This document shows, one piece after another, positions 1-64,000 of a DNA stretch of 64,000 bases. Made by a program: the position numbers and the translations under genes. Origin of the DNA: Bacilli bacterium (GTDB lineage: Bacteria; Bacillota_I; Bacilli_A; ML615J-28; CAG-313). Position 1 is the stretch's first letter, and each line of letters begins with the position of its first letter. Below the pieces are notes generated by a model that did no database searches, had not been told where the DNA came from, and saw only the letters and a program-made list of their open reading frames with translations. Where the stretch lies: assembly GCA_045119035.1 (NCBI GenBank), contig JBGVCU010000057.1:37238-101237 (forward strand), in the 5' to 3' direction.

Positions 1-95
1 CATCCAAGGTTACATAGTGAACCAGGTCAGGCCTTGATCGGAGCAGCCTTAAGCTTTTGTAACTTGTGGGTGGGGGGCTCTAAGATGAAATCCTT
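1..95 (+). ncRNA. ffs: Signal recognition particle RNA (4.5S/scRNA), 3' portion truncated by the window start
   Basis: GC-rich, non-AT-biased stretch containing ACCAGGTCAGG ... GGAGCAGCC, which matches the conserved SRP RNA domain IV strands (E. coli 4.5S: CCAGGUCAGGUCCGGAAGGAAGCAGCC). No ORF is present. Followed by GGGGGGCTC as closing-helix-like sequence. Confidence 0.45.
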
Positions 96-158
96 TTAAT
101 TTGATTAAAACAAAGAAAAATGATAAAATATAAAAAAACATATATATGGTAAAAAATT

Positions 159-1136
159 ATGGAATTTAAAATTGGAAATATAAAACCTAAAAACCGAATA
201 GTTTTAGCCCCAATGGCAGGAATTAGTAACCAAGCATTTAGAACCATTTGTAAAGAAATGGGAGCAGGTCTTGTATATGCTGAGATGGTTAGTGATAAAG
301 GAATACAATTTAATAACGAAAAAACAAAAAAGATGTGTGAAATCTTAGAAGAAGAACATCCAATTGCAATGCAAATATTTGGTTCAAATCATGAAACAAT
401 CACCGCATCTGCAAAAGAAATGATTAAATTATCTAACTTTGATATTCTAGATGTTAATATGGGATGTCCTGTAAATAAAGTTATAAAAAGCGATTCTGGA
501 TCAGCTTTACTTAAACACCCTGATAAGATATATAATATTGTTAAGAGTTTAAAAGAAAATGTTGATATTCCTGTATCTATTAAAATTAGAGCTGGCTATG
601 ATTTTCAAAGTATTAATTGTCAAGAAGTTACTCGACTTGCTAATTTAGCAGGTGTTGATTGTATTACAATTCATGGTAGAACTCGTTCACAACTATATAC
701 TGGAAAAAGCAATTTAGAATATATTAAAATGGTAAAAGAAACTTCAGATTGTCCTGTTATAGGAAATGGAGATATCGTTGATATTGCTACGGCTGATGCT
801 ATGTTTGAAAAAACAGGAGTAGATGCAATTATGATTGGTCGTGCTGCAATGGGAAACCCTTGGATTTTTAAGCAACTTGATCAGTATTATTCAAAAGGTA
901 TTATTTTACCTCCAGTTACACCATTTGAAGTAGTTGATATGATATTAGAACACGCTAAAAGATTACTTGATTTAAAAGGTGAACATGTTGCAATGATTGA
1001 AATGAGAGGACATGCTGCTTGGTATTTAAAACAAATTCCTCATTCAAAAGAATTTAGAGTAGAAGCAGCAAGTGTAAAAACATTTGATCAACTTGTAAAT
1101 ATATGTAACAGACTAAAAAGTAAAATAACTGACTAA
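159..1136 (+). CDS. dus: tRNA-dihydrouridine synthase (DusB-like)
   Basis: N-terminal LAPMAGISN and NMGCPVNKV catalytic-Cys motif of the Dus TIM-barrel family; length 325 aa. Confidence 0.85.
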   Translation: MEFKIGNIKPKNRIVLAPMAGISNQAFRTICKEMGAGLVYAEMVSDKGIQFNNEKTKKMCEILEEEHPIAMQIFGSNHETITASAKEMIKLSNFDILDVNMGCPVNKVIKSDSGSALLKHPDKIYNIVKSLKENVDIPVSIKIRAGYDFQSINCQEVTRLANLAGVDCITIHGRTRSQLYTGKSNLEYIKMVKETSDCPVIGNGDIVDIATADAMFEKTGVDAIMIGRAAMGNPWIFKQLDQYYSKGIILPPVTPFEVVDMILEHAKRLLDLKGEHVAMIEMRGHAAWYLKQIPHSKEFRVEAASVKTFDQLVNICNRLKSKITD

Positions 1137-1152
1137 TAAATAGTCAGTTATT
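1122..1152. terminator. Bidirectional hairpin between convergent dus and hflX
   Basis: AACTGACTA-ATAAA-TAGTCAGTT inverted repeat overlapping both stop codons and flanked by T/A runs. Confidence 0.45.
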
Positions 1153-2446
1153 TTTTAATTTCATATTGTTTATATATATTATATAAATATTGGCTAACAA
1201 CAGCATCAACATATATTCCATTATCTAAATATTCTGTTTCATTAACAATTGAATTTGTAATAATTTTATTTAATATTTCACCTTTATCATATGGAATTAA
1301 TAATTTAATATTATATTGATTTGGATATAAAATCTCTTCAATACGATTAATTAATTCACTATAGCCAGCTTTTGTTTTTCCAGAAATAAATAAATTATCT
1401 TTAGTTTCTAATGATTGTAAAACAAAATCATTAATTAAATCAGTTTTGTTATATACATTTAAAATAGGTGCATCTTTAATACCTAATTCATTTAAAACTT
1501 CCAGTGTTGTTTTAACTTGTAAGTCTAAATATGGACTACTAGCATCTATTACATGAACAACCAAATCAGCATCTAATATTTCTTCTAAAGTAGATTTAAA
1601 AGATTCAATTAAATGATGGGGTAAATTACTAACAAAACCTACTGTATCTGTTATTAAAAATTCATGATTAGAATTTGTTTTAATACGTCTTGTTGTTGTT
1701 TCAAGTGTAGCAAATAACATATTTTTAACAAACACTTGTTTTTCTTCTAATTTATCATTATTAAACATTTCAATTAAATTATTGATAGTTGTACTTTTTC
1801 CAACATTAGTATATCCAACGAATGCAACAACTTTGATATCATTAGCTTTTCTTGCTTTTCTTGCTTCTTGTCTATTTTTAACAACTTCTTTTAATTCGCT
1901 TTGAGCTTTATAAATTTGACGTTCAATATGACGTTGATCTAGTTCAAGTTTTGTTTCCCCACTACCACGACGTGCTCCTACTGCTCCACTTGCTCCACCA
2001 CCAGTACGAGACATATAATCACGTGAACCAATTAATCGTGGTAACATATATTTAAGTTTTGCAATTTTTACTTGAAGCACTGCTTCTTTTGTTTTTGCAC
2101 GTTGTTCAAATATTGTTAAAATTAACATATTACGATCAATTATTTCGCAATCTAAATACTTTTGTAGATTTGAAATTTGTGCAGGTGATAGTTCATCAGC
2201 AAATATAATAGTATGTACTTCAAGTGCATCCTTCATCATTTTTAATTCATCAAGTTTTCCTGATCCTAAATATGTTTTTGCTTTAGGATGATCTAAGTTT
2301 TGAATTAAAGTATCAACTACCTCAAAATAACAAGCTTCAGCTAAATTTATAACTTCATTAAAATGATATGAAAATAATTCATCATTTGTATATGTGTTAA
2401 CATATGCAACAATGACTTTTTGTCTTTCAATTATAGATTCTTCCAT
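1148..2446 (-). CDS. hflX: GTPase HflX
   Basis: HflX N-domain followed by G-domain motifs GYTNVGKST (G1) and DTVGF (G3); 432 aa. Confidence 0.85.
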   Translation of the reverse strand: MEESIIERQKVIVAYVNTYTNDELFSYHFNEVINLAEACYFEVVDTLIQNLDHPKAKTYLGSGKLDELKMMKDALEVHTIIFADELSPAQISNLQKYLDCEIIDRNMLILTIFEQRAKTKEAVLQVKIAKLKYMLPRLIGSRDYMSRTGGGASGAVGARRGSGETKLELDQRHIERQIYKAQSELKEVVKNRQEARKARKANDIKVVAFVGYTNVGKSTTINNLIEMFNNDKLEEKQVFVKNMLFATLETTTRRIKTNSNHEFLITDTVGFVSNLPHHLIESFKSTLEEILDADLVVHVIDASSPYLDLQVKTTLEVLNELGIKDAPILNVYNKTDLINDFVLQSLETKDNLFISGKTKAGYSELINRIEEILYPNQYNIKLLIPYDKGEILNKIITNSIVNETEYLDNGIYVDAVVSQYLYNIYKQYEIKK

Positions 2447-2557
2447 AAAGCCTCCTTAAAGATATTTAATTATAACACATTTTGTAAAAAAAAGATAATA
2501 TAATAATAATTTCTTTAACAAATTAATATTAATAGTAGAGACTTATGGAGGATATAA

Positions 2558-4240
2558 ATGTTATATAGTGAAGAAATGGAAAATGTATTAAAAAGAAGTA
2601 AAGAAATTAAAGAAAAATTAAAAGATGAAAAAGAAAATACCGGTCATATATTAATGGCATTATATGAAAATAACGATACAATATGCCATTTTTTATTTGA
2701 AGAAGATGGTATTACAATGGAAAATATATTAAAATATTATTATGAAGTAATAGATACAATTGATGATTTAAATTTAATATTTCAAAAAACAAAAGAATAT
2801 GCAGCAAAATATAAAGCTAAAAAGATATATGATGAATATATATTTTATGCTATTTTAAATAATGATTGTATTGCACATTCAATTATCAAAAAATTAAATA
2901 TTGATATGGAACAATATCTAGAAGATACACTTGAAATAATGAATGTTGACAATAATAATACTGAAAAAGAAGAATATCCTTTCTTGATTAATTTATCTTC
3001 TAATAAAAATAATACAAAATATATAAAGTATAAAGATTATCTTGAAAGAATGATATATATATTAAACAAGAAAAATAAACATAATCCTTTATTGATTGGT
3101 AATCCCGGGGTTGGTAAAACCGCGCTTGTTGAAGGTTTAGCAAAACATATCAAAACCCCAGTATATCAACTTGATATAGGTATTACAGTATCTAAAACAA
3201 AATATCGTGGCGAACTTGAAGAAAAAATAATCAAAACAATGAATTTTATAAAGAAAACTAACTCAATTTTATTTATTGATGAAATACATACGATAGTTAA
3301 CTCTTCAAACTCCGATAGTGCTTTAGATATCGCTAATATCTTAAAACCGTATTTAACAAAAGAAAATATCAAAATAATTGGAGCTACTACTTTAGATGAA
3401 TATTATAATTTTATTGAAAAAGATAAAGCACTATCAAGAAGATTTAATAATTTATTTATTGATGAACCTAATATATCTGAAACAAGTAATATTGTAAATA
3501 GATTACTTCCAATATACGAAGAATATCATGATATAAAATATAACAAAAAGCTAATCAATAATATAATTAACTATACCAATATATATATGCCAAATAAAAC
3601 ATTTCCTGATAAAGCATTAGATATAATTGATGAATTAGGATCTAGAAAAGGAAAAAACTTAGAACATACTCTTAAAAAAATAATAAAAGATTATACAGGT
3701 ATATATACGATAAATGAAAATAAATTAAATAAAATCAACTTATTTTATCCAGAACTAATTAAATATTATAAACCGTTAATAAAACTAAATTTTAACGATA
3801 GAAATAATATTGTATTAATTAAAACAAAAACTGATTTTAAAATAAACAATTTAATTAATGATTTAGAAAAGATATTCAGGTTTAAAAAAGAAGCATATTT
3901 AGAAATAGATTTAGAATTATTTACAGATTATACTATGTTAAATAATTTAATTGGTTCATCTAAAGGCTATGTAGGATATAATGAAGGTGGCTTATTATCT
4001 GAACATATTTTAAAATATCCGTTATCAGTAATTTATTTAAAAAATTTAGATAAATGCCATTATCAGATAGAATATTTTATTAGAAATATATTTAAAAAAG
4101 ATTTTTTATTAGATAATAAAAATAGAAAAATTTATCTAAAAAATTGTATTTTTTTATTTTCAATAAGTGAAAATAATCAAAATGTTGGATTAATAAGACA
4201 TAATGTGAATAAAAAAATAGAATTTGATATTGAAATTTAA
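2558..4240 (+). CDS. Clp-N domain AAA+ ATPase (ClpA/B/C-like) with one intact nucleotide-binding domain and a degenerate second
   Basis: Clp_N-like N-terminus; Walker A LLIGNPGVGKTALVEGLA; ClpB D2-like tail SSKGYVGYNEGGLLSE with no second P-loop; only 560 aa. Confidence 0.6.
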   Translation: MLYSEEMENVLKRSKEIKEKLKDEKENTGHILMALYENNDTICHFLFEEDGITMENILKYYYEVIDTIDDLNLIFQKTKEYAAKYKAKKIYDEYIFYAILNNDCIAHSIIKKLNIDMEQYLEDTLEIMNVDNNNTEKEEYPFLINLSSNKNNTKYIKYKDYLERMIYILNKKNKHNPLLIGNPGVGKTALVEGLAKHIKTPVYQLDIGITVSKTKYRGELEEKIIKTMNFIKKTNSILFIDEIHTIVNSSNSDSALDIANILKPYLTKENIKIIGATTLDEYYNFIEKDKALSRRFNNLFIDEPNISETSNIVNRLLPIYEEYHDIKYNKKLINNIINYTNIYMPNKTFPDKALDIIDELGSRKGKNLEHTLKKIIKDYTGIYTINENKLNKINLFYPELIKYYKPLIKLNFNDRNNIVLIKTKTDFKINNLINDLEKIFRFKKEAYLEIDLELFTDYTMLNNLIGSSKGYVGYNEGGLLSEHILKYPLSVIYLKNLDKCHYQIEYFIRNIFKKDFLLDNKNRKIYLKNCIFLFSISENNQNVGLIRHNVNKKIEFDIEI

Positions 4241-4268
4241 CAAGGTATTAAAATACCTTGTTTTATTA
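4241..4268 (+). terminator. Rho-independent terminator
   Basis: CAAGGTATT-AAA-ATACCTTG hairpin followed by TTTT. Confidence 0.55.
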
Positions 4269-4367
4269 TTCTTTCTTTAAAATAAAAAATAAAACATATG
4301 TATTTGAAATTTTTTAAAATTTATGTTATAATAAAATGTAATAGTCTATAAAAAAGGAGGTAGTAAT

Positions 4368-7300
4368 ATGAAACATAATCAAAGTAATTATCGTATTGAA
4401 CTTCGTAATAAACATTTGTTAGATATTTTATGTAGTGATTACTACCTAGAACTTGGAGTAATTGACTTAAATCTTTTAAATGATTTATTAAATGATAAAC
4501 AATTGAATCTAGTTGATATTGAGTATCGTGATTTATCTAATGAAGGTGTAGGACAAATTAGAGAAGATGATGAAGATATTCATTATCAAGTAAATTATTT
4601 AGTTTCACTTAGACAAAAGAACTCAACAGATAAATTTTTTATTACTTGTAATTGTTTAAGATATTTAAATACTGAAGGTTTTGAAGTCCATGCTCCTATG
4701 GTGCTTATTCCTGTTGAAATTGACTATGAAAATTTTAGAATTTGTAAATCTGGTCCTGCTATTCCTAACTCTTTACTTCTTAATTATTTAACAAAAGAGT
4801 TTATGATTAAAGAATCAAATCCTAATTATGGTAAAGAAAATAATGATTCTAAAAAACAATCAAGTTTAGCACATAGTTTAGATGATTTTAAAAATCCAAA
4901 ACTAAATACTTTCTCTCAAATTGATAAATATTGTGAAGAACTAGCTAGTCTTTGTGGTTTAAAATATAATATTTATAATTATTTAACAACTGTTCAAGTA
5001 GAATATAATGATTATATTAGTGATGAAAATGTATTCGATGTTGAACGTTCTATATATAGCCGTAGACCTGAAGAAATTACTGAAGAATATTTCAAAAAAG
5101 TAAAAGCAATTCTTCCAACAAATATTAGCCAAAAAGAAGCAATTCTAAAAGCAGCAAACGGTGAAAGCTTCGTCGTAAACGGAAAACTTGGAAGCGGTAA
5201 AACATATACAGCAATTAATATTATATGTGACCAATTAGCAAAAGGTAAAAAGATTTTATATGTTAACCAAGATATTGATAATTTATATGATATTGAAAAA
5301 AATTTAAATGCCCTTCATTTAGAAAATGCGGTTTATAATTTTTCAAAAAACATTAAATCAATTGACTCTTCAAAAACAGTATTCCCAGATGGTTTTGATT
5401 CTGAATTTGATATCAGTAAAGTTAAAAAAATTGAAAGTTATCATGATCACTATGATTATAAACTTCATGGATATTCAAAAAGAAAAATATACGAAGATAT
5501 TGCTGTTATTAAAAGACAACATCAAAAATTAGAACCAATTGAGATTAAAACTAATCTACAATATTTTGAAGCTGTTCATATTTATGAACAAGCTAAAGAA
5601 GTTGAAAAAAGATTAAATTTAATTGATCCATATGATACAAACTGTTGGAGAAATATTTCTATTGAGCATCATAACTTAAATGACCAAGAAATTGCCAATA
5701 GAACAAAGAATATGTTAGACGCAAACCAACAATTATTAAAAAAATCTCTTGCGTTCCAAGAAAATTATTTTATTAAAGCTCCGAATAATATAGCTGATAT
5801 ATATTCACTTACTACATGTATGGCTGAATTTGCTAAAGCAAGACCTCTAAAATCATGGCTTGACAGAAGCACAAAAGTAAAAGTAAAATCGGCTATTCAA
5901 GAATTACAAAATTTATCTGATACATATTTTTCTGTAAGAGAATATTATGGACAAAATATTTTAAATACATATGTTCCAAAGAAAATAGATAATATTATTG
6001 AAAGATTACATTATAAATTATTTGGGACATCAGAGCTTACAAAAGCCAGTGATGAATTATATATTAATAAATTATTAAATGAAAAAAATAATATAATTCA
6101 AATCACTGAGACTATTAAAAAACTATCATTAGATTTTGAAAATGTTTCAAATAATATTAAACAATATTTTAATATTAATAGTCTTGATGAATACATATAT
6201 GAGACAATTGAAGAATTATATTTATTATTATCAAATAACTATATTATTAAAAAATGGTATATTGCGTTTAACACAGCTTATGAGAAATTAATGGATATTC
6301 AAAATGAAGTACTATATCATATAGATGAATTAGAACTTTTAAAGAAAGAATTATCACAATATATTTTAAAACCAGAATATTTAACTTTTGAATATTCTGA
6401 TGAAGCAGCAAAATCACCAATTTTTAATCTTTATGCTAGACGTTATTTTAATAGAAAAGCAATAACACAAGCACATTTAACAGTTGATCATATTACTGAT
6501 TTATATGAAAGATTTTATAAAAAACAACTAGAAATTAATCAACTAGTTGTAGATATGACATATATTAAAAAATATAGTGTTGAAGAACAATATAAAGCAT
6601 TTATTGCTTTTTGTAATTATGTAAAACGTCTTTCTAAATTAGAAATGCGTATAATTAAAAATTTCTTCGCAAATGTTGTTTATAATCCTGAATATGATTA
6701 TGAAAAAGTTATTAGTGATTTACAAATTTTCTTACAAAACGTAGATTCACTTAAAAAACTTGAAAATAGATTATTAGAGTATAAAATTAAATTAACATCT
6801 CATTTACCACATGAAAAAATAAATGAATTATTAACATGGAATATATATTTACAAGATGTATTATTATGTGGAAAAGAATTAGAGGGAATTTTTAAATATA
6901 ATAGTGATATTCATTATGCTGGTTTAATATATCTTTCTAAAAAAGATAGTCAAATTGAACATGTTCAAAATAAAGTAAAAGAAAAAGAACAATATTTTAT
7001 CTCTTTATTAGGAGAATCTTTTAAAGGATTTGATACCGATATTACAGGTATTACAAAATTAATTGAGTATTTTGATCAATTCTCTGATCGTTTCAAACAT
7101 ATAAGATATATTGATCAATTATTTAATGATAAATTTTATCAAATGGTAACTGATTCTGAGGAAATTTTAGACCTATATAATAAATGGTTTGAAGCTTATA
7201 AAGCTTTATCAAACTGTTTTAGAGGAGGTTTATCTATATTCCAAAGACAGAAGTTAAGTGAAAATCATATTTTACTACAAAAATACTATAATAAAATAAA

Positions 7301-8678
7301 TCAACTTGATGATGTTATATATATTACAACTATTTTAAATGAGTGGGAACAATATTGTTTAAATGATTTTATTACTGGTATTAAAGAAGGAAAATATAAA
7401 GAAAATCTTGCTGTTAATTTCTATTATTCAGTATTAGATAAATATCGTACAGAACTAGAAAAAATCCCATATGTAGAATATTCTACAGATGAATTTTTGA
7501 ATGATGTTAAAGAATATAATATGTATGAACTTGCATATTGTACAAAAAACATTCATAAAATTAGATTATCTGTTCAACATGATAAAAGAAATAACCGTTT
7601 TAATACTGTTCGTTTTAATGATTATAATGCTATGATTAATTTTACTTTAAATCAACGTGCTATATATTTAGCTGATTTAAATATCTTTAATTCTAATATT
7701 AAATTATCAAACTTTGATTTAGTTTTAGTTGATGATGGACATTTATCAACTGCGAACAAATATAATCGTATTAAAGAATGTAAACAAGTAATTGTATTTG
7801 GAGATAAATCATTTAGATCTTCAATTGTTAACTCTTTAATGCAAAGAACACCTACTCATGCAACTATTGACTTTAATCATCGATATGTTTTAATGTCTAA
7901 TAAATACAATAATTTATTCTCTAGAACAAATCAATATATTAAGTCACATAAAACAAAAACATTTATTGAACCAATTGAGTCAATTGATGATTTTGTTAAT
8001 GAAGTTGTAAAAGTATTCTATGAAAAACCTAATCAAGTAATGAATATTATTGTAGGTAAACATAGCACAAAACGTATTATGTATAAAAAATTAATCGATA
8101 AATTAGTAGAGTTTTATTCGAGAGAAGAAATTACTACGATTTTCAATTATCGTATTAAGATAATTTATTCAAATCATGAATCTGCAAGCTATGTAAATAA
8201 TGTATTCTTCTTTTTTGATGATTATTTAAATATGGATGAAAATTCACTTGAATTATTATTTAAGAATTTTACAATTGTAGAAAATTATATTTTCATCAAA
8301 TATATTAAAAACGAAAATGAAGAAGAAAATCAAAAAATCGTTAAACTTCTTAATGGTATTATTAACAATAAAGAAGGAATTAAAAAAGAAAAAGAAATTA
8401 GTAAAATCATTATTGATGATATAAAGAAAAGAAATATTGGTACAAGAGTAGATTTTGGTTTTGGTGCCTTTGATATTGTAATTAGATCTACAACGAATAC
8501 TGGTATAATTATATCTGGTTCTAAGACAGAAGATATATATTCTAATATAGATGATGTAAATTTCTATGTTACAACATATAGAAAATTTGGATGGAACGTA
8601 ATAATGATTGATATTGCTGAATTTGTTGATGATTACTATTCAGCGTTAAATAAAATTATAGACTTATGTAAGAAATAG
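4368..8678 (+). CDS. Giant cytoplasmic P-loop protein (1436 aa); DUF4011-like N-terminus and degenerate SF1-helicase-like motifs
   Basis: Strong RBS AAGGAGG. N-terminal FEVHAPMVLIPVEIDYENF block. Walker A GKLGSGKTYT near aa 268. A distant VLVDDGH / VIVFGDKSF motif II/III-like region near aa 1090. No TM segment or signal peptide. Confidence 0.55.
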   Translation: MKHNQSNYRIELRNKHLLDILCSDYYLELGVIDLNLLNDLLNDKQLNLVDIEYRDLSNEGVGQIREDDEDIHYQVNYLVSLRQKNSTDKFFITCNCLRYLNTEGFEVHAPMVLIPVEIDYENFRICKSGPAIPNSLLLNYLTKEFMIKESNPNYGKENNDSKKQSSLAHSLDDFKNPKLNTFSQIDKYCEELASLCGLKYNIYNYLTTVQVEYNDYISDENVFDVERSIYSRRPEEITEEYFKKVKAILPTNISQKEAILKAANGESFVVNGKLGSGKTYTAINIICDQLAKGKKILYVNQDIDNLYDIEKNLNALHLENAVYNFSKNIKSIDSSKTVFPDGFDSEFDISKVKKIESYHDHYDYKLHGYSKRKIYEDIAVIKRQHQKLEPIEIKTNLQYFEAVHIYEQAKEVEKRLNLIDPYDTNCWRNISIEHHNLNDQEIANRTKNMLDANQQLLKKSLAFQENYFIKAPNNIADIYSLTTCMAEFAKARPLKSWLDRSTKVKVKSAIQELQNLSDTYFSVREYYGQNILNTYVPKKIDNIIERLHYKLFGTSELTKASDELYINKLLNEKNNIIQITETIKKLSLDFENVSNNIKQYFNINSLDEYIYETIEELYLLLSNNYIIKKWYIAFNTAYEKLMDIQNEVLYHIDELELLKKELSQYILKPEYLTFEYSDEAAKSPIFNLYARRYFNRKAITQAHLTVDHITDLYERFYKKQLEINQLVVDMTYIKKYSVEEQYKAFIAFCNYVKRLSKLEMRIIKNFFANVVYNPEYDYEKVISDLQIFLQNVDSLKKLENRLLEYKIKLTSHLPHEKINELLTWNIYLQDVLLCGKELEGIFKYNSDIHYAGLIYLSKKDSQIEHVQNKVKEKEQYFISLLGESFKGFDTDITGITKLIEYFDQFSDRFKHIRYIDQLFNDKFYQMVTDSEEILDLYNKWFEAYKALSNCFRGGLSIFQRQKLSENHILLQKYYNKINQLDDVIYITTILNEWEQYCLNDFITGIKEGKYKENLAVNFYYSVLDKYRTELEKIPYVEYSTDEFLNDVKEYNMYELAYCTKNIHKIRLSVQHDKRNNRFNTVRFNDYNAMINFTLNQRAIYLADLNIFNSNIKLSNFDLVLVDDGHLSTANKYNRIKECKQVIVFGDKSFRSSIVNSLMQRTPTHATIDFNHRYVLMSNKYNNLFSRTNQYIKSHKTKTFIEPIESIDDFVNEVVKVFYEKPNQVMNIIVGKHSTKRIMYKKLIDKLVEFYSREEITTIFNYRIKIIYSNHESASYVNNVFFFFDDYLNMDENSLELLFKNFTIVENYIFIKYIKNENEEENQKIVKLLNGIINNKEGIKKEKEISKIIIDDIKKRNIGTRVDFGFGAFDIVIRSTTNTGIIISGSKTEDIYSNIDDVNFYVTTYRKFGWNVIMIDIAEFVDDYYSALNKIIDLCKK

Positions 8679-8686
8679 GAGGTATT

Positions 8687-9502
8687 ATGACTCTTGGAAT
8701 AGTACAATTTTTCAAAGATTACATTGGAGTAGATAGTGCTGGTAATTTATTAGTAAATGGGATTATTAAATTAGTAATTGATTTATTATTAGTTATTGCC
8801 CTACTTGTCTTTGTATTTCTATTTTTAATTAAACATACTAAAACAAAAAAGATCTTAGTATTTTCAATTATCTATTTATCAGTATATTTAATTATTGGTT
8901 CATTTGGATTAGTATTACTTAGATCTTTAATGACTGTTGGTATTATTATGTTTTTAGGTGTTTTAGTTGTTAACTATGCACCTGAGGTTAAATCACACTT
9001 TACTGCTTTAAAACGTGGAAAAGGTGAAAAAGGATTTATTACAAATGCTCAAGCAAAAGAACAATTAATTGATACTTTAATTAGAACTGTTGAATATTTA
9101 ACTTCAAGAAAAATTGGAGCAATTATTACTTTAGAAAAAGAAAATTCACTTAACACATATATTGACAAAGGAACAAAAATTGAAGCAAATGTATCATTTG
9201 AACTTCTTGCTACAATCTTCTGGCCTAATACTGCTTTACATGATGGTGCAGTAATTATTCGTGGAAGTAATATCATGTGTGCTGGAACATTCTATCCACC
9301 TAGCGAAAATGCAGATATTCCTAAAACTTTAGGTTCACGTCATAGAGCAGGGCTTGGAATTAGTGAAGTAAGTGATGCTTTTACAATAATTTTATCTGAA
9401 GAAACAGGTAATATTGCTACAACAATTTCTGGAACAATTACATCTAATATTACTGTTGAAAGTTTAAGAGTATCATTAGATCAAAACATTTTAGTAAAAT
9501 AG
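8687..9502 (+). CDS. cdaA: Diadenylate cyclase CdaA (c-di-AMP synthase), membrane-anchored
   Basis: Three N-terminal TM helices followed by a DAC domain with the DGA (TALHDGAVII) and RHRAG motifs. Confidence 0.85.
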   Translation: MTLGIVQFFKDYIGVDSAGNLLVNGIIKLVIDLLLVIALLVFVFLFLIKHTKTKKILVFSIIYLSVYLIIGSFGLVLLRSLMTVGIIMFLGVLVVNYAPEVKSHFTALKRGKGEKGFITNAQAKEQLIDTLIRTVEYLTSRKIGAIITLEKENSLNTYIDKGTKIEANVSFELLATIFWPNTALHDGAVIIRGSNIMCAGTFYPPSENADIPKTLGSRHRAGLGISEVSDAFTIILSEETGNIATTISGTITSNITVESLRVSLDQNILVK

Positions 9503-9511
9503 GAGCAATAT

Positions 9512-10720
9512 ATGACATTAGGAATAAATAATATTTTCTCAAATTTAAATTTAAATTCATTTCATATATATTTATTTTCTTCAATATTTGTTCTAATTTT
9601 AATTATTTTAAAAATAGTTCTTCATAAAAAAATTGATTTTATCGGAATATTATCATTCTTAATTATTTCAACTTGTGCATTAATGTTTTCACAAGAAAAT
9701 ATTTGTAGTGTTATTAATATTATTTTTGCTGTGTTATATGGTTTATTATTTATTTATGTTTTACTTGACTATATTTATACTGCAAAATGTCATTCAATTT
9801 GCAAAACAAGAATTCAAGATTATTTAAAAAACAGTGAATTTGAATATTTTATTCAAGTAAATAAAAAGAATAGAGTTATTGATTATTCTTTAAATTTTAC
9901 AAACCTTGCAAATAGAGATAGTGAAGGAATCTTTAATTTAAAATTCCCTGAAATATTTTTCGAAAGAACAAATATTACAGCTGTAAATGGAGAACCTGCA
10001 ACAATTCATTCATTACCTATTTTTAGAAGTAATTATTCAAAAGCAATTTCACGTCATAAAAATTATGAATTTTCAATTACAATTTTAGATGAAAATGATC
10101 ATGAAGTAAATTATGAAGGTATTATTCAACCAGTTTATTTTCATAACATTTTAATTGCAAAAAATATTTATCTATCTGTAAATAGAATGCAAATATTAGA
10201 AACAACTAGATCAACACTTGTTGAAGCAACTCAAAACTTACTAGATGCTAGAAATCAAACATATGTATTGATGTCACTTACAAGTGGAGTAGTAATGTAT
10301 TTTGACTTCCAAACAAAAATGTATATGTCTACTGAAAGCTTCCAAAAGTATACTGATACAGTTAGACAAGAATATGATTTCGATGAATTTTTATCAATGA
10401 TTCACCCTGAAGATGTTCAATTCTATATGGATCAAAGTTCTACTATTAACTCTCTTAGAACAACTAGATTAAAATTCAGAATGTTTATTGGAAATAAATA
10501 CTATGGTGTTATTGAAGATTCTATCTTCCTTGCTAAAGATGAAAAATTAGTATCACTTATTCGTGTAGCAGGTGATGCTTATAAAGAAGAAGCAAGTGAT
10601 GTAGTATTATCTACTCAAGAAGCAAATGATATCTTAGATGATTTAGGATTAAGCGATATTGATAAGATGGCTGGTTCAACAATCGATTTATTAAACCGCT
10701 TAAGTAAGAAAAATGACTAA
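9512..10720 (+). CDS. Membrane protein immediately downstream of cdaA; possible CdaR-like regulator (call is position-based only)
   Basis: Three N-terminal TM segments plus a ~300-aa soluble domain. Operonic spacing: 10 bp after cdaA, and overlaps ispDF by 8 nt. YbbR repeats could not be verified by eye. Confidence 0.4.
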   Translation: MTLGINNIFSNLNLNSFHIYLFSSIFVLILIILKIVLHKKIDFIGILSFLIISTCALMFSQENICSVINIIFAVLYGLLFIYVLLDYIYTAKCHSICKTRIQDYLKNSEFEYFIQVNKKNRVIDYSLNFTNLANRDSEGIFNLKFPEIFFERTNITAVNGEPATIHSLPIFRSNYSKAISRHKNYEFSITILDENDHEVNYEGIIQPVYFHNILIAKNIYLSVNRMQILETTRSTLVEATQNLLDARNQTYVLMSLTSGVVMYFDFQTKMYMSTESFQKYTDTVRQEYDFDEFLSMIHPEDVQFYMDQSSTINSLRTTRLKFRMFIGNKYYGVIEDSIFLAKDEKLVSLIRVAGDAYKEEASDVVLSTQEANDILDDLGLSDIDKMAGSTIDLLNRLSKKND

Positions 10721-11846
10721 GTATCAAGCAATATTATTAATGGCCGGAAGTGGAACTAGATTTTCAAAGAATGAAAATAAAGCTCTTCTTAAAATTGGCA
10801 ATGACTATTTATTTAATCATTCACTTAAAGTTTTTTTAAATGATAATTTATGCGATAAAATATTTCTTGGAATAAATCCAGCTGATTATGAATTTATTAA
10901 ACCATTAGTGAATGATGAAAAAATTACAATTATAAATGGTGGATTAACTAGATTTGAAACTGTTAAAAATTGTTTAAAAGAAGCATCTATGGATGTTATT
11001 ATACATGATGCAGCAAGACCTATTCTAAATATAGATGATATTAGATTAATACAAGAAGAACTAAATCAATATGATGCTGTGTGTTATTATGAAAAGTGTG
11101 TTGATACATATCGTATTAATAAAAATAATATTATTAAAAATTTAGATCGAAGATCAATGTATAAAATCTTAACTCCACAGGCATTTAAGAAAAATACATT
11201 TAAAACAATTTTATCAACAATTGATAATCCTTCTATTACAGATGAAATATCAATTCTTTTAGATTATGAGTACAAAATAAAACATCTTGAAGCGCCTCAC
11301 TCTATGCCTAAACTTACATATCCACAAGATTATGAATACATTGATTATTTATTAACAAGAAATTCATATCAAAAAATAGGACATTCATTCGACTTTCATC
11401 CTTTTGTAGATGGAGATGGTTTTAGTTTAGGTGGAATACATATTTCGTTTCATAAAAAACTAAAAGGTTGGAGCGATGGAGATCCATTAATTCATTCTAT
11501 TACAGAAGCTATTATTGGTGCTTTAGGCTTAGGTGATATAGGTAAGCTTTTCCCTGATAATGATCCTAAGTATAAAGGAATTCATTCAAATTATTTCTTA
11601 AAAGAAGCTAAACAATTACTTAAACAACATCAATATGAAATAATTAATATTGATTCAATCGTTTATTTAGAAAAACCAAATCTAAAAAATTATAAACCTC
11701 TAATGGAAGATAATATTAGTAATATTTTAAATATCGAAAAATCTTTAATTAATGTTAAAGCAACTACTATGGAACAAAAAGGACTAGTTGGTAGTGGAGA
11801 TGGTATTGGTGCTGAAACTGTAATATTAATAAGAAAGATAAAATAA
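10713..11846 (+). CDS. ispDF: Bifunctional IspD/IspF (MEP cytidylyltransferase fused to MEcPP synthase)
   Basis: N-terminal MAGSGTRF IspD motif. C-terminal IGHSFDFHPF ... HSDGD IspF metal-binding and active-site motifs. 377 aa, about IspD plus IspF. Confidence 0.8.
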   Translation: MTKYQAILLMAGSGTRFSKNENKALLKIGNDYLFNHSLKVFLNDNLCDKIFLGINPADYEFIKPLVNDEKITIINGGLTRFETVKNCLKEASMDVIIHDAARPILNIDDIRLIQEELNQYDAVCYYEKCVDTYRINKNNIIKNLDRRSMYKILTPQAFKKNTFKTILSTIDNPSITDEISILLDYEYKIKHLEAPHSMPKLTYPQDYEYIDYLLTRNSYQKIGHSFDFHPFVDGDGFSLGGIHISFHKKLKGWSDGDPLIHSITEAIIGALGLGDIGKLFPDNDPKYKGIHSNYFLKEAKQLLKQHQYEIINIDSIVYLEKPNLKNYKPLMEDNISNILNIEKSLINVKATTMEQKGLVGSGDGIGAETVILIRKIK

Positions 11847-11876
11847 ATCTCTATTTTTAATAGAGATTTTTTTATT
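11847..11876 (+). terminator. Rho-independent terminator
   Basis: ATCTCTATT-TTTAA-TAGAGAT hairpin followed by a T-run. Confidence 0.55.
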
Positions 11877-11939
11877 TTATAATTTAATACAATATTAATA
11901 TTTAATTAAATTATTAATATATATTAATAGGGTGTATAT

Positions 11940-12581
11940 ATGAAGAAATTATTAATTATATTTATGATTTTACTTATATTTATGTTAATACTAAAAAGCG
12001 CTGATAATTATTTTAGTGAAACTACAAAAATCTATATTGAAAAACAAGCAGATAATCTTGCATCAAACGCAATAAAAGATATAATATTAGAAACTGTTGT
12101 TCCATATATCGATAAAGATCATCTTTTAGATATTAAATATAATAATAACAAAGTAGAAACGGTTATTGTAAATACAAAAATAACTAATTTTATAATGGCA
12201 AAAGCATCAGAACTTATAGATATATTATTAGATAATAAATATATTGAAAAAGAGTTAAATACAATTAAAGTCCCATTAGGTACTTTTATATCTAACTCTT
12301 TATTTTCTTCATTTGGTCCACTTATTACAATACACCTAAAACCGCTTGGAGCATATAATGCAGATATATATACAAATATTTCAAGTTATGGAATTAATAA
12401 TAGTTTAATTGAGGTTTATTTAGATGTTGTAATTGATATAGTGGCACTCATTCCTTTACAAAAACAAAATATAAAAATTTCATCAAAAATATATCTAATT
12501 TCACAAATAATCCAAGGAAGTATACCTAATTACTATTATGGAAATGGAGCAAGTATTGATTACATACCAGATAATGACTAA
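11940..12581 (+). CDS. YunB-like (sporulation protein YunB family) membrane-anchored protein
   Basis: N-terminal TM segment. C-terminal YGINNSLIEVYLDVV ... IPLQKQNIKISSKI ... QGSIPNYYYGNG resembles the remembered YunB family signature; recognition is from memory only. Confidence 0.4.
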   Translation: MKKLLIIFMILLIFMLILKSADNYFSETTKIYIEKQADNLASNAIKDIILETVVPYIDKDHLLDIKYNNNKVETVIVNTKITNFIMAKASELIDILLDNKYIEKELNTIKVPLGTFISNSLFSSFGPLITIHLKPLGAYNADIYTNISSYGINNSLIEVYLDVVIDIVALIPLQKQNIKISSKIYLISQIIQGSIPNYYYGNGASIDYIPDND

Positions 12582-12630
12582 TGTCTATACATTATTGTTA
12601 TAAAAAACATATTATAGATGGGGAAGATAT

Positions 12631-13176
12631 ATGTATGGATATTGTAATTATAAGTCGAATAAATTAAACAAAGCAATTAAATCTTCATTTATAAGCCTAA
12701 TATCAGCAATCATAGTTCAATTTATAATATGGATTGTAACTAATGAAATATTTAGGAATTTAACAAATAAGGAAAAAGAAGAACTACAAATATTTGATTT
12801 TATTTCTTCTGTAATAATAGGAATTATAAATGGTTTTTTAAATGTATATCTTTCCAAAGAAGCGTTCGTTTTTGCTGCAAGTATTATTGCGGTTTTAGTT
12901 AATGATTTTGTTGATTATTTTTTCTACAATGAACTACCAACAATTTCACTTGTGGAAGAAATAATATTAACCATTATATCTATATATATTGTTGTGTTCA
13001 TTGTTGCAAATTTATTTGAAAATACAAAGTTTAAAAATAATGATATAACATATTCAATTTTAATGAACATTATTATTTTTATAACACTTAGTGTTGATTT
13101 TAGTGTATATGAATTATTATTAAATAATAATGGTAATAATAATTTAAATTTAACTGTTCCAGTTGCTTTTGAATGA
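12631..13176 (+). CDS. Hypothetical polytopic membrane protein
   Basis: ORF with 4-5 hydrophobic helices; ends with a TGA stop. Confidence 0.5.
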   Translation: MYGYCNYKSNKLNKAIKSSFISLISAIIVQFIIWIVTNEIFRNLTNKEKEELQIFDFISSVIIGIINGFLNVYLSKEAFVFAASIIAVLVNDFVDYFFYNELPTISLVEEIILTIISIYIVVFIVANLFENTKFKNNDITYSILMNIIIFITLSVDFSVYELLLNNNGNNNLNLTVPVAFE

Positions 13177-13196
13177 CATATGACAAGTTAATTTAC

Positions 13197-13305
13197 TTTA
13201 CAAACATTAAAAAATATGATATAATATCTAAGATGTGATATTATGCGATATCACTCCTTGCTTTAGTATCGGCTAAAGCCTAAAGACCAAAAGGAGGTGT
13301 AAAGA
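13197..13305 (+). promoter_or_regulatory. rpsF promoter (TTTACA-17-TGATATAAT) plus structured 5' leader; candidate S6:S18 autoregulatory leader
   Basis: Extended -10 at 13217-13225. Leader has two hairpins, GTGATAT-TATGCG-ATATCAC and GCTTTAG-TATCG-GCTAAAGC, ahead of the AAGGAGG RBS. Confidence 0.4.
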
Positions 13306-13587
13306 ATGAAAAAATACGAAGTTATGTATATCATTCGCCCAGAAGTTGATGAAGAAGGAAGAAAAGCAGTTATTGATGAAATCAATAATGTTTTCACTGG
13401 ATTAAATTCAACAGTAGAAAAAGTTACTGAAATGGGTGTAAGAGAATTAGCTTATGAAATTAGCAAATGCACTAAAGGTTTCTATGTTTTATTAAACGTA
13501 ACAGCAACTCCAGAAGCTGTAAAAGAATTCGACCGTGTTGCTAACATCAAAGAAACTGTAATTCGTCATATCTGTGTTGCTGAATAG
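13306..13587 (+). CDS. rpsF: 30S ribosomal protein S6
   Basis: MKKYEVMYIIRP start; 93 aa; first gene of the conserved rpsF-ssb-rpsR order. Confidence 0.95.
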   Translation: MKKYEVMYIIRPEVDEEGRKAVIDEINNVFTGLNSTVEKVTEMGVRELAYEISKCTKGFYVLLNVTATPEAVKEFDRVANIKETVIRHICVAE

Positions 13588-13590
13588 TAG

Positions 13591-14121
13591 GTGAAGCACA
13601 TGATGAATAAAGTATTTTTAGTAGGACGTATCACAAGAGACTTAGAATTAAGACAAACTGCATCAGGTCATCCATATGTATTTTTTACAGTGGCTGTAAA
13701 CAGACTTCCATTACCAAATGGAGAAAGAGTAGCAGATTTTATTAGTTGTGTCGCTTGGAATCGTCAAGCAGAAAATTTATCAAGATTTATTCGTAAAGGC
13801 GGATTAGTTGGAATTGATGGAAAACTACAAACTCGTACAGTTCAAAATCCAGATGGTTCTAGTAGAACTGTTATGGAAGTAGTTTGTGATAATGTTACAT
13901 TCTTAGAACCTAGATCAAATAATGATCAACAAGTAGATTCTAACTATTTTAACCAAAACAACACTCGTCCACAATTTAATCCAAACAATAACTATAATCA
14001 AAATAGTTTTTCTGGATTTAATCAATCTGCCAATTCAAGAAACCCAGAGCCTAAGGAAAATCCTTTTGCTCAAGAACAACCTAGTCACTTCGATATAAGC
14101 GATGATGACTTACCATTTTAG
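13591..14121 (+). CDS. ssb: Single-stranded DNA-binding protein
   Basis: OB-fold N-terminus; Gln/Asn/Pro-rich linker; acidic DDDLPF C-terminal tail. Confidence 0.9.
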   Translation: MKHMMNKVFLVGRITRDLELRQTASGHPYVFFTVAVNRLPLPNGERVADFISCVAWNRQAENLSRFIRKGGLVGIDGKLQTRTVQNPDGSSRTVMEVVCDNVTFLEPRSNNDQQVDSNYFNQNNTRPQFNPNNNYNQNSFSGFNQSANSRNPEPKENPFAQEQPSHFDISDDDLPF

Positions 14122-14133
14122 GAGGAAAGAATA

Positions 14134-14355
14134 ATGGCACAATTTAGAAGACGTAAAAAGACTTGCTATTTCACAGACAATAAAGTTGAAAAAATTGACT
14201 GGAAAGATGCTGATTTACTAAAAAGATTCGTATCTGATCGTGGAAAAATTTTACCACGTCGTGTAACTGGTACAAAAGCTATTTACCAAAGAGAATTAGC
14301 TGTTGCTATCAAACGTGCACGTCATATGGCATTATTACCATTCGTTAAAGAATAG
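14134..14355 (+). CDS. rpsR: 30S ribosomal protein S18
   Basis: 73 aa, basic, [10 protein letters not shown] motif. Confidence 0.95.
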
Positions 14356-14364
14356 TATAAGTCA

Positions 14365-14478
14365 TGTAATATTACAAGTTCATTTTGAAAAAAATATTAC
14401 AATTTGAATTTGAAAAAATTACGGTAAGCAAAGGTATAAAAGATTATATAAGATCGTTCGAAAGAGCGGTCTTTTTTC
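14365..14478 (+). repeat. Direct repeat copy 1 (~110 bp) ending in a rho-independent terminator
   Basis: TGTAATATTACAAGTTCATTTTGAAAAA ... AGATCGTTCGAAAGAGCGGTCTTTTTT; about 85% identical to 15588-15690. Confidence 0.6.
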
Positions 14479-14595
14479 TATATAGAGAAGTAAAAGAAAT
14501 AAAAGTTATATTATCATATAATATAGAACTATCCTACGGTCTATATATTCAGCCTATATCGAACTTTCTATTATATATACGGCGTTTTAATCTAT

Positions 14596-14625
14596 AAAAT
14601 TTGATGATTGTGTGTTATAATATTG
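14596..14625 (+). promoter_or_regulatory. Promoter of the hydrolase gene (TTGATG ... TGTGTTATAAT)
   Basis: Extended -10 TGTGTTATAAT about 30 bp upstream of the GGAGG RBS. Confidence 0.4.
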
Positions 14626-14656
14626 AAGTAAAATATGAATTCAGGAGGTTGCGCAT

Positions 14657-15487
14657 ATGAATAAAAAAATAAAACACAATGGCGAACTTGTGATGATAAA
14701 TAATCACAAAATTCATATATATAGAGAAGGAAATAAAAACAACCCTATAATTGTATTTATGTCAGGTCATTGTACAGTTGCTCCTGTTTATGATTTTAAA
14801 GTTTTATACGGAAAATTATTAAATAACTTTAGGGTAATTGTTATTGAAAAATTTGGATATGGTTATTCTGATATATGTGATTCACCTTGTGATATTGATA
14901 CTCTTGTTTCAATACAAAGACAGGCGTTAATTACACTAGGAGAAACTGGACCATATATCTTAACAACTCATTCAATGTCAGGCTTAGAAGCGATTAGATG
15001 GAAACAAAAGTATCCTGATGAAGTATCTGCTATTATTGGTATTGATATGGCAACTCCATTATCTTTTAGTGTTTGGAAAGAAAAAGATATTAAAAAAATA
15101 GTTCGTCTTATGAAGGTTTTAAGAGGAATGAGACTTGCTAGTGTTTTAAGTACAGTTAGTAATCTTTCTTTAAATGAGGATGAATTTAAACAACATAAGC
15201 TTTTAAAGAAAAGAAATGCATTTAACTAATGTTGCATAAATGAAGCAAAAGAAGTTTTGAATAATGTAAGACTTGTAACTGAGTCTGGTGATATTAAATG
15301 TCCAACATTATTATTTTCATCTAATGGTCAAGATCAAGAACAAGACTGGGTATTAAATCAACAAAAATTTGCTACAATGATGGATGCAAAGTTGATTCAG
15401 TATGATTGTGGACATTATATCCATCATTTTAAAAGTGATGAAATGCGTAAGGAAATTATTGAATTTGTAAAATCATTAGAAAAATAA
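14657..15487 (+). pseudogene. Alpha/beta-hydrolase interrupted by an in-frame TAA (15227-15229)
   Basis: The 190-aa and 76-aa ORFs lie in the same frame. HSMSG nucleophile elbow sits upstream of the stop; CGHYIHHF catalytic-His region sits downstream. Confidence 0.6.
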
Positions 15488-15491
15488 AAAA

Positions 15492-15536
15492 ATATTTAAC
15501 GGTCGGTAGAGCAATTCGGTCGGCCGTTTTTTATTT
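15492..15536 (+). terminator. Rho-independent terminator
   Basis: AACGGTCGG ... TCGGCCGTT stem followed by TTTTT. Confidence 0.5.
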
Positions 15537-15587
15537 CAAGGCAAATTTGTAGTTTCTGTTCAGAATAACTTTGTAATTTTACATCAT

Positions 15588-15690
15588 TGTAATATTACAA
15601 GTTCATTTTGGAAAAATATAACAATTTGAATTTGGAAAAATCACAAGTAAAATAAGATATGTAAGATCGTTCAAAAGAACGGTCTTTTTT
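15588..15690 (+). repeat. Direct repeat copy 2, ending in terminator GATCGTTCAAAAGAACGGTCTTTTTT
   Basis: About 85% identical to 14365-14478, including the duplicated TTTGAAAAA/TTTGGAAAAA sub-repeats. Confidence 0.6.
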
Positions 15691-16201
15691 GTTACTTTAA
15701 CGGCAGTATTAATATTAAGTATATAATAATAAAAATCAAATTGATAAAATAAATCCAAATTATAAAAGAAATAATATAATTTAATATATCTATATAAATA
15801 GTATATGAAGTATATATTGTACTTACTATTACATATAATATAATTACTTACTTTGTTAATTCTAACTCAACTATAAAACTTAAATGAGTTTTTTTGCTCA
15901 AATACTTTTTGTAAAATTATTCCAGATTAGCTTTGTAATGATACATATTGATTTGATTAAAAAATTGTTTTAATATGTTTTTTTATAAAATAATACTAAT
16001 TTAATAAAGAATTTGAATTAAAAATGTAAATTTTTTCTAATAATATAAATTTGTATTATAATTTCAGTATTGAAACTAACCTTAGTTAAATTTATATAGA
16101 AAGTAACTGCATAAATATATGAATTTAATATATTTTTTAGCATAGAAAAAACCTATAAGTAGTTTTAATATTAATTGTGATATTATGATTTAAAAATTTG
16201 A

Positions 16202-16236
16202 GTTGCTTGCAAATTGCAAGCAACTGTGGTATAATA
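16202..16236 (+). promoter_or_regulatory. 25-bp perfect palindrome AGTTGCTTGCAAATTGCAAGCAACT abutting the extended -10 (TGGTATAAT) of the fic promoter; candidate operator
   Basis: Perfect dyad 16202-16226; -10 at 16231-16236; start codon at 16264. Confidence 0.5.
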
Positions 16237-16263
16237 TTTATATGAAAGAAAGAATGTGATTAT

Positions 16264-17121
16264 ATGTATGAAAGAACATCTATACGTTTTTTTAATAATA
16301 AACCTGTTAGATCTTTTTATGATACTGAATTATCAAATTGGTTAATGTGTGCAGTAGATTTGATAGATGCTATTGTTGAAACAAATAATGCTAGAATATA
16401 TTGGTATACTATTAAAAGAAGAAGACCTGAGTTAGTTGCATTTTGCAAGCAACTGAAAATGAGGGCTGCCGATTCTAAAATATATAATACTGATTGTCTT
16501 ACAGAGGAAGGAATAAATTTGCTTTTGTTTTTGCTTCCAATTAAAAATAAGTTAGCTATTCAAGAATGGATTAAAGGTAAGAATAATCCTTTAGATGAAC
16601 AAAGTAAGCTTAGAGCATATGAATTGTTTGATAGTGATATTATTAATAATATTGAAGTTGGTACTATTAATGGACTAAAACAAATACATTCATTCTTATT
16701 TGGTGGATTATATTCTTTTGCAGGACAAATTAGAGAAAAAAACATTTCCAAAGATAATTTTACTTTTGGGAATGCACTATACTTAAATGAAACATTAAGT
16801 AAAATAGAAAAAATGCCAGAAGTGACTTTTGATAATATTGTTGAAAAGTATGTAGAAATGAATATAGCACATCCATTTATGGAAGGTAATGGTAGAACTA
16901 CTAGAATATGGTTAGATTTGATATTTAAAAAGAATCTTTCTATGGTTATAGATTGGAGCAAAATAAAGAAAGAAGAATATCTAAATGCTATGCGAGTTAG
17001 TGTATATTCTGATAAGCAAATAAAAGATTTGTTAAAATCAGCTTTAACAAGTGATATTAATAGTAGAGAGTTATTTATGAAAGGAATAGATTACTCATAC
17101 TATTATGAAGAAGTAGAGTAA
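16264..17121 (+). CDS. fic: Fic family protein (putative AMPylase)
   Basis: Canonical Fic motif [12 protein letters not shown]; 285 aa; no recognisable [ST]xxxE[GN] inhibitory helix found. Confidence 0.8.
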
Positions 17122-17400
17122 TATTAAATACAATTATAGTTAAATTAGTATATATGAATCAAAATATGACAAAACACTTTGCAAATACAATATCTAGTTT
17201 ATGCATTATAGTAAGCATTGCATTATTGTTTTGTCCTATTTCATCTTTTTAAAATGAAGATAAAACCATAAGTAAATATGTTTTTATAACTAGTATTATA
17301 ATTTGTTTAATTTATTTTATCAAATGAAAAAAGTATAATATAACTATATGTTATTATACAAATGATTTAATAATTATTAATTTTATATTTTGGTGAGTTT

Positions 17401-18303
17401 ATGGAACAATTATTTATTAATTTTAGAGAAAAAGTAAAAGAACATCACAATTTAGTTGAATCAATTTGTTTATCTAATAGTAGTGGTGTAATTTGGTGCG
17501 AACAATATATTCCGAGTAATAGAAGAAATATATATTCTCATTCAAAAAGTTTTACTTCGCTTATGGTAGGTATTGCTATAGATGAAGGGATGTTAACATT
17601 GGATACAAGACTTTCTGATGTATTTAAAGATGAAATGACAATAGAAGAATATGAGAAGTTATATAAAATTAAAGTTAAACATTTATTAAATATGTCTAGT
17701 GGTTTTGATCAACCATGCTTATTTACTGATCAAAGAATATCAGGACAAGGATATCCTGATTATTTAAAATTTATGTTTTCATTAGAAGTAAAAGTAGAAC
17801 CAGGTACAAAATTTTTCTACTCAAACGGTGATACTTATTTACTATCTAGAATTGTTTCTAAAGTATATAACCGTAATTTTACACAACTATGTTACGAAAA
17901 AATATTTAAACCATTAGAAATAGGATTACCTATGTGGGGTGTAGATCCTATGGGATATTGTATTGCAGCTAGTGAACTATGCTTAAGTGTTATTGATATG
18001 AATAAATTAGGTATTTTATTCAAAAATAATGGAGTTTACAAAGGAAAAAGAATTGTTTCAGAAGAATATGTAAAAATGTGTTCTTGTCCTCAAATTTCAA
18101 CTAATGGTGGATGGGGTGACTATTCATTTCAATTTTGGATGGTTCCAGAGTGTGATGCATATCGTGCTGATGGTGCATACGGACAAATAACAATAATTTT
18201 TAGAAATTGTGATTATATTTTATCTTTCCAAAGACCTGAAGATGATAAATTAAGTGTAGTATTAGATATTTTAAGAGAAGAAGTATTTAATAAAATCAAA
18301 TAA
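17401..18303 (+). CDS. Beta-lactamase/transpeptidase-fold serine hydrolase
   Basis: S-x-x-K motif (YSHSKSF) and Y-S-N motif (FYSNGD); 300 aa. Confidence 0.65.
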   Translation: MEQLFINFREKVKEHHNLVESICLSNSSGVIWCEQYIPSNRRNIYSHSKSFTSLMVGIAIDEGMLTLDTRLSDVFKDEMTIEEYEKLYKIKVKHLLNMSSGFDQPCLFTDQRISGQGYPDYLKFMFSLEVKVEPGTKFFYSNGDTYLLSRIVSKVYNRNFTQLCYEKIFKPLEIGLPMWGVDPMGYCIAASELCLSVIDMNKLGILFKNNGVYKGKRIVSEEYVKMCSCPQISTNGGWGDYSFQFWMVPECDAYRADGAYGQITIIFRNCDYILSFQRPEDDKLSVVLDILREEVFNKIK

Positions 18304-18461
18304 AAATTAAAAAAATATTCAAAAGAAATAACAATTTAAATCAAAAAAAATATTAATTAGTGTTTTTCATTTGTCAATAAAATATATCAATGAAATTTTA
18401 AGAAATATAATTTGATTTGTGTAATAGATATGTTATATTAAAATATAAGGAGATAATTTGT

Positions 18462-18746
18462 ATGAATAGAATTAATATTTTTATAAATGTTTATGTTCAT
18501 TATCCAGAAGTATATAATGAAACAATAGTTAGTAGTAAGTTGGATCAATATTTTAAAGGCTATTTTAAAGAAAGCGAAACATATGTTAAGTTTCATACGT
18601 CTCCAGCAACTGAAAATCAAATTATTGTTATTGAAACACCTATTGAAAAAATAGTAGATATAGATAAATTAAAACAACAATGGAATGAGTATTTATTAGT
18701 ATACTTCAATCATGAAATTAAAGAGATTATATATAAAATTAATTAG
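18462..18746 (+). CDS. Hypothetical small protein (95 aa)
   Basis: ATG preceded by AAGGAGA; chosen over the tool's upstream start at 18417. Confidence 0.4.
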   Translation: MNRINIFINVYVHYPEVYNETIVSSKLDQYFKGYFKESETYVKFHTSPATENQIIVIETPIEKIVDIDKLKQQWNEYLLVYFNHEIKEIIYKIN

Positions 18747-18794
18747 ATAAATACTTTTTTGTTTTTAATTTAAAAATTACTAGGAGGATATATT

Positions 18795-19331
18795 ATGAAA
18801 CTAGTGTTAATAATAGGTGCAGGTGCAGTTGGTAAAATGACTGTTGGACAAGAACTGATAAAAATAACGAATTTAAGACTATTTCATAATCATATGATGA
18901 TTGAACCTGTTATTGAAATTTTTGGTAAGTTTAAGGGTGATACAATACTTAAATTACGCGAAATTATTTTTGATGATTTTGTAAATGATGATAATGAAGG
19001 TATGATTCATACACTAATGTGGGCATTTGATATGAAATCAGATTGGGAATATGTTGAAAATCTAGTTAATAAATTTGATGAAGTATATTGTGTAGAGTTA
19101 ATTGCTTCACAAGAAGTTCGTTTAGAAAGAAATAAAACAGAAAATAGATTACAAAATAAAGCTTCAAAACGTGATATAGAAACATCTAATAAACGTGTGT
19201 TATATGAAGATACACATCGACTTGTTAGTTTTGAAGGAGAAATTCCTTTTAAAAATTATTTAAGAATAAACAATGAAAATATTGAAGCTAAAGATGTAGC
19301 TCAAATGATTAAAGATGCTTTTAATTTATAA
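18795..19331 (+). CDS. Small P-loop NTPase/kinase (chloramphenicol-phosphotransferase-like or AAA_33-like size class)
   Basis: Walker A IGAGAVGKMT at the N-terminus; 178 aa; strong AGGAGG RBS. Confidence 0.5.
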   Translation: MKLVLIIGAGAVGKMTVGQELIKITNLRLFHNHMMIEPVIEIFGKFKGDTILKLREIIFDDFVNDDNEGMIHTLMWAFDMKSDWEYVENLVNKFDEVYCVELIASQEVRLERNKTENRLQNKASKRDIETSNKRVLYEDTHRLVSFEGEIPFKNYLRINNENIEAKDVAQMIKDAFNL

Positions 19332-19509
19332 AATGATACTAATAATTTTAAAAGAAAAAGATCATAAAGTAATTTATGGTCTTTTTTGACGCTATATATT
19401 AGAATTATTATAAGATTATTTGATATCTATTTTTTCTTGTGATATAATAAAACAAAAAAGATAATTGTTTTATTATATTATTAACTTTAAAGATAAGGAG
19501 GTGTTGATA

Positions 19510-22500
19510 GTGAAAAATAGTGAGTTTAATGTATTTGATGAATATCAAAGAACCAATGAAAATATTAATTTCCAAGCAATACAATATTCAGTTACAAGTA
19601 AAGAATCATATATACAAAAAGATGAAGTATTAAGAACTAATGAAGAAAATCTATTAAATAATTCTAATAAAAAAATTAGTTCTAAAACTGATACTAGTAT
19701 AGTTAAAAAATTAATACAAAAAGTAACAGAAGCAACAAGCTCATTAATTGGAAATATTGCTATAACTGCTACAATAGCTGTTACATCAATTGTTATTTTC
19801 TCTAGTGTACTAATTAAAGCACCTAATATTGAATTGCTAGATTTAATAGCTGGATATGATTATGTTTCTTATAATATATATATTGATGAAACAAGTGAAG
19901 ATATGGATTATTATGTTTCTATATCGAATAACTTTGAAAATTATATATATGAATTACATGAAGGTGAAAATCTTGGAAATGTAAATAATTTAAAGCATAA
20001 TTTGGAATATGAATTAGCTGTCATTGGTATAGGCAAAAGTGATAAACAAGAAATAAAATATTTTAAAACAAAATTCTATACGACAACAAGTGTTAAAATA
20101 ATTTCTATTAAATGGATAGTAGAAGGAATAATTGTTAAAGAAGAAGAAACCGAAGAAAATTTTAATCCTTCCTATGACGGAGCAACGCCTATTAAACCAT
20201 CAACTAATCAATTTAACTATACATTCTTAAAATGGAATGCTTCAGTTGATGACTACGGGAATATTACATATATTGCAGAATTCATTGAAAGTGTTAGACT
20301 TTATACTGTTAAATGGATAGTAGAAGATAATATTGTAAAAGAAGATCAAATAGAATATGGAGTAACTCCTACATATAATGGAACTACCCCAACAAAAGCA
20401 TCAACTAATGAATTTAACTATACATTCTTAAAATGGAATCAAACAACTGATGAAATAGGAAATATCACATATATCGCAGAATTTACCGAAAGTTCTAGAT
20501 TATATTCTGTAACATGGATTTCTGAAAATGTTATTTTAGAAGAAGATCAAATAAAATATGGAGTAACTCCTACATATAATGGAGATACCCCAACAAAAGC
20601 ATCCACTAATGAATTTAACTATACATTCTTAAAATGGAATAAATCGACTGATGAAATCGGAAATATCACATATATCGCAGAATTTACACAAAGTACTAGA
20701 TTATATTCTGTAACATGGATATCTGAAAATATTATTTTAGAAGAAGATCAAATAGAATATGGTATAACTCCTACATATAATGGAGTTACCCCAACAAAAG
20801 CATCAACTAATGAATTTGACTATACATTCTTAAAATGGAATGAAACAACTGATGAAAACGGAAATATCACATATATTGCAGAATTTACCCAAAGTACTAG
20901 ATTTTATTCTGTAACATGGATATCTGAAAATATTGTTTTAGAAGAAAAACAAATAGAATATGGTGCAATCCCTACTTATGATGGCGTAACACCTTCTAAA
21001 GAAATGACAGTAGATGAAGAATATACGTTTATTGGTTGGGATAAAGAAATATCAAGTGTAACATCAGATATTTCATATAACGCTGTATTTGAAACAATTA
21101 TACATGAATATACAGCAACATTTATAGAACTTAATCCAGAAGAATTAACTATTGATTATGATAATCCTGATGTATATTCAATAACATTTAATACTAACTT
21201 TGATAATAGTTCTGATTCGAGATTATTATACAGAATTATTTTAACAGATATTGAAACAAATACTCAATACACATACGAAGGAACAGACGCAATTGCAACA
21301 ATTGATGTGTTATCATCAGTAAAAGAATTGTCTATTTCTTATGAATACGTTGGTTTATATAATGAAATGGAAAAAGTATTTGAAGTTAGCAATGTCGTTG
21401 ATCACATTGTTATAAGTAATATTACTGTTGAAATTCAAGACGAATATACATTAATAGATACTGACTTATATGAATTAAATCTTCAAGTAAATTCAAATTA
21501 TTCAAATGAAGAAGTCTATAACTATCTTGAATTAGTTATTACTTATGATGATTTATCAAAAAAAGAAGTATTAATTGAAAATATTTCAGTTAATGAATAT
21601 ATGAGTATTAATATTGATGTACCACAATATTGTAATTCATTCACTATCGAATATAGAATAAATTTATTAGATAGATATGGGTTAAATGAACGAATTATTT
21701 CAGGAACTAAAGAAATTGCTTTAGAAACAATTTATGAACTTAAACAAGTTTATGTAGATACAAGGATGTTCAATACAGCAAAATTTAAATTCATTCATCA
21801 TTTTGTTGATGAAAATACAACAATTGCTGTAAAAGATACAATATCAGGTGAAACTGTTTTATTGACAGAAGAATATGATTATGTAGAATTCTCAATTAAC
21901 TCTACTCAACAAGATTTTACATATTATTTATCAAGTTTAAATAATGAAATATTAGATAATGAAAAACAAATATCATTTGATTCTTCAAATGTTAATGGAG
22001 AATATAAATTTAATTATACAAATCCAGGAGATGCTATTGTAACATTTAATGATGATGGTACAATGAATATATATCTTGATACAACCTTTGAAACTGAAGA
22101 TAGTGATATATATTATTTAATCAGATATACTGATTTTAATAGCGAAAATGTTTTTGAAATTAAATATAATGAATCAGTTTCTGTAATTGAAAATATTCCA
22201 TTTAGTAATTATGGAATTGAATATTATGTTTATAAAACTGTAAATGGTATTGAATATTGCCTTGATTATATTGCTGTATCTGGTGGGGTAGAAATAATTT
22301 ATGATTCAATTATCTCTGCTAATATAGAAAGAGATAATAACAATAAATTGGTTTTATACGGATCGTTTGGTGATTATTATAATGTGAATTTTGATTCAAT
22401 AGTATTATTTATAGATGATCAAGAAATATCAATAAATTCATCTGATATTACGCTAGTTGATGGAACATATCAATTTATTTATATATTAGACATTGAACCA

Positions 22501-22623
22501 TCACAATTAAAAGTACAATATCAAGCAACATACAATAAAACAGCAATATATGAAACTATAGTATCTTCAGGAAAATTAAAAGGTGAACAATATAGAACAA
22601 TGTATTGTGTTGTTATTGAATAA
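19510..22623 (+). CDS. Type-II membrane/surface protein with about 5 tandem Listeria-Bacteroides-type (Flg_new-like) 67-aa repeats
   Basis: GTG start 9 nt after AAGGAGG; the tool's ATG at 19465 lacks an RBS. Single TM near aa 80-105. Repeats carry TPTKASTNEFNYTFLKWN. Large C-terminal domain. Confidence 0.65.
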   Translation: MKNSEFNVFDEYQRTNENINFQAIQYSVTSKESYIQKDEVLRTNEENLLNNSNKKISSKTDTSIVKKLIQKVTEATSSLIGNIAITATIAVTSIVIFSSVLIKAPNIELLDLIAGYDYVSYNIYIDETSEDMDYYVSISNNFENYIYELHEGENLGNVNNLKHNLEYELAVIGIGKSDKQEIKYFKTKFYTTTSVKIISIKWIVEGIIVKEEETEENFNPSYDGATPIKPSTNQFNYTFLKWNASVDDYGNITYIAEFIESVRLYTVKWIVEDNIVKEDQIEYGVTPTYNGTTPTKASTNEFNYTFLKWNQTTDEIGNITYIAEFTESSRLYSVTWISENVILEEDQIKYGVTPTYNGDTPTKASTNEFNYTFLKWNKSTDEIGNITYIAEFTQSTRLYSVTWISENIILEEDQIEYGITPTYNGVTPTKASTNEFDYTFLKWNETTDENGNITYIAEFTQSTRFYSVTWISENIVLEEKQIEYGAIPTYDGVTPSKEMTVDEEYTFIGWDKEISSVTSDISYNAVFETIIHEYTATFIELNPEELTIDYDNPDVYSITFNTNFDNSSDSRLLYRIILTDIETNTQYTYEGTDAIATIDVLSSVKELSISYEYVGLYNEMEKVFEVSNVVDHIVISNITVEIQDEYTLIDTDLYELNLQVNSNYSNEEVYNYLELVITYDDLSKKEVLIENISVNEYMSINIDVPQYCNSFTIEYRINLLDRYGLNERIISGTKEIALETIYELKQVYVDTRMFNTAKFKFIHHFVDENTTIAVKDTISGETVLLTEEYDYVEFSINSTQQDFTYYLSSLNNEILDNEKQISFDSSNVNGEYKFNYTNPGDAIVTFNDDGTMNIYLDTTFETEDSDIYYLIRYTDFNSENVFEIKYNESVSVIENIPFSNYGIEYYVYKTVNGIEYCLDYIAVSGGVEIIYDSIISANIERDNNNKLVLYGSFGDYYNVNFDSIVLFIDDQEISINSSDITLVDGTYQFIYILDIEPSQLKVQYQATYNKTAIYETIVSSGKLKGEQYRTMYCVVIE
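20092..21095 (+). repeat. Tandem ~201-bp coding repeats (5 copies; the last three more than 90% identical)
   Basis: Repeating units AGATTATATTCTGTAACATGGAT(T/A)TCTGAAAAT ... GAAGAAGATCAA, visible directly in the sequence. Confidence 0.75.
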
Positions 22624-22636
22624 AAAGGAGAAATAT

Positions 22637-23680
22637 ATGGAAAAAAATAAGAAAAAATTAGTAATAAAAATAATAGAATTTTCGCTAATTATTGGTGTTA
22701 TAACATTTGTTTTATTGGCGACATTAATTCAACTATTTAATCCAGAATCAAAATTTTCTTTATGGTGTATAGAAAATGTTTGGAATGTAAAAAACACATT
22801 TGCTTCATTGAAAAATCATTTACCAATATTAATTGATTCATTAATTTATATATGTATTGTTTATGCAGTTTGTAAAATAATTAGAATCATTTTTAATTCA
22901 AAAATGAAAAAGAATGATCGAAATAAAACTATCTATACACTATTAGACGGATTTGTTAAATATGGTTGTGCAATAGCAATTATATTATTAATTTTAAAAG
23001 CATGTGGTGTTGACACAACAGCATTAGTTGCATCAGTTGGTGTATTAACTTTAATTGTTGGGCTAGGAGCTCAATCATTAATTGCTGATATTATCGCAGG
23101 AATATTTATTATTTTTGAAAACGAATATAATGTAGGAGAAATCATTTGTGTTGATGGCTTTAGAGGTACTGTTATTGAAATTGGAATAAGATCAACAAAA
23201 GTATTAGATGCAGCTGGAAATATTAAAATAATAAATAATAGTAACATCGGAGATATTGTAAATTTATCTAGAGAACTTTCTTTGGCGGTTGTAGATTTAG
23301 ATTTCCCATATGATGTTCCTGTAGATCTTATTGAAAATATGTTACAAAAGAATTTTGAAAAAATGAAAGAAGATATTCCTTACATTATTGAAGGCCCTTA
23401 TTATAAAGGAATATGTGATTATAAAGATTCAAATGTAACTTTAAAAATTGTCGCAAAATGTAAAGAAGAAGATCGTTTCCAAGTTGAAAGAGATATAAGA
23501 AGAGCATACAGACAAGTGCTTGTTGATAACAACATTGATATTTCTTATCCTCAAGTTGTATTAAATTATCCATCTGAAAAAGAATTTACATCCACAAATA
23601 AAACAAAAAAGGATGCTAAAAACTTTAGTGATATACAAAAACAATTATCAAAAGATTTAGAGGATCAAGAACATAATTAA
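22637..23680 (+). CDS. mscS: Small-conductance mechanosensitive channel (MscS family)
   Basis: Three TM helices plus a conserved MscS beta-domain (IGIRSTKVLDAAGNIKIINNSNIGDIVN). ATG with GGAGA RBS, preferred over the overlapping upstream start. Confidence 0.8.
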   Translation: MEKNKKKLVIKIIEFSLIIGVITFVLLATLIQLFNPESKFSLWCIENVWNVKNTFASLKNHLPILIDSLIYICIVYAVCKIIRIIFNSKMKKNDRNKTIYTLLDGFVKYGCAIAIILLILKACGVDTTALVASVGVLTLIVGLGAQSLIADIIAGIFIIFENEYNVGEIICVDGFRGTVIEIGIRSTKVLDAAGNIKIINNSNIGDIVNLSRELSLAVVDLDFPYDVPVDLIENMLQKNFEKMKEDIPYIIEGPYYKGICDYKDSNVTLKIVAKCKEEDRFQVERDIRRAYRQVLVDNNIDISYPQVVLNYPSEKEFTSTNKTKKDAKNFSDIQKQLSKDLEDQEHN

Positions 23681-23684
23681 ATAA

Positions 23685-23722
23685 AAAAACCCACTCTGTT
23701 TTATATAGAGTGGGTATTTTTA
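23685..23722 (+). terminator. Rho-independent terminator
   Basis: CCCACTCT ... AGAGTGGG hairpin followed by a T-run. Confidence 0.6.
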
Positions 23723-23856
23723 TAATTACTGATATATAATATATTTAACAATATAGATAAATAAAACTTTTCAAAAACGTAAGATTATTGACAACAATTC
23801 GTAAATAGATTATAATTTAATTAGAAACGAAAATTAAATAAAAGGAGAATTAAAAA

Positions 23857-26718
23857 ATGAAAAAATATTTAACAATATTATTGTTGGTGTTATTTTTTGT
23901 ACTTTCTTCATGTACTATGATTCCGGGAACTACTCCTGGGGGAAATAATCCAACTGATGGTAATAATCCAACTGATGGTAATAATCCATCCGATGGAACT
24001 GGATCTAATGATGGAAATAATGATCCATCAGGTGGAGAAAATCAAGATCCAGTTGTAATTGCTATCGATAAGATGATCGGTTTTGAAGATATTGAAATAT
24101 CAAAAGGAGAATATTTCAATCCATATAAAGGAGTAAAAGTTACATCAACTACTAAAGAAGATATTACTAAATATTTAACAGTATCTGGTTACGTTGATTA
24201 TGGTACTATTGGTGAATATGAAATCACATATAGTATTAATTATGGTGAATCTAATAGAGTAATTAATCGAAAAGTTACTGTCTTAGATAGAGAAATTAAT
24301 AGACCAAGATATTCTTATAATGGTTCAAATCAAACAATTTCTTTAGGTGAAGGTTCATACCGAAGTGGAGATGGTTCTGAACTTGATTCACCAGTTGATC
24401 CAATTTATTTAGAAAATGATTTAAGAAATAAACCGGTACCTACTAGTTCGTGGTGGACAACAATGTTAAGAGATAACTATGGAGCATCTAATGGAATTTT
24501 TACTAATCCATATCGTTCATCATTCCAAGCAGATGGTGTTGAAATTACTGATTGTAAAGAAGGTTTTACTCAATACTGGACAGATGCAGAAGGAACTGTT
24601 TCTACAGCTCAATTTTTTAATGCTTTAAAAGAAGTTATGTTTAAAGCTGCATCTTTAAATTCTACTTATTATACAAGAGTTATAGATTATAGTGATACAA
24701 CAGCTAAAATTGCACTTAGAAACACTATGGAAGGTGCAGATGAAATGGTAGTAACCTTTGTTCAAGGTTCTCCATATATCTTTGCTGAACAAAAAGAAAA
24801 AACTGGATCATTTTCTTTAACTGTTGGTGGAGCTACTAAACCTTATGAATTCTATGATTTATCAGGTAATAAAGTAAGTGGTACATATACTGGAGATGCT
24901 TTAATTATAAAGATTCCAGAAATGCATGTAGGTTATGTTTGTGCAGTACCAAGTGGACCAAACGCTACACTTCCACAAAATCCAATTTATCAAGATAAAT
25001 ATTATTTAATTAATGCTCCTGCTAATACGACATTTAATATTTCAAGAGTTAAACATTCAAATGAAGCATTCACTGAAAATATTTCTTATATTTTAGGTGA
25101 TGGTAATTATTTTTCAATTGGATCATTAAACAATCTACAAGAAGCAAGTTTTTATCATGAACATGCATATTCACTTGTTCATAGAGGAACAGTAGCTTAT
25201 AATGTTGATCATGAATCAAGTATTATTACTACTGAATACACTCATAATTACAGTAATTTAAAAAATGAATCAAATCCAGTATTTGCCTTACTTCCACATC
25301 AATATAAATATAGTGATGCCTCTTTAACATCTTACTATTTCAAATCAGTTCGTGGAGATTTAAAAGTTTATAATGGTTCTACTTTTAAAACAGAACAATC
25401 ATTCTATGGAATCTTACCAGGATATACTGCACCTACTGATAATGGATTTAATGATGCTAAAATGGAATCATACTTAAAATCTTTAGATTTAAATACTAAT
25501 CGTACTTATGGTGATAGTGATAAATATAGAGATGGACCTTACTGGGATTCTAAAACTATTTATCCTTTAGCTCAAGGTATATTAATGGCTGATCAACTAG
25601 GAAACACTACATATAAAGATAAATTCTTAAATAAGATCAAAGTACATTTAGTAGATTGGTTTACATATGATGGATCTGATGATAAAAACTATTTATATTA
25701 CAATGAAAAATATGGTACAATGTATTATTCAAATAATGATTTTAATACAGCAACTTCCCTAAATGACCATCACTTTACACATGGATATTTAGTATTTGCA
25801 GCTGCTGTTGTATCAATGTATGATAATAATTTCTACGTAACTTATAAAGACATTATCAACGCATTACTTCAAGATTATGCATGTCCAACACGTGATAGTG
25901 AAAAGTATCCATACCTTAGAACATTTGATAAATGGCAAGGTCACTCTTGGGCTGATGGATTTGGATCTGCTGCAGAAGGGAATAACCAAGAATCTTCAGG
26001 TGAAGCACTAAACTCTTGGGTTGCAGCTTATTTATTTGGTTTACAAGAACAAAACCAAGAATTAATTGATGCAGCAATTTATGGATTCACAACAGAAGTA
26101 AACTCAATTAAACAATATGTATTCAACTATGATAATGACTTATGGTCAGAAGAATATAGAAAACAAACAGATATTTGTTGTATTACTTGGGGTGGAAAAA
26201 ACACTGATGCTACATTCTTTGGACTTAATCCTTCCTTTGTTTATGGTATTCACTGGTTACCTATTGGACAATACGTAAGTAGTTATGCTATTAGTGCTAC
26301 TGATAAAGCTGCTTTAACTAGAATTTATAATAATTATTTAGAAAGAAAAGTAGGATTTAAAGATACTTGGATGTCAAATATGAGATGTATTGAAGCTACT
26401 TTAGATCCAAATAATGCAATTAATAACTTCAATGAATCAGCAATTTTAAATGATGATTATCCAAATGATTTAGCACCAACTTACTATAATATATATGCAT
26501 CTAAATCATTAGGTCTAAGAACAGATGAAATAATTGTATCAAATGCTCAAAATGTTGGATGGAGTGTTTATAAATTAAATAATACAACATATAATGTTCA
26601 ATTATGGAATCCAACAAGTTCTAGTCAAACAGTAAAAGTTATAGATAGTACTGGTAATGTAATTAAGACACTTACAATAGAAGCTAATTCATTTGTAAAC
26701 TATTCTATAACAAAATAA
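23857..26718 (+). CDS. Lipoprotein with GH81-like endo-beta-1,3-glucanase domain
   Basis: Lipobox LSSC. GNNPTDG linker repeats. NDHHFTHGY, FDKWQGHSWADG and NNQESSGEA match the GH81 conserved blocks (NDHHFHYGY, GHSWA, E-S-S-E) as remembered. Confidence 0.65.
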   Translation: MKKYLTILLLVLFFVLSSCTMIPGTTPGGNNPTDGNNPTDGNNPSDGTGSNDGNNDPSGGENQDPVVIAIDKMIGFEDIEISKGEYFNPYKGVKVTSTTKEDITKYLTVSGYVDYGTIGEYEITYSINYGESNRVINRKVTVLDREINRPRYSYNGSNQTISLGEGSYRSGDGSELDSPVDPIYLENDLRNKPVPTSSWWTTMLRDNYGASNGIFTNPYRSSFQADGVEITDCKEGFTQYWTDAEGTVSTAQFFNALKEVMFKAASLNSTYYTRVIDYSDTTAKIALRNTMEGADEMVVTFVQGSPYIFAEQKEKTGSFSLTVGGATKPYEFYDLSGNKVSGTYTGDALIIKIPEMHVGYVCAVPSGPNATLPQNPIYQDKYYLINAPANTTFNISRVKHSNEAFTENISYILGDGNYFSIGSLNNLQEASFYHEHAYSLVHRGTVAYNVDHESSIITTEYTHNYSNLKNESNPVFALLPHQYKYSDASLTSYYFKSVRGDLKVYNGSTFKTEQSFYGILPGYTAPTDNGFNDAKMESYLKSLDLNTNRTYGDSDKYRDGPYWDSKTIYPLAQGILMADQLGNTTYKDKFLNKIKVHLVDWFTYDGSDDKNYLYYNEKYGTMYYSNNDFNTATSLNDHHFTHGYLVFAAAVVSMYDNNFYVTYKDIINALLQDYACPTRDSEKYPYLRTFDKWQGHSWADGFGSAAEGNNQESSGEALNSWVAAYLFGLQEQNQELIDAAIYGFTTEVNSIKQYVFNYDNDLWSEEYRKQTDICCITWGGKNTDATFFGLNPSFVYGIHWLPIGQYVSSYAISATDKAALTRIYNNYLERKVGFKDTWMSNMRCIEATLDPNNAINNFNESAILNDDYPNDLAPTYYNIYASKSLGLRTDEIIVSNAQNVGWSVYKLNNTTYNVQLWNPTSSSQTVKVIDSTGNVIKTLTIEANSFVNYSITK

Positions 26719-26734
26719 AATTATAAATATATCT

Positions 26735-26770
26735 AAAAAATGGTGTAAAAATATTTTACACCATTTTATT
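26735..26770 (+). terminator. Rho-independent terminator
   Basis: AAAATGGTGTAAAA-ATA-TTTTACACCATTTT hairpin. Confidence 0.6.
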
Positions 26771-26913
26771 ATACTTAACTGATTTTTTTATATTACTGTT
26801 TAAATATATAATTTAAATAAATTATATTTTAATTACTTATTTATTTGTATATTAAATAAATTTATTATATAATTTATATAGGATTAAATAATATTATAAA
26901 GGGGATTCGTTAT

Positions 26914-29277
26914 ATGAAGAAAGTTTTTAAAGTTTTTCTTGCGTTAATATGCGTAATGTTATTAGTATCTTGTGAAAAGTTATCTCACTCTAAAAAAGAG
27001 GAATTGATGTCTTTTTTTAAAAGTCATTCAATAGATGTTACATATGAACTTCAGGCTCAAGATATTTCAATGGAAGTCTTTTCTTTAAATGCAAGAAAAG
27101 ATGTAATTCAATTTGAAACTTCAGAGGAATTAGATGCAAATACAAAAATTTCGTTTATTGTGGATATTGAAAATAATAATTTATTTTATGATTTAGGGAA
27201 AAGAGTTATATATACAAAAATTCCTAATTCTAACACAACTACTGAACTAAATGTTGAAAAATATATTTCAGATATTAGAGAGGTTGATGGAAATTTAACT
27301 TTTTGGTTTGATATGGCTGAATATTTTGAAGATAGCAATCTTGATTTAAATGATTATATAATATATGATCCTTTAGTTAAGTTCACTGCTGTATTTAAAA
27401 TGAATAAAATTGTTGAGTTAAGTTATAGCGCTGAGGGAATCACTTCGGTAATGAAAATAGGTGGTTATGTATACAAGGATAATGTAGAACCTGAATCTGC
27501 TGGTCTTAAAAAAATTGAGTTACCAAATATAGATGATTGTTTATATTTAACTGAAGAAGAATTTATGACACATGTAGAAACCGGAGCAAGCGGTGATATT
27601 GATAATTATGAAATAATTGTCCAATATAATGACTTTGCTTGGATAAATGGAAATATAATTGTTTCAGAATTTAGTGGATATATTTATGATAAAAGTAATG
27701 AAGTGAATGTTAAAAGGATATATCTTGAGGATATTTATTATAATGAAGAAGATGTTATGATATCAGAAGATGGTAAGTTTAATATTTATACTGACTATTG
27801 TGGAAAAACATTCTCTGAAGAAATAAAAGTTGATACCGATCATGAGGCTGTATTTGATAGATATATTTTCAGAGTAGTCTATCATGATGTTACTATATTA
27901 AGAGATGAATTTACAGCTAGTTATTTTCAAGGATATATATATGATACTAAAAAAGCAAAATATATTAAGAATATAGGACTAGATGATTTGATTTATGATA
28001 TAGAAGAAATTCGTTCATCAAAAGATGGAAAAATTGAACTATCTACTGAATTCTGTGGATTAATGTTTACAACAGAAATTCAAGCTAAAATAATAAATGA
28101 AGAAGTTCTAGATACATATGAGTTAATTATTACTAGTCACGATTTTACTATTATAAAAGGTGAATTATCTGTTTCTAGTGTTAGTGGATATATCTACGAT
28201 ACTGTAAATGAGATACCATTAGAAAATATTTCTTTAAGGGATATTTATTATGATGAAGAAAATATTCTATCATCAGAAGATTATACATTTACTGTTTCTA
28301 CTGAATACTACGATAGAGAATTTACAGCTGAAGTTCAAGCTATATTAATTAATGATACGAATATTGAATCTCGAAATATACCTACTGACATAGGAAAAAT
28401 AAAATACGGATTTGCTATAGATAACAATATTTATATTTGTAATGAAAGATATTTATATATATTTGATCAAAACTGTGAAAATATCCTTGCACAAATTGAT
28501 TTACAATGTATTGCTAAATCGCATTATGTGAAAGATGATTATTTATATATTACATCTTATATGCCTTATGAAACTACTTTTAAACCTAGTGACTCATTTA
28601 TTAGTTACGTTACTAAAATTCAACTTTCAAATTTTACAGTTGAAAAACAAGTAAAAGTTAATTGTTTACCAAATTCGATAATTGTTGATAATAGAGATAA
28701 AGTTATACTTTCAAAAAGTGCAAATCAACATGTATATATTGATGAAGTAGATATGGAAACTGGTAAATTAACTCCACTTATTCGAAGTTATCAAAATGAT
28801 GTTTTACTATATGATTCATATAATGATATTTTATCAATAATAACATGTGTGCATACAGGTGATAATGAACTTTATGTATATGATGGTACTAAATGGAATT
28901 TTAAGAGATATAATACATTCGAAAATAAGAAATTACTTTATTCCTCACAAGATTCATTAATTTTTGATGACGGTGTTTATGTATTTGATTCAGCTTCAAG
29001 TAACTATGTCTTTAATGTATTTAATTACTCAACTATGATTTTAAATTATAACTTCAAAAAACAATGTGCTGTTATTGATGATGAGTATGTTTATATTATT
29101 GAAAGAGAACAAGGGAATCAGTTTAACTCGTTGGTAATATATAATATTAGTACAAATAGTTATAATAGATATTTTCTTCCTAAAGCTTATGATATAGATG
29201 TATCTTTTATGTATAAAATAGCTGATGATATTTATTGTGTAGATACGAATGGTATAATTTATAAGATTATTATATAA
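26914..29277 (+). CDS. Lipoprotein, paralogue A (787 aa), with an internally triplicated ~80-aa module
   Basis: Lipobox LLVSC. About 45% identical to the next gene. Repeated SGYIYD ... EDGKFN ... CG.TF..EI..K modules. Conserved C-terminal domain. Confidence 0.6.
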   Translation: MKKVFKVFLALICVMLLVSCEKLSHSKKEELMSFFKSHSIDVTYELQAQDISMEVFSLNARKDVIQFETSEELDANTKISFIVDIENNNLFYDLGKRVIYTKIPNSNTTTELNVEKYISDIREVDGNLTFWFDMAEYFEDSNLDLNDYIIYDPLVKFTAVFKMNKIVELSYSAEGITSVMKIGGYVYKDNVEPESAGLKKIELPNIDDCLYLTEEEFMTHVETGASGDIDNYEIIVQYNDFAWINGNIIVSEFSGYIYDKSNEVNVKRIYLEDIYYNEEDVMISEDGKFNIYTDYCGKTFSEEIKVDTDHEAVFDRYIFRVVYHDVTILRDEFTASYFQGYIYDTKKAKYIKNIGLDDLIYDIEEIRSSKDGKIELSTEFCGLMFTTEIQAKIINEEVLDTYELIITSHDFTIIKGELSVSSVSGYIYDTVNEIPLENISLRDIYYDEENILSSEDYTFTVSTEYYDREFTAEVQAILINDTNIESRNIPTDIGKIKYGFAIDNNIYICNERYLYIFDQNCENILAQIDLQCIAKSHYVKDDYLYITSYMPYETTFKPSDSFISYVTKIQLSNFTVEKQVKVNCLPNSIIVDNRDKVILSKSANQHVYIDEVDMETGKLTPLIRSYQNDVLLYDSYNDILSIITCVHTGDNELYVYDGTKWNFKRYNTFENKKLLYSSQDSLIFDDGVYVFDSASSNYVFNVFNYSTMILNYNFKKQCAVIDDEYVYIIEREQGNQFNSLVIYNISTNSYNRYFLPKAYDIDVSFMYKIADDIYCVDTNGIIYKIII

Positions 29278-29291
29278 TTGATTAAAAACTT

Positions 29292-29320
29292 AACAAGACC
29301 TTAAATGGTCTTGTTTTTAT
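29292..29320 (+). terminator. Rho-independent terminator
   Basis: AACAAGACC-TTAAAT-GGTCTTGTT followed by TTTT. Confidence 0.55.
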
Positions 29321-29429
29321 TATTAAATATATTTAAAATAATAATTTAAATATTATTTATATAGTTGTATAAAAAATATATTTATTGTATAATTTATTAT
29401 AGTAAGAAATAACATGAGGGGCTACTTGT

Positions 29430-31538
29430 ATGAAAAATATTTTTAGACTATTAGTTTTTGTATTAAGTATATTTTTATTAACATCATGTGTAATAGATGA
29501 TTTTTCAAAAAAAGAAGAATTAATTTCTTTTTTTAATAGTCATTCAACGGACATCACTTATGAAATACATAATGAAGGTGAGTCAGTAGAAGTTTTTGAA
29601 CTAAACATAAGACCAGATGCTATTTTGTTTGAAACATCAGATGAATTATTGGATCAAAATAAAATTATGTTTATGTATGATTACATAAATAATAATTTGT
29701 TTTATGATTTTGGTGAAAAAATAATTTATACAAAATTAAATAATTCAAACAATGTTTTTACTAAAAATACAAATATTAATAGATATATATATAATATATT
29801 AGAGGTTAAAGGAAATTTATTTTTCGATTTTAGTTTATATCACTATTTAAATGATAATAACATTGAAGTGGCTGATTTTATTTTAAGTGATTATTATGTA
29901 ACATTTAGTACGAAATTTAGTGATAATAAACTCGTTGAATTATCATATGAAATTGATGGAATTAAGGCAGTTATAAAAATTGGAGGATATATAAAAAACC
30001 CTAATGTAACGCCTGAGTCAACAGGATTTAAAGAAATTATGTTTCCGAGCATTAATGATTGTTTATTATTCACTGAAGAAGAACTTAAGACTCATTTAAA
30101 TTATGAAGCGAGTGGAGATATTGATAACTATGAATTAATTATTTCAGATCATGATTTTGAAGTTATAAATGGACAGGTTGTTGTTAAAAAGTGTAATGGA
30201 ATAATTTATGATAATACTAATTCTGTAACTCTTAGATCTATTGGTTTGAGGAATTTATATTATAATAAAGAAGATATTCTAGAGTCAGAAGATGGAAAAT
30301 TTAAAGTAAATATTGATTGTTTTGGAAAGACATTTTCAACTGAAATTCAAGCTACAGTAGTTCCTGATGAAGTGTTTAATCAATATAAGTTAATAATTTC
30401 TTCTCATAATTTTGAAATCTATAACTACAAATTGTATGGAAATACTCTTAGTGGATATATTTATGACACTGTAAATCAAACTAAAATTAAAGATATAACT
30501 ATAAATGATGTAAATTATAATGAATTTGAAGTATTTTTGGAACATGAAGATACATTTATTGTATCAACTAAATATTATGGCGCAACATTTACTGCAGAAA
30601 TAAAAGCAAATAAGATTAAGAATGCTGAATTTGAAACAGTTAAAAATATTTTAACGAAATTAACCTATGGATTTTCTATAGACAATAACATTTATTTATG
30701 TGACGAAAGATATCTATATAAATTTGATCCGAGAAGTAATGAGTTAATTGGCAAAATTGATTTACAATCTATTGGTAAATCACATTACGTAAAAGATGAT
30801 TTTTTATATATTACATCTTATGTGCCGTATGAAAATACTTATAGAGAAGATGATGAATTCGTTGGTTACATTACTAAAATTAAACTAACTGATTTTACAA
30901 TTGACAAACAAACAAAAGTAAATTGTTTTCCAAATTCAATAATAGTAGATAATAGAGATAATGTTTTAATTTCAAAAAGCGCAAATCAACAGGTTTATAT
31001 TGATGAAGTAGATATGGAAACTGGTAGCTTAACTCCTCTTATTGACTCTCATGCACACGATGTTTTACTATATGATTCGTATAATGATGTTTTATTAGTT
31101 ATACAATATGCTAGTGGACGCAGCAATGAATATTATATATATGATGGCATTAGTTGGAAATTAAGTGGATATAACTCACAAGAACATGATGTATTACTTT
31201 ATACATCAAATGAATTATTAATTTTTGATAATGGTATTTATCACTATGATATAGCAACTAACAACTACGTTTTTCATGAAATTATCTGTTCAAAAATAGC
31301 ATTGAACTATTACTTCAAACAACAATCTGCTACTATAGATAATGAATATGTTTATATACTAGAATACAGCAGCTTTAATCGTATTAACTCATTGATAGTA
31401 TATAATATTAATACAGATAATTTTAATAGATATTTTATTCCAATAGATAACCCAGTTAATTTTAAATTTATGTATATTGTGGATGATATAATTTACTGTA
31501 TTAGTGATAATGGTATTATATATAAAATTATAAGATAA
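29430..31538 (+). CDS. Lipoprotein, paralogue B (702 aa)
   Basis: Lipobox LLTSC; collinear with 26914-29277 (KEEL(M/I)SFF.SHS.D.TYE ... YGF(A/S)IDNNIY(I/L)C(N/D)ERYLY). Confidence 0.6.
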   Translation: MKNIFRLLVFVLSIFLLTSCVIDDFSKKEELISFFNSHSTDITYEIHNEGESVEVFELNIRPDAILFETSDELLDQNKIMFMYDYINNNLFYDFGEKIIYTKLNNSNNVFTKNTNINRYIYNILEVKGNLFFDFSLYHYLNDNNIEVADFILSDYYVTFSTKFSDNKLVELSYEIDGIKAVIKIGGYIKNPNVTPESTGFKEIMFPSINDCLLFTEEELKTHLNYEASGDIDNYELIISDHDFEVINGQVVVKKCNGIIYDNTNSVTLRSIGLRNLYYNKEDILESEDGKFKVNIDCFGKTFSTEIQATVVPDEVFNQYKLIISSHNFEIYNYKLYGNTLSGYIYDTVNQTKIKDITINDVNYNEFEVFLEHEDTFIVSTKYYGATFTAEIKANKIKNAEFETVKNILTKLTYGFSIDNNIYLCDERYLYKFDPRSNELIGKIDLQSIGKSHYVKDDFLYITSYVPYENTYREDDEFVGYITKIKLTDFTIDKQTKVNCFPNSIIVDNRDNVLISKSANQQVYIDEVDMETGSLTPLIDSHAHDVLLYDSYNDVLLVIQYASGRSNEYYIYDGISWKLSGYNSQEHDVLLYTSNELLIFDNGIYHYDIATNNYVFHEIICSKIALNYYFKQQSATIDNEYVYILEYSSFNRINSLIVYNINTDNFNRYFIPIDNPVNFKFMYIVDDIIYCISDNGIIYKIIR

Positions 31539-31544
31539 AAAATA

Positions 31545-31582
31545 AAAGTTTGGTTAATTTATTTATTAACCAAACTTTTTAT
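31545..31582 (+). terminator. Rho-independent terminator
   Basis: AAAGTTTGGTTAAT ... ATTAACCAAACTTT followed by a T-run. Confidence 0.55.
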
Positions 31583-31602
31583 TATTTATAAAATTAAAAT
31601 AT

Positions 31603-31616
31603 TGAAACCGATTTCA
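31603..31616 (+). promoter_or_regulatory. cre-like site TGAAACCGATTTCA (fits TGWAANCGNTNWCA)
   Basis: Exact fit to the CcpA cre consensus, about 45 bp upstream of the -10 of the 1284-aa lipoprotein gene. Confidence 0.4.
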
Positions 31617-31676
31617 TAAAAAAGAATAAAACGTTTGCAAAATATATGTAAATATGTTATAATATATTGTAAAAAA

Positions 31677-31690
31677 TTTAAACGTTTCAA
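31677..31690 (+). promoter_or_regulatory. Candidate operator TTTAAACGTTTCAA between the -10 and the RBS
   Basis: One mismatch from the perfect palindrome TTGAAACGTTTCAA found at 38021-38036; related site ATAAAACGTTTGCAA at 31626-31640. Confidence 0.35.
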
Positions 31691-31712
31691 TGTAAGGAGG
31701 AAAAAACGTTAT

Positions 31713-34700
31713 ATGAAAAAACTAACTAAATTTTTTGCATTATTACTTGCTGTTTTAGGATTAGTTTCTCTAGTTGCTTGTGGTGAAGAAAAACCAGAAC
31801 CACAACCTAAACCTGAACCAGTTTTACCTTATAATGCATTAGGTTCTTTCCATGATGGTGGGGACGCTATTTATGGATTTGTTTCTAACAGTGCGGAAGA
31901 ATTATCTTTTGTTTATGATAAAGCTGATGAAGCTTATGCATGGGCAAATATTTATACAGAAATTGATGCAAATGCATCATTAAAATCTTACAAAAAATTA
32001 GTAATCACTGCTCATGGTAGTGGTACTATGTTATTAAAATTAGAATGTATTGATGGAACTCCTGCAAAAGAAGTTAGCATTAATATTCAAGCTAGTTCTA
32101 CTACTTATGACTGGAACTTAATGAATGATGCAGATTTCTTAGATTCTGTTACAAAAATTGTAATTTTTGCAGCACCTGGTAAAGCAGAAGGTGTTGGTGA
32201 AATCCACATTACTAAACTTGCATTTGAAGAAGAAATTGCTGGACAAAGCGGTAACTTCATTATTCAAACTGGATACAATGATATTCCATCTAACGTTAAT
32301 GAATATAACGGTAAAGATGAAATCTTTGATTTCAATGCAAAATGGGAAAATGTAAACGATGAATGTTATGAAATTGAACAAGACGAAGAAACAAAAGAAG
32401 TTTCTGTTAAATATAACAAAACTGCTGGTATGGAATGGTCTTGTATGGCATCAAATGTTAAAGGTAACTTTGCTAAATTTAAATATGTAGTATTAGTTAT
32501 GAAAGGTACTGAAGGAAATTCTGTTTTAATTAAAGCAGAAGGTCAAGGTGTAGCTAAAGAAGTTAACTGCACATTAGACGGTTCAGTTCAAACATTTGTA
32601 TTAGATATTTCTACATATACAGATGCATTAAAATCTGCTATCGCTAAAATCGTATTATTCGGTCATCCAGGTGGTGAAGGTAAAGGTAACTTTACAATTT
32701 ATCAAGCTTATATGACTGAAGAAGCTCCAATTGAAGTAGAAGAAACTATCGTAAATGAATATGATGGTGTTTCTGAAACATTCGATATTTCTAATCATTG
32801 GTATGATGGTGGAGATGGTGTTTATACAACTTCTAAAGTTAATGATGGTGTAAAAGTTGATTATGCTAAAACTGCTGAATGGCAATTTGTTAGAGCTTAT
32901 GTAAGAAACGTAAGTGAATCATTTAACTGGGTTGTTGTTGAAGTTACTGGTGAAGCTGGTGCAACATTAATGTTAAAAGCAGCTAACGGTGTTGAAAAAA
33001 CATTCGAATTAACTGGTGGTAAAGATCAATTAGTACTTGATATTAGTGGTCTTGAAAATAAAGCTGGATTAAGCGAATTCATTATGTTCGGTCATCCAGG
33101 AAGCAAAGCTAATGGATCATTTGTTATCCATAGTGCTTATTATGCTGTTGAAGTTGAAGGTGTTGAACTTCCTTCTGTAAATGAATATACTCAATATCAA
33201 GAAGAATTTGATATTAACAAATACTGGGCTGATAATAATACTGGTACTTATACTGTAGATGGTACTACTATTTCTTGGAATAAACCAGCTGGTACTGAAT
33301 GGACTACATTCAAAACTGAAATTAAAGGATTAACTAATGAATTTGGTTACTTATACTTAGAAGTAAGAGGAACTCTAGGTCAACAAATTTTAGTTAAACC
33401 TAACGATAACGGTGCATATGAAAAATGGATCGATTTAGCTGAAGAAGCTAAAGGATATTATATTGCTATTCCTGAAGGAATGACAGTACTTCATATCTTT
33501 GGTGCTGCAGGTCTTGCAAACCTTCAAGGTGAAGTTGAAATTTTAGCTGCTAAATTAGTTAGAAGCACAAATGTATCAGAAGATGCTACATCTGTTAACT
33601 TAATGGATGCATTCTATGCAACTGCTGATCCAGTTTATGCTATTAGTGCAAACAAAATCGAATATGATAAAGCTAACTTCTCATGGGCATTCTTCAAAGC
33701 TTCATTTGTTGGTGCAACTGATGGATTCACACAAGTTAGATTCACAATTAAAGGTGAAGCTGGTGTTCAATTATTAGTTAAACCTAACGATAACGGTGCA
33801 TATGAACAATGGGTTGATTTAACAGGTGCAGAACAAACTGTTGTATTAAATAACTTACCTGAAAACTTAACTTCATTCTTAGTATTCGTTGCTCCAGGTG
33901 TTGAAAATATTTCTGGTACAATTGAAGTTTCTGAATTTGTTGCTGAAAAAGGTGTTCAAGTTGATGGTGAAGCATTAGACGTTGTTTATGAAGATAAATC
34001 AGATAATGGTTTCTACACTATTACTGAAGGAGCTACTGGTACTGTAGTTGATTATAATATTACATCTGGTGGATGGTTCTACTTCTTAATGACACCTAGT
34101 CAAGGTGCTATTGAAGATGTTGAAAAAGTTTCATTTGTATTAGATGGACATATTCAAATCTTAATTAAACCAAATGATGATGGTGCTTTAGAACAATGGG
34201 TTACTTTAGATGGTGAACAATTAGTTGAAGTAGCTATTAACGGAACTTTAACAAAAATCTTAATTTTCGTTAACCCTAACAATGTTTGTCAAGGTACTTT
34301 AACTGTTAAACAATTAAATCATACTGTTTCTGCTGCTACAGAAAATATTTATATCAATGGTAATACATTTGATGTTAACCACTTCTGGGCATCAGGTGAC
34401 CAAGGTGAATATACATTTACTGAAGAAGGAACAAAAACAGTTGTAAATTATCATACAACTGGTGCATGGAAATTCTTCTCTAATCCAATTAGTGGTGTAA
34501 CTAATCAATTCAATCATTTAAAAGTTACATTAGTAAGTGATAAAGATGTTTTAGTTACATTAAAACCAAATGATAATGGAGCATATGAAAAACACATTCA
34601 TTTAGTTGCTGGTGAACAAGTTACTTACTATTTACCAATTCCTGAAAATATGACTAAAATTGTTGGATTTATCGCCGGTGATCAAGAAGGTGCAACTGGT

Positions 34701-35489
34701 GTTGTTGAATTTGTTGAAATGACTTTAGCTAATGTTCAAAATTCAAATAACGAATTTGCTGGTGCGTTCAAAGATTGTGGTGATGGTGTTTATACTGTAA
34801 CTGCTAACGAAAATGGTGCTGTTGTTGCATACAACAAAACTGGACAAGAATGGGCTGCAATGTATGTTGATTTAGTTCCTGTAACTACTGCTGATCATGA
34901 ATTAAAATTAGTTGTTAAAGGTGAAGCTGGTGTTCAAATTTTAGTTAAATTAAATAACTCAATTGAAACTTGGTATACAATGACTGGTGCAGATGATACA
35001 TTCGTTGTTACTAATGTTCCTGCTGTATTATCTCAAGTACATATCTTCATCGCTGGTGGAGTTGCAACTGCTAGTGGATCAATTAACTTAAGTATTGTTA
35101 CTAATGAAAAAGAAGTTGACACTACTCCAGTTACTTACTCAATCGTTGATAACGGTCAAAGTGTTTATACATTTGAAGGTGATATCAATAGCGGTAATGT
35201 AGTTGTATCATATGTTAAAAATGATGCATATAATGCTGCAAAAATCGTTCCTAGTAAAGCTGTTCAAGTAACTTCAATCAAAGTTGTTGTAAAAGGTGAA
35301 GGTGAATTAATTGTTAAACCTAACGACAATTGGCAATATGAAAAGAACTTAGTATTAACTCAAGAAGGTACAGTTTATGAATGGACATTCGATACTCCTG
35401 TTGATTTAACAAACATTATGCTTATGGTTGCTCCAGGAAATGTTGAAGCTCAAGGTTCATTTACAATTGTTTCTTTTGAAGCTAAATAA
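31713..35489 (+). CDS. Large repetitive surface lipoprotein (about 9 tandem ~135-aa beta-sandwich-like modules; putative glycan-binding)
   Basis: ATG after TAAGGAGG (the tool's 31635 start lacks an RBS). Lipobox LVAC. Recurring (V/I)KPNDNGAYE(K/Q)W(I/V)DL, GEAGVQ(L/I)LVK and FGHPG modules. GGT/GCT/GTT/GAA-rich optimal-looking codons. Confidence 0.65.
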   Translation: MKKLTKFFALLLAVLGLVSLVACGEEKPEPQPKPEPVLPYNALGSFHDGGDAIYGFVSNSAEELSFVYDKADEAYAWANIYTEIDANASLKSYKKLVITAHGSGTMLLKLECIDGTPAKEVSINIQASSTTYDWNLMNDADFLDSVTKIVIFAAPGKAEGVGEIHITKLAFEEEIAGQSGNFIIQTGYNDIPSNVNEYNGKDEIFDFNAKWENVNDECYEIEQDEETKEVSVKYNKTAGMEWSCMASNVKGNFAKFKYVVLVMKGTEGNSVLIKAEGQGVAKEVNCTLDGSVQTFVLDISTYTDALKSAIAKIVLFGHPGGEGKGNFTIYQAYMTEEAPIEVEETIVNEYDGVSETFDISNHWYDGGDGVYTTSKVNDGVKVDYAKTAEWQFVRAYVRNVSESFNWVVVEVTGEAGATLMLKAANGVEKTFELTGGKDQLVLDISGLENKAGLSEFIMFGHPGSKANGSFVIHSAYYAVEVEGVELPSVNEYTQYQEEFDINKYWADNNTGTYTVDGTTISWNKPAGTEWTTFKTEIKGLTNEFGYLYLEVRGTLGQQILVKPNDNGAYEKWIDLAEEAKGYYIAIPEGMTVLHIFGAAGLANLQGEVEILAAKLVRSTNVSEDATSVNLMDAFYATADPVYAISANKIEYDKANFSWAFFKASFVGATDGFTQVRFTIKGEAGVQLLVKPNDNGAYEQWVDLTGAEQTVVLNNLPENLTSFLVFVAPGVENISGTIEVSEFVAEKGVQVDGEALDVVYEDKSDNGFYTITEGATGTVVDYNITSGGWFYFLMTPSQGAIEDVEKVSFVLDGHIQILIKPNDDGALEQWVTLDGEQLVEVAINGTLTKILIFVNPNNVCQGTLTVKQLNHTVSAATENIYINGNTFDVNHFWASGDQGEYTFTEEGTKTVVNYHTTGAWKFFSNPISGVTNQFNHLKVTLVSDKDVLVTLKPNDNGAYEKHIHLVAGEQVTYYLPIPENMTKIVGFIAGDQEGATGVVEFVEMTLANVQNSNNEFAGAFKDCGDGVYTVTANENGAVVAYNKTGQEWAAMYVDLVPVTTADHELKLVVKGEAGVQILVKLNNSIETWYTMTGADDTFVVTNVPAVLSQVHIFIAGGVATASGSINLSIVTNEKEVDTTPVTYSIVDNGQSVYTFEGDINSGNVVVSYVKNDAYNAAKIVPSKAVQVTSIKVVVKGEGELIVKPNDNWQYEKNLVLTQEGTVYEWTFDTPVDLTNIMLMVAPGNVEAQGSFTIVSFEAK

Positions 35490-35505
35490 TTAAAATTATA
35501 ATTAA

Positions 35506-35538
35506 TATGTGCACAAAATTTTTGTGCACATATTTTAT
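35506..35538 (+). terminator. Rho-independent terminator
   Basis: ATGTGCACAAAA-TT-TTTGTGCACAT followed by a T-run. Confidence 0.6.
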
Positions 35539-35634
35539 TTATTTTTCATTTAATTAAACATAAAATAAAAGTTTAAATCGTTTACATATATATAAAAATA
35601 TGGTATAATAATAAGAGTATGTTTATAGAAATAG

Positions 35635-36900
35635 GTGATTATTATGATCGATAAATTATTGCAAGAAGAAGCTTACTTATCATATAAATTTTTAATTGAT
35701 AATACTAATTTTGAAGAAAATCATCCTGGTGCTGGTTTAACAATTGATAGATCATCAAGAGATGATATGGCTACAATTGCTGCTAGTGGATTTATGCTAT
35801 CAGGACTTGTTATTGGTGTAGAACGTGGTTGGGATACATATGAAACTAACTTACAAAGAGCATATGTTACACTTAAAAACTTTAACGATAACATTCCAAA
35901 CTTCTTAGGTATGTTTGTACATTACGCAGATCCAAAAACAGGAAAAAGATATAAAAAATGTGAATACTCAACAATTGATACTGCACTATTTTTAAATGGT
36001 ATGATTACAGTTGACTCTTATTTTAAAGAGGAAAAAATCCATGAGCTAGTGTTAAGTATCTATGGAAGAATTGATTGGAACATTTTTACTTTTAAACGTA
36101 GAGGTCACTTACAATTTAGAATGGCTTACAACGATATTACTGGTGGAGATTACCTTGATAAAAATGAACATGGTTGGATTTATCATTGGAGTATGATTGC
36201 TGAACAACTATCTATGTATTTACTTGCAGCAGGATCAAAAGATATTACTAATGATGATGCTTTAAGACTATTTATGGGGTTTGATAGATATTCAGGTGGA
36301 TACAATGGGCATAACTATTTATATTCACCAATGGGGTCTTTATTTGTTTATCAATATTCTCATGCATGGTTTGATTTTAATAAATATTTAGATACAAAAG
36401 GATTTGACTGGTATAAAAATACTCAAGAAGCAATTGTTGCCAATTATGAATATTGTCGTGACAATCAACACCGTTTTAAAACATTTAAAGATGCTTGGGG
36501 GCTTTCAGCTTGCGATGGACCTAAAGGATATGTATCATATGGTCATCCACCTTTTGGTTGGGAAGATGAATTAAATCACCCAGATTTAATTGAAAGAACT
36601 GATGGAACTATTGCTATATATTCGTTACTATCTTCTTTACCATTTCATCCTGAACTAGTAAAAAATACAGTCAAAAATATATATGAAAAATATCCAACAT
36701 TATTCAGAGAATATGGATTTGTTGATAGTTTCAATAATGAAAATGGATTATGGGTTGGGGAAGATTATCTAGGTATTGATAAAGGTATTACTTTACTTAT
36801 GATAGATAACTATTACCATGGTACAACTTGGAAATATTACGTTGAAAATGAAATTATTAAGAGGGGACTACAAAAACTTCAGTTTCAAAGAAAGGAGTAA
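35635..36900 (+). CDS. Cytoplasmic (alpha/alpha)6-barrel glycoside-hydrolase-like protein (GH144-like endo-beta-glucanase candidate)
   Basis: No signal peptide. Paralogous to lipoprotein 50730-52106, with a shared GIDKGI(T/S)(L/V)LMI(D/E)NY end block and central W-rich helices. Family call is tentative. Confidence 0.5.
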   Translation: MIIMIDKLLQEEAYLSYKFLIDNTNFEENHPGAGLTIDRSSRDDMATIAASGFMLSGLVIGVERGWDTYETNLQRAYVTLKNFNDNIPNFLGMFVHYADPKTGKRYKKCEYSTIDTALFLNGMITVDSYFKEEKIHELVLSIYGRIDWNIFTFKRRGHLQFRMAYNDITGGDYLDKNEHGWIYHWSMIAEQLSMYLLAAGSKDITNDDALRLFMGFDRYSGGYNGHNYLYSPMGSLFVYQYSHAWFDFNKYLDTKGFDWYKNTQEAIVANYEYCRDNQHRFKTFKDAWGLSACDGPKGYVSYGHPPFGWEDELNHPDLIERTDGTIAIYSLLSSLPFHPELVKNTVKNIYEKYPTLFREYGFVDSFNNENGLWVGEDYLGIDKGITLLMIDNYYHGTTWKYYVENEIIKRGLQKLQFQRKE

Positions 36901-36903
36901 TAA

Positions 36904-37872
36904 GTGGTTACAATAAAAGATGTTGCAAAAGCTGCAGGAGTTTCTATTGCTACTGTATCATATGTATTAAACAATGATCCAAGAATAAAAAAAGAAACTG
37001 CTGAGAAAGTTTTGAAAGTTAGCAATGAGTTAAATTATGTTGCTAATGGCTCTGCAAAAATTTTAAAAACAAAAACAACAAACATTGTATTAACGGTTAT
37101 TCCTGAATTTGGAGGTCCAGTTCATGCGGAAATAATCGCTAATATTCATAAAACATTAAAAGAGCGAAATTATCAAATGTTAGTATGTGCTGGAGATATT
37201 GCTGAAGATATTTTATCTAGACAACTAACTGATGGAGTAATTGTATTAGATCCAAAAGTTAATCCTGAAATATTAAAAAAACTTGCTAAAACAAAAATAA
37301 AAGTTTTAGATACAAGAAAAATTTATAATTCAGACGATAATGTATATGTAAACCGTATAGATAGTTTTACTCCTTCAAAAGAACTTACAAAAATTGTTAT
37401 TAATGAAGGATATAAAAAAATTGGTTTCATGCATGGTAATTTAGAATCTCCAGATAACATCAAAAGATTTAACGGATTTAGTGAAGCCTTAGAAGAATCA
37501 AATATTACTCCGAATTGTATTTTGTATGGTAATTTTACTGAGGATGATGGATATAAGGCAATTAAAGAATATGTAGAAAACGGGAATATCTTACCTGAAG
37601 TATTATTCTGCTCAAATGATGAAATGGCAATAGGTGTTATTAATTATTTGAAAAATGCTGGATATAATTTGCCTAAAGATATAAAAATAATTGGATTTGA
37701 TAATATTAAAGCTGGTTTATATACTAATCCAACTCTTTCTACAATTGATATTAACTCAGTTGATTGGGCGAGAAATCTTGCTAATATTATGATTGATTTA
37801 ATTGAAAATAAAGATATAAATCTTAATAAATATATTCTAAAATATAAAATAATTAGAAGAGAATCTTTCTAA
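36904..37872 (+). CDS. LacI-family transcriptional regulator
   Basis: GTG start after AAGGAG. N-terminal HTH MVTIKDVAKAAGVSIATVSYVLNN. Periplasmic-binding-fold C-terminal domain. Confidence 0.85.
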   Translation: MVTIKDVAKAAGVSIATVSYVLNNDPRIKKETAEKVLKVSNELNYVANGSAKILKTKTTNIVLTVIPEFGGPVHAEIIANIHKTLKERNYQMLVCAGDIAEDILSRQLTDGVIVLDPKVNPEILKKLAKTKIKVLDTRKIYNSDDNVYVNRIDSFTPSKELTKIVINEGYKKIGFMHGNLESPDNIKRFNGFSEALEESNITPNCILYGNFTEDDGYKAIKEYVENGNILPEVLFCSNDEMAIGVINYLKNAGYNLPKDIKIIGFDNIKAGLYTNPTLSTIDINSVDWARNLANIMIDLIENKDINLNKYILKYKIIRRESF

Positions 37873-37905
37873 AAGAGACACAGTAAAAATGTGTTTCTTT
37901 TTTGT
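37873..37905 (+). terminator. Rho-independent terminator
   Basis: GAGACACA-GTAAAAA-TGTGTTTC (one G-U pair) followed by TTTTTT. Confidence 0.5.
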
Positions 37906-37919
37906 TTTCCGTAAAAATG

Positions 37920-37945
37920 TTACATATATATTTATATATATGTAA
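37920..37945 (+). promoter_or_regulatory. 12-2-12 inverted repeat TTACATATATAT-TT-ATATATATGTAA upstream of the SBP promoter
   Basis: Perfect arms; followed by AAAACGTTTGCA and the TGTATAAT -10. Confidence 0.3.
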
Positions 37946-38020
37946 AACGTTTGCATTTTCATCCAAAAAAGTGTATAATTATATACGTAAAAAGAGACGT
38001 AAATAAAAATGACGATTGAA

Positions 38021-38036
38021 TTTGAAACGTTTCAAA
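38021..38036 (+). promoter_or_regulatory. Perfect 16-bp palindrome TTTGAAACGTTTCAAA between the -10 and the RBS of the SBP gene; candidate LacI-family operator
   Basis: Perfect dyad centred on CG, 15 bp upstream of ATG 38051. Confidence 0.45.
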
Positions 38037-38050
38037 ATAGGAGGACAAAA

Positions 38051-39502
38051 ATGAAAAAAATTATGCTATTTTTAGCTACTGCAATTTTAACTTTCGTTTT
38101 AGTTAGTTGTGGTAATCCAGGCGATACTCCAGGTACTGGTGATGGAGAAAAAGATATCGTATTAACTTACGCTGCATGGAACTTAGGATCTGCTGATTCT
38201 GACACTCCAAATATGGAAAGATTAATGTTAGAAGAATTTGAAAAAGCACATCCTGGTATTAAAGTAGAAGTTGTTGAACGTCCAAAAGTTCCCGGAACTG
38301 ATGGAGATCAAGCATGGAATGAATTCTTAGGAGCAAAAGCTTCTGTAGGACAATTACCAGACGTATTCATGGCTGATAACATTCCTTACTATGTAATCAA
38401 TGACTGGGCTTATAATTTATCAACAATTGCTAATGCAGATGCTGAATATAAAAATATTTCAACTGATATTACAGGAGCTGCAACATATGAAGGTAAAGTA
38501 ATGGCATTACCAAGCGCTGTTCACTATATGGGTTATGTAGTTAACAAATCTTTATATGAAACTAAAAACTTAGATGCTCCAACTGTTGAATCAACTATGG
38601 AAGAAGTTTTAAGTTTAACTAAACAAGCTGCTGACCATGGTAGTACAACTCAACAAGGTGTTGTTGGATTCGAAGGTATTGAACATATTTTACACTGGTA
38701 TCCAGCTCAATTAAATGAAGATTATGGATGGTTTACATTTGATGGTGAAAAATTTAATTTAGATAGTGCTGAATTCCAAACAGCAGTAGAATTATATCGT
38801 GAATTAAAACAATCTCCTGACTATGTATTAGAAGCATTACAATATGTTTCTGATCAAGAAGGATCAAATGTTGTTTTAGAACAAATTTTCCCTAATTTAG
38901 ATTACTTTAACAGTAATGCAATTTTATGTAAATGGTTCTATACATATGATTTTGGTTGGATGCAACAAAAAATTGACAGCGGTGAATACTATTGGGATTT
39001 AGATTTCATTGGTACTCCAGTTGTTAACGGTGTTAAAAAAGTTCCATCAGTAATTGACTTCTTAACAATCGCAAAGACTAGTGAACATCCTCAAGAAGCT
39101 TATGAACTTGCAAAATGGATGGGATTTGGAAAAGAAGGTTACTTAAAGAGAATAGAATTATCAAACGAAGTTGAAGGTATTTCATTAGTAAACTTTGCAC
39201 CAATTCAAAATGATGCAGATTTAATGGATGAATATTTCGGTATCTACCCATCATTCACAGGATTAAGATCAATTATCGAAGCAGGTAACTTTGTAGTTGA
39301 ACCTCCAAAATTCCAAGTTGGATATGATAAAGTTCGTTATAACGGAAATTATAATGAAGACAACAAAATGGGTGATATTATTAACCAATTAATGGGTGGA
39401 GAAGTGTTAATCGCTGATATCAAAGATGCACTTAACGGTAGAGCAAACGCTATCTATCAAGCAGAATATGCAACTTTCTACTCTGAATTAGAAAAAAGAT
39501 AA
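38051..39502 (+). CDS. Sugar ABC transporter substrate-binding lipoprotein (family 1 / CUT1-like)
   Basis: ATG after AGGAGG. Lipobox LVSC plus a Gly/Asp/Thr-rich linker. Family-1 SBP blocks. Optimal-looking codon usage. Confidence 0.8.
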   Translation: MKKIMLFLATAILTFVLVSCGNPGDTPGTGDGEKDIVLTYAAWNLGSADSDTPNMERLMLEEFEKAHPGIKVEVVERPKVPGTDGDQAWNEFLGAKASVGQLPDVFMADNIPYYVINDWAYNLSTIANADAEYKNISTDITGAATYEGKVMALPSAVHYMGYVVNKSLYETKNLDAPTVESTMEEVLSLTKQAADHGSTTQQGVVGFEGIEHILHWYPAQLNEDYGWFTFDGEKFNLDSAEFQTAVELYRELKQSPDYVLEALQYVSDQEGSNVVLEQIFPNLDYFNSNAILCKWFYTYDFGWMQQKIDSGEYYWDLDFIGTPVVNGVKKVPSVIDFLTIAKTSEHPQEAYELAKWMGFGKEGYLKRIELSNEVEGISLVNFAPIQNDADLMDEYFGIYPSFTGLRSIIEAGNFVVEPPKFQVGYDKVRYNGNYNEDNKMGDIINQLMGGEVLIADIKDALNGRANAIYQAEYATFYSELEKR

Positions 39503-39516
39503 TTTATAAATAATTT

Positions 39517-39556
39517 AAGTACCAAAATACAAATAGTCTGTATTTTGGTACTTTGT
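39517..39556 (+). terminator. Rho-independent terminator (possibly leaky, since the next gene starts 24 bp later)
   Basis: GTACCAAAATACA-AATAGTC-TGTATTTTGGTAC followed by TTTGTTTTT. Confidence 0.55.
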
Positions 39557-39579
39557 TTTTAATAATAAAGGAGCAAACA

Positions 39580-42500
39580 ATGAAAAGAAAAATTTGGATT
39601 ATTGTTATAGCGGTTGTTATTTTAGCAGTTATCGTATTTGCAATTACTGGTTCAAAAACAGATGCTCCAAATATTAACTTAGATAATACTGAGTTAGATT
39701 TGACTTTTTCTGCAACAGATGAATCATATTTAAAATACAAAGAAGATAATAAAAATTTACCAATCGCAAATCAAGAATTTATTATTTTTCCAGAAGATTT
39801 AACTAGTTCAGAAGTAGAGTTTAATTCAACTAATGTTGAAAATCATCCTGAACTTAAAGAAGTATTCCACTGGGAAAAGAATTCTACATCCACAATTTCA
39901 TTTGTTTTAGATGATAATAATGTTGAAACACATTTAGCTAAAAAACTATATGTTATTGAAATTGAATACTATTCTTTAGTAGATTCAATTATTGATATTG
40001 AATTTGGATTAGAAATAAATGGAAAAACTCCATTCTTTGAAGCTTCTCAAATCAACTTAACAACTCTATGGAAAATGAGTGGAGAAGTAAGTGTTGACCG
40101 TTATGGTAATGATGTTAATATGTCTCAAGATGTATATAGATCATGGCAAACAGCTGTACTTCAAGATTCAACTAGACTTGCTAAAGAAGGATTAATTTTT
40201 GCTTTAGAAGAAGGAGATGAAATCTCTTTAACAAAAATTAATGGAGAAGTAAAAATTGGTAGAATTATTGTGAGACCAATTGAAAAACATGTTTCATATG
40301 AACAATATATTGGAAATAACACAGTTAAAAATACTGAAGCTATTAGATATGAAGCAGAACAAATGCTTAATAAAAGCAACACAACAATCAATATGAGTAC
40401 AAGTAGAGAAGTTGGTGTTGAACCATTTGATGTTAAAAATTTAAGACTTAATATCATTGGTGAAGGTTCATGGGGATCTTCAGGAGAATTTATTACTTGG
40501 GAAGTAGAAGTGCCTGAGGATGGTTATTATAACCTTGCGTTTAAAGTAAAACAATCAACTGAAAACACAACATCATATCGTACATTATATGTAAATGGAG
40601 AAATTCCATTTGAAGAAGCAAAACATTTACCATTCTCATATACATCTGAATGGACAAACGTACCTATTCAAGGAATTGATGGTACTAAATATGCTATTAA
40701 ATTAAATGCAGGAAAAAATGAAATTAGATTAGAAGTTGATAGTACATTATATCATTCTATTTCTGAGAAATTAAGCTCAATTACTGCTGAAATGAATGAA
40801 ATGGGTCTAGATATTACTAAATATACAAACGGTAATACATCAAAAGGTATTGACTGGGATATTGAAGAAAACTTCCCTGATATGAAACCTAAAATTCAAA
40901 AATGGGTTACTGAATTAAATTTAGTAATTGATACTTATAGAAAAATTTCAGGATTTAATAAAACTACAACATTATCACAAGATTTAGGTACAGCAGTACA
41001 AAAATTAGAAAAAATCATTGCTGATATTGAAGAATTGCCAAGAAGACTTTCACTTTTATCAGAAGGTTCTTCATGTGCTGCCCAACTTGTTGCAGGACAA
41101 ATGGATTCGGTTTTAACTCAAGGATTAGTTGTTGATAGTTTCTATATTTACTCAAATGAAGAAGATTTACCTAAACCAACAGGAAACTTTATTCGTTCAT
41201 TATGGGTAGGAATTCAAAGATTCTTTATTTCATTTTTTGATGATTCTTATAAGACAGATTCATCAAATGATGATGAATTAATCGTTTGGGTTAATAGATC
41301 TAGACAATATGCGGATGTTATTCAAAAATTAGCTGATGCTGCAACTGCAAATGGTGAATTACCATTCCAAGTTAAAGTATCTCTAATGAGTGATGATGGA
41401 AAATTAATTTTAGCAAACTCTGCAAACCAACAACCAGATGTAGCTTTAGGGGTTTCTGCTTGGATTCCAAATGACTATGGTATGCGTGGTATGTTAACAG
41501 ATTTAAGACAATTTGATGGATATTTAGATTTAATTAGTGAATTTAATCCTGAACAATTAGTTCCAATGACATATGATGATCATCTATACGGATTACCAGA
41601 AACAGAAAACTTCTATGTTTTATTCTATCGTACAGATACTTTAAATAAATTAGGTTTAACTATTCCAAATACATGGGATGATGTAATCGATATGTTACCT
41701 GTTTTAAAACGTTATGATATGGATTTCTATATTCCACTTTCAAACGGATCATCATCAAAATCATTTGATACAACTGCACCATTTATTTATCAATTTGAAG
41801 GTGAAGTATATTCATACAACAATAAAGGTATTTTAACTGGTGGTTTAGAAAATGAACAAACAATTCAAGCTTTAGAATTTATTACAGATTTATACACTGA
41901 ATATGGATTACCTTACCAAGTATCAAGCTTCTTTAATGAATTTAGATACAATAGAATTCCTATTGGTATTGCTGATTTCTCAACATATTTAAATTTATTA
42001 AATGGTGCTCCAGAAATTCAAGGTTTATGGGATATTACTGTTGTTCCTGGAATTAAAGTAACAGATGGTTCTGGAAATTCTAGAGTTAACCGTTATATGC
42101 CTGGTGCTCAACAAGCCGGTGTAATTTTTGAAAAGAGCGAAAAACAACAAGAAGCATGGTATTTCTTAAGCTGGTGGATGAGTAAAGATACTCAATCTGA
42201 ATATGCTAGTACAATGGTTAATACTTTAGGTAAGAGATATTTATGGAATACAGGTAATATGGAAGCATTCAAAGAACTTGCTTGGAATGAAGATCATAAA
42301 AAAGTCATTATGGAACAATGGACTCATTTAAAAGAAGTTTCAAGAATTCCTGGATATTACATTGTAGAACGTGAAATTTCTAACTCATGGAATAAAGTAG
42401 TTTATAACGATGAAAACTTAAGAAGCACACTTAGTGATGCTATGATTAAAATTACAAAAGAAATAACTCGTAAAATGCAAGAATTTGGTTATGTTGATAG

Positions 42501-42585
42501 TAAAGGAAATGTAACAGATAAACAATATATAATTCCTTCAACAGAATCAATTAATAAATGGAAGGAGGGAAATAAAGATGAGTAG
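39580..42585 (+). CDS. TM-anchored 1010-aa protein: ~520-aa unknown N-terminal extracellular region fused to a family-1 SBP domain
   Basis: ATG after AAAGGAG. One N-terminal TM (IWIIVIAVVILAVIVFAI). C-terminal half carries SBP blocks (LANSANQQPDVALGVSAWIP ... NFYVLFYRTD ... W). Overlaps the next permease gene by 8 nt. Confidence 0.6.
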   Translation: MKRKIWIIVIAVVILAVIVFAITGSKTDAPNINLDNTELDLTFSATDESYLKYKEDNKNLPIANQEFIIFPEDLTSSEVEFNSTNVENHPELKEVFHWEKNSTSTISFVLDDNNVETHLAKKLYVIEIEYYSLVDSIIDIEFGLEINGKTPFFEASQINLTTLWKMSGEVSVDRYGNDVNMSQDVYRSWQTAVLQDSTRLAKEGLIFALEEGDEISLTKINGEVKIGRIIVRPIEKHVSYEQYIGNNTVKNTEAIRYEAEQMLNKSNTTINMSTSREVGVEPFDVKNLRLNIIGEGSWGSSGEFITWEVEVPEDGYYNLAFKVKQSTENTTSYRTLYVNGEIPFEEAKHLPFSYTSEWTNVPIQGIDGTKYAIKLNAGKNEIRLEVDSTLYHSISEKLSSITAEMNEMGLDITKYTNGNTSKGIDWDIEENFPDMKPKIQKWVTELNLVIDTYRKISGFNKTTTLSQDLGTAVQKLEKIIADIEELPRRLSLLSEGSSCAAQLVAGQMDSVLTQGLVVDSFYIYSNEEDLPKPTGNFIRSLWVGIQRFFISFFDDSYKTDSSNDDELIVWVNRSRQYADVIQKLADAATANGELPFQVKVSLMSDDGKLILANSANQQPDVALGVSAWIPNDYGMRGMLTDLRQFDGYLDLISEFNPEQLVPMTYDDHLYGLPETENFYVLFYRTDTLNKLGLTIPNTWDDVIDMLPVLKRYDMDFYIPLSNGSSSKSFDTTAPFIYQFEGEVYSYNNKGILTGGLENEQTIQALEFITDLYTEYGLPYQVSSFFNEFRYNRIPIGIADFSTYLNLLNGAPEIQGLWDITVVPGIKVTDGSGNSRVNRYMPGAQQAGVIFEKSEKQQEAWYFLSWWMSKDTQSEYASTMVNTLGKRYLWNTGNMEAFKELAWNEDHKKVIMEQWTHLKEVSRIPGYYIVEREISNSWNKVVYNDENLRSTLSDAMIKITKEITRKMQEFGYVDSKGNVTDKQYIIPSTESINKWKEGNKDE

Positions 42586-43513
42586 TAAAGGTAAAATAGC
42601 AACTTTTATCGAAAAAGAGAAAAAAGCATTTAAAACCGATGATAAATCAGCGTATTTATTTGCGGCTCCATATATCATCTTATTTACAATTTTCATTATT
42701 CTTCCAACAATTTATGCGATTTATTTGTCATTTACAAGTTTTAATATGGTTGGAAAACCTAAATGGAATACTTTCCAAAACTATATTTTCTTACTTACAA
42801 GTGACTCTGAATTCATGAAATATATATTACCTAATACAATTAAATTCAGTTTAATTGTTGGACCAGGTGGATATATTTTATCATTTATGATGGCTTGGTG
42901 TTTATCACAATTACCTCATAGATTAAGAACAGTTTTAGCTGTAATTCTTTATTCTCCATCACTTACTGCCGGTATTACAATGAGTGTTGTATGGAAGGTA
43001 GTATTTGCGGGGGACTCAAGTGGTTACCTAAACTATATTCTGATGGAACTTGGATTGATTGTTGAGCCTATTGCTTTCTTACAATCCGAAAAATACTTAT
43101 TTACAATAATGGTTATTGTTACCCTTTGGGGTAGTATGGGTGTTGGGTTCTTAGCAATGCTTGGAGGTATCCTAAATGTAAACCCAGAACTATACGAAGC
43201 GGCTTACTTAGATGGTATGCATAGCCGTTGGCAAGAAATCATTTATATTACAATTCCACAAATGAAATCTTCAATGTTATTCGGTGCGGTAATGACAATT
43301 GTAGGAACATTTAGTTCCGGTGCAATTGGGGTACAACTATCCGGTTCAAACCCAACACCAAACTATTCAGGTTCATTAATTCTGAACCATATTGAAGACT
43401 ACGGATTTATTAGATACGACATGGGATATGCGGCTGCCTTATCTGTTGTATTATTAATAATTATCTATGTATTTAGTAAAGTGGCTAATGCTTTATTTAA
43501 GGAGAAAGACTAA
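42578..43513 (+). CDS. Sugar ABC transporter permease (MalF/UgpA-like)
   Basis: Six TM helices; EAA loop EAAYLDGMHSRWQEIIYITIPQ. Confidence 0.85.
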   Translation: MSSKGKIATFIEKEKKAFKTDDKSAYLFAAPYIILFTIFIILPTIYAIYLSFTSFNMVGKPKWNTFQNYIFLLTSDSEFMKYILPNTIKFSLIVGPGGYILSFMMAWCLSQLPHRLRTVLAVILYSPSLTAGITMSVVWKVVFAGDSSGYLNYILMELGLIVEPIAFLQSEKYLFTIMVIVTLWGSMGVGFLAMLGGILNVNPELYEAAYLDGMHSRWQEIIYITIPQMKSSMLFGAVMTIVGTFSSGAIGVQLSGSNPTPNYSGSLILNHIEDYGFIRYDMGYAAALSVVLLIIIYVFSKVANALFKEKD

Positions 43514-43515
43514 TT

Positions 43516-44400
43516 ATGGCATTTAGAAAATCAAAATATAGTGTTACAAAAGTCAATCCTAAATCATTTAATTTAGGTCAATTACCGTTCTTACTTGCGG
43601 TATTACCAATTGCAGCCTTTATGCTTTTACCACTATTATACATATTTAATCATGCATTTAAACCGTTTGATGAATTACTAGAATATCCTCCAAAATTCTT
43701 TGTAAGTCGTCCTACATTTAACAACTTTAAAGAATTATTTAAAGCATCTTCAACAACAGCAATTCCAGTATCAAGATATTTATTTAATAGTATCGTTATT
43801 ACAATTGTTGTAGTTGTATTATCAATTATTTTAAGTTCAATGGCAGGTTTTGCTTTATCAAAACTAAAATTCCATGTAAATAAAGTTATTAATGAAGTTA
43901 ATACTATTGCCTTAATGTTCGTAGGAGTTGCTGTTACAATTCCTAAGTATATGATTATTGAAAAACTTGGTTTAGTTGATAATTTCTTAGTTCATATTAT
44001 TCCGGTCTTAGCAGTTCCAGTCGGATTATTCTTGATTAAACAGACAATCGATGATATTCCTAATGAACTAATCGAAGCAGCAAAAATGGATGGTGCTTCA
44101 AGCTTTAGAATTTATTGGTCAATCATTCTTCCAATGATTAAACCAGCTATGGCAACTGTTGCAATTCTTTCTTTCCAAACAGTATGGAATGATGCAAGTA
44201 TTTCTGCAACATATTTAAACGATGATACACTGAAGACCTTCGCATACTACGTATCGACCCTATCTTCAGCATCAAACTCTACAGCAGGAATGGGAATGTC
44301 TGCTGCAGCAACACTTATTATGTTCTTACCTAACTTAATTATCTTTATTATTTTACAAGGTAAAGTTATGAGCACAATGGCTCATTCAGGTATTAAATAG
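43516..44400 (+). CDS. Sugar ABC transporter permease (MalG/UgpE-like)
   Basis: EAA loop EAAKMDGASSFRIYWSIILPMIKP; six TM helices. Confidence 0.85.
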   Translation: MAFRKSKYSVTKVNPKSFNLGQLPFLLAVLPIAAFMLLPLLYIFNHAFKPFDELLEYPPKFFVSRPTFNNFKELFKASSTTAIPVSRYLFNSIVITIVVVVLSIILSSMAGFALSKLKFHVNKVINEVNTIALMFVGVAVTIPKYMIIEKLGLVDNFLVHIIPVLAVPVGLFLIKQTIDDIPNELIEAAKMDGASSFRIYWSIILPMIKPAMATVAILSFQTVWNDASISATYLNDDTLKTFAYYVSTLSSASNSTAGMGMSAAATLIMFLPNLIIFIILQGKVMSTMAHSGIK

Positions 44401-44408
44401 GTGATTGT

Positions 44409-46469
44409 ATGAAAAGATCAGTATTTAAGAAAATTACAATATTAGTATTTATTTGTTTATTTTGTATTTTAGGTATCTCATCTACAAAAATTACAGCATC
44501 AGCTGCCTCAAACGTAAATGGTGTTCCTTATACAACTTATACAAAAAGTGTTCACGGGCTATCTCCTACGCAAACTGCATACATTCCTGTAGGTGTTATT
44601 TGTGAAACACACAATTTATCTAGTGCATCTGATATCTACTTTTATGAAAATAGCCTATATATAGCAGATACAGGTAACAAACGTATAATTCAATCGGACA
44701 TTAAAGGAAATATTATTAAAGAGTATAAACACGAAGAATTCATGTCTCCTACTGGTGTATTCGTAACAGAAGAAAGTGTTTATATCGCAGATAAAGCAGC
44801 AAAAACTGTATTTAAAGTAAGTCATGACTTAGATGCAACTGGAGCTGCAAATATCGAACTTCGTGTTGTTAAACCTTCTAAATCACCAATCTTTGGTAAC
44901 CACGATTTTGTTCCTACAAAAGTTGCGGTAAAATCAAATAGAAATATTTATGTTATTGGTGAAGGTTCAACAAACGGTATTATTGAATTCAACTATGATG
45001 GTGAATTCTTAGGATACTTAGGTATCAACAGTGTAGAATTATCATTAAGATCAATTATTTTTGGTTTCTTACTAAAAGATTTTGATGGTGCTTCAGATAA
45101 ACCTAGTGCTCCAACAAACGTTGCTTTAGGTTTAAAAGGTTCAATCCTTTCTACTAACATAAACGTTGCTGAAACATTCAAACGTTTAAACATTACAGGT
45201 ATTAATACTTTACAAGCAACAACTACATATCCAACAGTAACTTTATCTGATATTATTATGAATGATGAAGGATATATCTATATGGTTGGTGAACAAGGTG
45301 AAGTATATGAATACGACAGTAAAGGTAATTTATTATTCACATTTAATACATATGACTTTGCTCAAACAAAAGCTTTAGGTTTAACTTCTAAACCTTCTGG
45401 TATTTGTTTAGATAATGATGGAAATATTTATATTTTAGATTCAAGTTATACAAATATTCAAATTTATCAAAAAACAGTATTCGTTGACTTAGTTCACAAA
45501 GCTGTTACTCTATACAATGAAGGTAGATATGAAGAATCTAAACCTTATTGGCTAGAAATCCAAAGACAAAATACTTCATTCTCTTTAGCTCATACAGCCC
45601 TAGGTTCTACACTTGCTAAAGAAGGAAAATACGAAGAAGCATTAAAAGAATTTGAACTTGCAAAAGATTACAATGGATATTCACAAGCATATTGGGAAAT
45701 CCGTAATGCTGCAATTCAATCAAATTTACCATTATGGTTAGGTATTATTTTTGGATCAATTATTTTACTTGTAGTTGCTTCAAAAGTATACAAAAAATCT
45801 CCAGCATTTGATGGTGTTAAAGCTGGTATTGCTAAATTTAAATCTAAGAAATTAGTAAGCGAACTTTTATATGGATTTAACATATTTAAGAAACCATCTG
45901 ATACATTCTATGGTATCAAAAAACAAGGTAAAGCAAGCTATTTATCAGGAATTATCTTACTTGCTTTATTCGTAATTATTTATTTAGTTGATATTTATTG
46001 TTCTGGATTCTTATTTAGATCAGAAGCAGGACTTTCATATGTTTCAGTACAACTTGCGTTAGTACTTGGACTATTTATGTTATTTGTTGTTGTTAACTAC
46101 TTCGTAAGTACATTAAGTGATGGTGAAGGTTGGTTTAGAGATATCTTTATTTCTTCAGCTTATGCTTTAATGCCTTTCATTGTATTAACATTACCAATGA
46201 CATTCTTATCACATTTCTTAACTTATAACGAAGGATTTATTGTTGAACTTTATACAACATTTACAATGGGATGGACATTATTCTTATTAATTTATGCTAT
46301 TAAAGAAGTTCATAATTATTCATTTAAGAAAACTTTAGGAAGTGTATTAATTATTATTTTTGGAATGATTATTTTAGTCTTAATCGGATTATTAGTATAT
46401 TCATTCATGGGTCAATTAATTGACTTCTTAGTAAGTATTGTTAAGGAGGTGTTCTATCGTGCGTTCTAA
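44409..46469 (+). CDS. Secreted NHL-type beta-propeller plus TPR protein with a C-terminal multi-TM (Yip1-like) domain
   Basis: Signal peptide; repeated YIAD(T/K) ... K(R/T)(I/V) blades; TPR-like helix pair (YNEGRYEESKPYW ... GKYEEALKEF); 5-6 C-terminal TM helices. Confidence 0.5.
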   Translation: MKRSVFKKITILVFICLFCILGISSTKITASAASNVNGVPYTTYTKSVHGLSPTQTAYIPVGVICETHNLSSASDIYFYENSLYIADTGNKRIIQSDIKGNIIKEYKHEEFMSPTGVFVTEESVYIADKAAKTVFKVSHDLDATGAANIELRVVKPSKSPIFGNHDFVPTKVAVKSNRNIYVIGEGSTNGIIEFNYDGEFLGYLGINSVELSLRSIIFGFLLKDFDGASDKPSAPTNVALGLKGSILSTNINVAETFKRLNITGINTLQATTTYPTVTLSDIIMNDEGYIYMVGEQGEVYEYDSKGNLLFTFNTYDFAQTKALGLTSKPSGICLDNDGNIYILDSSYTNIQIYQKTVFVDLVHKAVTLYNEGRYEESKPYWLEIQRQNTSFSLAHTALGSTLAKEGKYEEALKEFELAKDYNGYSQAYWEIRNAAIQSNLPLWLGIIFGSIILLVVASKVYKKSPAFDGVKAGIAKFKSKKLVSELLYGFNIFKKPSDTFYGIKKQGKASYLSGIILLALFVIIYLVDIYCSGFLFRSEAGLSYVSVQLALVLGLFMLFVVVNYFVSTLSDGEGWFRDIFISSAYALMPFIVLTLPMTFLSHFLTYNEGFIVELYTTFTMGWTLFLLIYAIKEVHNYSFKKTLGSVLIIIFGMIILVLIGLLVYSFMGQLIDFLVSIVKEVFYRAF

Positions 46470-48720
46470 AACAAAGATAATCATCTCAAGTATTTTATTA
46501 CTTTTAATTGTAACTGCTATTAGCGTTTCTATTTACGCTAGTATCGACGAAAGTGATGTTGAACTTGCTGGATTTAATAATATTAGTGAATTCTATCCAT
46601 CAAATAGACATACATATCAAGAAGATTATAAAACTGCAACAAGTGTTGCTCCTGAGGTTTTAGGAGACAAAGTAAAAGAAATTTCTACTGAAATTGGTAA
46701 AGTTGAAGTTGATGAAGAAACATTAGCTTTCAAGTTTACAAACAATAGAGGTTATACTTGGGCTAGTACAGTAGATTATACAAAAGAAGATGCAGAACTT
46801 AATTCAAAAAATAAAAATAGAGTTAGATCTGCGATAATTTTAAATGTATATGATACTACAAGTGCATCATATAATATAAGAGAATATTATATGTCAGATG
46901 CACAAAGCGTTACTGTTTCTGAAATTACAAATGGATTTAGTGCTAAAGTTAAATACTATGAAAAAGCTAAAAAATATCTATTAGATATTACAATTACAAT
47001 CAATGTTACATTTACAAATGATGGAATTAATGTTTCAATTCCAAGTGAAACAATTATTGAAAATGGTGATTTCTTAGTAAATAATATTTTAGTATATCCT
47101 TATTTTGGAAGTGTTAAAGAAAATCAAGTTCCTGGATATATCTTTGTTCCAGATGGTGTAGGTGCTCTTGTAAGATATAAAAAAGCATCAACTGTTTCTC
47201 TAACAAATTATGAAAAATATATTTATGGTAAAGATTTATCATACTCAGCATCTTCAAATTTATTAACTGAAGATGTTCAAGATTCAAAAATTTATGCTCC
47301 TGTATACGGTTTTGTACATGGTGTAAATCAAAATGCTATGTTTGCTGTTATTGAAGATGGTGCTGAATACGGAAGCGTTAATGTAGAATTCTCTACAAGC
47401 TCAATGAAATATTCTACAGTTTATCCACGTTTTACATATCGTAGAACATATTCTCAACCAATGGATAAATCAGGAAATACAATTACTTTATTACAAAAAG
47501 ACAAAAATGAATTTGATATCAATATTAAATTCTTATCATTAGAAAATGAACAAGCTAACTATGTAGGTATGGCAAATGCTTATAACGATTACCTACAAAG
47601 TACTCAAAATCTTTCAAATAAACAAAACAATTCATCAATTAGTCTAAGAGTTGATACAATTGGTCTTGAAAGAACAGAAGGTGTATTATTTGATAAGAAA
47701 ATCGTTATGACAACTTTCAAAGAATATAAAGAAATCTTAGATACTTTAACTAACTCTGGTGTAAGTAATATTACTGGTGTATTTAAAGGATTTACAAACA
47801 ATGGTGTATCTTGGGCTGCTCCAAATTATGAAAAAGTTTCAAAGAAATTAGGATCACAAAATAGTTTAGAAGACTTAGTTGAAAACTACAATGTTTACTT
47901 TGAAACAGAATATCAAAAAGCAACATCACGTGTTGGTGGATATAATTCATATTTTGATTTAGCTAAAAAAATTAACGATCAACGTTATGCGTATACATAC
48001 GGTGATTATGATGCTTATTTACTTACTCACAGTAAAACTGTAGAAGTATTAAAAGAAAGTGTTGAAAAACTAGAAAAAGCAACAATTAAAAATTTATATA
48101 TCCAATCTATGGGAAGCTTATTATATTCAGATTTTGCAAATGATGTTTCATTAACAGAAGCTCAAGCTATTTATAATAATGCTTTAAAAGAAGTAAAAGG
48201 TAATGTTGCATTATCAAGTGTATATGCTTATCTTTGGGGTTCAATTGATGAATATTTCGATTTCCCATTATATAGCAGTCAATATTTAACATTTGATGAT
48301 ACTGTTCCATTCCTTGCAATTACATTATCTAATTCAATGAATCTATATTCTTCATATGCTAACTTCTATGCATATCCAAGAGAAGAATTATTAAGATTAG
48401 TTGATTATAATGTATATCCTTCATTTATTGTTACAAATGAATCTTCAAGTTTACTTGAAAAAACAAATTTAAATAATATCTATTCTTCAAAATTTGAAGA
48501 CCTAGCAAACGCTGTTACAACTTACTATCAATTTGTTAATACTCCACTTAAAAATGTAATTGGAGCAAGTCTTGTTTCAAGAACAATTCCATCAAATGGT
48601 ATTGTAATTAATAAATATAGTAATAACGTTGAAATTATTATTAACTATACAAACGTAAAACAAGTAGTTAATGGTGTTACAGTTGAAGCTATGAATTATC
48701 ATGTAGGAGGTGTAAACTAA
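46459..48720 (+). CDS. Signal-anchored 760-aa extracellular protein of unknown function
   Basis: GTG start 9 nt after AAGGAGG, overlapping the previous gene by 11 nt. The stop overlaps the next ATG by 1 nt (TAATG), so it is embedded in the transporter operon. Confidence 0.5.
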   Translation: MRSKTKIIISSILLLLIVTAISVSIYASIDESDVELAGFNNISEFYPSNRHTYQEDYKTATSVAPEVLGDKVKEISTEIGKVEVDEETLAFKFTNNRGYTWASTVDYTKEDAELNSKNKNRVRSAIILNVYDTTSASYNIREYYMSDAQSVTVSEITNGFSAKVKYYEKAKKYLLDITITINVTFTNDGINVSIPSETIIENGDFLVNNILVYPYFGSVKENQVPGYIFVPDGVGALVRYKKASTVSLTNYEKYIYGKDLSYSASSNLLTEDVQDSKIYAPVYGFVHGVNQNAMFAVIEDGAEYGSVNVEFSTSSMKYSTVYPRFTYRRTYSQPMDKSGNTITLLQKDKNEFDINIKFLSLENEQANYVGMANAYNDYLQSTQNLSNKQNNSSISLRVDTIGLERTEGVLFDKKIVMTTFKEYKEILDTLTNSGVSNITGVFKGFTNNGVSWAAPNYEKVSKKLGSQNSLEDLVENYNVYFETEYQKATSRVGGYNSYFDLAKKINDQRYAYTYGDYDAYLLTHSKTVEVLKESVEKLEKATIKNLYIQSMGSLLYSDFANDVSLTEAQAIYNNALKEVKGNVALSSVYAYLWGSIDEYFDFPLYSSQYLTFDDTVPFLAITLSNSMNLYSSYANFYAYPREELLRLVDYNVYPSFIVTNESSSLLEKTNLNNIYSSKFEDLANAVTTYYQFVNTPLKNVIGASLVSRTIPSNGIVINKYSNNVEIIINYTNVKQVVNGVTVEAMNYHVGGVN

Positions 48721-49655
48721 TGGAAAATAAGAATTTAGATTCTCAAGTTAGTCAAATTGAACAACCTCGTAAAATGAAAAAAATGAGTAAGAAAACTAGA
48801 GATACTTTAGTTGGATATTCATTTATCGGTATTTGGATTATTGGTTTCTTAGTATTTATGTTAATCCCTGTTATTAACTCTGTAATTTATAGTTTCAGTG
48901 TTGTTAAAATTGAAAGTACAGGTATTAAGATTACTCCAAACGGAACTAAAAACTTCTTAAATATTTTCCAAGCTCCAGAAGGTCTTGCTTTTACCGAAGC
49001 ATTACTTGGATTTGCTAAAGAATTAATCGTTCAAGTTCCAATTATTATTGTATTCTCAATTATTATTGCTATCTTATTAAATCAACCAATTAAATGTCGC
49101 GGTTTATTTAGAGCAGTTTTCTTCTTACCAGTTATTATTTCATCTGGTCCAGTTATTAATGAATTAGTAACTCAAGGTGCAGGTGGAGCAAGTTTAATGT
49201 CTTCAATGGGATTTACAACAATGTTAGAAGACTTATTAGGACCAACTCTTGCTGAACCTATTACAGGACTATTCTCTGATATTATTATTATATTCTGGTT
49301 CTCAGGAGTACAAATTTTAATTATGCTTGCTGGTATTCAAAAAATGGATAAACAAGTATATGAAGCAGCTCACGTTGATGGTGCTGGAAGCTGGGAAATT
49401 TTCTGGAAAATTACTTTACCATCACTAAAAGCTTTAATTTTCGTTAGTACAATTTATACAATTGTATTATTATCAACATTCTCTAACAATGAAGTAATTG
49501 TTCAAATTAAGAATAATATGTTTGCAACAGATGCTAACTTCGGTTATGGTTTCGCAAGTGCAATGTCATGGATTTACATGCTTGTTATGGCGTTATTCAT
49601 TATTCTTGTTTGTGTTGTGTTACTTCCTAGAGATAAGAAAAGAGGTGCTAAATAA
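48720..49655 (+). CDS. Sugar ABC transporter permease (second pair, MalF-like)
   Basis: EAA loop EAAHVDGAGSWEIFWKITLPSLK; six TM helices. Confidence 0.85.
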   Translation: MENKNLDSQVSQIEQPRKMKKMSKKTRDTLVGYSFIGIWIIGFLVFMLIPVINSVIYSFSVVKIESTGIKITPNGTKNFLNIFQAPEGLAFTEALLGFAKELIVQVPIIIVFSIIIAILLNQPIKCRGLFRAVFFLPVIISSGPVINELVTQGAGGASLMSSMGFTTMLEDLLGPTLAEPITGLFSDIIIIFWFSGVQILIMLAGIQKMDKQVYEAAHVDGAGSWEIFWKITLPSLKALIFVSTIYTIVLLSTFSNNEVIVQIKNNMFATDANFGYGFASAMSWIYMLVMALFIILVCVVLLPRDKKRGAK

Positions 49656-50728
49656 TGGTATTACTTACTTTCGCAATTATTTTAGTCATCGCCCTTATTA
49701 TTTCATTAATTAGTTATGTAATTAAAGAATTTAAAAAACCAAAAGGTGAAAGATTTGATGTAAAAGGTCAAATCAACCAAAAGATTAATACATTAAAAAA
49801 TCTTAATAAACAAAAAGTTAAAAACTTCTTATTTGGAACTAACTTTAGACGTGGTTGGTTACCAAGTGCTGTTGTATATGTTTTATTAATTAGTATTGGA
49901 TTTGTATACTTATATCCAGTATTATATATGATTTCAAACAGTTTCAAAAGTTTAAATGACATTGTTAACCCATCAGTTAGTTGGGTTCCAACACAATTTT
50001 ATTTAGATAACTTCTCAAGAGCATTTAGAGTATTAAACTTCTTTAAAGTATTATTAAAGAGTTTACCAGTTACTTTACTTCCTGCAGTATTACAAACAGG
50101 TATTTGTTCTGTAATTGGTTATGGATTTGCTAAATTTGAATTCAAAGGAAAATTTGTGGTTTTAGTACTAGTTATTTTAGCATTCATTATTCCTTCTCAA
50201 ATTTATATGATTCCTAAATATGTATTATTCTATGATATGGGATTCTTCGCAAAAGGTAAAGAAAATATGCAATTCTTAACAATTGCACTTCCTGCATTAT
50301 TAGGACAAGGATTAAACTCATCAATCTTTATTCTAATTTTCTATCAATTCTTTAAGATGATTCCATATTCATTAAATGAAGCAGCAGAAATTGATGGTTG
50401 CGGTCCATATAGAACATTCTTCACTATCGGTGTTCCTCTTGCAGGTCCTGCATTCTTAATCTGCTTCTTATTTGGATTTGTATGGTATTGGAATGAAACA
50501 TATTTCTTAAGTATGTTTGCTCCTGAATTCCCTAACTTACAAATTAAATTATCATACTTTGTATCAGAATATACTGAACTTTACAAAGATGATCAAATGT
50601 TAAAATTAAACGAAGGTGTAAGACTAGCTGCAACACTTCTAATCTTACTTCCAATGTTAATAATTTATCTATTCTTACAAAAATGGTTCGTTGAAGGTAT
50701 CGAACGTTCAGGTATTACAGGTGAATAA
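49655..50728 (+). CDS. Sugar ABC transporter permease (second pair, MalG-like)
   Basis: EAA loop EAAEIDGCGPYRTFFTIGVPLAGP; six TM helices. Confidence 0.85.
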   Translation: MVLLTFAIILVIALIISLISYVIKEFKKPKGERFDVKGQINQKINTLKNLNKQKVKNFLFGTNFRRGWLPSAVVYVLLISIGFVYLYPVLYMISNSFKSLNDIVNPSVSWVPTQFYLDNFSRAFRVLNFFKVLLKSLPVTLLPAVLQTGICSVIGYGFAKFEFKGKFVVLVLVILAFIIPSQIYMIPKYVLFYDMGFFAKGKENMQFLTIALPALLGQGLNSSIFILIFYQFFKMIPYSLNEAAEIDGCGPYRTFFTIGVPLAGPAFLICFLFGFVWYWNETYFLSMFAPEFPNLQIKLSYFVSEYTELYKDDQMLKLNEGVRLAATLLILLPMLIIYLFLQKWFVEGIERSGITGE

Positions 50729-50729
50729 T

Positions 50730-52106
50730 ATGTTTAAAAATTTTAAAAAATTATTATTAATTTTATTCTTATTCTTATTTTCATTTGCAATTGTAAGTTG
50801 TGATGATCCAACACCAGGTGGTGAAAATCCTGGAGAAGATGAAATTCCTCCAGTTAATACAAAAGATTATCGTACAAATGTTAAAGAAAACATTGATCCA
50901 GTTTTATTAGAGGAACTTGAAGGAGGCTTCAGGTTCTTCTGGGAAACTGCCAATACAAAAGAAGGTTCATCAGGATATGGATTAATTCCAGATAGATTTA
51001 ATACATATACTAATGCACCTGGAACAGTTGCTTCTATTGCTTCAATTGGATATGGTTTATCTGCAATTCCTATTGGAATTGAATACGGATGGATTACTAA
51101 AGAAGAAGGATATGATAGAGCACTTAAATCATTACAAACTCTTTGGAATTTAAAAACAACTCATGGATTCTATTATCACATGGTAAATAGAATGACAGGT
51201 TTAAGAGAATGGAGTAGTGAAGTTTCAGTTATTGATACAGCAATTTGTGTAAATGGTGCATTAACTGTTGGTCAATATTTCGGTGGAGAAATTTTAAAAC
51301 TTGCTCATGATATTTATAAAAGAGTTGAATGGGATTGGTATTATGATGAAGGTGCAAATAAATTCTACATGGGTTATACACCTGAAAGAGGATTTAGTGG
51401 TCACTGGAATGAATATGCAGAACAATTAATGGTTTATGTATTAGCAGCTGGAAGCCCTACATATAAAGTAGGAAAACAAGCTTACAATTTTATGAAATTC
51501 AGCAGTAAAAAAGCTGATGCAACAGAAAACTACGGTTCATTCTATATGACATGGACAGGTAGTCTATTTACTTATCAATTCTCACATGCATGGATCGATT
51601 TTAGAAATATCGAAGATGCAAATGGTGTAGATTGGTTTACAAACAGTGTTAATGCTTCAAAAGCATCAATAGCATATGCAGTTAAAAATTCAAAAACATA
51701 TAAAACATATAGTAATGTTTCTTGGGGAGCAACAGCATGTGATGGTCCAGGTGGATACTGTGGTCCTTATGGATCAGGTCCATCAAGCGGAAATGCCCAT
51801 GTTTCTGATGGAACAATTCCTCCATGCGGAGCTATTGGATCTATCGTATTTACTCCAACAGAATCAATTGCAGCTATGAATAACTATCGTACATATGATA
51901 GATTATGGTCAAAATATGGATTTAAAGATGCATATAACCTAGATGTTTCAGAAGCTGGATGGTATGGAAATGATATCATCGGTATTGATAAAGGAATCAG
52001 CGTTCTTATGATTGAAAACTATATTTCAGACTTTATTTGGAATATGTTTATGGATAATATGTATGTACAAGCTGGTTTAAATGAATTAGGTTTTAAAGAA
52101 GTTTAG
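50730..52106 (+). CDS. Lipoprotein (alpha/alpha)6 glycoside-hydrolase-like enzyme (extracellular paralogue of 35635-36900; GH144-like endo-beta-glucanase candidate)
   Basis: ATG 1 nt after the previous stop; lipobox IVSC; Pro/Gly/Glu-rich linker; collinear with the cytoplasmic paralogue. Confidence 0.55.
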   Translation: MFKNFKKLLLILFLFLFSFAIVSCDDPTPGGENPGEDEIPPVNTKDYRTNVKENIDPVLLEELEGGFRFFWETANTKEGSSGYGLIPDRFNTYTNAPGTVASIASIGYGLSAIPIGIEYGWITKEEGYDRALKSLQTLWNLKTTHGFYYHMVNRMTGLREWSSEVSVIDTAICVNGALTVGQYFGGEILKLAHDIYKRVEWDWYYDEGANKFYMGYTPERGFSGHWNEYAEQLMVYVLAAGSPTYKVGKQAYNFMKFSSKKADATENYGSFYMTWTGSLFTYQFSHAWIDFRNIEDANGVDWFTNSVNASKASIAYAVKNSKTYKTYSNVSWGATACDGPGGYCGPYGSGPSSGNAHVSDGTIPPCGAIGSIVFTPTESIAAMNNYRTYDRLWSKYGFKDAYNLDVSEAGWYGNDIIGIDKGISVLMIENYISDFIWNMFMDNMYVQAGLNELGFKEV

Positions 52107-52115
52107 GCGTGAAGT

Positions 52116-55100
52116 ATGAAGATTAAAAACAATTTACAAACAATAAATATAGAATCAGCTGGTTTAGAATTCAAATTCTTACCATCTGGGGACATTAATA
52201 CAATTAAATTTAACAATAACAATATTTCTATGTATAGAGGTACTACATTAGATGGTACACTAGGAAATTTTTATTTAAAAACAATGGATGATGATGGTAT
52301 TGTTTCATACACTAAATTAATTGGTGTTGACAGTCCATCAAGCTTTGGAGTTAAAGATAATAAAGCAATATATTCAGGAACATATGAAGGAATCGAATAT
52401 AAATTAGTTTTAACAGTTAAACATCACACATGGTTTTGGACATTACAATTAACTGGTAATAAAAATGCATCAGTATTTTATGTCCAAGATATATCTTTAA
52501 ACTCGCCATCTGCAAATGAAGCTTACAATTGTCAATATTTAGATCATCAAGTATTTGAAACAGAATCTGGATATAACATTGTAACAAAACAAAATCAAGG
52601 TGAACCTTTACTTATTCAATCAGGATCATTAACCAAAAATATTTCTTATGCTACTGATGGATTTGATTTCTTTGGAAATGCTTATAAATTATATAACGTT
52701 CCAACAGCAATCTCAGAAACTGGTTTACCATCAAAGATATATCAATACGAATTTGCTTGTCATTGTTTTGAAACAGAAAACTATGATTTATCAAATGGAG
52801 TTGAAGTAATTTTCTATAGTAGTTTATTAGAAAATTATCATACTTTAGGTAATCAAATTAATGTTGATGATATAAAAAATCAATATCATGAATTAGATCA
52901 TAATATTGAAATAGATAATCTAAATAAAGTTAATTTAAAAGTAGATTATCAAAATACTTATCCTTATGTTTCACTTAAAGGAAAAGTTTATAATGAACTT
53001 AAAAAAGGGCGTATAGATGAAGAATACCTTGATGATGAATTAGTATCTTGGTTTGATAAATCTGGAGTTCACTATGTTGATTCTGTAAAAGAATTATATG
53101 TAGAACGTCCTCATGGAATGGTTCATATATCAAATGGTTTAAAACCAATTGATGATAAGACATTCAGTACTACTTGTTGGATTTTTGGTGTATTTAATTC
53201 ACATATTTGTTATGGTAATACTAATTTTAATAAAATGTTAACTCATAATAAATCAGCATTAAATGTATTAAAAACAAGTGGGGAAAGAATTTTTGTTAAA
53301 GTTGATAAAGAATATTATTTATTAAATCTTCCTGGTATGTATACAATGGATGTTAATACAAGTACTTGGTATTACCAAATTAAAAATGATATCCTAAAAA
53401 TTACTACTTCAGTAAGATATGAAACAGGATTAGTTCAAACTAATATTGAATCACTTAAAAATAAAAAATATGATTTCATTATCTCTGATAACTTAATGAT
53501 GGGTTCAGATGAAAATGCGCATCCTATTAGTTATACAACACTTGATTCAAAAGTAATCTTTAAATTTGCTGATAATACATTTTCTCATGATCGTTATCCA
53601 GATTTAGAATTCGTTGTAGATACTAAAACTGATGGTACTTATAAGTATGGATCAGATGAAGTATTCTTTGAAGATAAAAAATCATATGGTAACCCAATTT
53701 TAACAATTAGCTATAAAAAAGCCTCTCATATCGAATTAATTCACTCAGTGTCAAAAGATGATACATTCTATGACATTAATGAATTACAAAACGAATATAA
53801 TCAAAAGTTTAATGAAAACATTAATCATTTTAAATTAATTTCTAAAGATAAAGATTTTGAAAAATTCAACCATATCGTTAAATGGTATACACAAAATGCA
53901 TTAATTCACTATGCTTCTCCTCATGGATTAGAACAATATGGTGGAGCTGCTTGGGGAACAAGAGACGTATGTCAAGGTCCTATTGAATTATTTGCAACAC
54001 TAAAAAGATATGATTTAGTTAAATCAACAATTAAATATATCTACTCTAGACAATTTGTTGATACACATGAATGGCCTCAATGGTTCATGTTTGACAATTA
54101 CCGCAATATTCAAGCTTGGGAATCTCATGGAGATGTTATTGTATGGCCTTTAAGAACTGTGGCATATTACTTAGAACAAACAAATGATTTATCAATTTTA
54201 GATGAAGTTGTTCCATATAACAACCGTTATGACGGAGGATTTGTTGAAGAAGACACAATCTTAAATCATATTAAAAATGAAGTAAAATCAATTGTTGAAA
54301 GTATGGTAGATGATTACAACTTACCAAGCTACGGTGGTGGTGACTGGGATGATACATTACAACCTGCTAATAAATCATTAACAAATAAATTAGTTAGTGG
54401 TTGGACAGTACTTTTATTAATTGATGCGTTAAAGAAATTCAATGAATTTACAAATGATGAATTTAAAGATTTATTAGATAAATTAACTGCTTCATATAAT
54501 AAATATTTATTGATTGATGATATCCCATCAGGATTTGTATATTTTGGAAATGAAACACCAGAACTTATGTTACATCCAAGAGATAATAAAACTGGTATTA
54601 ATTATCGTTTACTTCCAATTACAAGAGGAATGATTGCTGAACACTACGATAAGAAAAATATTTCAAAATATTTAGAAATTATTGATAAAAACTTAATGCA
54701 TCCAGATGGTGTGCATTTAATGAACACAACAGTTAAATACCAAGGTGGAACACCAAAACTATTTGTTAGAGCTGAAACTGCTACAAACTTTGGACGTGAA
54801 ATTGGTCTACAATATGTACATGCTCATATTAGATATATTGAAGCAATGACAAAAATTGGAGAAGCAGATAGAGCATTTAAAGGACTTAATGTAATTTGTC
54901 CTGTAAACATTAAAAAACATGTTCCTAATGCTTTACCTCGTCAGGCTAACGTATATTTCTCTTCATCAGATGGAAACTTCAGAACTCGTTATCAAGCTGA
55001 TAAAGAATTTGATTTATTAAGAACTGGAGAAAGAGAAGTAAAAGGTGGATGGAGACTTTATTCAAGTGGTCCTGGTATTTATCTAAATCAATTAATTTCT

Positions 55101-55361
55101 AACTTCTTAGGAATTAAAACATATCAAAACGATTTAGTTATTGATCCTGTAATGCCTAAAAAATTAAAAGGATCAAAACTAGAATATGTTTACAATGGAA
55201 AACTTTTAAAAGTTGAATATCAAAAAACAAGTAAAATTACATCTGTAATTCTAAATGGAGAAGAAATTGTTAATATTCATAAAAATAACAAATATCGTCC
55301 ATCAGGAATTAGAATTGATTTCAATTTATTAAAAGATGTTAATGAATTAATTGTTAAATAA
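52116..55361 (+). CDS. Cytoplasmic GH94-like glycoside phosphorylase (size and blocks resemble 1,2-beta-oligoglucan phosphorylases)
   Basis: 1081 aa; no signal peptide; central (alpha/alpha)6 region with GLEQYGGAAWGTRDVCQGP and HGDVIVWPLR blocks. Confidence 0.55.
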   Translation: MKIKNNLQTINIESAGLEFKFLPSGDINTIKFNNNNISMYRGTTLDGTLGNFYLKTMDDDGIVSYTKLIGVDSPSSFGVKDNKAIYSGTYEGIEYKLVLTVKHHTWFWTLQLTGNKNASVFYVQDISLNSPSANEAYNCQYLDHQVFETESGYNIVTKQNQGEPLLIQSGSLTKNISYATDGFDFFGNAYKLYNVPTAISETGLPSKIYQYEFACHCFETENYDLSNGVEVIFYSSLLENYHTLGNQINVDDIKNQYHELDHNIEIDNLNKVNLKVDYQNTYPYVSLKGKVYNELKKGRIDEEYLDDELVSWFDKSGVHYVDSVKELYVERPHGMVHISNGLKPIDDKTFSTTCWIFGVFNSHICYGNTNFNKMLTHNKSALNVLKTSGERIFVKVDKEYYLLNLPGMYTMDVNTSTWYYQIKNDILKITTSVRYETGLVQTNIESLKNKKYDFIISDNLMMGSDENAHPISYTTLDSKVIFKFADNTFSHDRYPDLEFVVDTKTDGTYKYGSDEVFFEDKKSYGNPILTISYKKASHIELIHSVSKDDTFYDINELQNEYNQKFNENINHFKLISKDKDFEKFNHIVKWYTQNALIHYASPHGLEQYGGAAWGTRDVCQGPIELFATLKRYDLVKSTIKYIYSRQFVDTHEWPQWFMFDNYRNIQAWESHGDVIVWPLRTVAYYLEQTNDLSILDEVVPYNNRYDGGFVEEDTILNHIKNEVKSIVESMVDDYNLPSYGGGDWDDTLQPANKSLTNKLVSGWTVLLLIDALKKFNEFTNDEFKDLLDKLTASYNKYLLIDDIPSGFVYFGNETPELMLHPRDNKTGINYRLLPITRGMIAEHYDKKNISKYLEIIDKNLMHPDGVHLMNTTVKYQGGTPKLFVRAETATNFGREIGLQYVHAHIRYIEAMTKIGEADRAFKGLNVICPVNIKKHVPNALPRQANVYFSSSDGNFRTRYQADKEFDLLRTGEREVKGGWRLYSSGPGIYLNQLISNFLGIKTYQNDLVIDPVMPKKLKGSKLEYVYNGKLLKVEYQKTSKITSVILNGEEIVNIHKNNKYRPSGIRIDFNLLKDVNELIVK

Positions 55362-55367
55362 AAAAAT

Positions 55368-55400
55368 AAAACTTGGTAAGTCAAATTACCAAGTTTTTTA
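55368..55400 (+). terminator. Rho-independent terminator ending the glucan operon
   Basis: AAACTTGGTAA-GTCAAA-TTACCAAGTTT followed by TTTT. Confidence 0.6.
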
Positions 55401-55604
55401 ATTATTGAATAAATATTTGAAATTTAATTAATTTTTTTTATAACATATAAAATATGATAGATAATATTTACCTTCAATATATTCAAACTTAATAATTTAC
55501 TATAATCTTAATGTTTGATAAAAATACATATTAATTAAATAAAATTAGAAAATTTGATATAATATTTATATCTATAAAAATACTTCTAATAAAAGGAGAA
55601 AGTA

Positions 55605-56147
55605 ATGAAAAAGCTTATATTAATTGGAGGCGTTCTTGCTTCTGGGAAATCTACATATGCAAATATATTAAAAGATAAATTTAATTTAACTGTTGTAACA
55701 AAGGATCGATTAAAAGAAATACTAGGCGATAATATATATGTTAATAATAGAGAAGAAAATAAAAAGTTATCAGTTATTTCATTTGAGATGATTAAATATT
55801 TGATTAGTTGTAATATGACAACAATTGTTATTGAATCAAATTTTAAAGATTATGAAATGAATGAATTAAAAAATCTTTGTTTACAATTAAACTATGATGT
55901 ATTATCTTTAGTGTTTGATGCAGATGATGAAATATTACATAAAAGATTTTTAAATAGACTAAATGAAAATCGTCATTACGTTCATAAGTCACAAGATTTT
56001 ACTGATATAAAAGATTTTATACCTGTCTTAAATGAATTAAGAAATGTTAAATATATTGGAAAAATAATTAATGTAAATTGTAATGATTTTACTTATCAAG
56101 AAAATCAAAAATTATTTAATGAAATAGAAAAATTCATAAATAACTAA
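55605..56147 (+). CDS. Small P-loop NTPase/kinase (same size class as 18795-19331)
   Basis: Walker A IGGVLASGKST; 180 aa; AAAAGGAGA RBS. Confidence 0.5.
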   Translation: MKKLILIGGVLASGKSTYANILKDKFNLTVVTKDRLKEILGDNIYVNNREENKKLSVISFEMIKYLISCNMTTIVIESNFKDYEMNELKNLCLQLNYDVLSLVFDADDEILHKRFLNRLNENRHYVHKSQDFTDIKDFIPVLNELRNVKYIGKIINVNCNDFTYQENQKLFNEIEKFINN

Positions 56148-56234
56148 TATTATTCTATAATTCTTGACAAAAAACAAATTTAACTTTATAATAGAGATAG
56201 AGAATGAGATAAAGAATATTAAGGAGAAAATATT

Positions 56235-56609
56235 ATGCATGAATTTATAGTTTTAATTTTACCATACATGATTTCAATACTTGAACTTATTGGTATTTTT
56301 GTTGTATTTTGGGCTGGTATTTATGGATTTTATAAATATTTACAAAGCTGGTTTACACACAAAAAATTTAATTTAATTGACTTACTAGGTCATCATCTTG
56401 CGATGGGACTTGAATTTAAAATGGCTGCCGAAATATTAAGAACAGTTTTAATTCAAAGTTTAGATGAACTTTATATGTTAGGTGCTGTAATTTTACTTAG
56501 AGCTATTTTAAGTTTATTAATTCATTTTGAAATGAGCCCACATAAAAAAGATAAAAAAGAAGAACATATTGAAATTGAAGAACAAGTAGAAGCAAAAAAA
56601 GCTGCTTAA
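56235..56609 (+). CDS. Small membrane protein (2-3 TM) of unknown function
   Basis: AAGGAGA RBS; hydrophobic helices; Lys/Glu-rich tail. Confidence 0.5.
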   Translation: MHEFIVLILPYMISILELIGIFVVFWAGIYGFYKYLQSWFTHKKFNLIDLLGHHLAMGLEFKMAAEILRTVLIQSLDELYMLGAVILLRAILSLLIHFEMSPHKKDKKEEHIEIEEQVEAKKAA

Positions 56610-56720
56610 ATAAAAATATTAATAGACTAGTTATAGATGAAATGATAAAATAAACGTAGACACAAAAAAAACGTGTTTACGTTTTTTCTTATGTTATAAT
56701 AAAGTAAAGGAGATGATAAT

Positions 56721-57086
56721 ATGGGAAGAACAAAAGGTGGAAAAAACAAAGAATGGACTAAAGAGCAAAAATACAAAATTATTACACCTGTTCTTAATGG
56801 ACAAAAGAGTGCCACTCAATTAATGAAAGAATTGGGTATACACAAAGGAATGATTTGTAAATGGATTGAACGTTATAATGAAGGAGGAATAGAAGCTTTA
56901 GAGAATAAACGTAAACCCGGCAATCCATTAGTCAAATATTCAAGAAGAAAAGAATTAACAGAAATTGAACAACTTGAATATGAAAATATGTTACTAAGAA
57001 TCGAGAACGAGCGATTAAAAAAAGGGTACACCGAGGAGGATGTTCTTTTAGCCCTAGAGAAATTATCAGAAAAGAATACGAAATAG
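56721..57086 (+). CDS. IS3-family transposase OrfA (HTH plus leucine zipper)
   Basis: HTH QLMKELGIHKGMICKW; heptad leucines LEYENMLLRIENERLKK; A AAA AAA G slippery site at 57017-57024 near the 3' end. Confidence 0.8.
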   Translation: MGRTKGGKNKEWTKEQKYKIITPVLNGQKSATQLMKELGIHKGMICKWIERYNEGGIEALENKRKPGNPLVKYSRRKELTEIEQLEYENMLLRIENERLKKGYTEEDVLLALEKLSEKNTK

Positions 57087-57133
57087 TAGAGACTCTTTCT
57101 CGGGAGTTTAATATAAAATCACTTTGTATAGTA

Positions 57134-57949
57134 ATGAATGTTTCAAGAAGCGGATACTATAAATGGCTAAACCGTAAAGGAACAATAAATAATTATAAAA
57201 AGAATAGAATAGCACTAGCAGAGGAAATAAAAAATATCCATAAGCATCATTCAACTTACGGATATAGATCTATAGCTCAAAATATTAGAAATCAAACTGG
57301 ATGGATATTTAGTGATAATTTATGTCATAAAGTATGTAAAAGTTTAAATATACGTTCAAAAGCACGTAAAACATATATTCCACGTGGTGAAGAGAGCATA
57401 ACTTATCCAAATATAGTAAATGGAAACTTTAATCCTTCTAGACCTTTTGAAGTGGTTGTATCTGACACAACTATAATTCATTGTAGAGGTAAAAGTTATG
57501 ATTGGACTTATTACATTGATGTTTACAATAATGAAATAATAAGTTCTGATATACAATTGTCAAAACATGGTAATGGTATTAACAATCATTTCAATTCATG
57601 TAAGAAATTTTTAAAAGAGAAAATAAAAATAGGATATAAAGACCTTGAGACGATTGTCCACTCCGATCAAGGCTCTGTATACTCCTCAAAAGCTTTCAAC
57701 AAGCTATACGAAAATTATACCATAAAAAGATCAATGAGTCGAGCAGGTACACCTACAGATAATCCTGTAATTGAATCTTTAAATGGTTGGATTAAAAATG
57801 AATTATATAAAGATTTTAAAATATATCTAGTCGAAGATATTAATATAGCTATAAATAACTATATTAAATATTTCAACACGCAAAGATTAGCTTATTCATT
57901 ACAATATAAAACCCCCGTTCAGTACAGAACTGAACAGGGATTCATATAA
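57134..57949 (+). CDS. IS3-family transposase OrfB (DDE integrase core); expressed as an OrfAB fusion by -1 frameshift
   Basis: The -1 frame is open from 57018 (...LSREFNIKSLCIVMNVSRSGYYKWL). DDE blocks DTTII, SDQGSVY and ESLNGWIKNE. Confidence 0.8.
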   Translation: MNVSRSGYYKWLNRKGTINNYKKNRIALAEEIKNIHKHHSTYGYRSIAQNIRNQTGWIFSDNLCHKVCKSLNIRSKARKTYIPRGEESITYPNIVNGNFNPSRPFEVVVSDTTIIHCRGKSYDWTYYIDVYNNEIISSDIQLSKHGNGINNHFNSCKKFLKEKIKIGYKDLETIVHSDQGSVYSSKAFNKLYENYTIKRSMSRAGTPTDNPVIESLNGWIKNELYKDFKIYLVEDINIAINNYIKYFNTQRLAYSLQYKTPVQYRTEQGFI

Positions 57950-58100
57950 ATGTTTTTTTTGTGTCTACTTTTTCTTGACTATTTCATTATAGACTAGTCT
58001 ATTTTTTAATAAATTAAAAGATATTTCTTGTTATTTTAGGAAAATTATGGTATAATATTAAAGAATTTATAGATAAAAAATATTTTATAAGGAGGCATCA

Positions 58101-58691
58101 ATGAATAAAAGAATCTTTAATGTTATTTTTAAATCAATCTTAGCTGGTGTTTTAATTGCACTTGCTGGACATATTTATTTAAATTGTTCTAATAAAATTG
58201 TTGGTGCATTTTTATTTAGTATTGGTTTAATTGGTGTAATTGTCTTAAAAGCTAATCTTCATACAGGTAAAGTTGGATATATTAAATCTAAGCAAGATAT
58301 ATTTGATTTATTAATAATTTTAGTTGTAAATTTAGTTAGTGCATATTTAGTTGGTTTACTGGTTAAAAATAGTTATGACTTAGGTTTACCATACGAAGCA
58401 AGGTTATTAAAATCAGAATTTAGAATCTTTTTAGACGGAGTATTCTGTGGAATGTTGATTTATCTCGCGGTTGAACTTTATAAGAAAACAAACAGTTTAA
58501 TTCCTGTAATAATGTGTGTTATGGCATTTATTTTAGCAGGTTTTGAACATTCTATTGCAGATGCTTATTATATGGGTGTATCTGAATTAAGTGGAAAAGG
58601 ATTGTTATATATGTTCTTAATCGTTTTAGGTAATGCTGTTGGAAGTTTAGTTGTTAGACATATACAATTACTATGTGAAAAATATAATTAA
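58101..58691 (+). CDS. Short formate/nitrite-transporter-like (FNT family) membrane protein
   Basis: AGFEHSIAD resembles the FNT GFEHSIAN signature; 196 aa (shorter than typical FocA/NirC); AAGGAGG RBS. Confidence 0.5.
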   Translation: MNKRIFNVIFKSILAGVLIALAGHIYLNCSNKIVGAFLFSIGLIGVIVLKANLHTGKVGYIKSKQDIFDLLIILVVNLVSAYLVGLLVKNSYDLGLPYEARLLKSEFRIFLDGVFCGMLIYLAVELYKKTNSLIPVIMCVMAFILAGFEHSIADAYYMGVSELSGKGLLYMFLIVLGNAVGSLVVRHIQLLCEKYN

Positions 58692-58702
58692 TTATTTAAA
58701 AG

Positions 58703-60304
58703 GTGTACAACATGATAGAAAAAGACAAAAAAGGTTATATTAAACATTTATTAAAAGCTGGTTTATTTAGTATCTTATGTGGAGCTATTACTGGTTTACT
58801 AATTTTTATATTTAAATTTTTAGCAGGTAAAGTAGGAAAGTTATCAATGAAGATTTATGATTCTTCTAAAGAAAATTTCCTTTATGTATTATTAGTTATT
58901 TTAGGACTTGCAGCTTTTGCTTTAATTATGTATTTTATTCATAAAAGAGTACCTGAAGCAAAAGGAGGAGGAATCCCTCGTAGTGAAGGTGTATTACGTG
59001 GAGTACTTAAGTTTAGATCATTTAAAACATTAATTGCTACTTTTTTTGGAAGTATGATTAGTTATATGGCAGGTGTTCCTGTTGGTACTGAAGGTCCATC
59101 TGTTTTAATTGGATCATCTGTTGGTGATTTATGTAACAAATCAAGTAAGCAAAATAAAGCTTTAAATAGATACGTTGAAACAGGAGGAGCTGCTGCAGGG
59201 TTTGCTGTTGCAACAGGAGCTCCACTTTCTGGAATTTTATTTGCATTAGAAGAAATTCATAAACGTTTTACACCAATGTTAGTTGCTACAGTATCTTTAT
59301 CTGTTGTATCTGCTACATTTGTTAATTTATCACTTTGTAATTTATTTGATATGAATCCAAATTTATTCCATTTCCATATTGCGTCAAGTTTCCAATATAA
59401 AGATTTACTATATTTAGTAATTCTTGCTGTATTAGTAGCATTATTAGTGGGACTTTACGATAAATCAATTGGAGTTATTTGGGACGCATTAGGAAACTTC
59501 TTAAGAAAAGTTCCTGCACTTGCTAAATTATTTATTGTTTTTGGATTTACAGGTATTTTAGGATTTGTATTTGTTGACGGTGTTTATAGTGGTCATGATG
59601 TAATTGAAGTTCTTGTTGGACTAAATGGATTACAAATTTCTCTTCTTACATTATTTGCTATTTTAATTATTAGATTCGTAATGATGCACTTAGTAATGGA
59701 AAGTAGTGTAACAGGAGGATTATTCATTCCTACTATGGCAATTGCTGCAGTAATTGGAGCACTTCTTGGAAGATTCTTAGTTACAATTGGAATGGAAGAA
59801 GCATTATATCCTATCGTTGTAGTACTTACAATGTGTGTGTTTATTGGAGGTTCTTTAAGAGCACCATTTACAGCTGTTGTATTATTTATTGAATTAGTTG
59901 GTTCATTTGATACATTATTCTATGTTTTAGTTGTTATGTTTATTGTTAACTTTATTGTTGAAATGTTTGATCAACCTTCATTCTACGATAGAGTAGTTGA
60001 AAAAATGGAACATAATGAATATCATGGAAAAGAAAGAATTATTGGGGACTTCTCTGTTGTTATTTCATCTAACTCATTTGTAACTGGTAAAGCTGTTAGA
60101 GATATTATGTGGCCAAATTCACTTGTTATTTTAAATATTAAGAGTGCAAATGAAACTGGTGATAATTTAGATAACGGTGGAGAAAGAAAATTATATGGAG
60201 AAGATGTAATTACATTTAGATGTCCATATTATGATAAAGAAGAGTTATATAAAGATATATATAATTTAGTAGGAAAAGATCACGATATAGTAGAACTTAA
60301 ATAG
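58703..60304 (+). CDS. ClC family chloride channel / H+-Cl- antiporter with a C-terminal cytoplasmic domain
   Basis: ClC selectivity motifs GGGIPR, GTEGP and GGLFIP. The start may instead be ATG 58712. Confidence 0.8.
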   Translation: MYNMIEKDKKGYIKHLLKAGLFSILCGAITGLLIFIFKFLAGKVGKLSMKIYDSSKENFLYVLLVILGLAAFALIMYFIHKRVPEAKGGGIPRSEGVLRGVLKFRSFKTLIATFFGSMISYMAGVPVGTEGPSVLIGSSVGDLCNKSSKQNKALNRYVETGGAAAGFAVATGAPLSGILFALEEIHKRFTPMLVATVSLSVVSATFVNLSLCNLFDMNPNLFHFHIASSFQYKDLLYLVILAVLVALLVGLYDKSIGVIWDALGNFLRKVPALAKLFIVFGFTGILGFVFVDGVYSGHDVIEVLVGLNGLQISLLTLFAILIIRFVMMHLVMESSVTGGLFIPTMAIAAVIGALLGRFLVTIGMEEALYPIVVVLTMCVFIGGSLRAPFTAVVLFIELVGSFDTLFYVLVVMFIVNFIVEMFDQPSFYDRVVEKMEHNEYHGKERIIGDFSVVISSNSFVTGKAVRDIMWPNSLVILNIKSANETGDNLDNGGERKLYGEDVITFRCPYYDKEELYKDIYNLVGKDHDIVELK

Positions 60305-60335
60305 AGTTTGGTTAATTACCAAACTCTTTTTTTAT
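60303..60335 (+). terminator. Rho-independent terminator
   Basis: AGAGTTTGGT-TAAT-TACCAAACTCT followed by TTTTTTT. Confidence 0.6.
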
Positions 60336-60607
60336 TAATTTTTTTGGATATACAGTATACTGACTTTTAAATAATAATTATTAAATATATTATAAAACAT
60401 ATTGTTTAATAAGTAGGAATTTTTCGTCAATAAAAAATACAACATTTTAATAAGAAAAAAATACATTATAAAATCTTTTTTTAAAAAAAACAAAAAGTAA
60501 ACGTTTTCCAGTGTAAAATTAAGTTGATAGCGTTGAATTATTTTCCAAAATATAGTATAATAAAGCTTAATCTGGAAATTTTACCAGTTTTTGTATGGAG
60601 GGTATAT

Positions 60608-61729
60608 ATGAAGAAAAATAGCCTATTAAAATTAGCACTTATGTTTATATTATGTTTTACATTAGTTAGTTGTAAAAATAGCGATGATACACCTAGTGGA
60701 AAACTTGTAATATATGATTTAAATGGAGGAATTTTCCAAAATTGTACATTACCAATTAAACAGTATTATACTCATAGTGAAAATGCTAAGAAAGTAATTG
60801 TTGATCCTGAAACTTTAGTTAATGATTTAATTCAAAAATCAGGTTATACTTTAGAAGGATGGTATACGGATAGTACATTTACTAATAAGTGGGATTTTAA
60901 AAATGACGAATTATTAGTTGATTCTTTAACTCTTTATGCAAAATGGGTAAAGGATATTAAATATACTTTTAATGTTTGTTATGTTGATGAAAAGACAAAT
61001 GAAGTTCATATTTTGAATTCTTATCAAGTTGAAGAAGGAGAAAAATTTGAAGACTATCGTGGATATGCTAACAAAAGAGAAGGATATACTGCGTTAAGAT
61101 TTACTGATGGAAAAGGTAATGATTGGGACTTCGATACTCCTCATCCAGGTGGTGAAAGTGATTTAGCTATTAATGTATTTGTTGAATACATTGAAGGTGA
61201 ATTTGCTATTGTTTCAACTAAAAAAGAATTCATTACAGCTGTTAATAAAAAAGAAAATATTTATTTATTAAATGATATTGATTTAGAAAATGAAGAAATT
61301 GATTTTGGAGATTTTACTGATCAAATCTTTAGTGGTAATAATTATACAGTAAGTAATTTTAAAGTTATTAAAAACATTTCTTTCCCTCAACACTTATCAA
61401 AAGATCATACAGATGAAACAAAAAATAGTGTTTATGCAAGTTTATTTGGAAACATTGAAAATACAGTTATTAAAGATGTTACATTTGAAAATGTTGTATT
61501 TGAACTTAGTGTAACTCCAGCAAGAACATATCGTATTTATCTTGCTCCACTTACAACATCAGCTAAGAATTCTACAATCTCAAATGTATCAATTAATGTA
61601 ACTTATGAATATGTTACTTTACCAAATGGATTTGATACAAACACAAATTTAATTGTTACAAACGATAATTATATCGTTACTAACGAAAATTCAAATTTTG
61701 AAAATGTAAGTATTAACAAAGGAGAATAA
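60608..61729 (+). CDS. Lipoprotein with Listeria-Bacteroides repeat (Flg_new) domain
   Basis: ATG after GGAGGG; lipobox LVSC; classic repeat signature GYTLEGWYTDSTFTNKWDF ... LTLYAKW. Confidence 0.6.
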   Translation: MKKNSLLKLALMFILCFTLVSCKNSDDTPSGKLVIYDLNGGIFQNCTLPIKQYYTHSENAKKVIVDPETLVNDLIQKSGYTLEGWYTDSTFTNKWDFKNDELLVDSLTLYAKWVKDIKYTFNVCYVDEKTNEVHILNSYQVEEGEKFEDYRGYANKREGYTALRFTDGKGNDWDFDTPHPGGESDLAINVFVEYIEGEFAIVSTKKEFITAVNKKENIYLLNDIDLENEEIDFGDFTDQIFSGNNYTVSNFKVIKNISFPQHLSKDHTDETKNSVYASLFGNIENTVIKDVTFENVVFELSVTPARTYRIYLAPLTTSAKNSTISNVSINVTYEYVTLPNGFDTNTNLIVTNDNYIVTNENSNFENVSINKGE

Positions 61730-61732
61730 AAC

Positions 61733-64000
61733 ATGAAAAAAGGTTTAATTAAAAAACTAGTTATTGTTGGTGTTGCTGTAGTAGTTTTAGCTGTAGCATT
61801 AATCTTTATTTTAAAACCTAAAGATGAACAACAATATTTTGACAATGAAAATGATGCTTTAGTATTTTCTACTTTAGAAGTAGATAAAGTTTTTAATCCA
61901 TTCTTTTCAACATCTGCAACTGACTCAAATGTAGTTGGTATGACACAAATCGGAATGTTAGGAAATGATAAAGATGGACTTTGGACTTATGGTGATGATG
62001 AAGCCGTTGTTACAAAAGATTTAGAAATTAGATATAACAAAAATAATTTAGATGAAATTGAAACTACAACATACTATTTTGTACTTAAAAATAATATCCA
62101 ATTCTCTAATGGATCTTATCTATCTATGAAAGATGTATTATTTAATCTATATGTTTATTTAGATATCGCTTATACTGGTTCTAGTACAATTTATTCTACA
62201 GATATCGTTGGTTTAAAAGAATATCGTACACAATCAGCAAGTGAAAAAGAACAAGATGCATTTAGAAAAAAATATGAAAATGAAGCAAACTCAAGAATTG
62301 CTGCATTAATTGATGCAAAAGATATTCTTTACTCTGAATATGAAGATTTTACAAAAGATACTTTCTTACCAGCTTTAGAAAACTTTGCATTATTAGAATC
62401 AGATAATGGAAATGATTATTATCAAAATGTTGTTAAAGATTATAAAAAAGCATTAGAGTTCTTTAGACAAGAATTAGAATCTGATTATAGCAACTCACTA
62501 AATTCATTTGAAGATGTTTCATTTGAAACTGAATCAGGTGAAGTTGTTAAACCTTTTAAATCAGATGTAGAAGTTTTCTTATATAATGAAGGATGCTATA
62601 AATGGGATAAGAAAACAGGTACTGGTACTTGGTCAATCTTACCTTATGCAGCTGATGGTAGTCTACTAACAAAAGAACAAGCTATTGATACTATTTTTGC
62701 ATATAAAATTCCTGATGCAATTGATGAAGTAGTATCATATTGGGCTACATCACAAACTTTATTTGATTACTTAGTAAATGAAGCAATTGAAGCAGATTTA
62801 TCTGGATCAGAATTAAAATTCCCTAATATCTCTGGTATCAGATTTGCAAATAAAGATGAAGCATGTACAGTAAATGGTGTAACATATCCAAAAGCTGAAT
62901 ACGATGAAAACGGAAATGTTAAATCTGATAGTCATGAAGTATTAAGTATTACAATTAATAAAGTTGACCCTAAAGCAATTTGGAACTTTGCATTTACTGT
63001 TGCTCCAATGTATTATTATTCAAATGAAGAACAAATAGCTTTATTTGATTATGAAACACATTTTGGTGTTGAATATGCATCTCAAACTTTTATGAATGAA
63101 GTTGTTAAAGATCCAGAAAAAATTGGTGTTCCAGTTGGTGCTGGTGCTTATGCTGCAAGTAAATCATCAGGAGGTATTTCTGATATTGAAGCAGGAGACT
63201 TCTATAGCTTAGGTGTTATTTACTTTGAAAGAAATCCATACTTTGTAATGGGACCTGCTCAAATTAAAAAAGTTAGATTCCAAGTAGTTCCATCTAACCA
63301 AATGTTAAACTCATTATATACAAATAAAGTTGATTTTATTGAACCAAATGCTAAACCTGAAACAATTAAAGAATTAAATGATAAAGCAGAAGACGGAATT
63401 GGTAATAAATCAATTAGAACATCTGGTTACGGATATATCGGAATTAATGCTGGTAAAGTACCTACAATGCAAGTTCGTCAAGCAATTATGCATTCTATTA
63501 ATACTCAACTTTGTGTTGACTATTATCAAACAACTGCATCAGCAATTCATCGTCCAATGTCACTTTCAAGCTGGGCTTATCCTACAGGATGTACACCATA
63601 CTATCCATTTATTGGTGGAAAAATTCCAAGTGACTTATCTAATGTAAACCCTGCTTATCGTGAATTTGTACTTGAAAAAGGTAAATCAGCTGGTGAAACA
63701 TTTACTCTAGAAGAACAACAAGAATTCATTGTTGGTTTAGTTACTGGTGCTGGTTATACTCTTAATAATGAAGGTATTTATAATAAAACTATTCAAGGTA
63801 ATACATATACACTTGAATATACATTTACAATTGCTGGTGCTGAAACAGATCACCCAGCATGGACAGCAATGCTAGCTGCTTCAACTTTATTAAATAAATG
63901 TGGATTTAAAATCCGTGTTGCAACAGATGCAAATGCATTAAGTAAATTATCATCTGGAGCATTAGAAGTTTGGGCTGCTGCATGGGGTTCAACAATTGAT
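61733..64000 (+). CDS. ABC transporter substrate-binding protein, family 5 (peptide/oligosaccharide type); 5' partial, continues past the window end
   Basis: ATG after AAGGAGA. N-terminal TM/signal. Family-5 start blocks (VFNPFFSTSATDSNVVGMTQIGML; GSYLSMKDVLFNLYVYLD). No in-frame stop seen to position 64000. Not in the ORF track because it is unterminated. Confidence 0.6.
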   Translation, partial: MKKGLIKKLVIVGVAVVVLAVALIFILKPKDEQQYFDNENDALVFSTLEVDKVFNPFFSTSATDSNVVGMTQIGMLGNDKDGLWTYGDDEAVVTKDLEIRYNKNNLDEIETTTYYFVLKNNIQFSNGSYLSMKDVLFNLYVYLDIAYTGSSTIYSTDIVGLKEYRTQSASEKEQDAFRKKYENEANSRIAALIDAKDILYSEYEDFTKDTFLPALENFALLESDNGNDYYQNVVKDYKKALEFFRQELESDYSNSLNSFEDVSFETESGEVVKPFKSDVEVFLYNEGCYKWDKKTGTGTWSILPYAADGSLLTKEQAIDTIFAYKIPDAIDEVVSYWATSQTLFDYLVNEAIEADLSGSELKFPNISGIRFANKDEACTVNGVTYPKAEYDENGNVKSDSHEVLSITINKVDPKAIWNFAFTVAPMYYYSNEEQIALFDYETHFGVEYASQTFMNEVVKDPEKIGVPVGAGAYAASKSSGGISDIEAGDFYSLGVIYFERNPYFVMGPAQIKKVRFQVVPSNQMLNSLYTNKVDFIEPNAKPETIKELNDKAEDGIGNKSIRTSGYGYIGINAGKVPTMQVRQAIMHSINTQLCVDYYQTTASAIHRPMSLSSWAYPTGCTPYYPFIGGKIPSDLSNVNPAYREFVLEKGKSAGETFTLEEQQEFIVGLVTGAGYTLNNEGIYNKTIQGNTYTLEYTFTIAGAETDHPAWTAMLAASTLLNKCGFKIRVATDANALSKLSSGALEVWAAAWGSTID

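Follow-up and report, generated by a model that had tools for sequence, protein, structure and literature searches.

The two large genes at positions 44409-46469 and 46459-48720 of the window, the whole 64-kb stretch of DNA analysed here, constitute the fixed centre of a seven- or eight-gene ABC-importer cassette, and not, as first assumed, an insertion into one transporter. The first gene encodes a protein of 686 aa with an NHL propeller, TPR-like helices, and a Yip1 domain (Yip1 protein hereafter), and the second a DUF5696 protein of 753 aa. We propose, giving this reading an even chance of being correct, that the two genes encode an obligatory accessory pair at the centre of a double CUT1 ABC importer of seven genes in fixed order, in the form of an extracellular glycan-handling and scaffolding subcomplex. 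The pair looks like an undescribed type of nutrient-importer accessory.

Gene content and translational coupling of the locus

All features described below lie on the + strand. At the upstream end, a large lipoprotein of ~1258 aa counted from M27 (31713-35489; ORF opening at 31635, lipobox LVACG) consists of repeated modules of ~130 aa, with the motif [IVL]KPND(N/D)xxxE at residues 587, 715, 844, 976, and 1227, and matches CBM_35_2 weakly in a domain search (E 0.0098). Homologues occur ahead of the block in roughly half of the related loci sampled, and the lipoprotein is probably the surface glycan-binding protein of the locus, that is, context rather than core block. The next genes encode a GH144-type endo-beta-1,2-glucanase paralogue (35635-36900; PF10091, E 6.6e-56), which has neither a hydrophobic N-terminus nor a signal peptide and is therefore predicted to be cytoplasmic, and a LacI-family regulator (36904-37872), whose translation displays an HTH and a sugar-binding fold. 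The identical gene on a metagenome contig (L044) gives LacI and Peripla_BP Pfam matches. A terminator-like hairpin (37871-37901) is found directly 3' of the regulator gene.

The small lipoprotein SBP (38051-39502; ORF opening at 38009, lipobox LVSCG, SBP_bac_1 E 4e-14) has 483 aa, a product also obtained in an independent gene call. It is separated from the gene of the long SBP by a hairpin of 15-17 bp followed by a T-run (39517-39553), which is probably an attenuator or an mRNA stabiliser. The long SBP (39580-42585, 1001 aa) is anchored by an N-terminal TM helix (residues 14-32), which is followed by an extension of ~560 aa and by the SBP domain at the C-terminus (SBP_bac_1/8, residues 605-887). 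The extension contains a weak CBM35-like module (CBM_35 E 0.019; PDB 5x7g E 0.003); the CBM_35 matches of the orthologues are faint, and the extension is conserved out to Paenibacillus and Butyrivibrio.

Permease pair A consists of the MalF-like A1 with six TM helices (42578-43513; EAAYLDG in the EAA loop) and the MalG-like A2 (43516-44400; BPD_transp_1 E 1e-18, EAA motif at residue 187). Pair B, on the other side of the two central genes, consists of B1 (48720-49655; EAA at residue 215) and B2 (49655-50728; EAA at residue 242), the latter with seven hydrophobic segments, including an extra TM helix at the N-terminus. BPD_transp_1 and the EAA-x3-G motif, which characterise CUT1 membrane subunits, are present in all four permeases, and SBP_bac_1, which characterises CUT1 binding proteins, in both the small SBP and the C-terminal domain of the long SBP. 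Judged from these genes, the cassette holds two complete permease dimers and two SBPs. No ABC_tran ATPase was found in the operon or among the scanned large ORFs of the window. An ATPase gene is usually missing from the operons of CUT1 systems with a shared MsmK-type ATPase, and an ATPase of this kind presumably serves this importer; in the Paenibacillus cassette, a ugpC-like ATPase gene is located immediately upstream. Downstream of pair B, the locus encodes a GH144-type endo-beta-1,2-glucanase (50730-52106; PF10091 E 3.8e-65, 458-aa gene call), predicted to be an extracellular lipoprotein from its lipobox (IVSCD), and a GH94 1,2-beta-oligoglucan phosphorylase (52116-55361; SOGP_N, SOGP_2nd, Glyco_hydro_94, and SOGP_4th), predicted to be cytoplasmic. 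A second terminator-like hairpin (55368-55397) lies directly 3' of the GH94 gene.

The frames and junctions of the two central genes agree with those of the initial annotation, including the coordinates of the 686-aa ORF. The second ORF opens at TTG 46438, giving 760 aa; AGGAGG at 46444-46449 stands before GTG 46459, and the 753-aa product from this start is also found in independent gene calls on identical metagenome contigs. The GTG start overlaps by 11 nt with the upstream gene, whose stop is at 46469, and TAATG at 48718-48722 couples the DUF5696 gene to permease B1. From the long SBP gene (39580) through the GH94 gene (55361), neighbouring genes always either overlap or stand no more than 9 nt apart, mostly with an SD-like motif before the start, and a hairpin scan of the + strand found no strong terminator-like hairpin between 39553 and 55368. 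At a local GC content of ~28-31%, ORFs of 686 and 753 codons cannot have originated by chance.

Predicted architecture of the two central proteins

In the AF2 model of the Yip1 protein (pLDDT 84.6), a signal peptide is followed by a six-bladed NHL propeller (residues 40-355), TPR-like helices (357-438), a TM helix (440-463), cytoplasmic helices (466-506), and a five-TM Yip1 domain (511-685), i.e., 1+5 TM helices overall. This layout confirms the propeller and the Yip1-like C-terminus of 5-6 TM helices of the earlier reading and is consistent with its TPR domain. The Yip1 match (PF04893, residues 491-658) reaches 49.4 bits against a gathering score of 28.6, and the NHL match (PF01436) 35.8 bits against a cut-off of 20, while TPR_2, with 24.6 bits, stays just under its cut-off of 27; residues 357-438 form five antiparallel helices in the model, consistent with ~2.5 TPR-like pairs. 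The modelled helices of the Yip1 bundle (511-531, 542-570, 576-600, 606-635, and 639-685) can be set beside hydropathy peaks at 509, 544, 579, 610, and 645. Foldseek matches the propeller to the NHL domains of TRIM71, TRIM2, and Brat and to the sensor domain of PknD (E 7.5e-15 to 1e-9, TM ~0.75 on the target). The propeller/TPR ectodomain is predicted to be outside the cell.

The second protein had been described as signal-anchored and devoid of a recognisable motif. An N-terminal TM anchor (residues 7-25) is indeed present, with the body predicted to be extracellular, but the protein matches the full Pfam profile DUF5696 (PF18952; 484.2 bits vs 25.6, profile positions 4-612 of 612, E 8e-145), as do all 47 aligned homologues. 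The family comprises ~5,700 sequence clusters. The predicted body combines a mutarotase-like beta-sandwich, a (beta/alpha)8 barrel, and a C-terminal beta-sandwich, which is the three-domain arrangement of GH129, and the GH129 fold is assigned with high confidence from the model. At the sequence level, none of the 47 members matches a GH Pfam family even at E<=10, and a profile search against the PDB yields only E 0.002 over residues 71-150. The view that the protein is not an ordinary GH or SBP thus stands, since no annotated family of either type was matched.

Among 248 family members, position 201 is E/D in 96% and position 614 D/E in 96%, while E404 (94%) and D500 (67%) are lost in distant members; no carboxylate pair is strictly invariant across the 248. 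The near-invariant polar residues are E201, D/E614, N635, and N729, the first three of which are retained down to ~20% identity, and Gly, Pro, Asn, and Tyr make up most of the strictly invariant positions. To our knowledge, the fold relatives in GH129, GH101, GH36, and GH31 are all retaining alpha-glycosidases, and the enzymes flanking the block are beta-glucan enzymes (GH144/GH94; GH16/GH161) or GH43, so that main-chain cleavage by DUF5696 would not fit readily.

It is conceivable, if rather unlikely, that the Yip1 protein and the DUF5696 protein, both non-catalytic and the latter a pseudo-enzyme retaining only the GH129 scaffold, act as an assembly or stability factor, which would clamp or chaperone the two permease dimers into one supercomplex with the long SBP, without contacting the substrate. 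A barrel without a strictly invariant acid pair, the loss of E404 and D500, the Gly/Pro/Asn/Tyr character of the invariant positions, and the mismatch between an alpha-glycosidase-type fold and beta-glucan loci would all suit such a role, whereas the persistence of E201, D/E614, and N635 to ~20% identity would not, and a three-domain enzyme fold of 700 residues appears costly for a mere clamp. The precedent of YknW, which modulates assembly of the YknXYZ pump, and the indifference of the block to the CAZymes around it can be added in its favour; against this, DUF5696 is the fastest-evolving core component, far above the permeases that it would clamp.

Conservation of the cassette and the proposed mechanism

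About 50 loci from some ten lineages were sampled from the ~5,700 DUF5696 clusters, all recruited by similarity to DUF5696 or to the Yip1 protein. The order of the block is the long CBM35-like SBP, pair A, the Yip1 protein, DUF5696, and pair B, usually together with the small lipoprotein SBP. In the DUF5696-seeded loci, the Yip1 gene is directly upstream in 45/45 informative cases and pair B directly downstream in 46/46, which supports the suggested link of the module to a CUT1 transporter. The order long SBP-A1-A2-Yip1-DUF5696 is found in all 40 informative loci (40/40), the small SBP gene immediately precedes that of the long SBP in 30/33, and the Yip1-seeded loci contain the same block in 3/3; the propeller protein was seen only in this block in the sampled loci, and not scattered in unrelated contexts. 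The carriers belong to Bacillota and Thermotogota (Acholeplasmatales, Haloplasmataceae, Alkalibacterium, Paenibacillus, Butyrivibrio, Defluviitaleaceae, Thermosipho, and Fervidobacterium) and include the cultured Butyrivibrio fibrisolvens and Paenibacillus cellulosilyticus.

The junction between the Yip1 and DUF5696 genes is tight in all loci examined, from an overlap of 8 nt, or of 11 nt in the window, to a gap of 25 nt. B1 and B2 are fused into one polypeptide in four lineages, which indicates that A and B are separate dimers. Divergence is fastest for DUF5696 and the small SBP, the latter being the fastest component, and slowest for pair A, with A1 the component best conserved between phyla (normalised score ~0.6), as one would expect for substrate-facing parts relative to a conserved engine. 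The initial annotation had asked whether DUF5696 orthologues always sit between permease pairs next to GH94/GH144-like genes. They do lie between the pairs, but the flanking enzymes differ, being GH144/GH94, GH16/GH161, GH43, or none. On a Paenibacillus plasmid, the neighbours of the block are LLM-class oxidoreductases, and no CAZyme occurs in the 12-kb flanks covered; this setting, like the lack of an invariant carboxylate pair, speaks against the accessory-pair proposal.

The invariant order also bears on a quite unlikely alternative, namely that the long SBP and pair A form one ordinary CUT1 importer and the small SBP and pair B another, independent of each other and co-transcribed by chance with surface proteins that work separately, e.g., in glycan-particle adhesion or surface sensing, and are not physically coupled to the pores. 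Both pairs do look complete, with EAA loops present, two SBPs are encoded, and NHL propellers and TPRs serve generically as interaction modules. Shuffling or separation would then be expected across Thermotogota, Clostridia, Bacilli, and Mollicutes-like lineages, whereas the order never varies (40/40 to 46/46 loci) and, in the loci examined, the junctions overlap or almost abut. In Acholeplasma laidlawii PG-8A and A. oculi, adjacent GH94-LBP and GH161 clusters have been described, in which one cluster, encoding an SBP and ABC components, adjoins a two-permease, SBP-less cluster with GH16, GH3, and GH161 (Kuhaudomlarp et al. 2019, PMC6484121). This layout matches the beta-1,3-glucan versions of the cassette (L002, L003, L033, L036, and L037), and the A. 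laidlawii region is probably the same cassette; the passages on these clusters do not mention the Yip1 and DUF5696 genes. Its publication as two neighbouring clusters would favour two importers, yet the second lacks an SBP according to the authors, who considered that the two possibly share one (PMC6484121).

Returning to the accessory-pair proposal, the Yip1 helix bundle would form a scaffold in the membrane, in the manner of YknW for the YknXYZ pump, with the propeller/TPR ectodomain projecting outside. The scaffold would position the single-pass-anchored, GH129-fold DUF5696 protein above both permease dimers. The resulting ecto-complex may bind, and probably trim, oligo- or polysaccharide chains, here beta-1,2-glucan fragments released by the surface GH144, and deliver these to the SBPs and the pores; the oligosaccharides imported would be fairly long, and the cytoplasmic GH144 and the GH94 phosphorylase would finish the breakdown. 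That the locus has a GH144 on each side of the membrane, one extracellular and one cytoplasmic, favours such longer-chain import. Gene content and order, translational coupling, predicted topology and folds, and conservation across phyla are what we observe, and from them we infer physical association, glycan contact, catalysis, and a division of labour between the two pores.

DUF5696 could instead be a real enzyme whose substrate is not the nutrient backbone. It might strip an alpha-linked or non-glucose decoration that the substrates have in common, clear access to the pores by acting on surface glycoconjugates of the cell itself, or synthesise an inducer as a transglycosylase. The entirely alpha-retaining fold class and the occurrence of the cassette with several unrelated backbone chemistries point in this direction, but no known decoration is common to beta-1,2-glucan, laminarin, and GH43 substrates, the wall-less Acholeplasmatales and the toga-bearing Thermotogota share no envelope target, and the rapid divergence of DUF5696 suits variable substrates better than a single common one. 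We consider this very unlikely.

A bolder and rather doubtful extension of the accessory-pair proposal is that the products of all seven genes assemble into a single supramolecular machine, the monoderm equivalent of SusCD-type cleave-and-import. The Yip1 scaffold would dock a new GH family (DUF5696) and the CBM-bearing tethered SBP over two ABC pores, mechanically coupling extracellular depolymerisation to the uptake of long oligosaccharides. If true, such a machine would be widespread, with thousands of DUF5696 clusters, and so far unrecognised.

Comparison with known systems

The catalytic positions of GH129 are D435/E478 in NagBb and D486/E517/E531 together with D202' in DagB. DUF5696 shares the fold of these enzymes (NagBb alpha-N-acetylgalactosaminidase, PDB 5WZN; GH129-like DagB 3,6-anhydro-D-galactosidase, PDB 5OPQ/8RZK) at 11-14% identity in structural alignments. 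It differs from them in being membrane-anchored, encoded inside a transporter operon, and without a sequence-level GH match at E<=10. The GH129 enzymes cleave alpha-linkages, whereas DUF5696 sits with beta-glucan loci, and GH129-like catalysis by DUF5696 is a candidate activity only.

YknW is not known to have a large ectodomain, whereas the Yip1 protein of the cassette has a 400-residue NHL/TPR ectodomain, an extra TM helix, and a constant DUF5696 partner. Both are Yip1-family membrane proteins encoded with an ABC transporter, YknW being the polytopic component that the four-component Bacillus transporter YknWXYZ requires and whose role is to modulate its assembly (PMC4887032). YknWXYZ belongs to the MacB-type exporters and includes a membrane fusion protein, while the cassette encodes BPD_transp_1 importer subunits and SBPs, and Pfam finds neither a MacB domain nor a membrane fusion protein in the block; the likeness is therefore an analogy only.

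As in Sus-like and Gram-positive PULs, genes for a glycan-binding lipoprotein and an endo-glycanase at the surface are combined with those for a transporter, a regulator, and exo-enzymes inside the cell. The locus has no TonB-dependent SusC/D pair, import being carried out by the ABC permeases, and described PULs have no counterpart to the Yip1/DUF5696 pair.

With canonical CUT1 importers of the MalEFGK2 type, including the beta-1,2-glucan transporter of Listeria innocua cited in PMC6484121, the cassette shares SBP_bac_1, MalF/MalG-like EAA-loop permeases, an operon without an ATPase gene, and co-located GH94 and endo-glucanases. Full-text literature searches found no match for DUF5696 or PF18952, in line with the description of the pair as an uncharacterised module, and this result, together with the same block across phyla, supports the claim that the arrangement is new for CUT1 transporters. 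It departs from the canonical CUT1 layout in its four permease genes and two SBPs in fixed order, in an SBP of ~1000 aa that is TM-anchored and bears a CBM35-like extension, and in the two additional membrane-anchored proteins between the permease pairs.

Organization of the Locus

The genes of the Yip1 protein (44409-46469, 686 aa; signal peptide, NHL, TPR, and Yip1 parts) and the DUF5696 protein (46459-48720) lie in a co-directional array with a GC content of ~28-31% in the window. The permeases A1 (42578-43513) and A2 (43516-44400) are located upstream of the two genes and the permeases B1 (48720-49655) and B2 (49655-50728) downstream, and all four have EAA loops. The DUF5696 ORF opens with a TTG at 46438, and its probable start is the GTG at 46459, which has an AGGAGG ahead of it at 46444-46449; on identical metagenome contigs, the gene was independently called with a 753-aa product. 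With this start, both couplings proposed in the initial annotation are reproduced, namely the 11-nt overlap with the Yip1 protein gene and the TAATG at 48718-48722 that connects the DUF5696 gene to B1. In the B2 permease, the usual six-helix MalG-like core is preceded by an additional N-terminal TM helix (residues 1-19) and ~50 linker residues.

Two substrate-binding proteins (SBPs) are encoded upstream of pair A: a small lipoprotein (38051-39502) and a long, TM-anchored protein of 1001 aa (39580-42585). In the latter, the SBP constitutes the C-terminal third, and the N-terminal extension carries a weak CBM35-like module, CBM_35 being faint also in the orthologues. From the long SBP (39580) to the GH94 1,2-β-oligoglucan phosphorylase gene ending at 55361, each junction is an overlap or a gap of at most 9 nt, and most have an SD-like motif ahead of them. 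On the + strand, terminator-like hairpins are found only at 37871-37901 (after LacI), 39517-39553 (after the small SBP), and 55368-55397 (after GH94). Because of these tight junctions and hairpin positions, the region 39.5-55.4 kb looks, from its sequence, like one transcription unit. The hairpin between the two SBP genes is a strong one, with 15-17 bp and a T-run; hairpins of this kind raise SBP expression relative to the downstream permeases.

An endo-β-1,2-glucanase of family GH144 (50730-52106), an extracellular lipoprotein, lies downstream of B2, while LacI and a second, cytoplasmic GH144 enzyme without a signal peptide (35635-36900) are encoded further upstream. The locus is a β-1,2-glucan utilization locus, and the presence of both cytoplasmic and extracellular GH144 paralogues implies the import of sophoro-oligosaccharides whose length calls for an internal endo-enzyme. 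Neither the operon nor the large ORFs scanned in the window include an ATPase gene.

A 1258-aa lipoprotein (31713-35489) contains at least five repeats of ~130 aa with the marker [IVL]KPND(N/D)xxxE. It matches no Pfam family and gives a weak CBM_35_2 match only. About half of the sampled loci have a homologue upstream of the cassette, and the protein is probably a surface glycan-capture protein. The window also encodes a GH81 β-1,3-glucanase with a surface Ig-like domain (23857-26718), followed by two large ORFs (26914-29277 and 29430-31538; 787 and 702 aa) and preceded by two others (19465-22623 and 4368-8678; 1052 and 1436 aa), all four without a Pfam match. An IS-type integrase (rve core with HTH_21) is found at 57134-57949, just downstream of the locus.

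Domains and Folds of the Two Proteins

The propeller and multi-TM Yip1-like regions originally read from the sequence of the Yip1 protein are recovered by both Pfam (Yip1, 49.4 bits; NHL, 35.8 bits) and the AF2 model (pLDDT 84.6), and the TPR match is sub-threshold in Pfam. The model consists, from the N-terminus, of a signal peptide, a six-bladed propeller (residues 40-355), five TPR-like helices (357-438), a TM helix (440-463), cytoplasmic helices (466-506), and a five-helix Yip1 bundle, the propeller and the TPR region being predicted to be extracellular. A Foldseek search with the propeller returned generic NHL propellers only (TRIM-NHL and the PknD sensor domain) and gave no functional clue. 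Two of the related loci, L051 (9189-11284, Butyrivibrio fibrisolvens pNP243) and L048 (2-1704), have one gene for the NHL/TPR ectodomain and another, overlapping one for the Yip1 membrane domain, so the protein can function as two separate chains. A short, Yip1-only variant had been suspected in L048 and was rejected, since the NHL part is a separate upstream gene, as in Butyrivibrio.

In the second protein, listed in the initial annotation with 760 aa and no recognizable motif, there is in fact a full-length match to Pfam DUF5696 (E 8e-145). It has a single N-terminal TM anchor, common to 44 of 47 homologues. Structure prediction and fold searches, as had been suggested for both proteins, assign it a glycosidase fold: the AF2 model is very confident (pLDDT 91.3, pTM 0.90), its Foldseek matches are DagB (5opq, E 3e-30) and NagBb (5wzn, E 1e-24), then GH101 and GH36, and two independent fold searches are concordant on a GH129-like fold. 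At the sequence level, no GH membership is seen: a Pfam scan at E<=10 assigned none of 47 DUF5696 members to a GH family, DUF5696 is without an NCBIfam model, and the PDB yielded only a profile match of E 0.002, over residues 71-150. The family is large; a profile search of 1.84 billion representatives counts 5,729 clusters at E<=1e-3 and, with the stricter cut-off of E<=1e-30, 3,601. No characterized member of the family is known, and full-text literature searches for DUF5696 and PF18952 returned no paper.

In an alignment of 248 DUF5696 sequences, the strictly conserved residues are mostly Gly and Pro, together with N635, N729, and Y368. The acids that are kept are E201 (96% E/D), D614 (96% D/E), and D649, while E404 and D500 are absent from distant members. 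A tentative likeness of YFD500LAKK to region II of GH13 was considered and dropped, as D500 is only 67% D/E. DagB forms its active site from barrel acids and an Asp that the partner monomer contributes from its N-domain (PMC5698469), and by analogy a composite E201/D614 catalytic site is conceivable in DUF5696. No acid pair is strictly invariant, which weakens a catalytic role, and we have also considered that the Yip1/DUF5696 pair is a non-catalytic assembly clamp, which we regard as rather unlikely.

Conservation and Genomic Context of the Cassette

The neighborhood was compared in ~50 related loci from ~ten lineages, found via similarity to DUF5696 or the Yip1 protein. The loci were obtained from DUF5696 homologues, species-representative genomes scanned with an alignment of 17 closer sequences, exact-protein contig look-ups, and tblastn against plasmids, and orthologues were assigned by phmmer. 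The order long SBP, A1, A2, Yip1 protein, DUF5696, B1, B2 is invariant in the sampled loci. The Yip1 protein is directly upstream of DUF5696 in 45/45 loci, the five-gene left arm is kept in 40/40, and pair B follows DUF5696 in 46/46, such that the position between permease pairs, about which the initial annotation had asked, is conserved. The small SBP directly precedes the long SBP in 30 of 33 loci, and all three loci seeded from the Yip1 protein have the cassette. The hosts include Acholeplasmatales, Mariniplasma, Peloplasma, Paracholeplasma, Haloplasmataceae, Alkalibacterium, Defluviitaleaceae, another Clostridia MAG, Thermosipho, and Fervidobacterium, as well as two cultured strains annotated in RefSeq (Butyrivibrio fibrisolvens D1, plasmid pNP243, and a Paenibacillus cellulosilyticus plasmid).

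In four lineages, B1 and B2 form a single, fused polypeptide of ~626 aa, and A and B are thus distinct dimers. The fusion is seen in L038, L039, L043, and L049/L050 (e.g., L050 12166-14046), in a sub-lineage to which Tenericutes bacterium MZ-XQ (CP017950) belongs. A reading as two independent importers accompanied by unrelated surface proteins is improbable in view of the order, which is invariant across phyla. That the Yip1/DUF5696 pair is an insertion into one transporter was rejected, as the composition is uniform, the order is constant across phyla, and pair B can be fused.

The components differ in divergence. In cross-phylum comparisons, the normalized bit scores relative to the window are 0.55-0.60 for pair A, 0.31-0.35 for pair B, ~0.25 for the long SBP, ~0.22 for the Yip1 protein, 0.14-0.17 for DUF5696, and ~0.07 for the small SBP. 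On these scores, the extracellular parts, DUF5696 above all, evolve fast like a specificity element, and pair A behaves like a conserved engine.

The cassette is in most loci located beside GH144/GH94, with or without GH3 (β-1,2-glucan). It is not always so, as the initial annotation had asked: Thermosipho has GH16 and an 839-bit match to solved GH161 phosphorylases (β-1,3-glucan), Defluviitaleaceae apparently has a β-1,3-glucan version (GH16 and a similar ~1045-aa protein without a Pfam match), Fervidobacterium has GH3 and a long protein, and Butyrivibrio has GH43. In the P. cellulosilyticus locus (L052, NZ_CP054609.1, 3756-25155), a ugpC-like ATPase gene lies directly upstream of the cassette and several LLM-class flavin oxidoreductases and extra SBPs downstream, with no CAZymes in the 12-kb flanks, a context suggestive of substrates other than plant or microbial glucans. 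An accessory specific for β-1,2-glucan was thus rejected, and since the flanking enzymes vary between loci, the cassette is a substrate-independent unit.

The regulatory genes differ as well. One locus (L035, 12982-18047) has, downstream of the cassette, an extra SBP, a histidine kinase, and an AraC-type response regulator, a typical sugar-sensing trio, in place of the LacI regulator of other loci. In Butyrivibrio, a histidine kinase and a response regulator are encoded upstream.

Proposed Mechanism and Comparison with Known Importers

The analysis establishes gene order, coupling, topology, folds, and conservation; physical association, glycan contact, and catalysis are inferences. It is likely that the Yip1/DUF5696 pair functions with the surrounding permeases. 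As to how, we put forward a proposal that could equally prove right or wrong, in which a scaffold and a glycan-handling ecto-complex sit on a double CUT1 importer. The Yip1 protein would be the membrane scaffold, in analogy to YknW, a modulator of YknXYZ ABC pump assembly (PMC4887032). Through physical association, it would hold over the two pores both the anchored, GH129-fold DUF5696 protein and the tethered SBP with its CBM; these would bind incoming chains, possibly trim them by catalysis, and then pass them on. The external and cytoplasmic GH144 enzymes together fit the uptake of fairly long oligosaccharides.

The main weakness of this proposal is the fold itself, since all its known relatives are α-glycosidases, whereas the loci target β-glucans or other substrates. 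DUF5696 might instead be an enzyme acting on a target other than the nutrient backbone, which we consider improbable. If the pair does couple extracellular processing to import, this would account for the uptake of long oligosaccharides by glycan degraders that are wall-less or Gram-positive, establish a new family of GHs or lectins, and provide the first import role for bacterial Yip1 proteins.

The ABC importer, Yip1 domain, NHL propeller, and GH129-like fold are of known kinds, and database labels already exist for the genes. What is undescribed is the architecture of seven genes in fixed order, as well as any import role of DUF5696 or Yip1. In line with the original remark that the arrangement had not been described for CUT1 transporters, the DUF5696/PF18952 searches and those for combinations of "YIP1 family protein", NHL, and SBP yielded nothing relevant.

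In Acholeplasma laidlawii and A. oculi, a GH161 cluster with two permeases and no SBP is reported to adjoin a GH94 cluster with SBP and ABC genes, and the two were suggested to share the SBP (PMC6484121). This pair of clusters is very probably the present cassette read as two, and the published puzzle of an A. laidlawii GH161 cluster with permeases and no SBP would be resolved if it were one half of the larger unit.

ABC sugar importers are held to be well understood, with one SBP, two membrane subunits, and two ATPases. The cassette, in contrast, combines four such subunits with a tethered SBP of 1000 residues and a pair of additional, obligatory membrane proteins, one of them with a glycosidase fold, and is conserved from Thermotogota to Bacillota.
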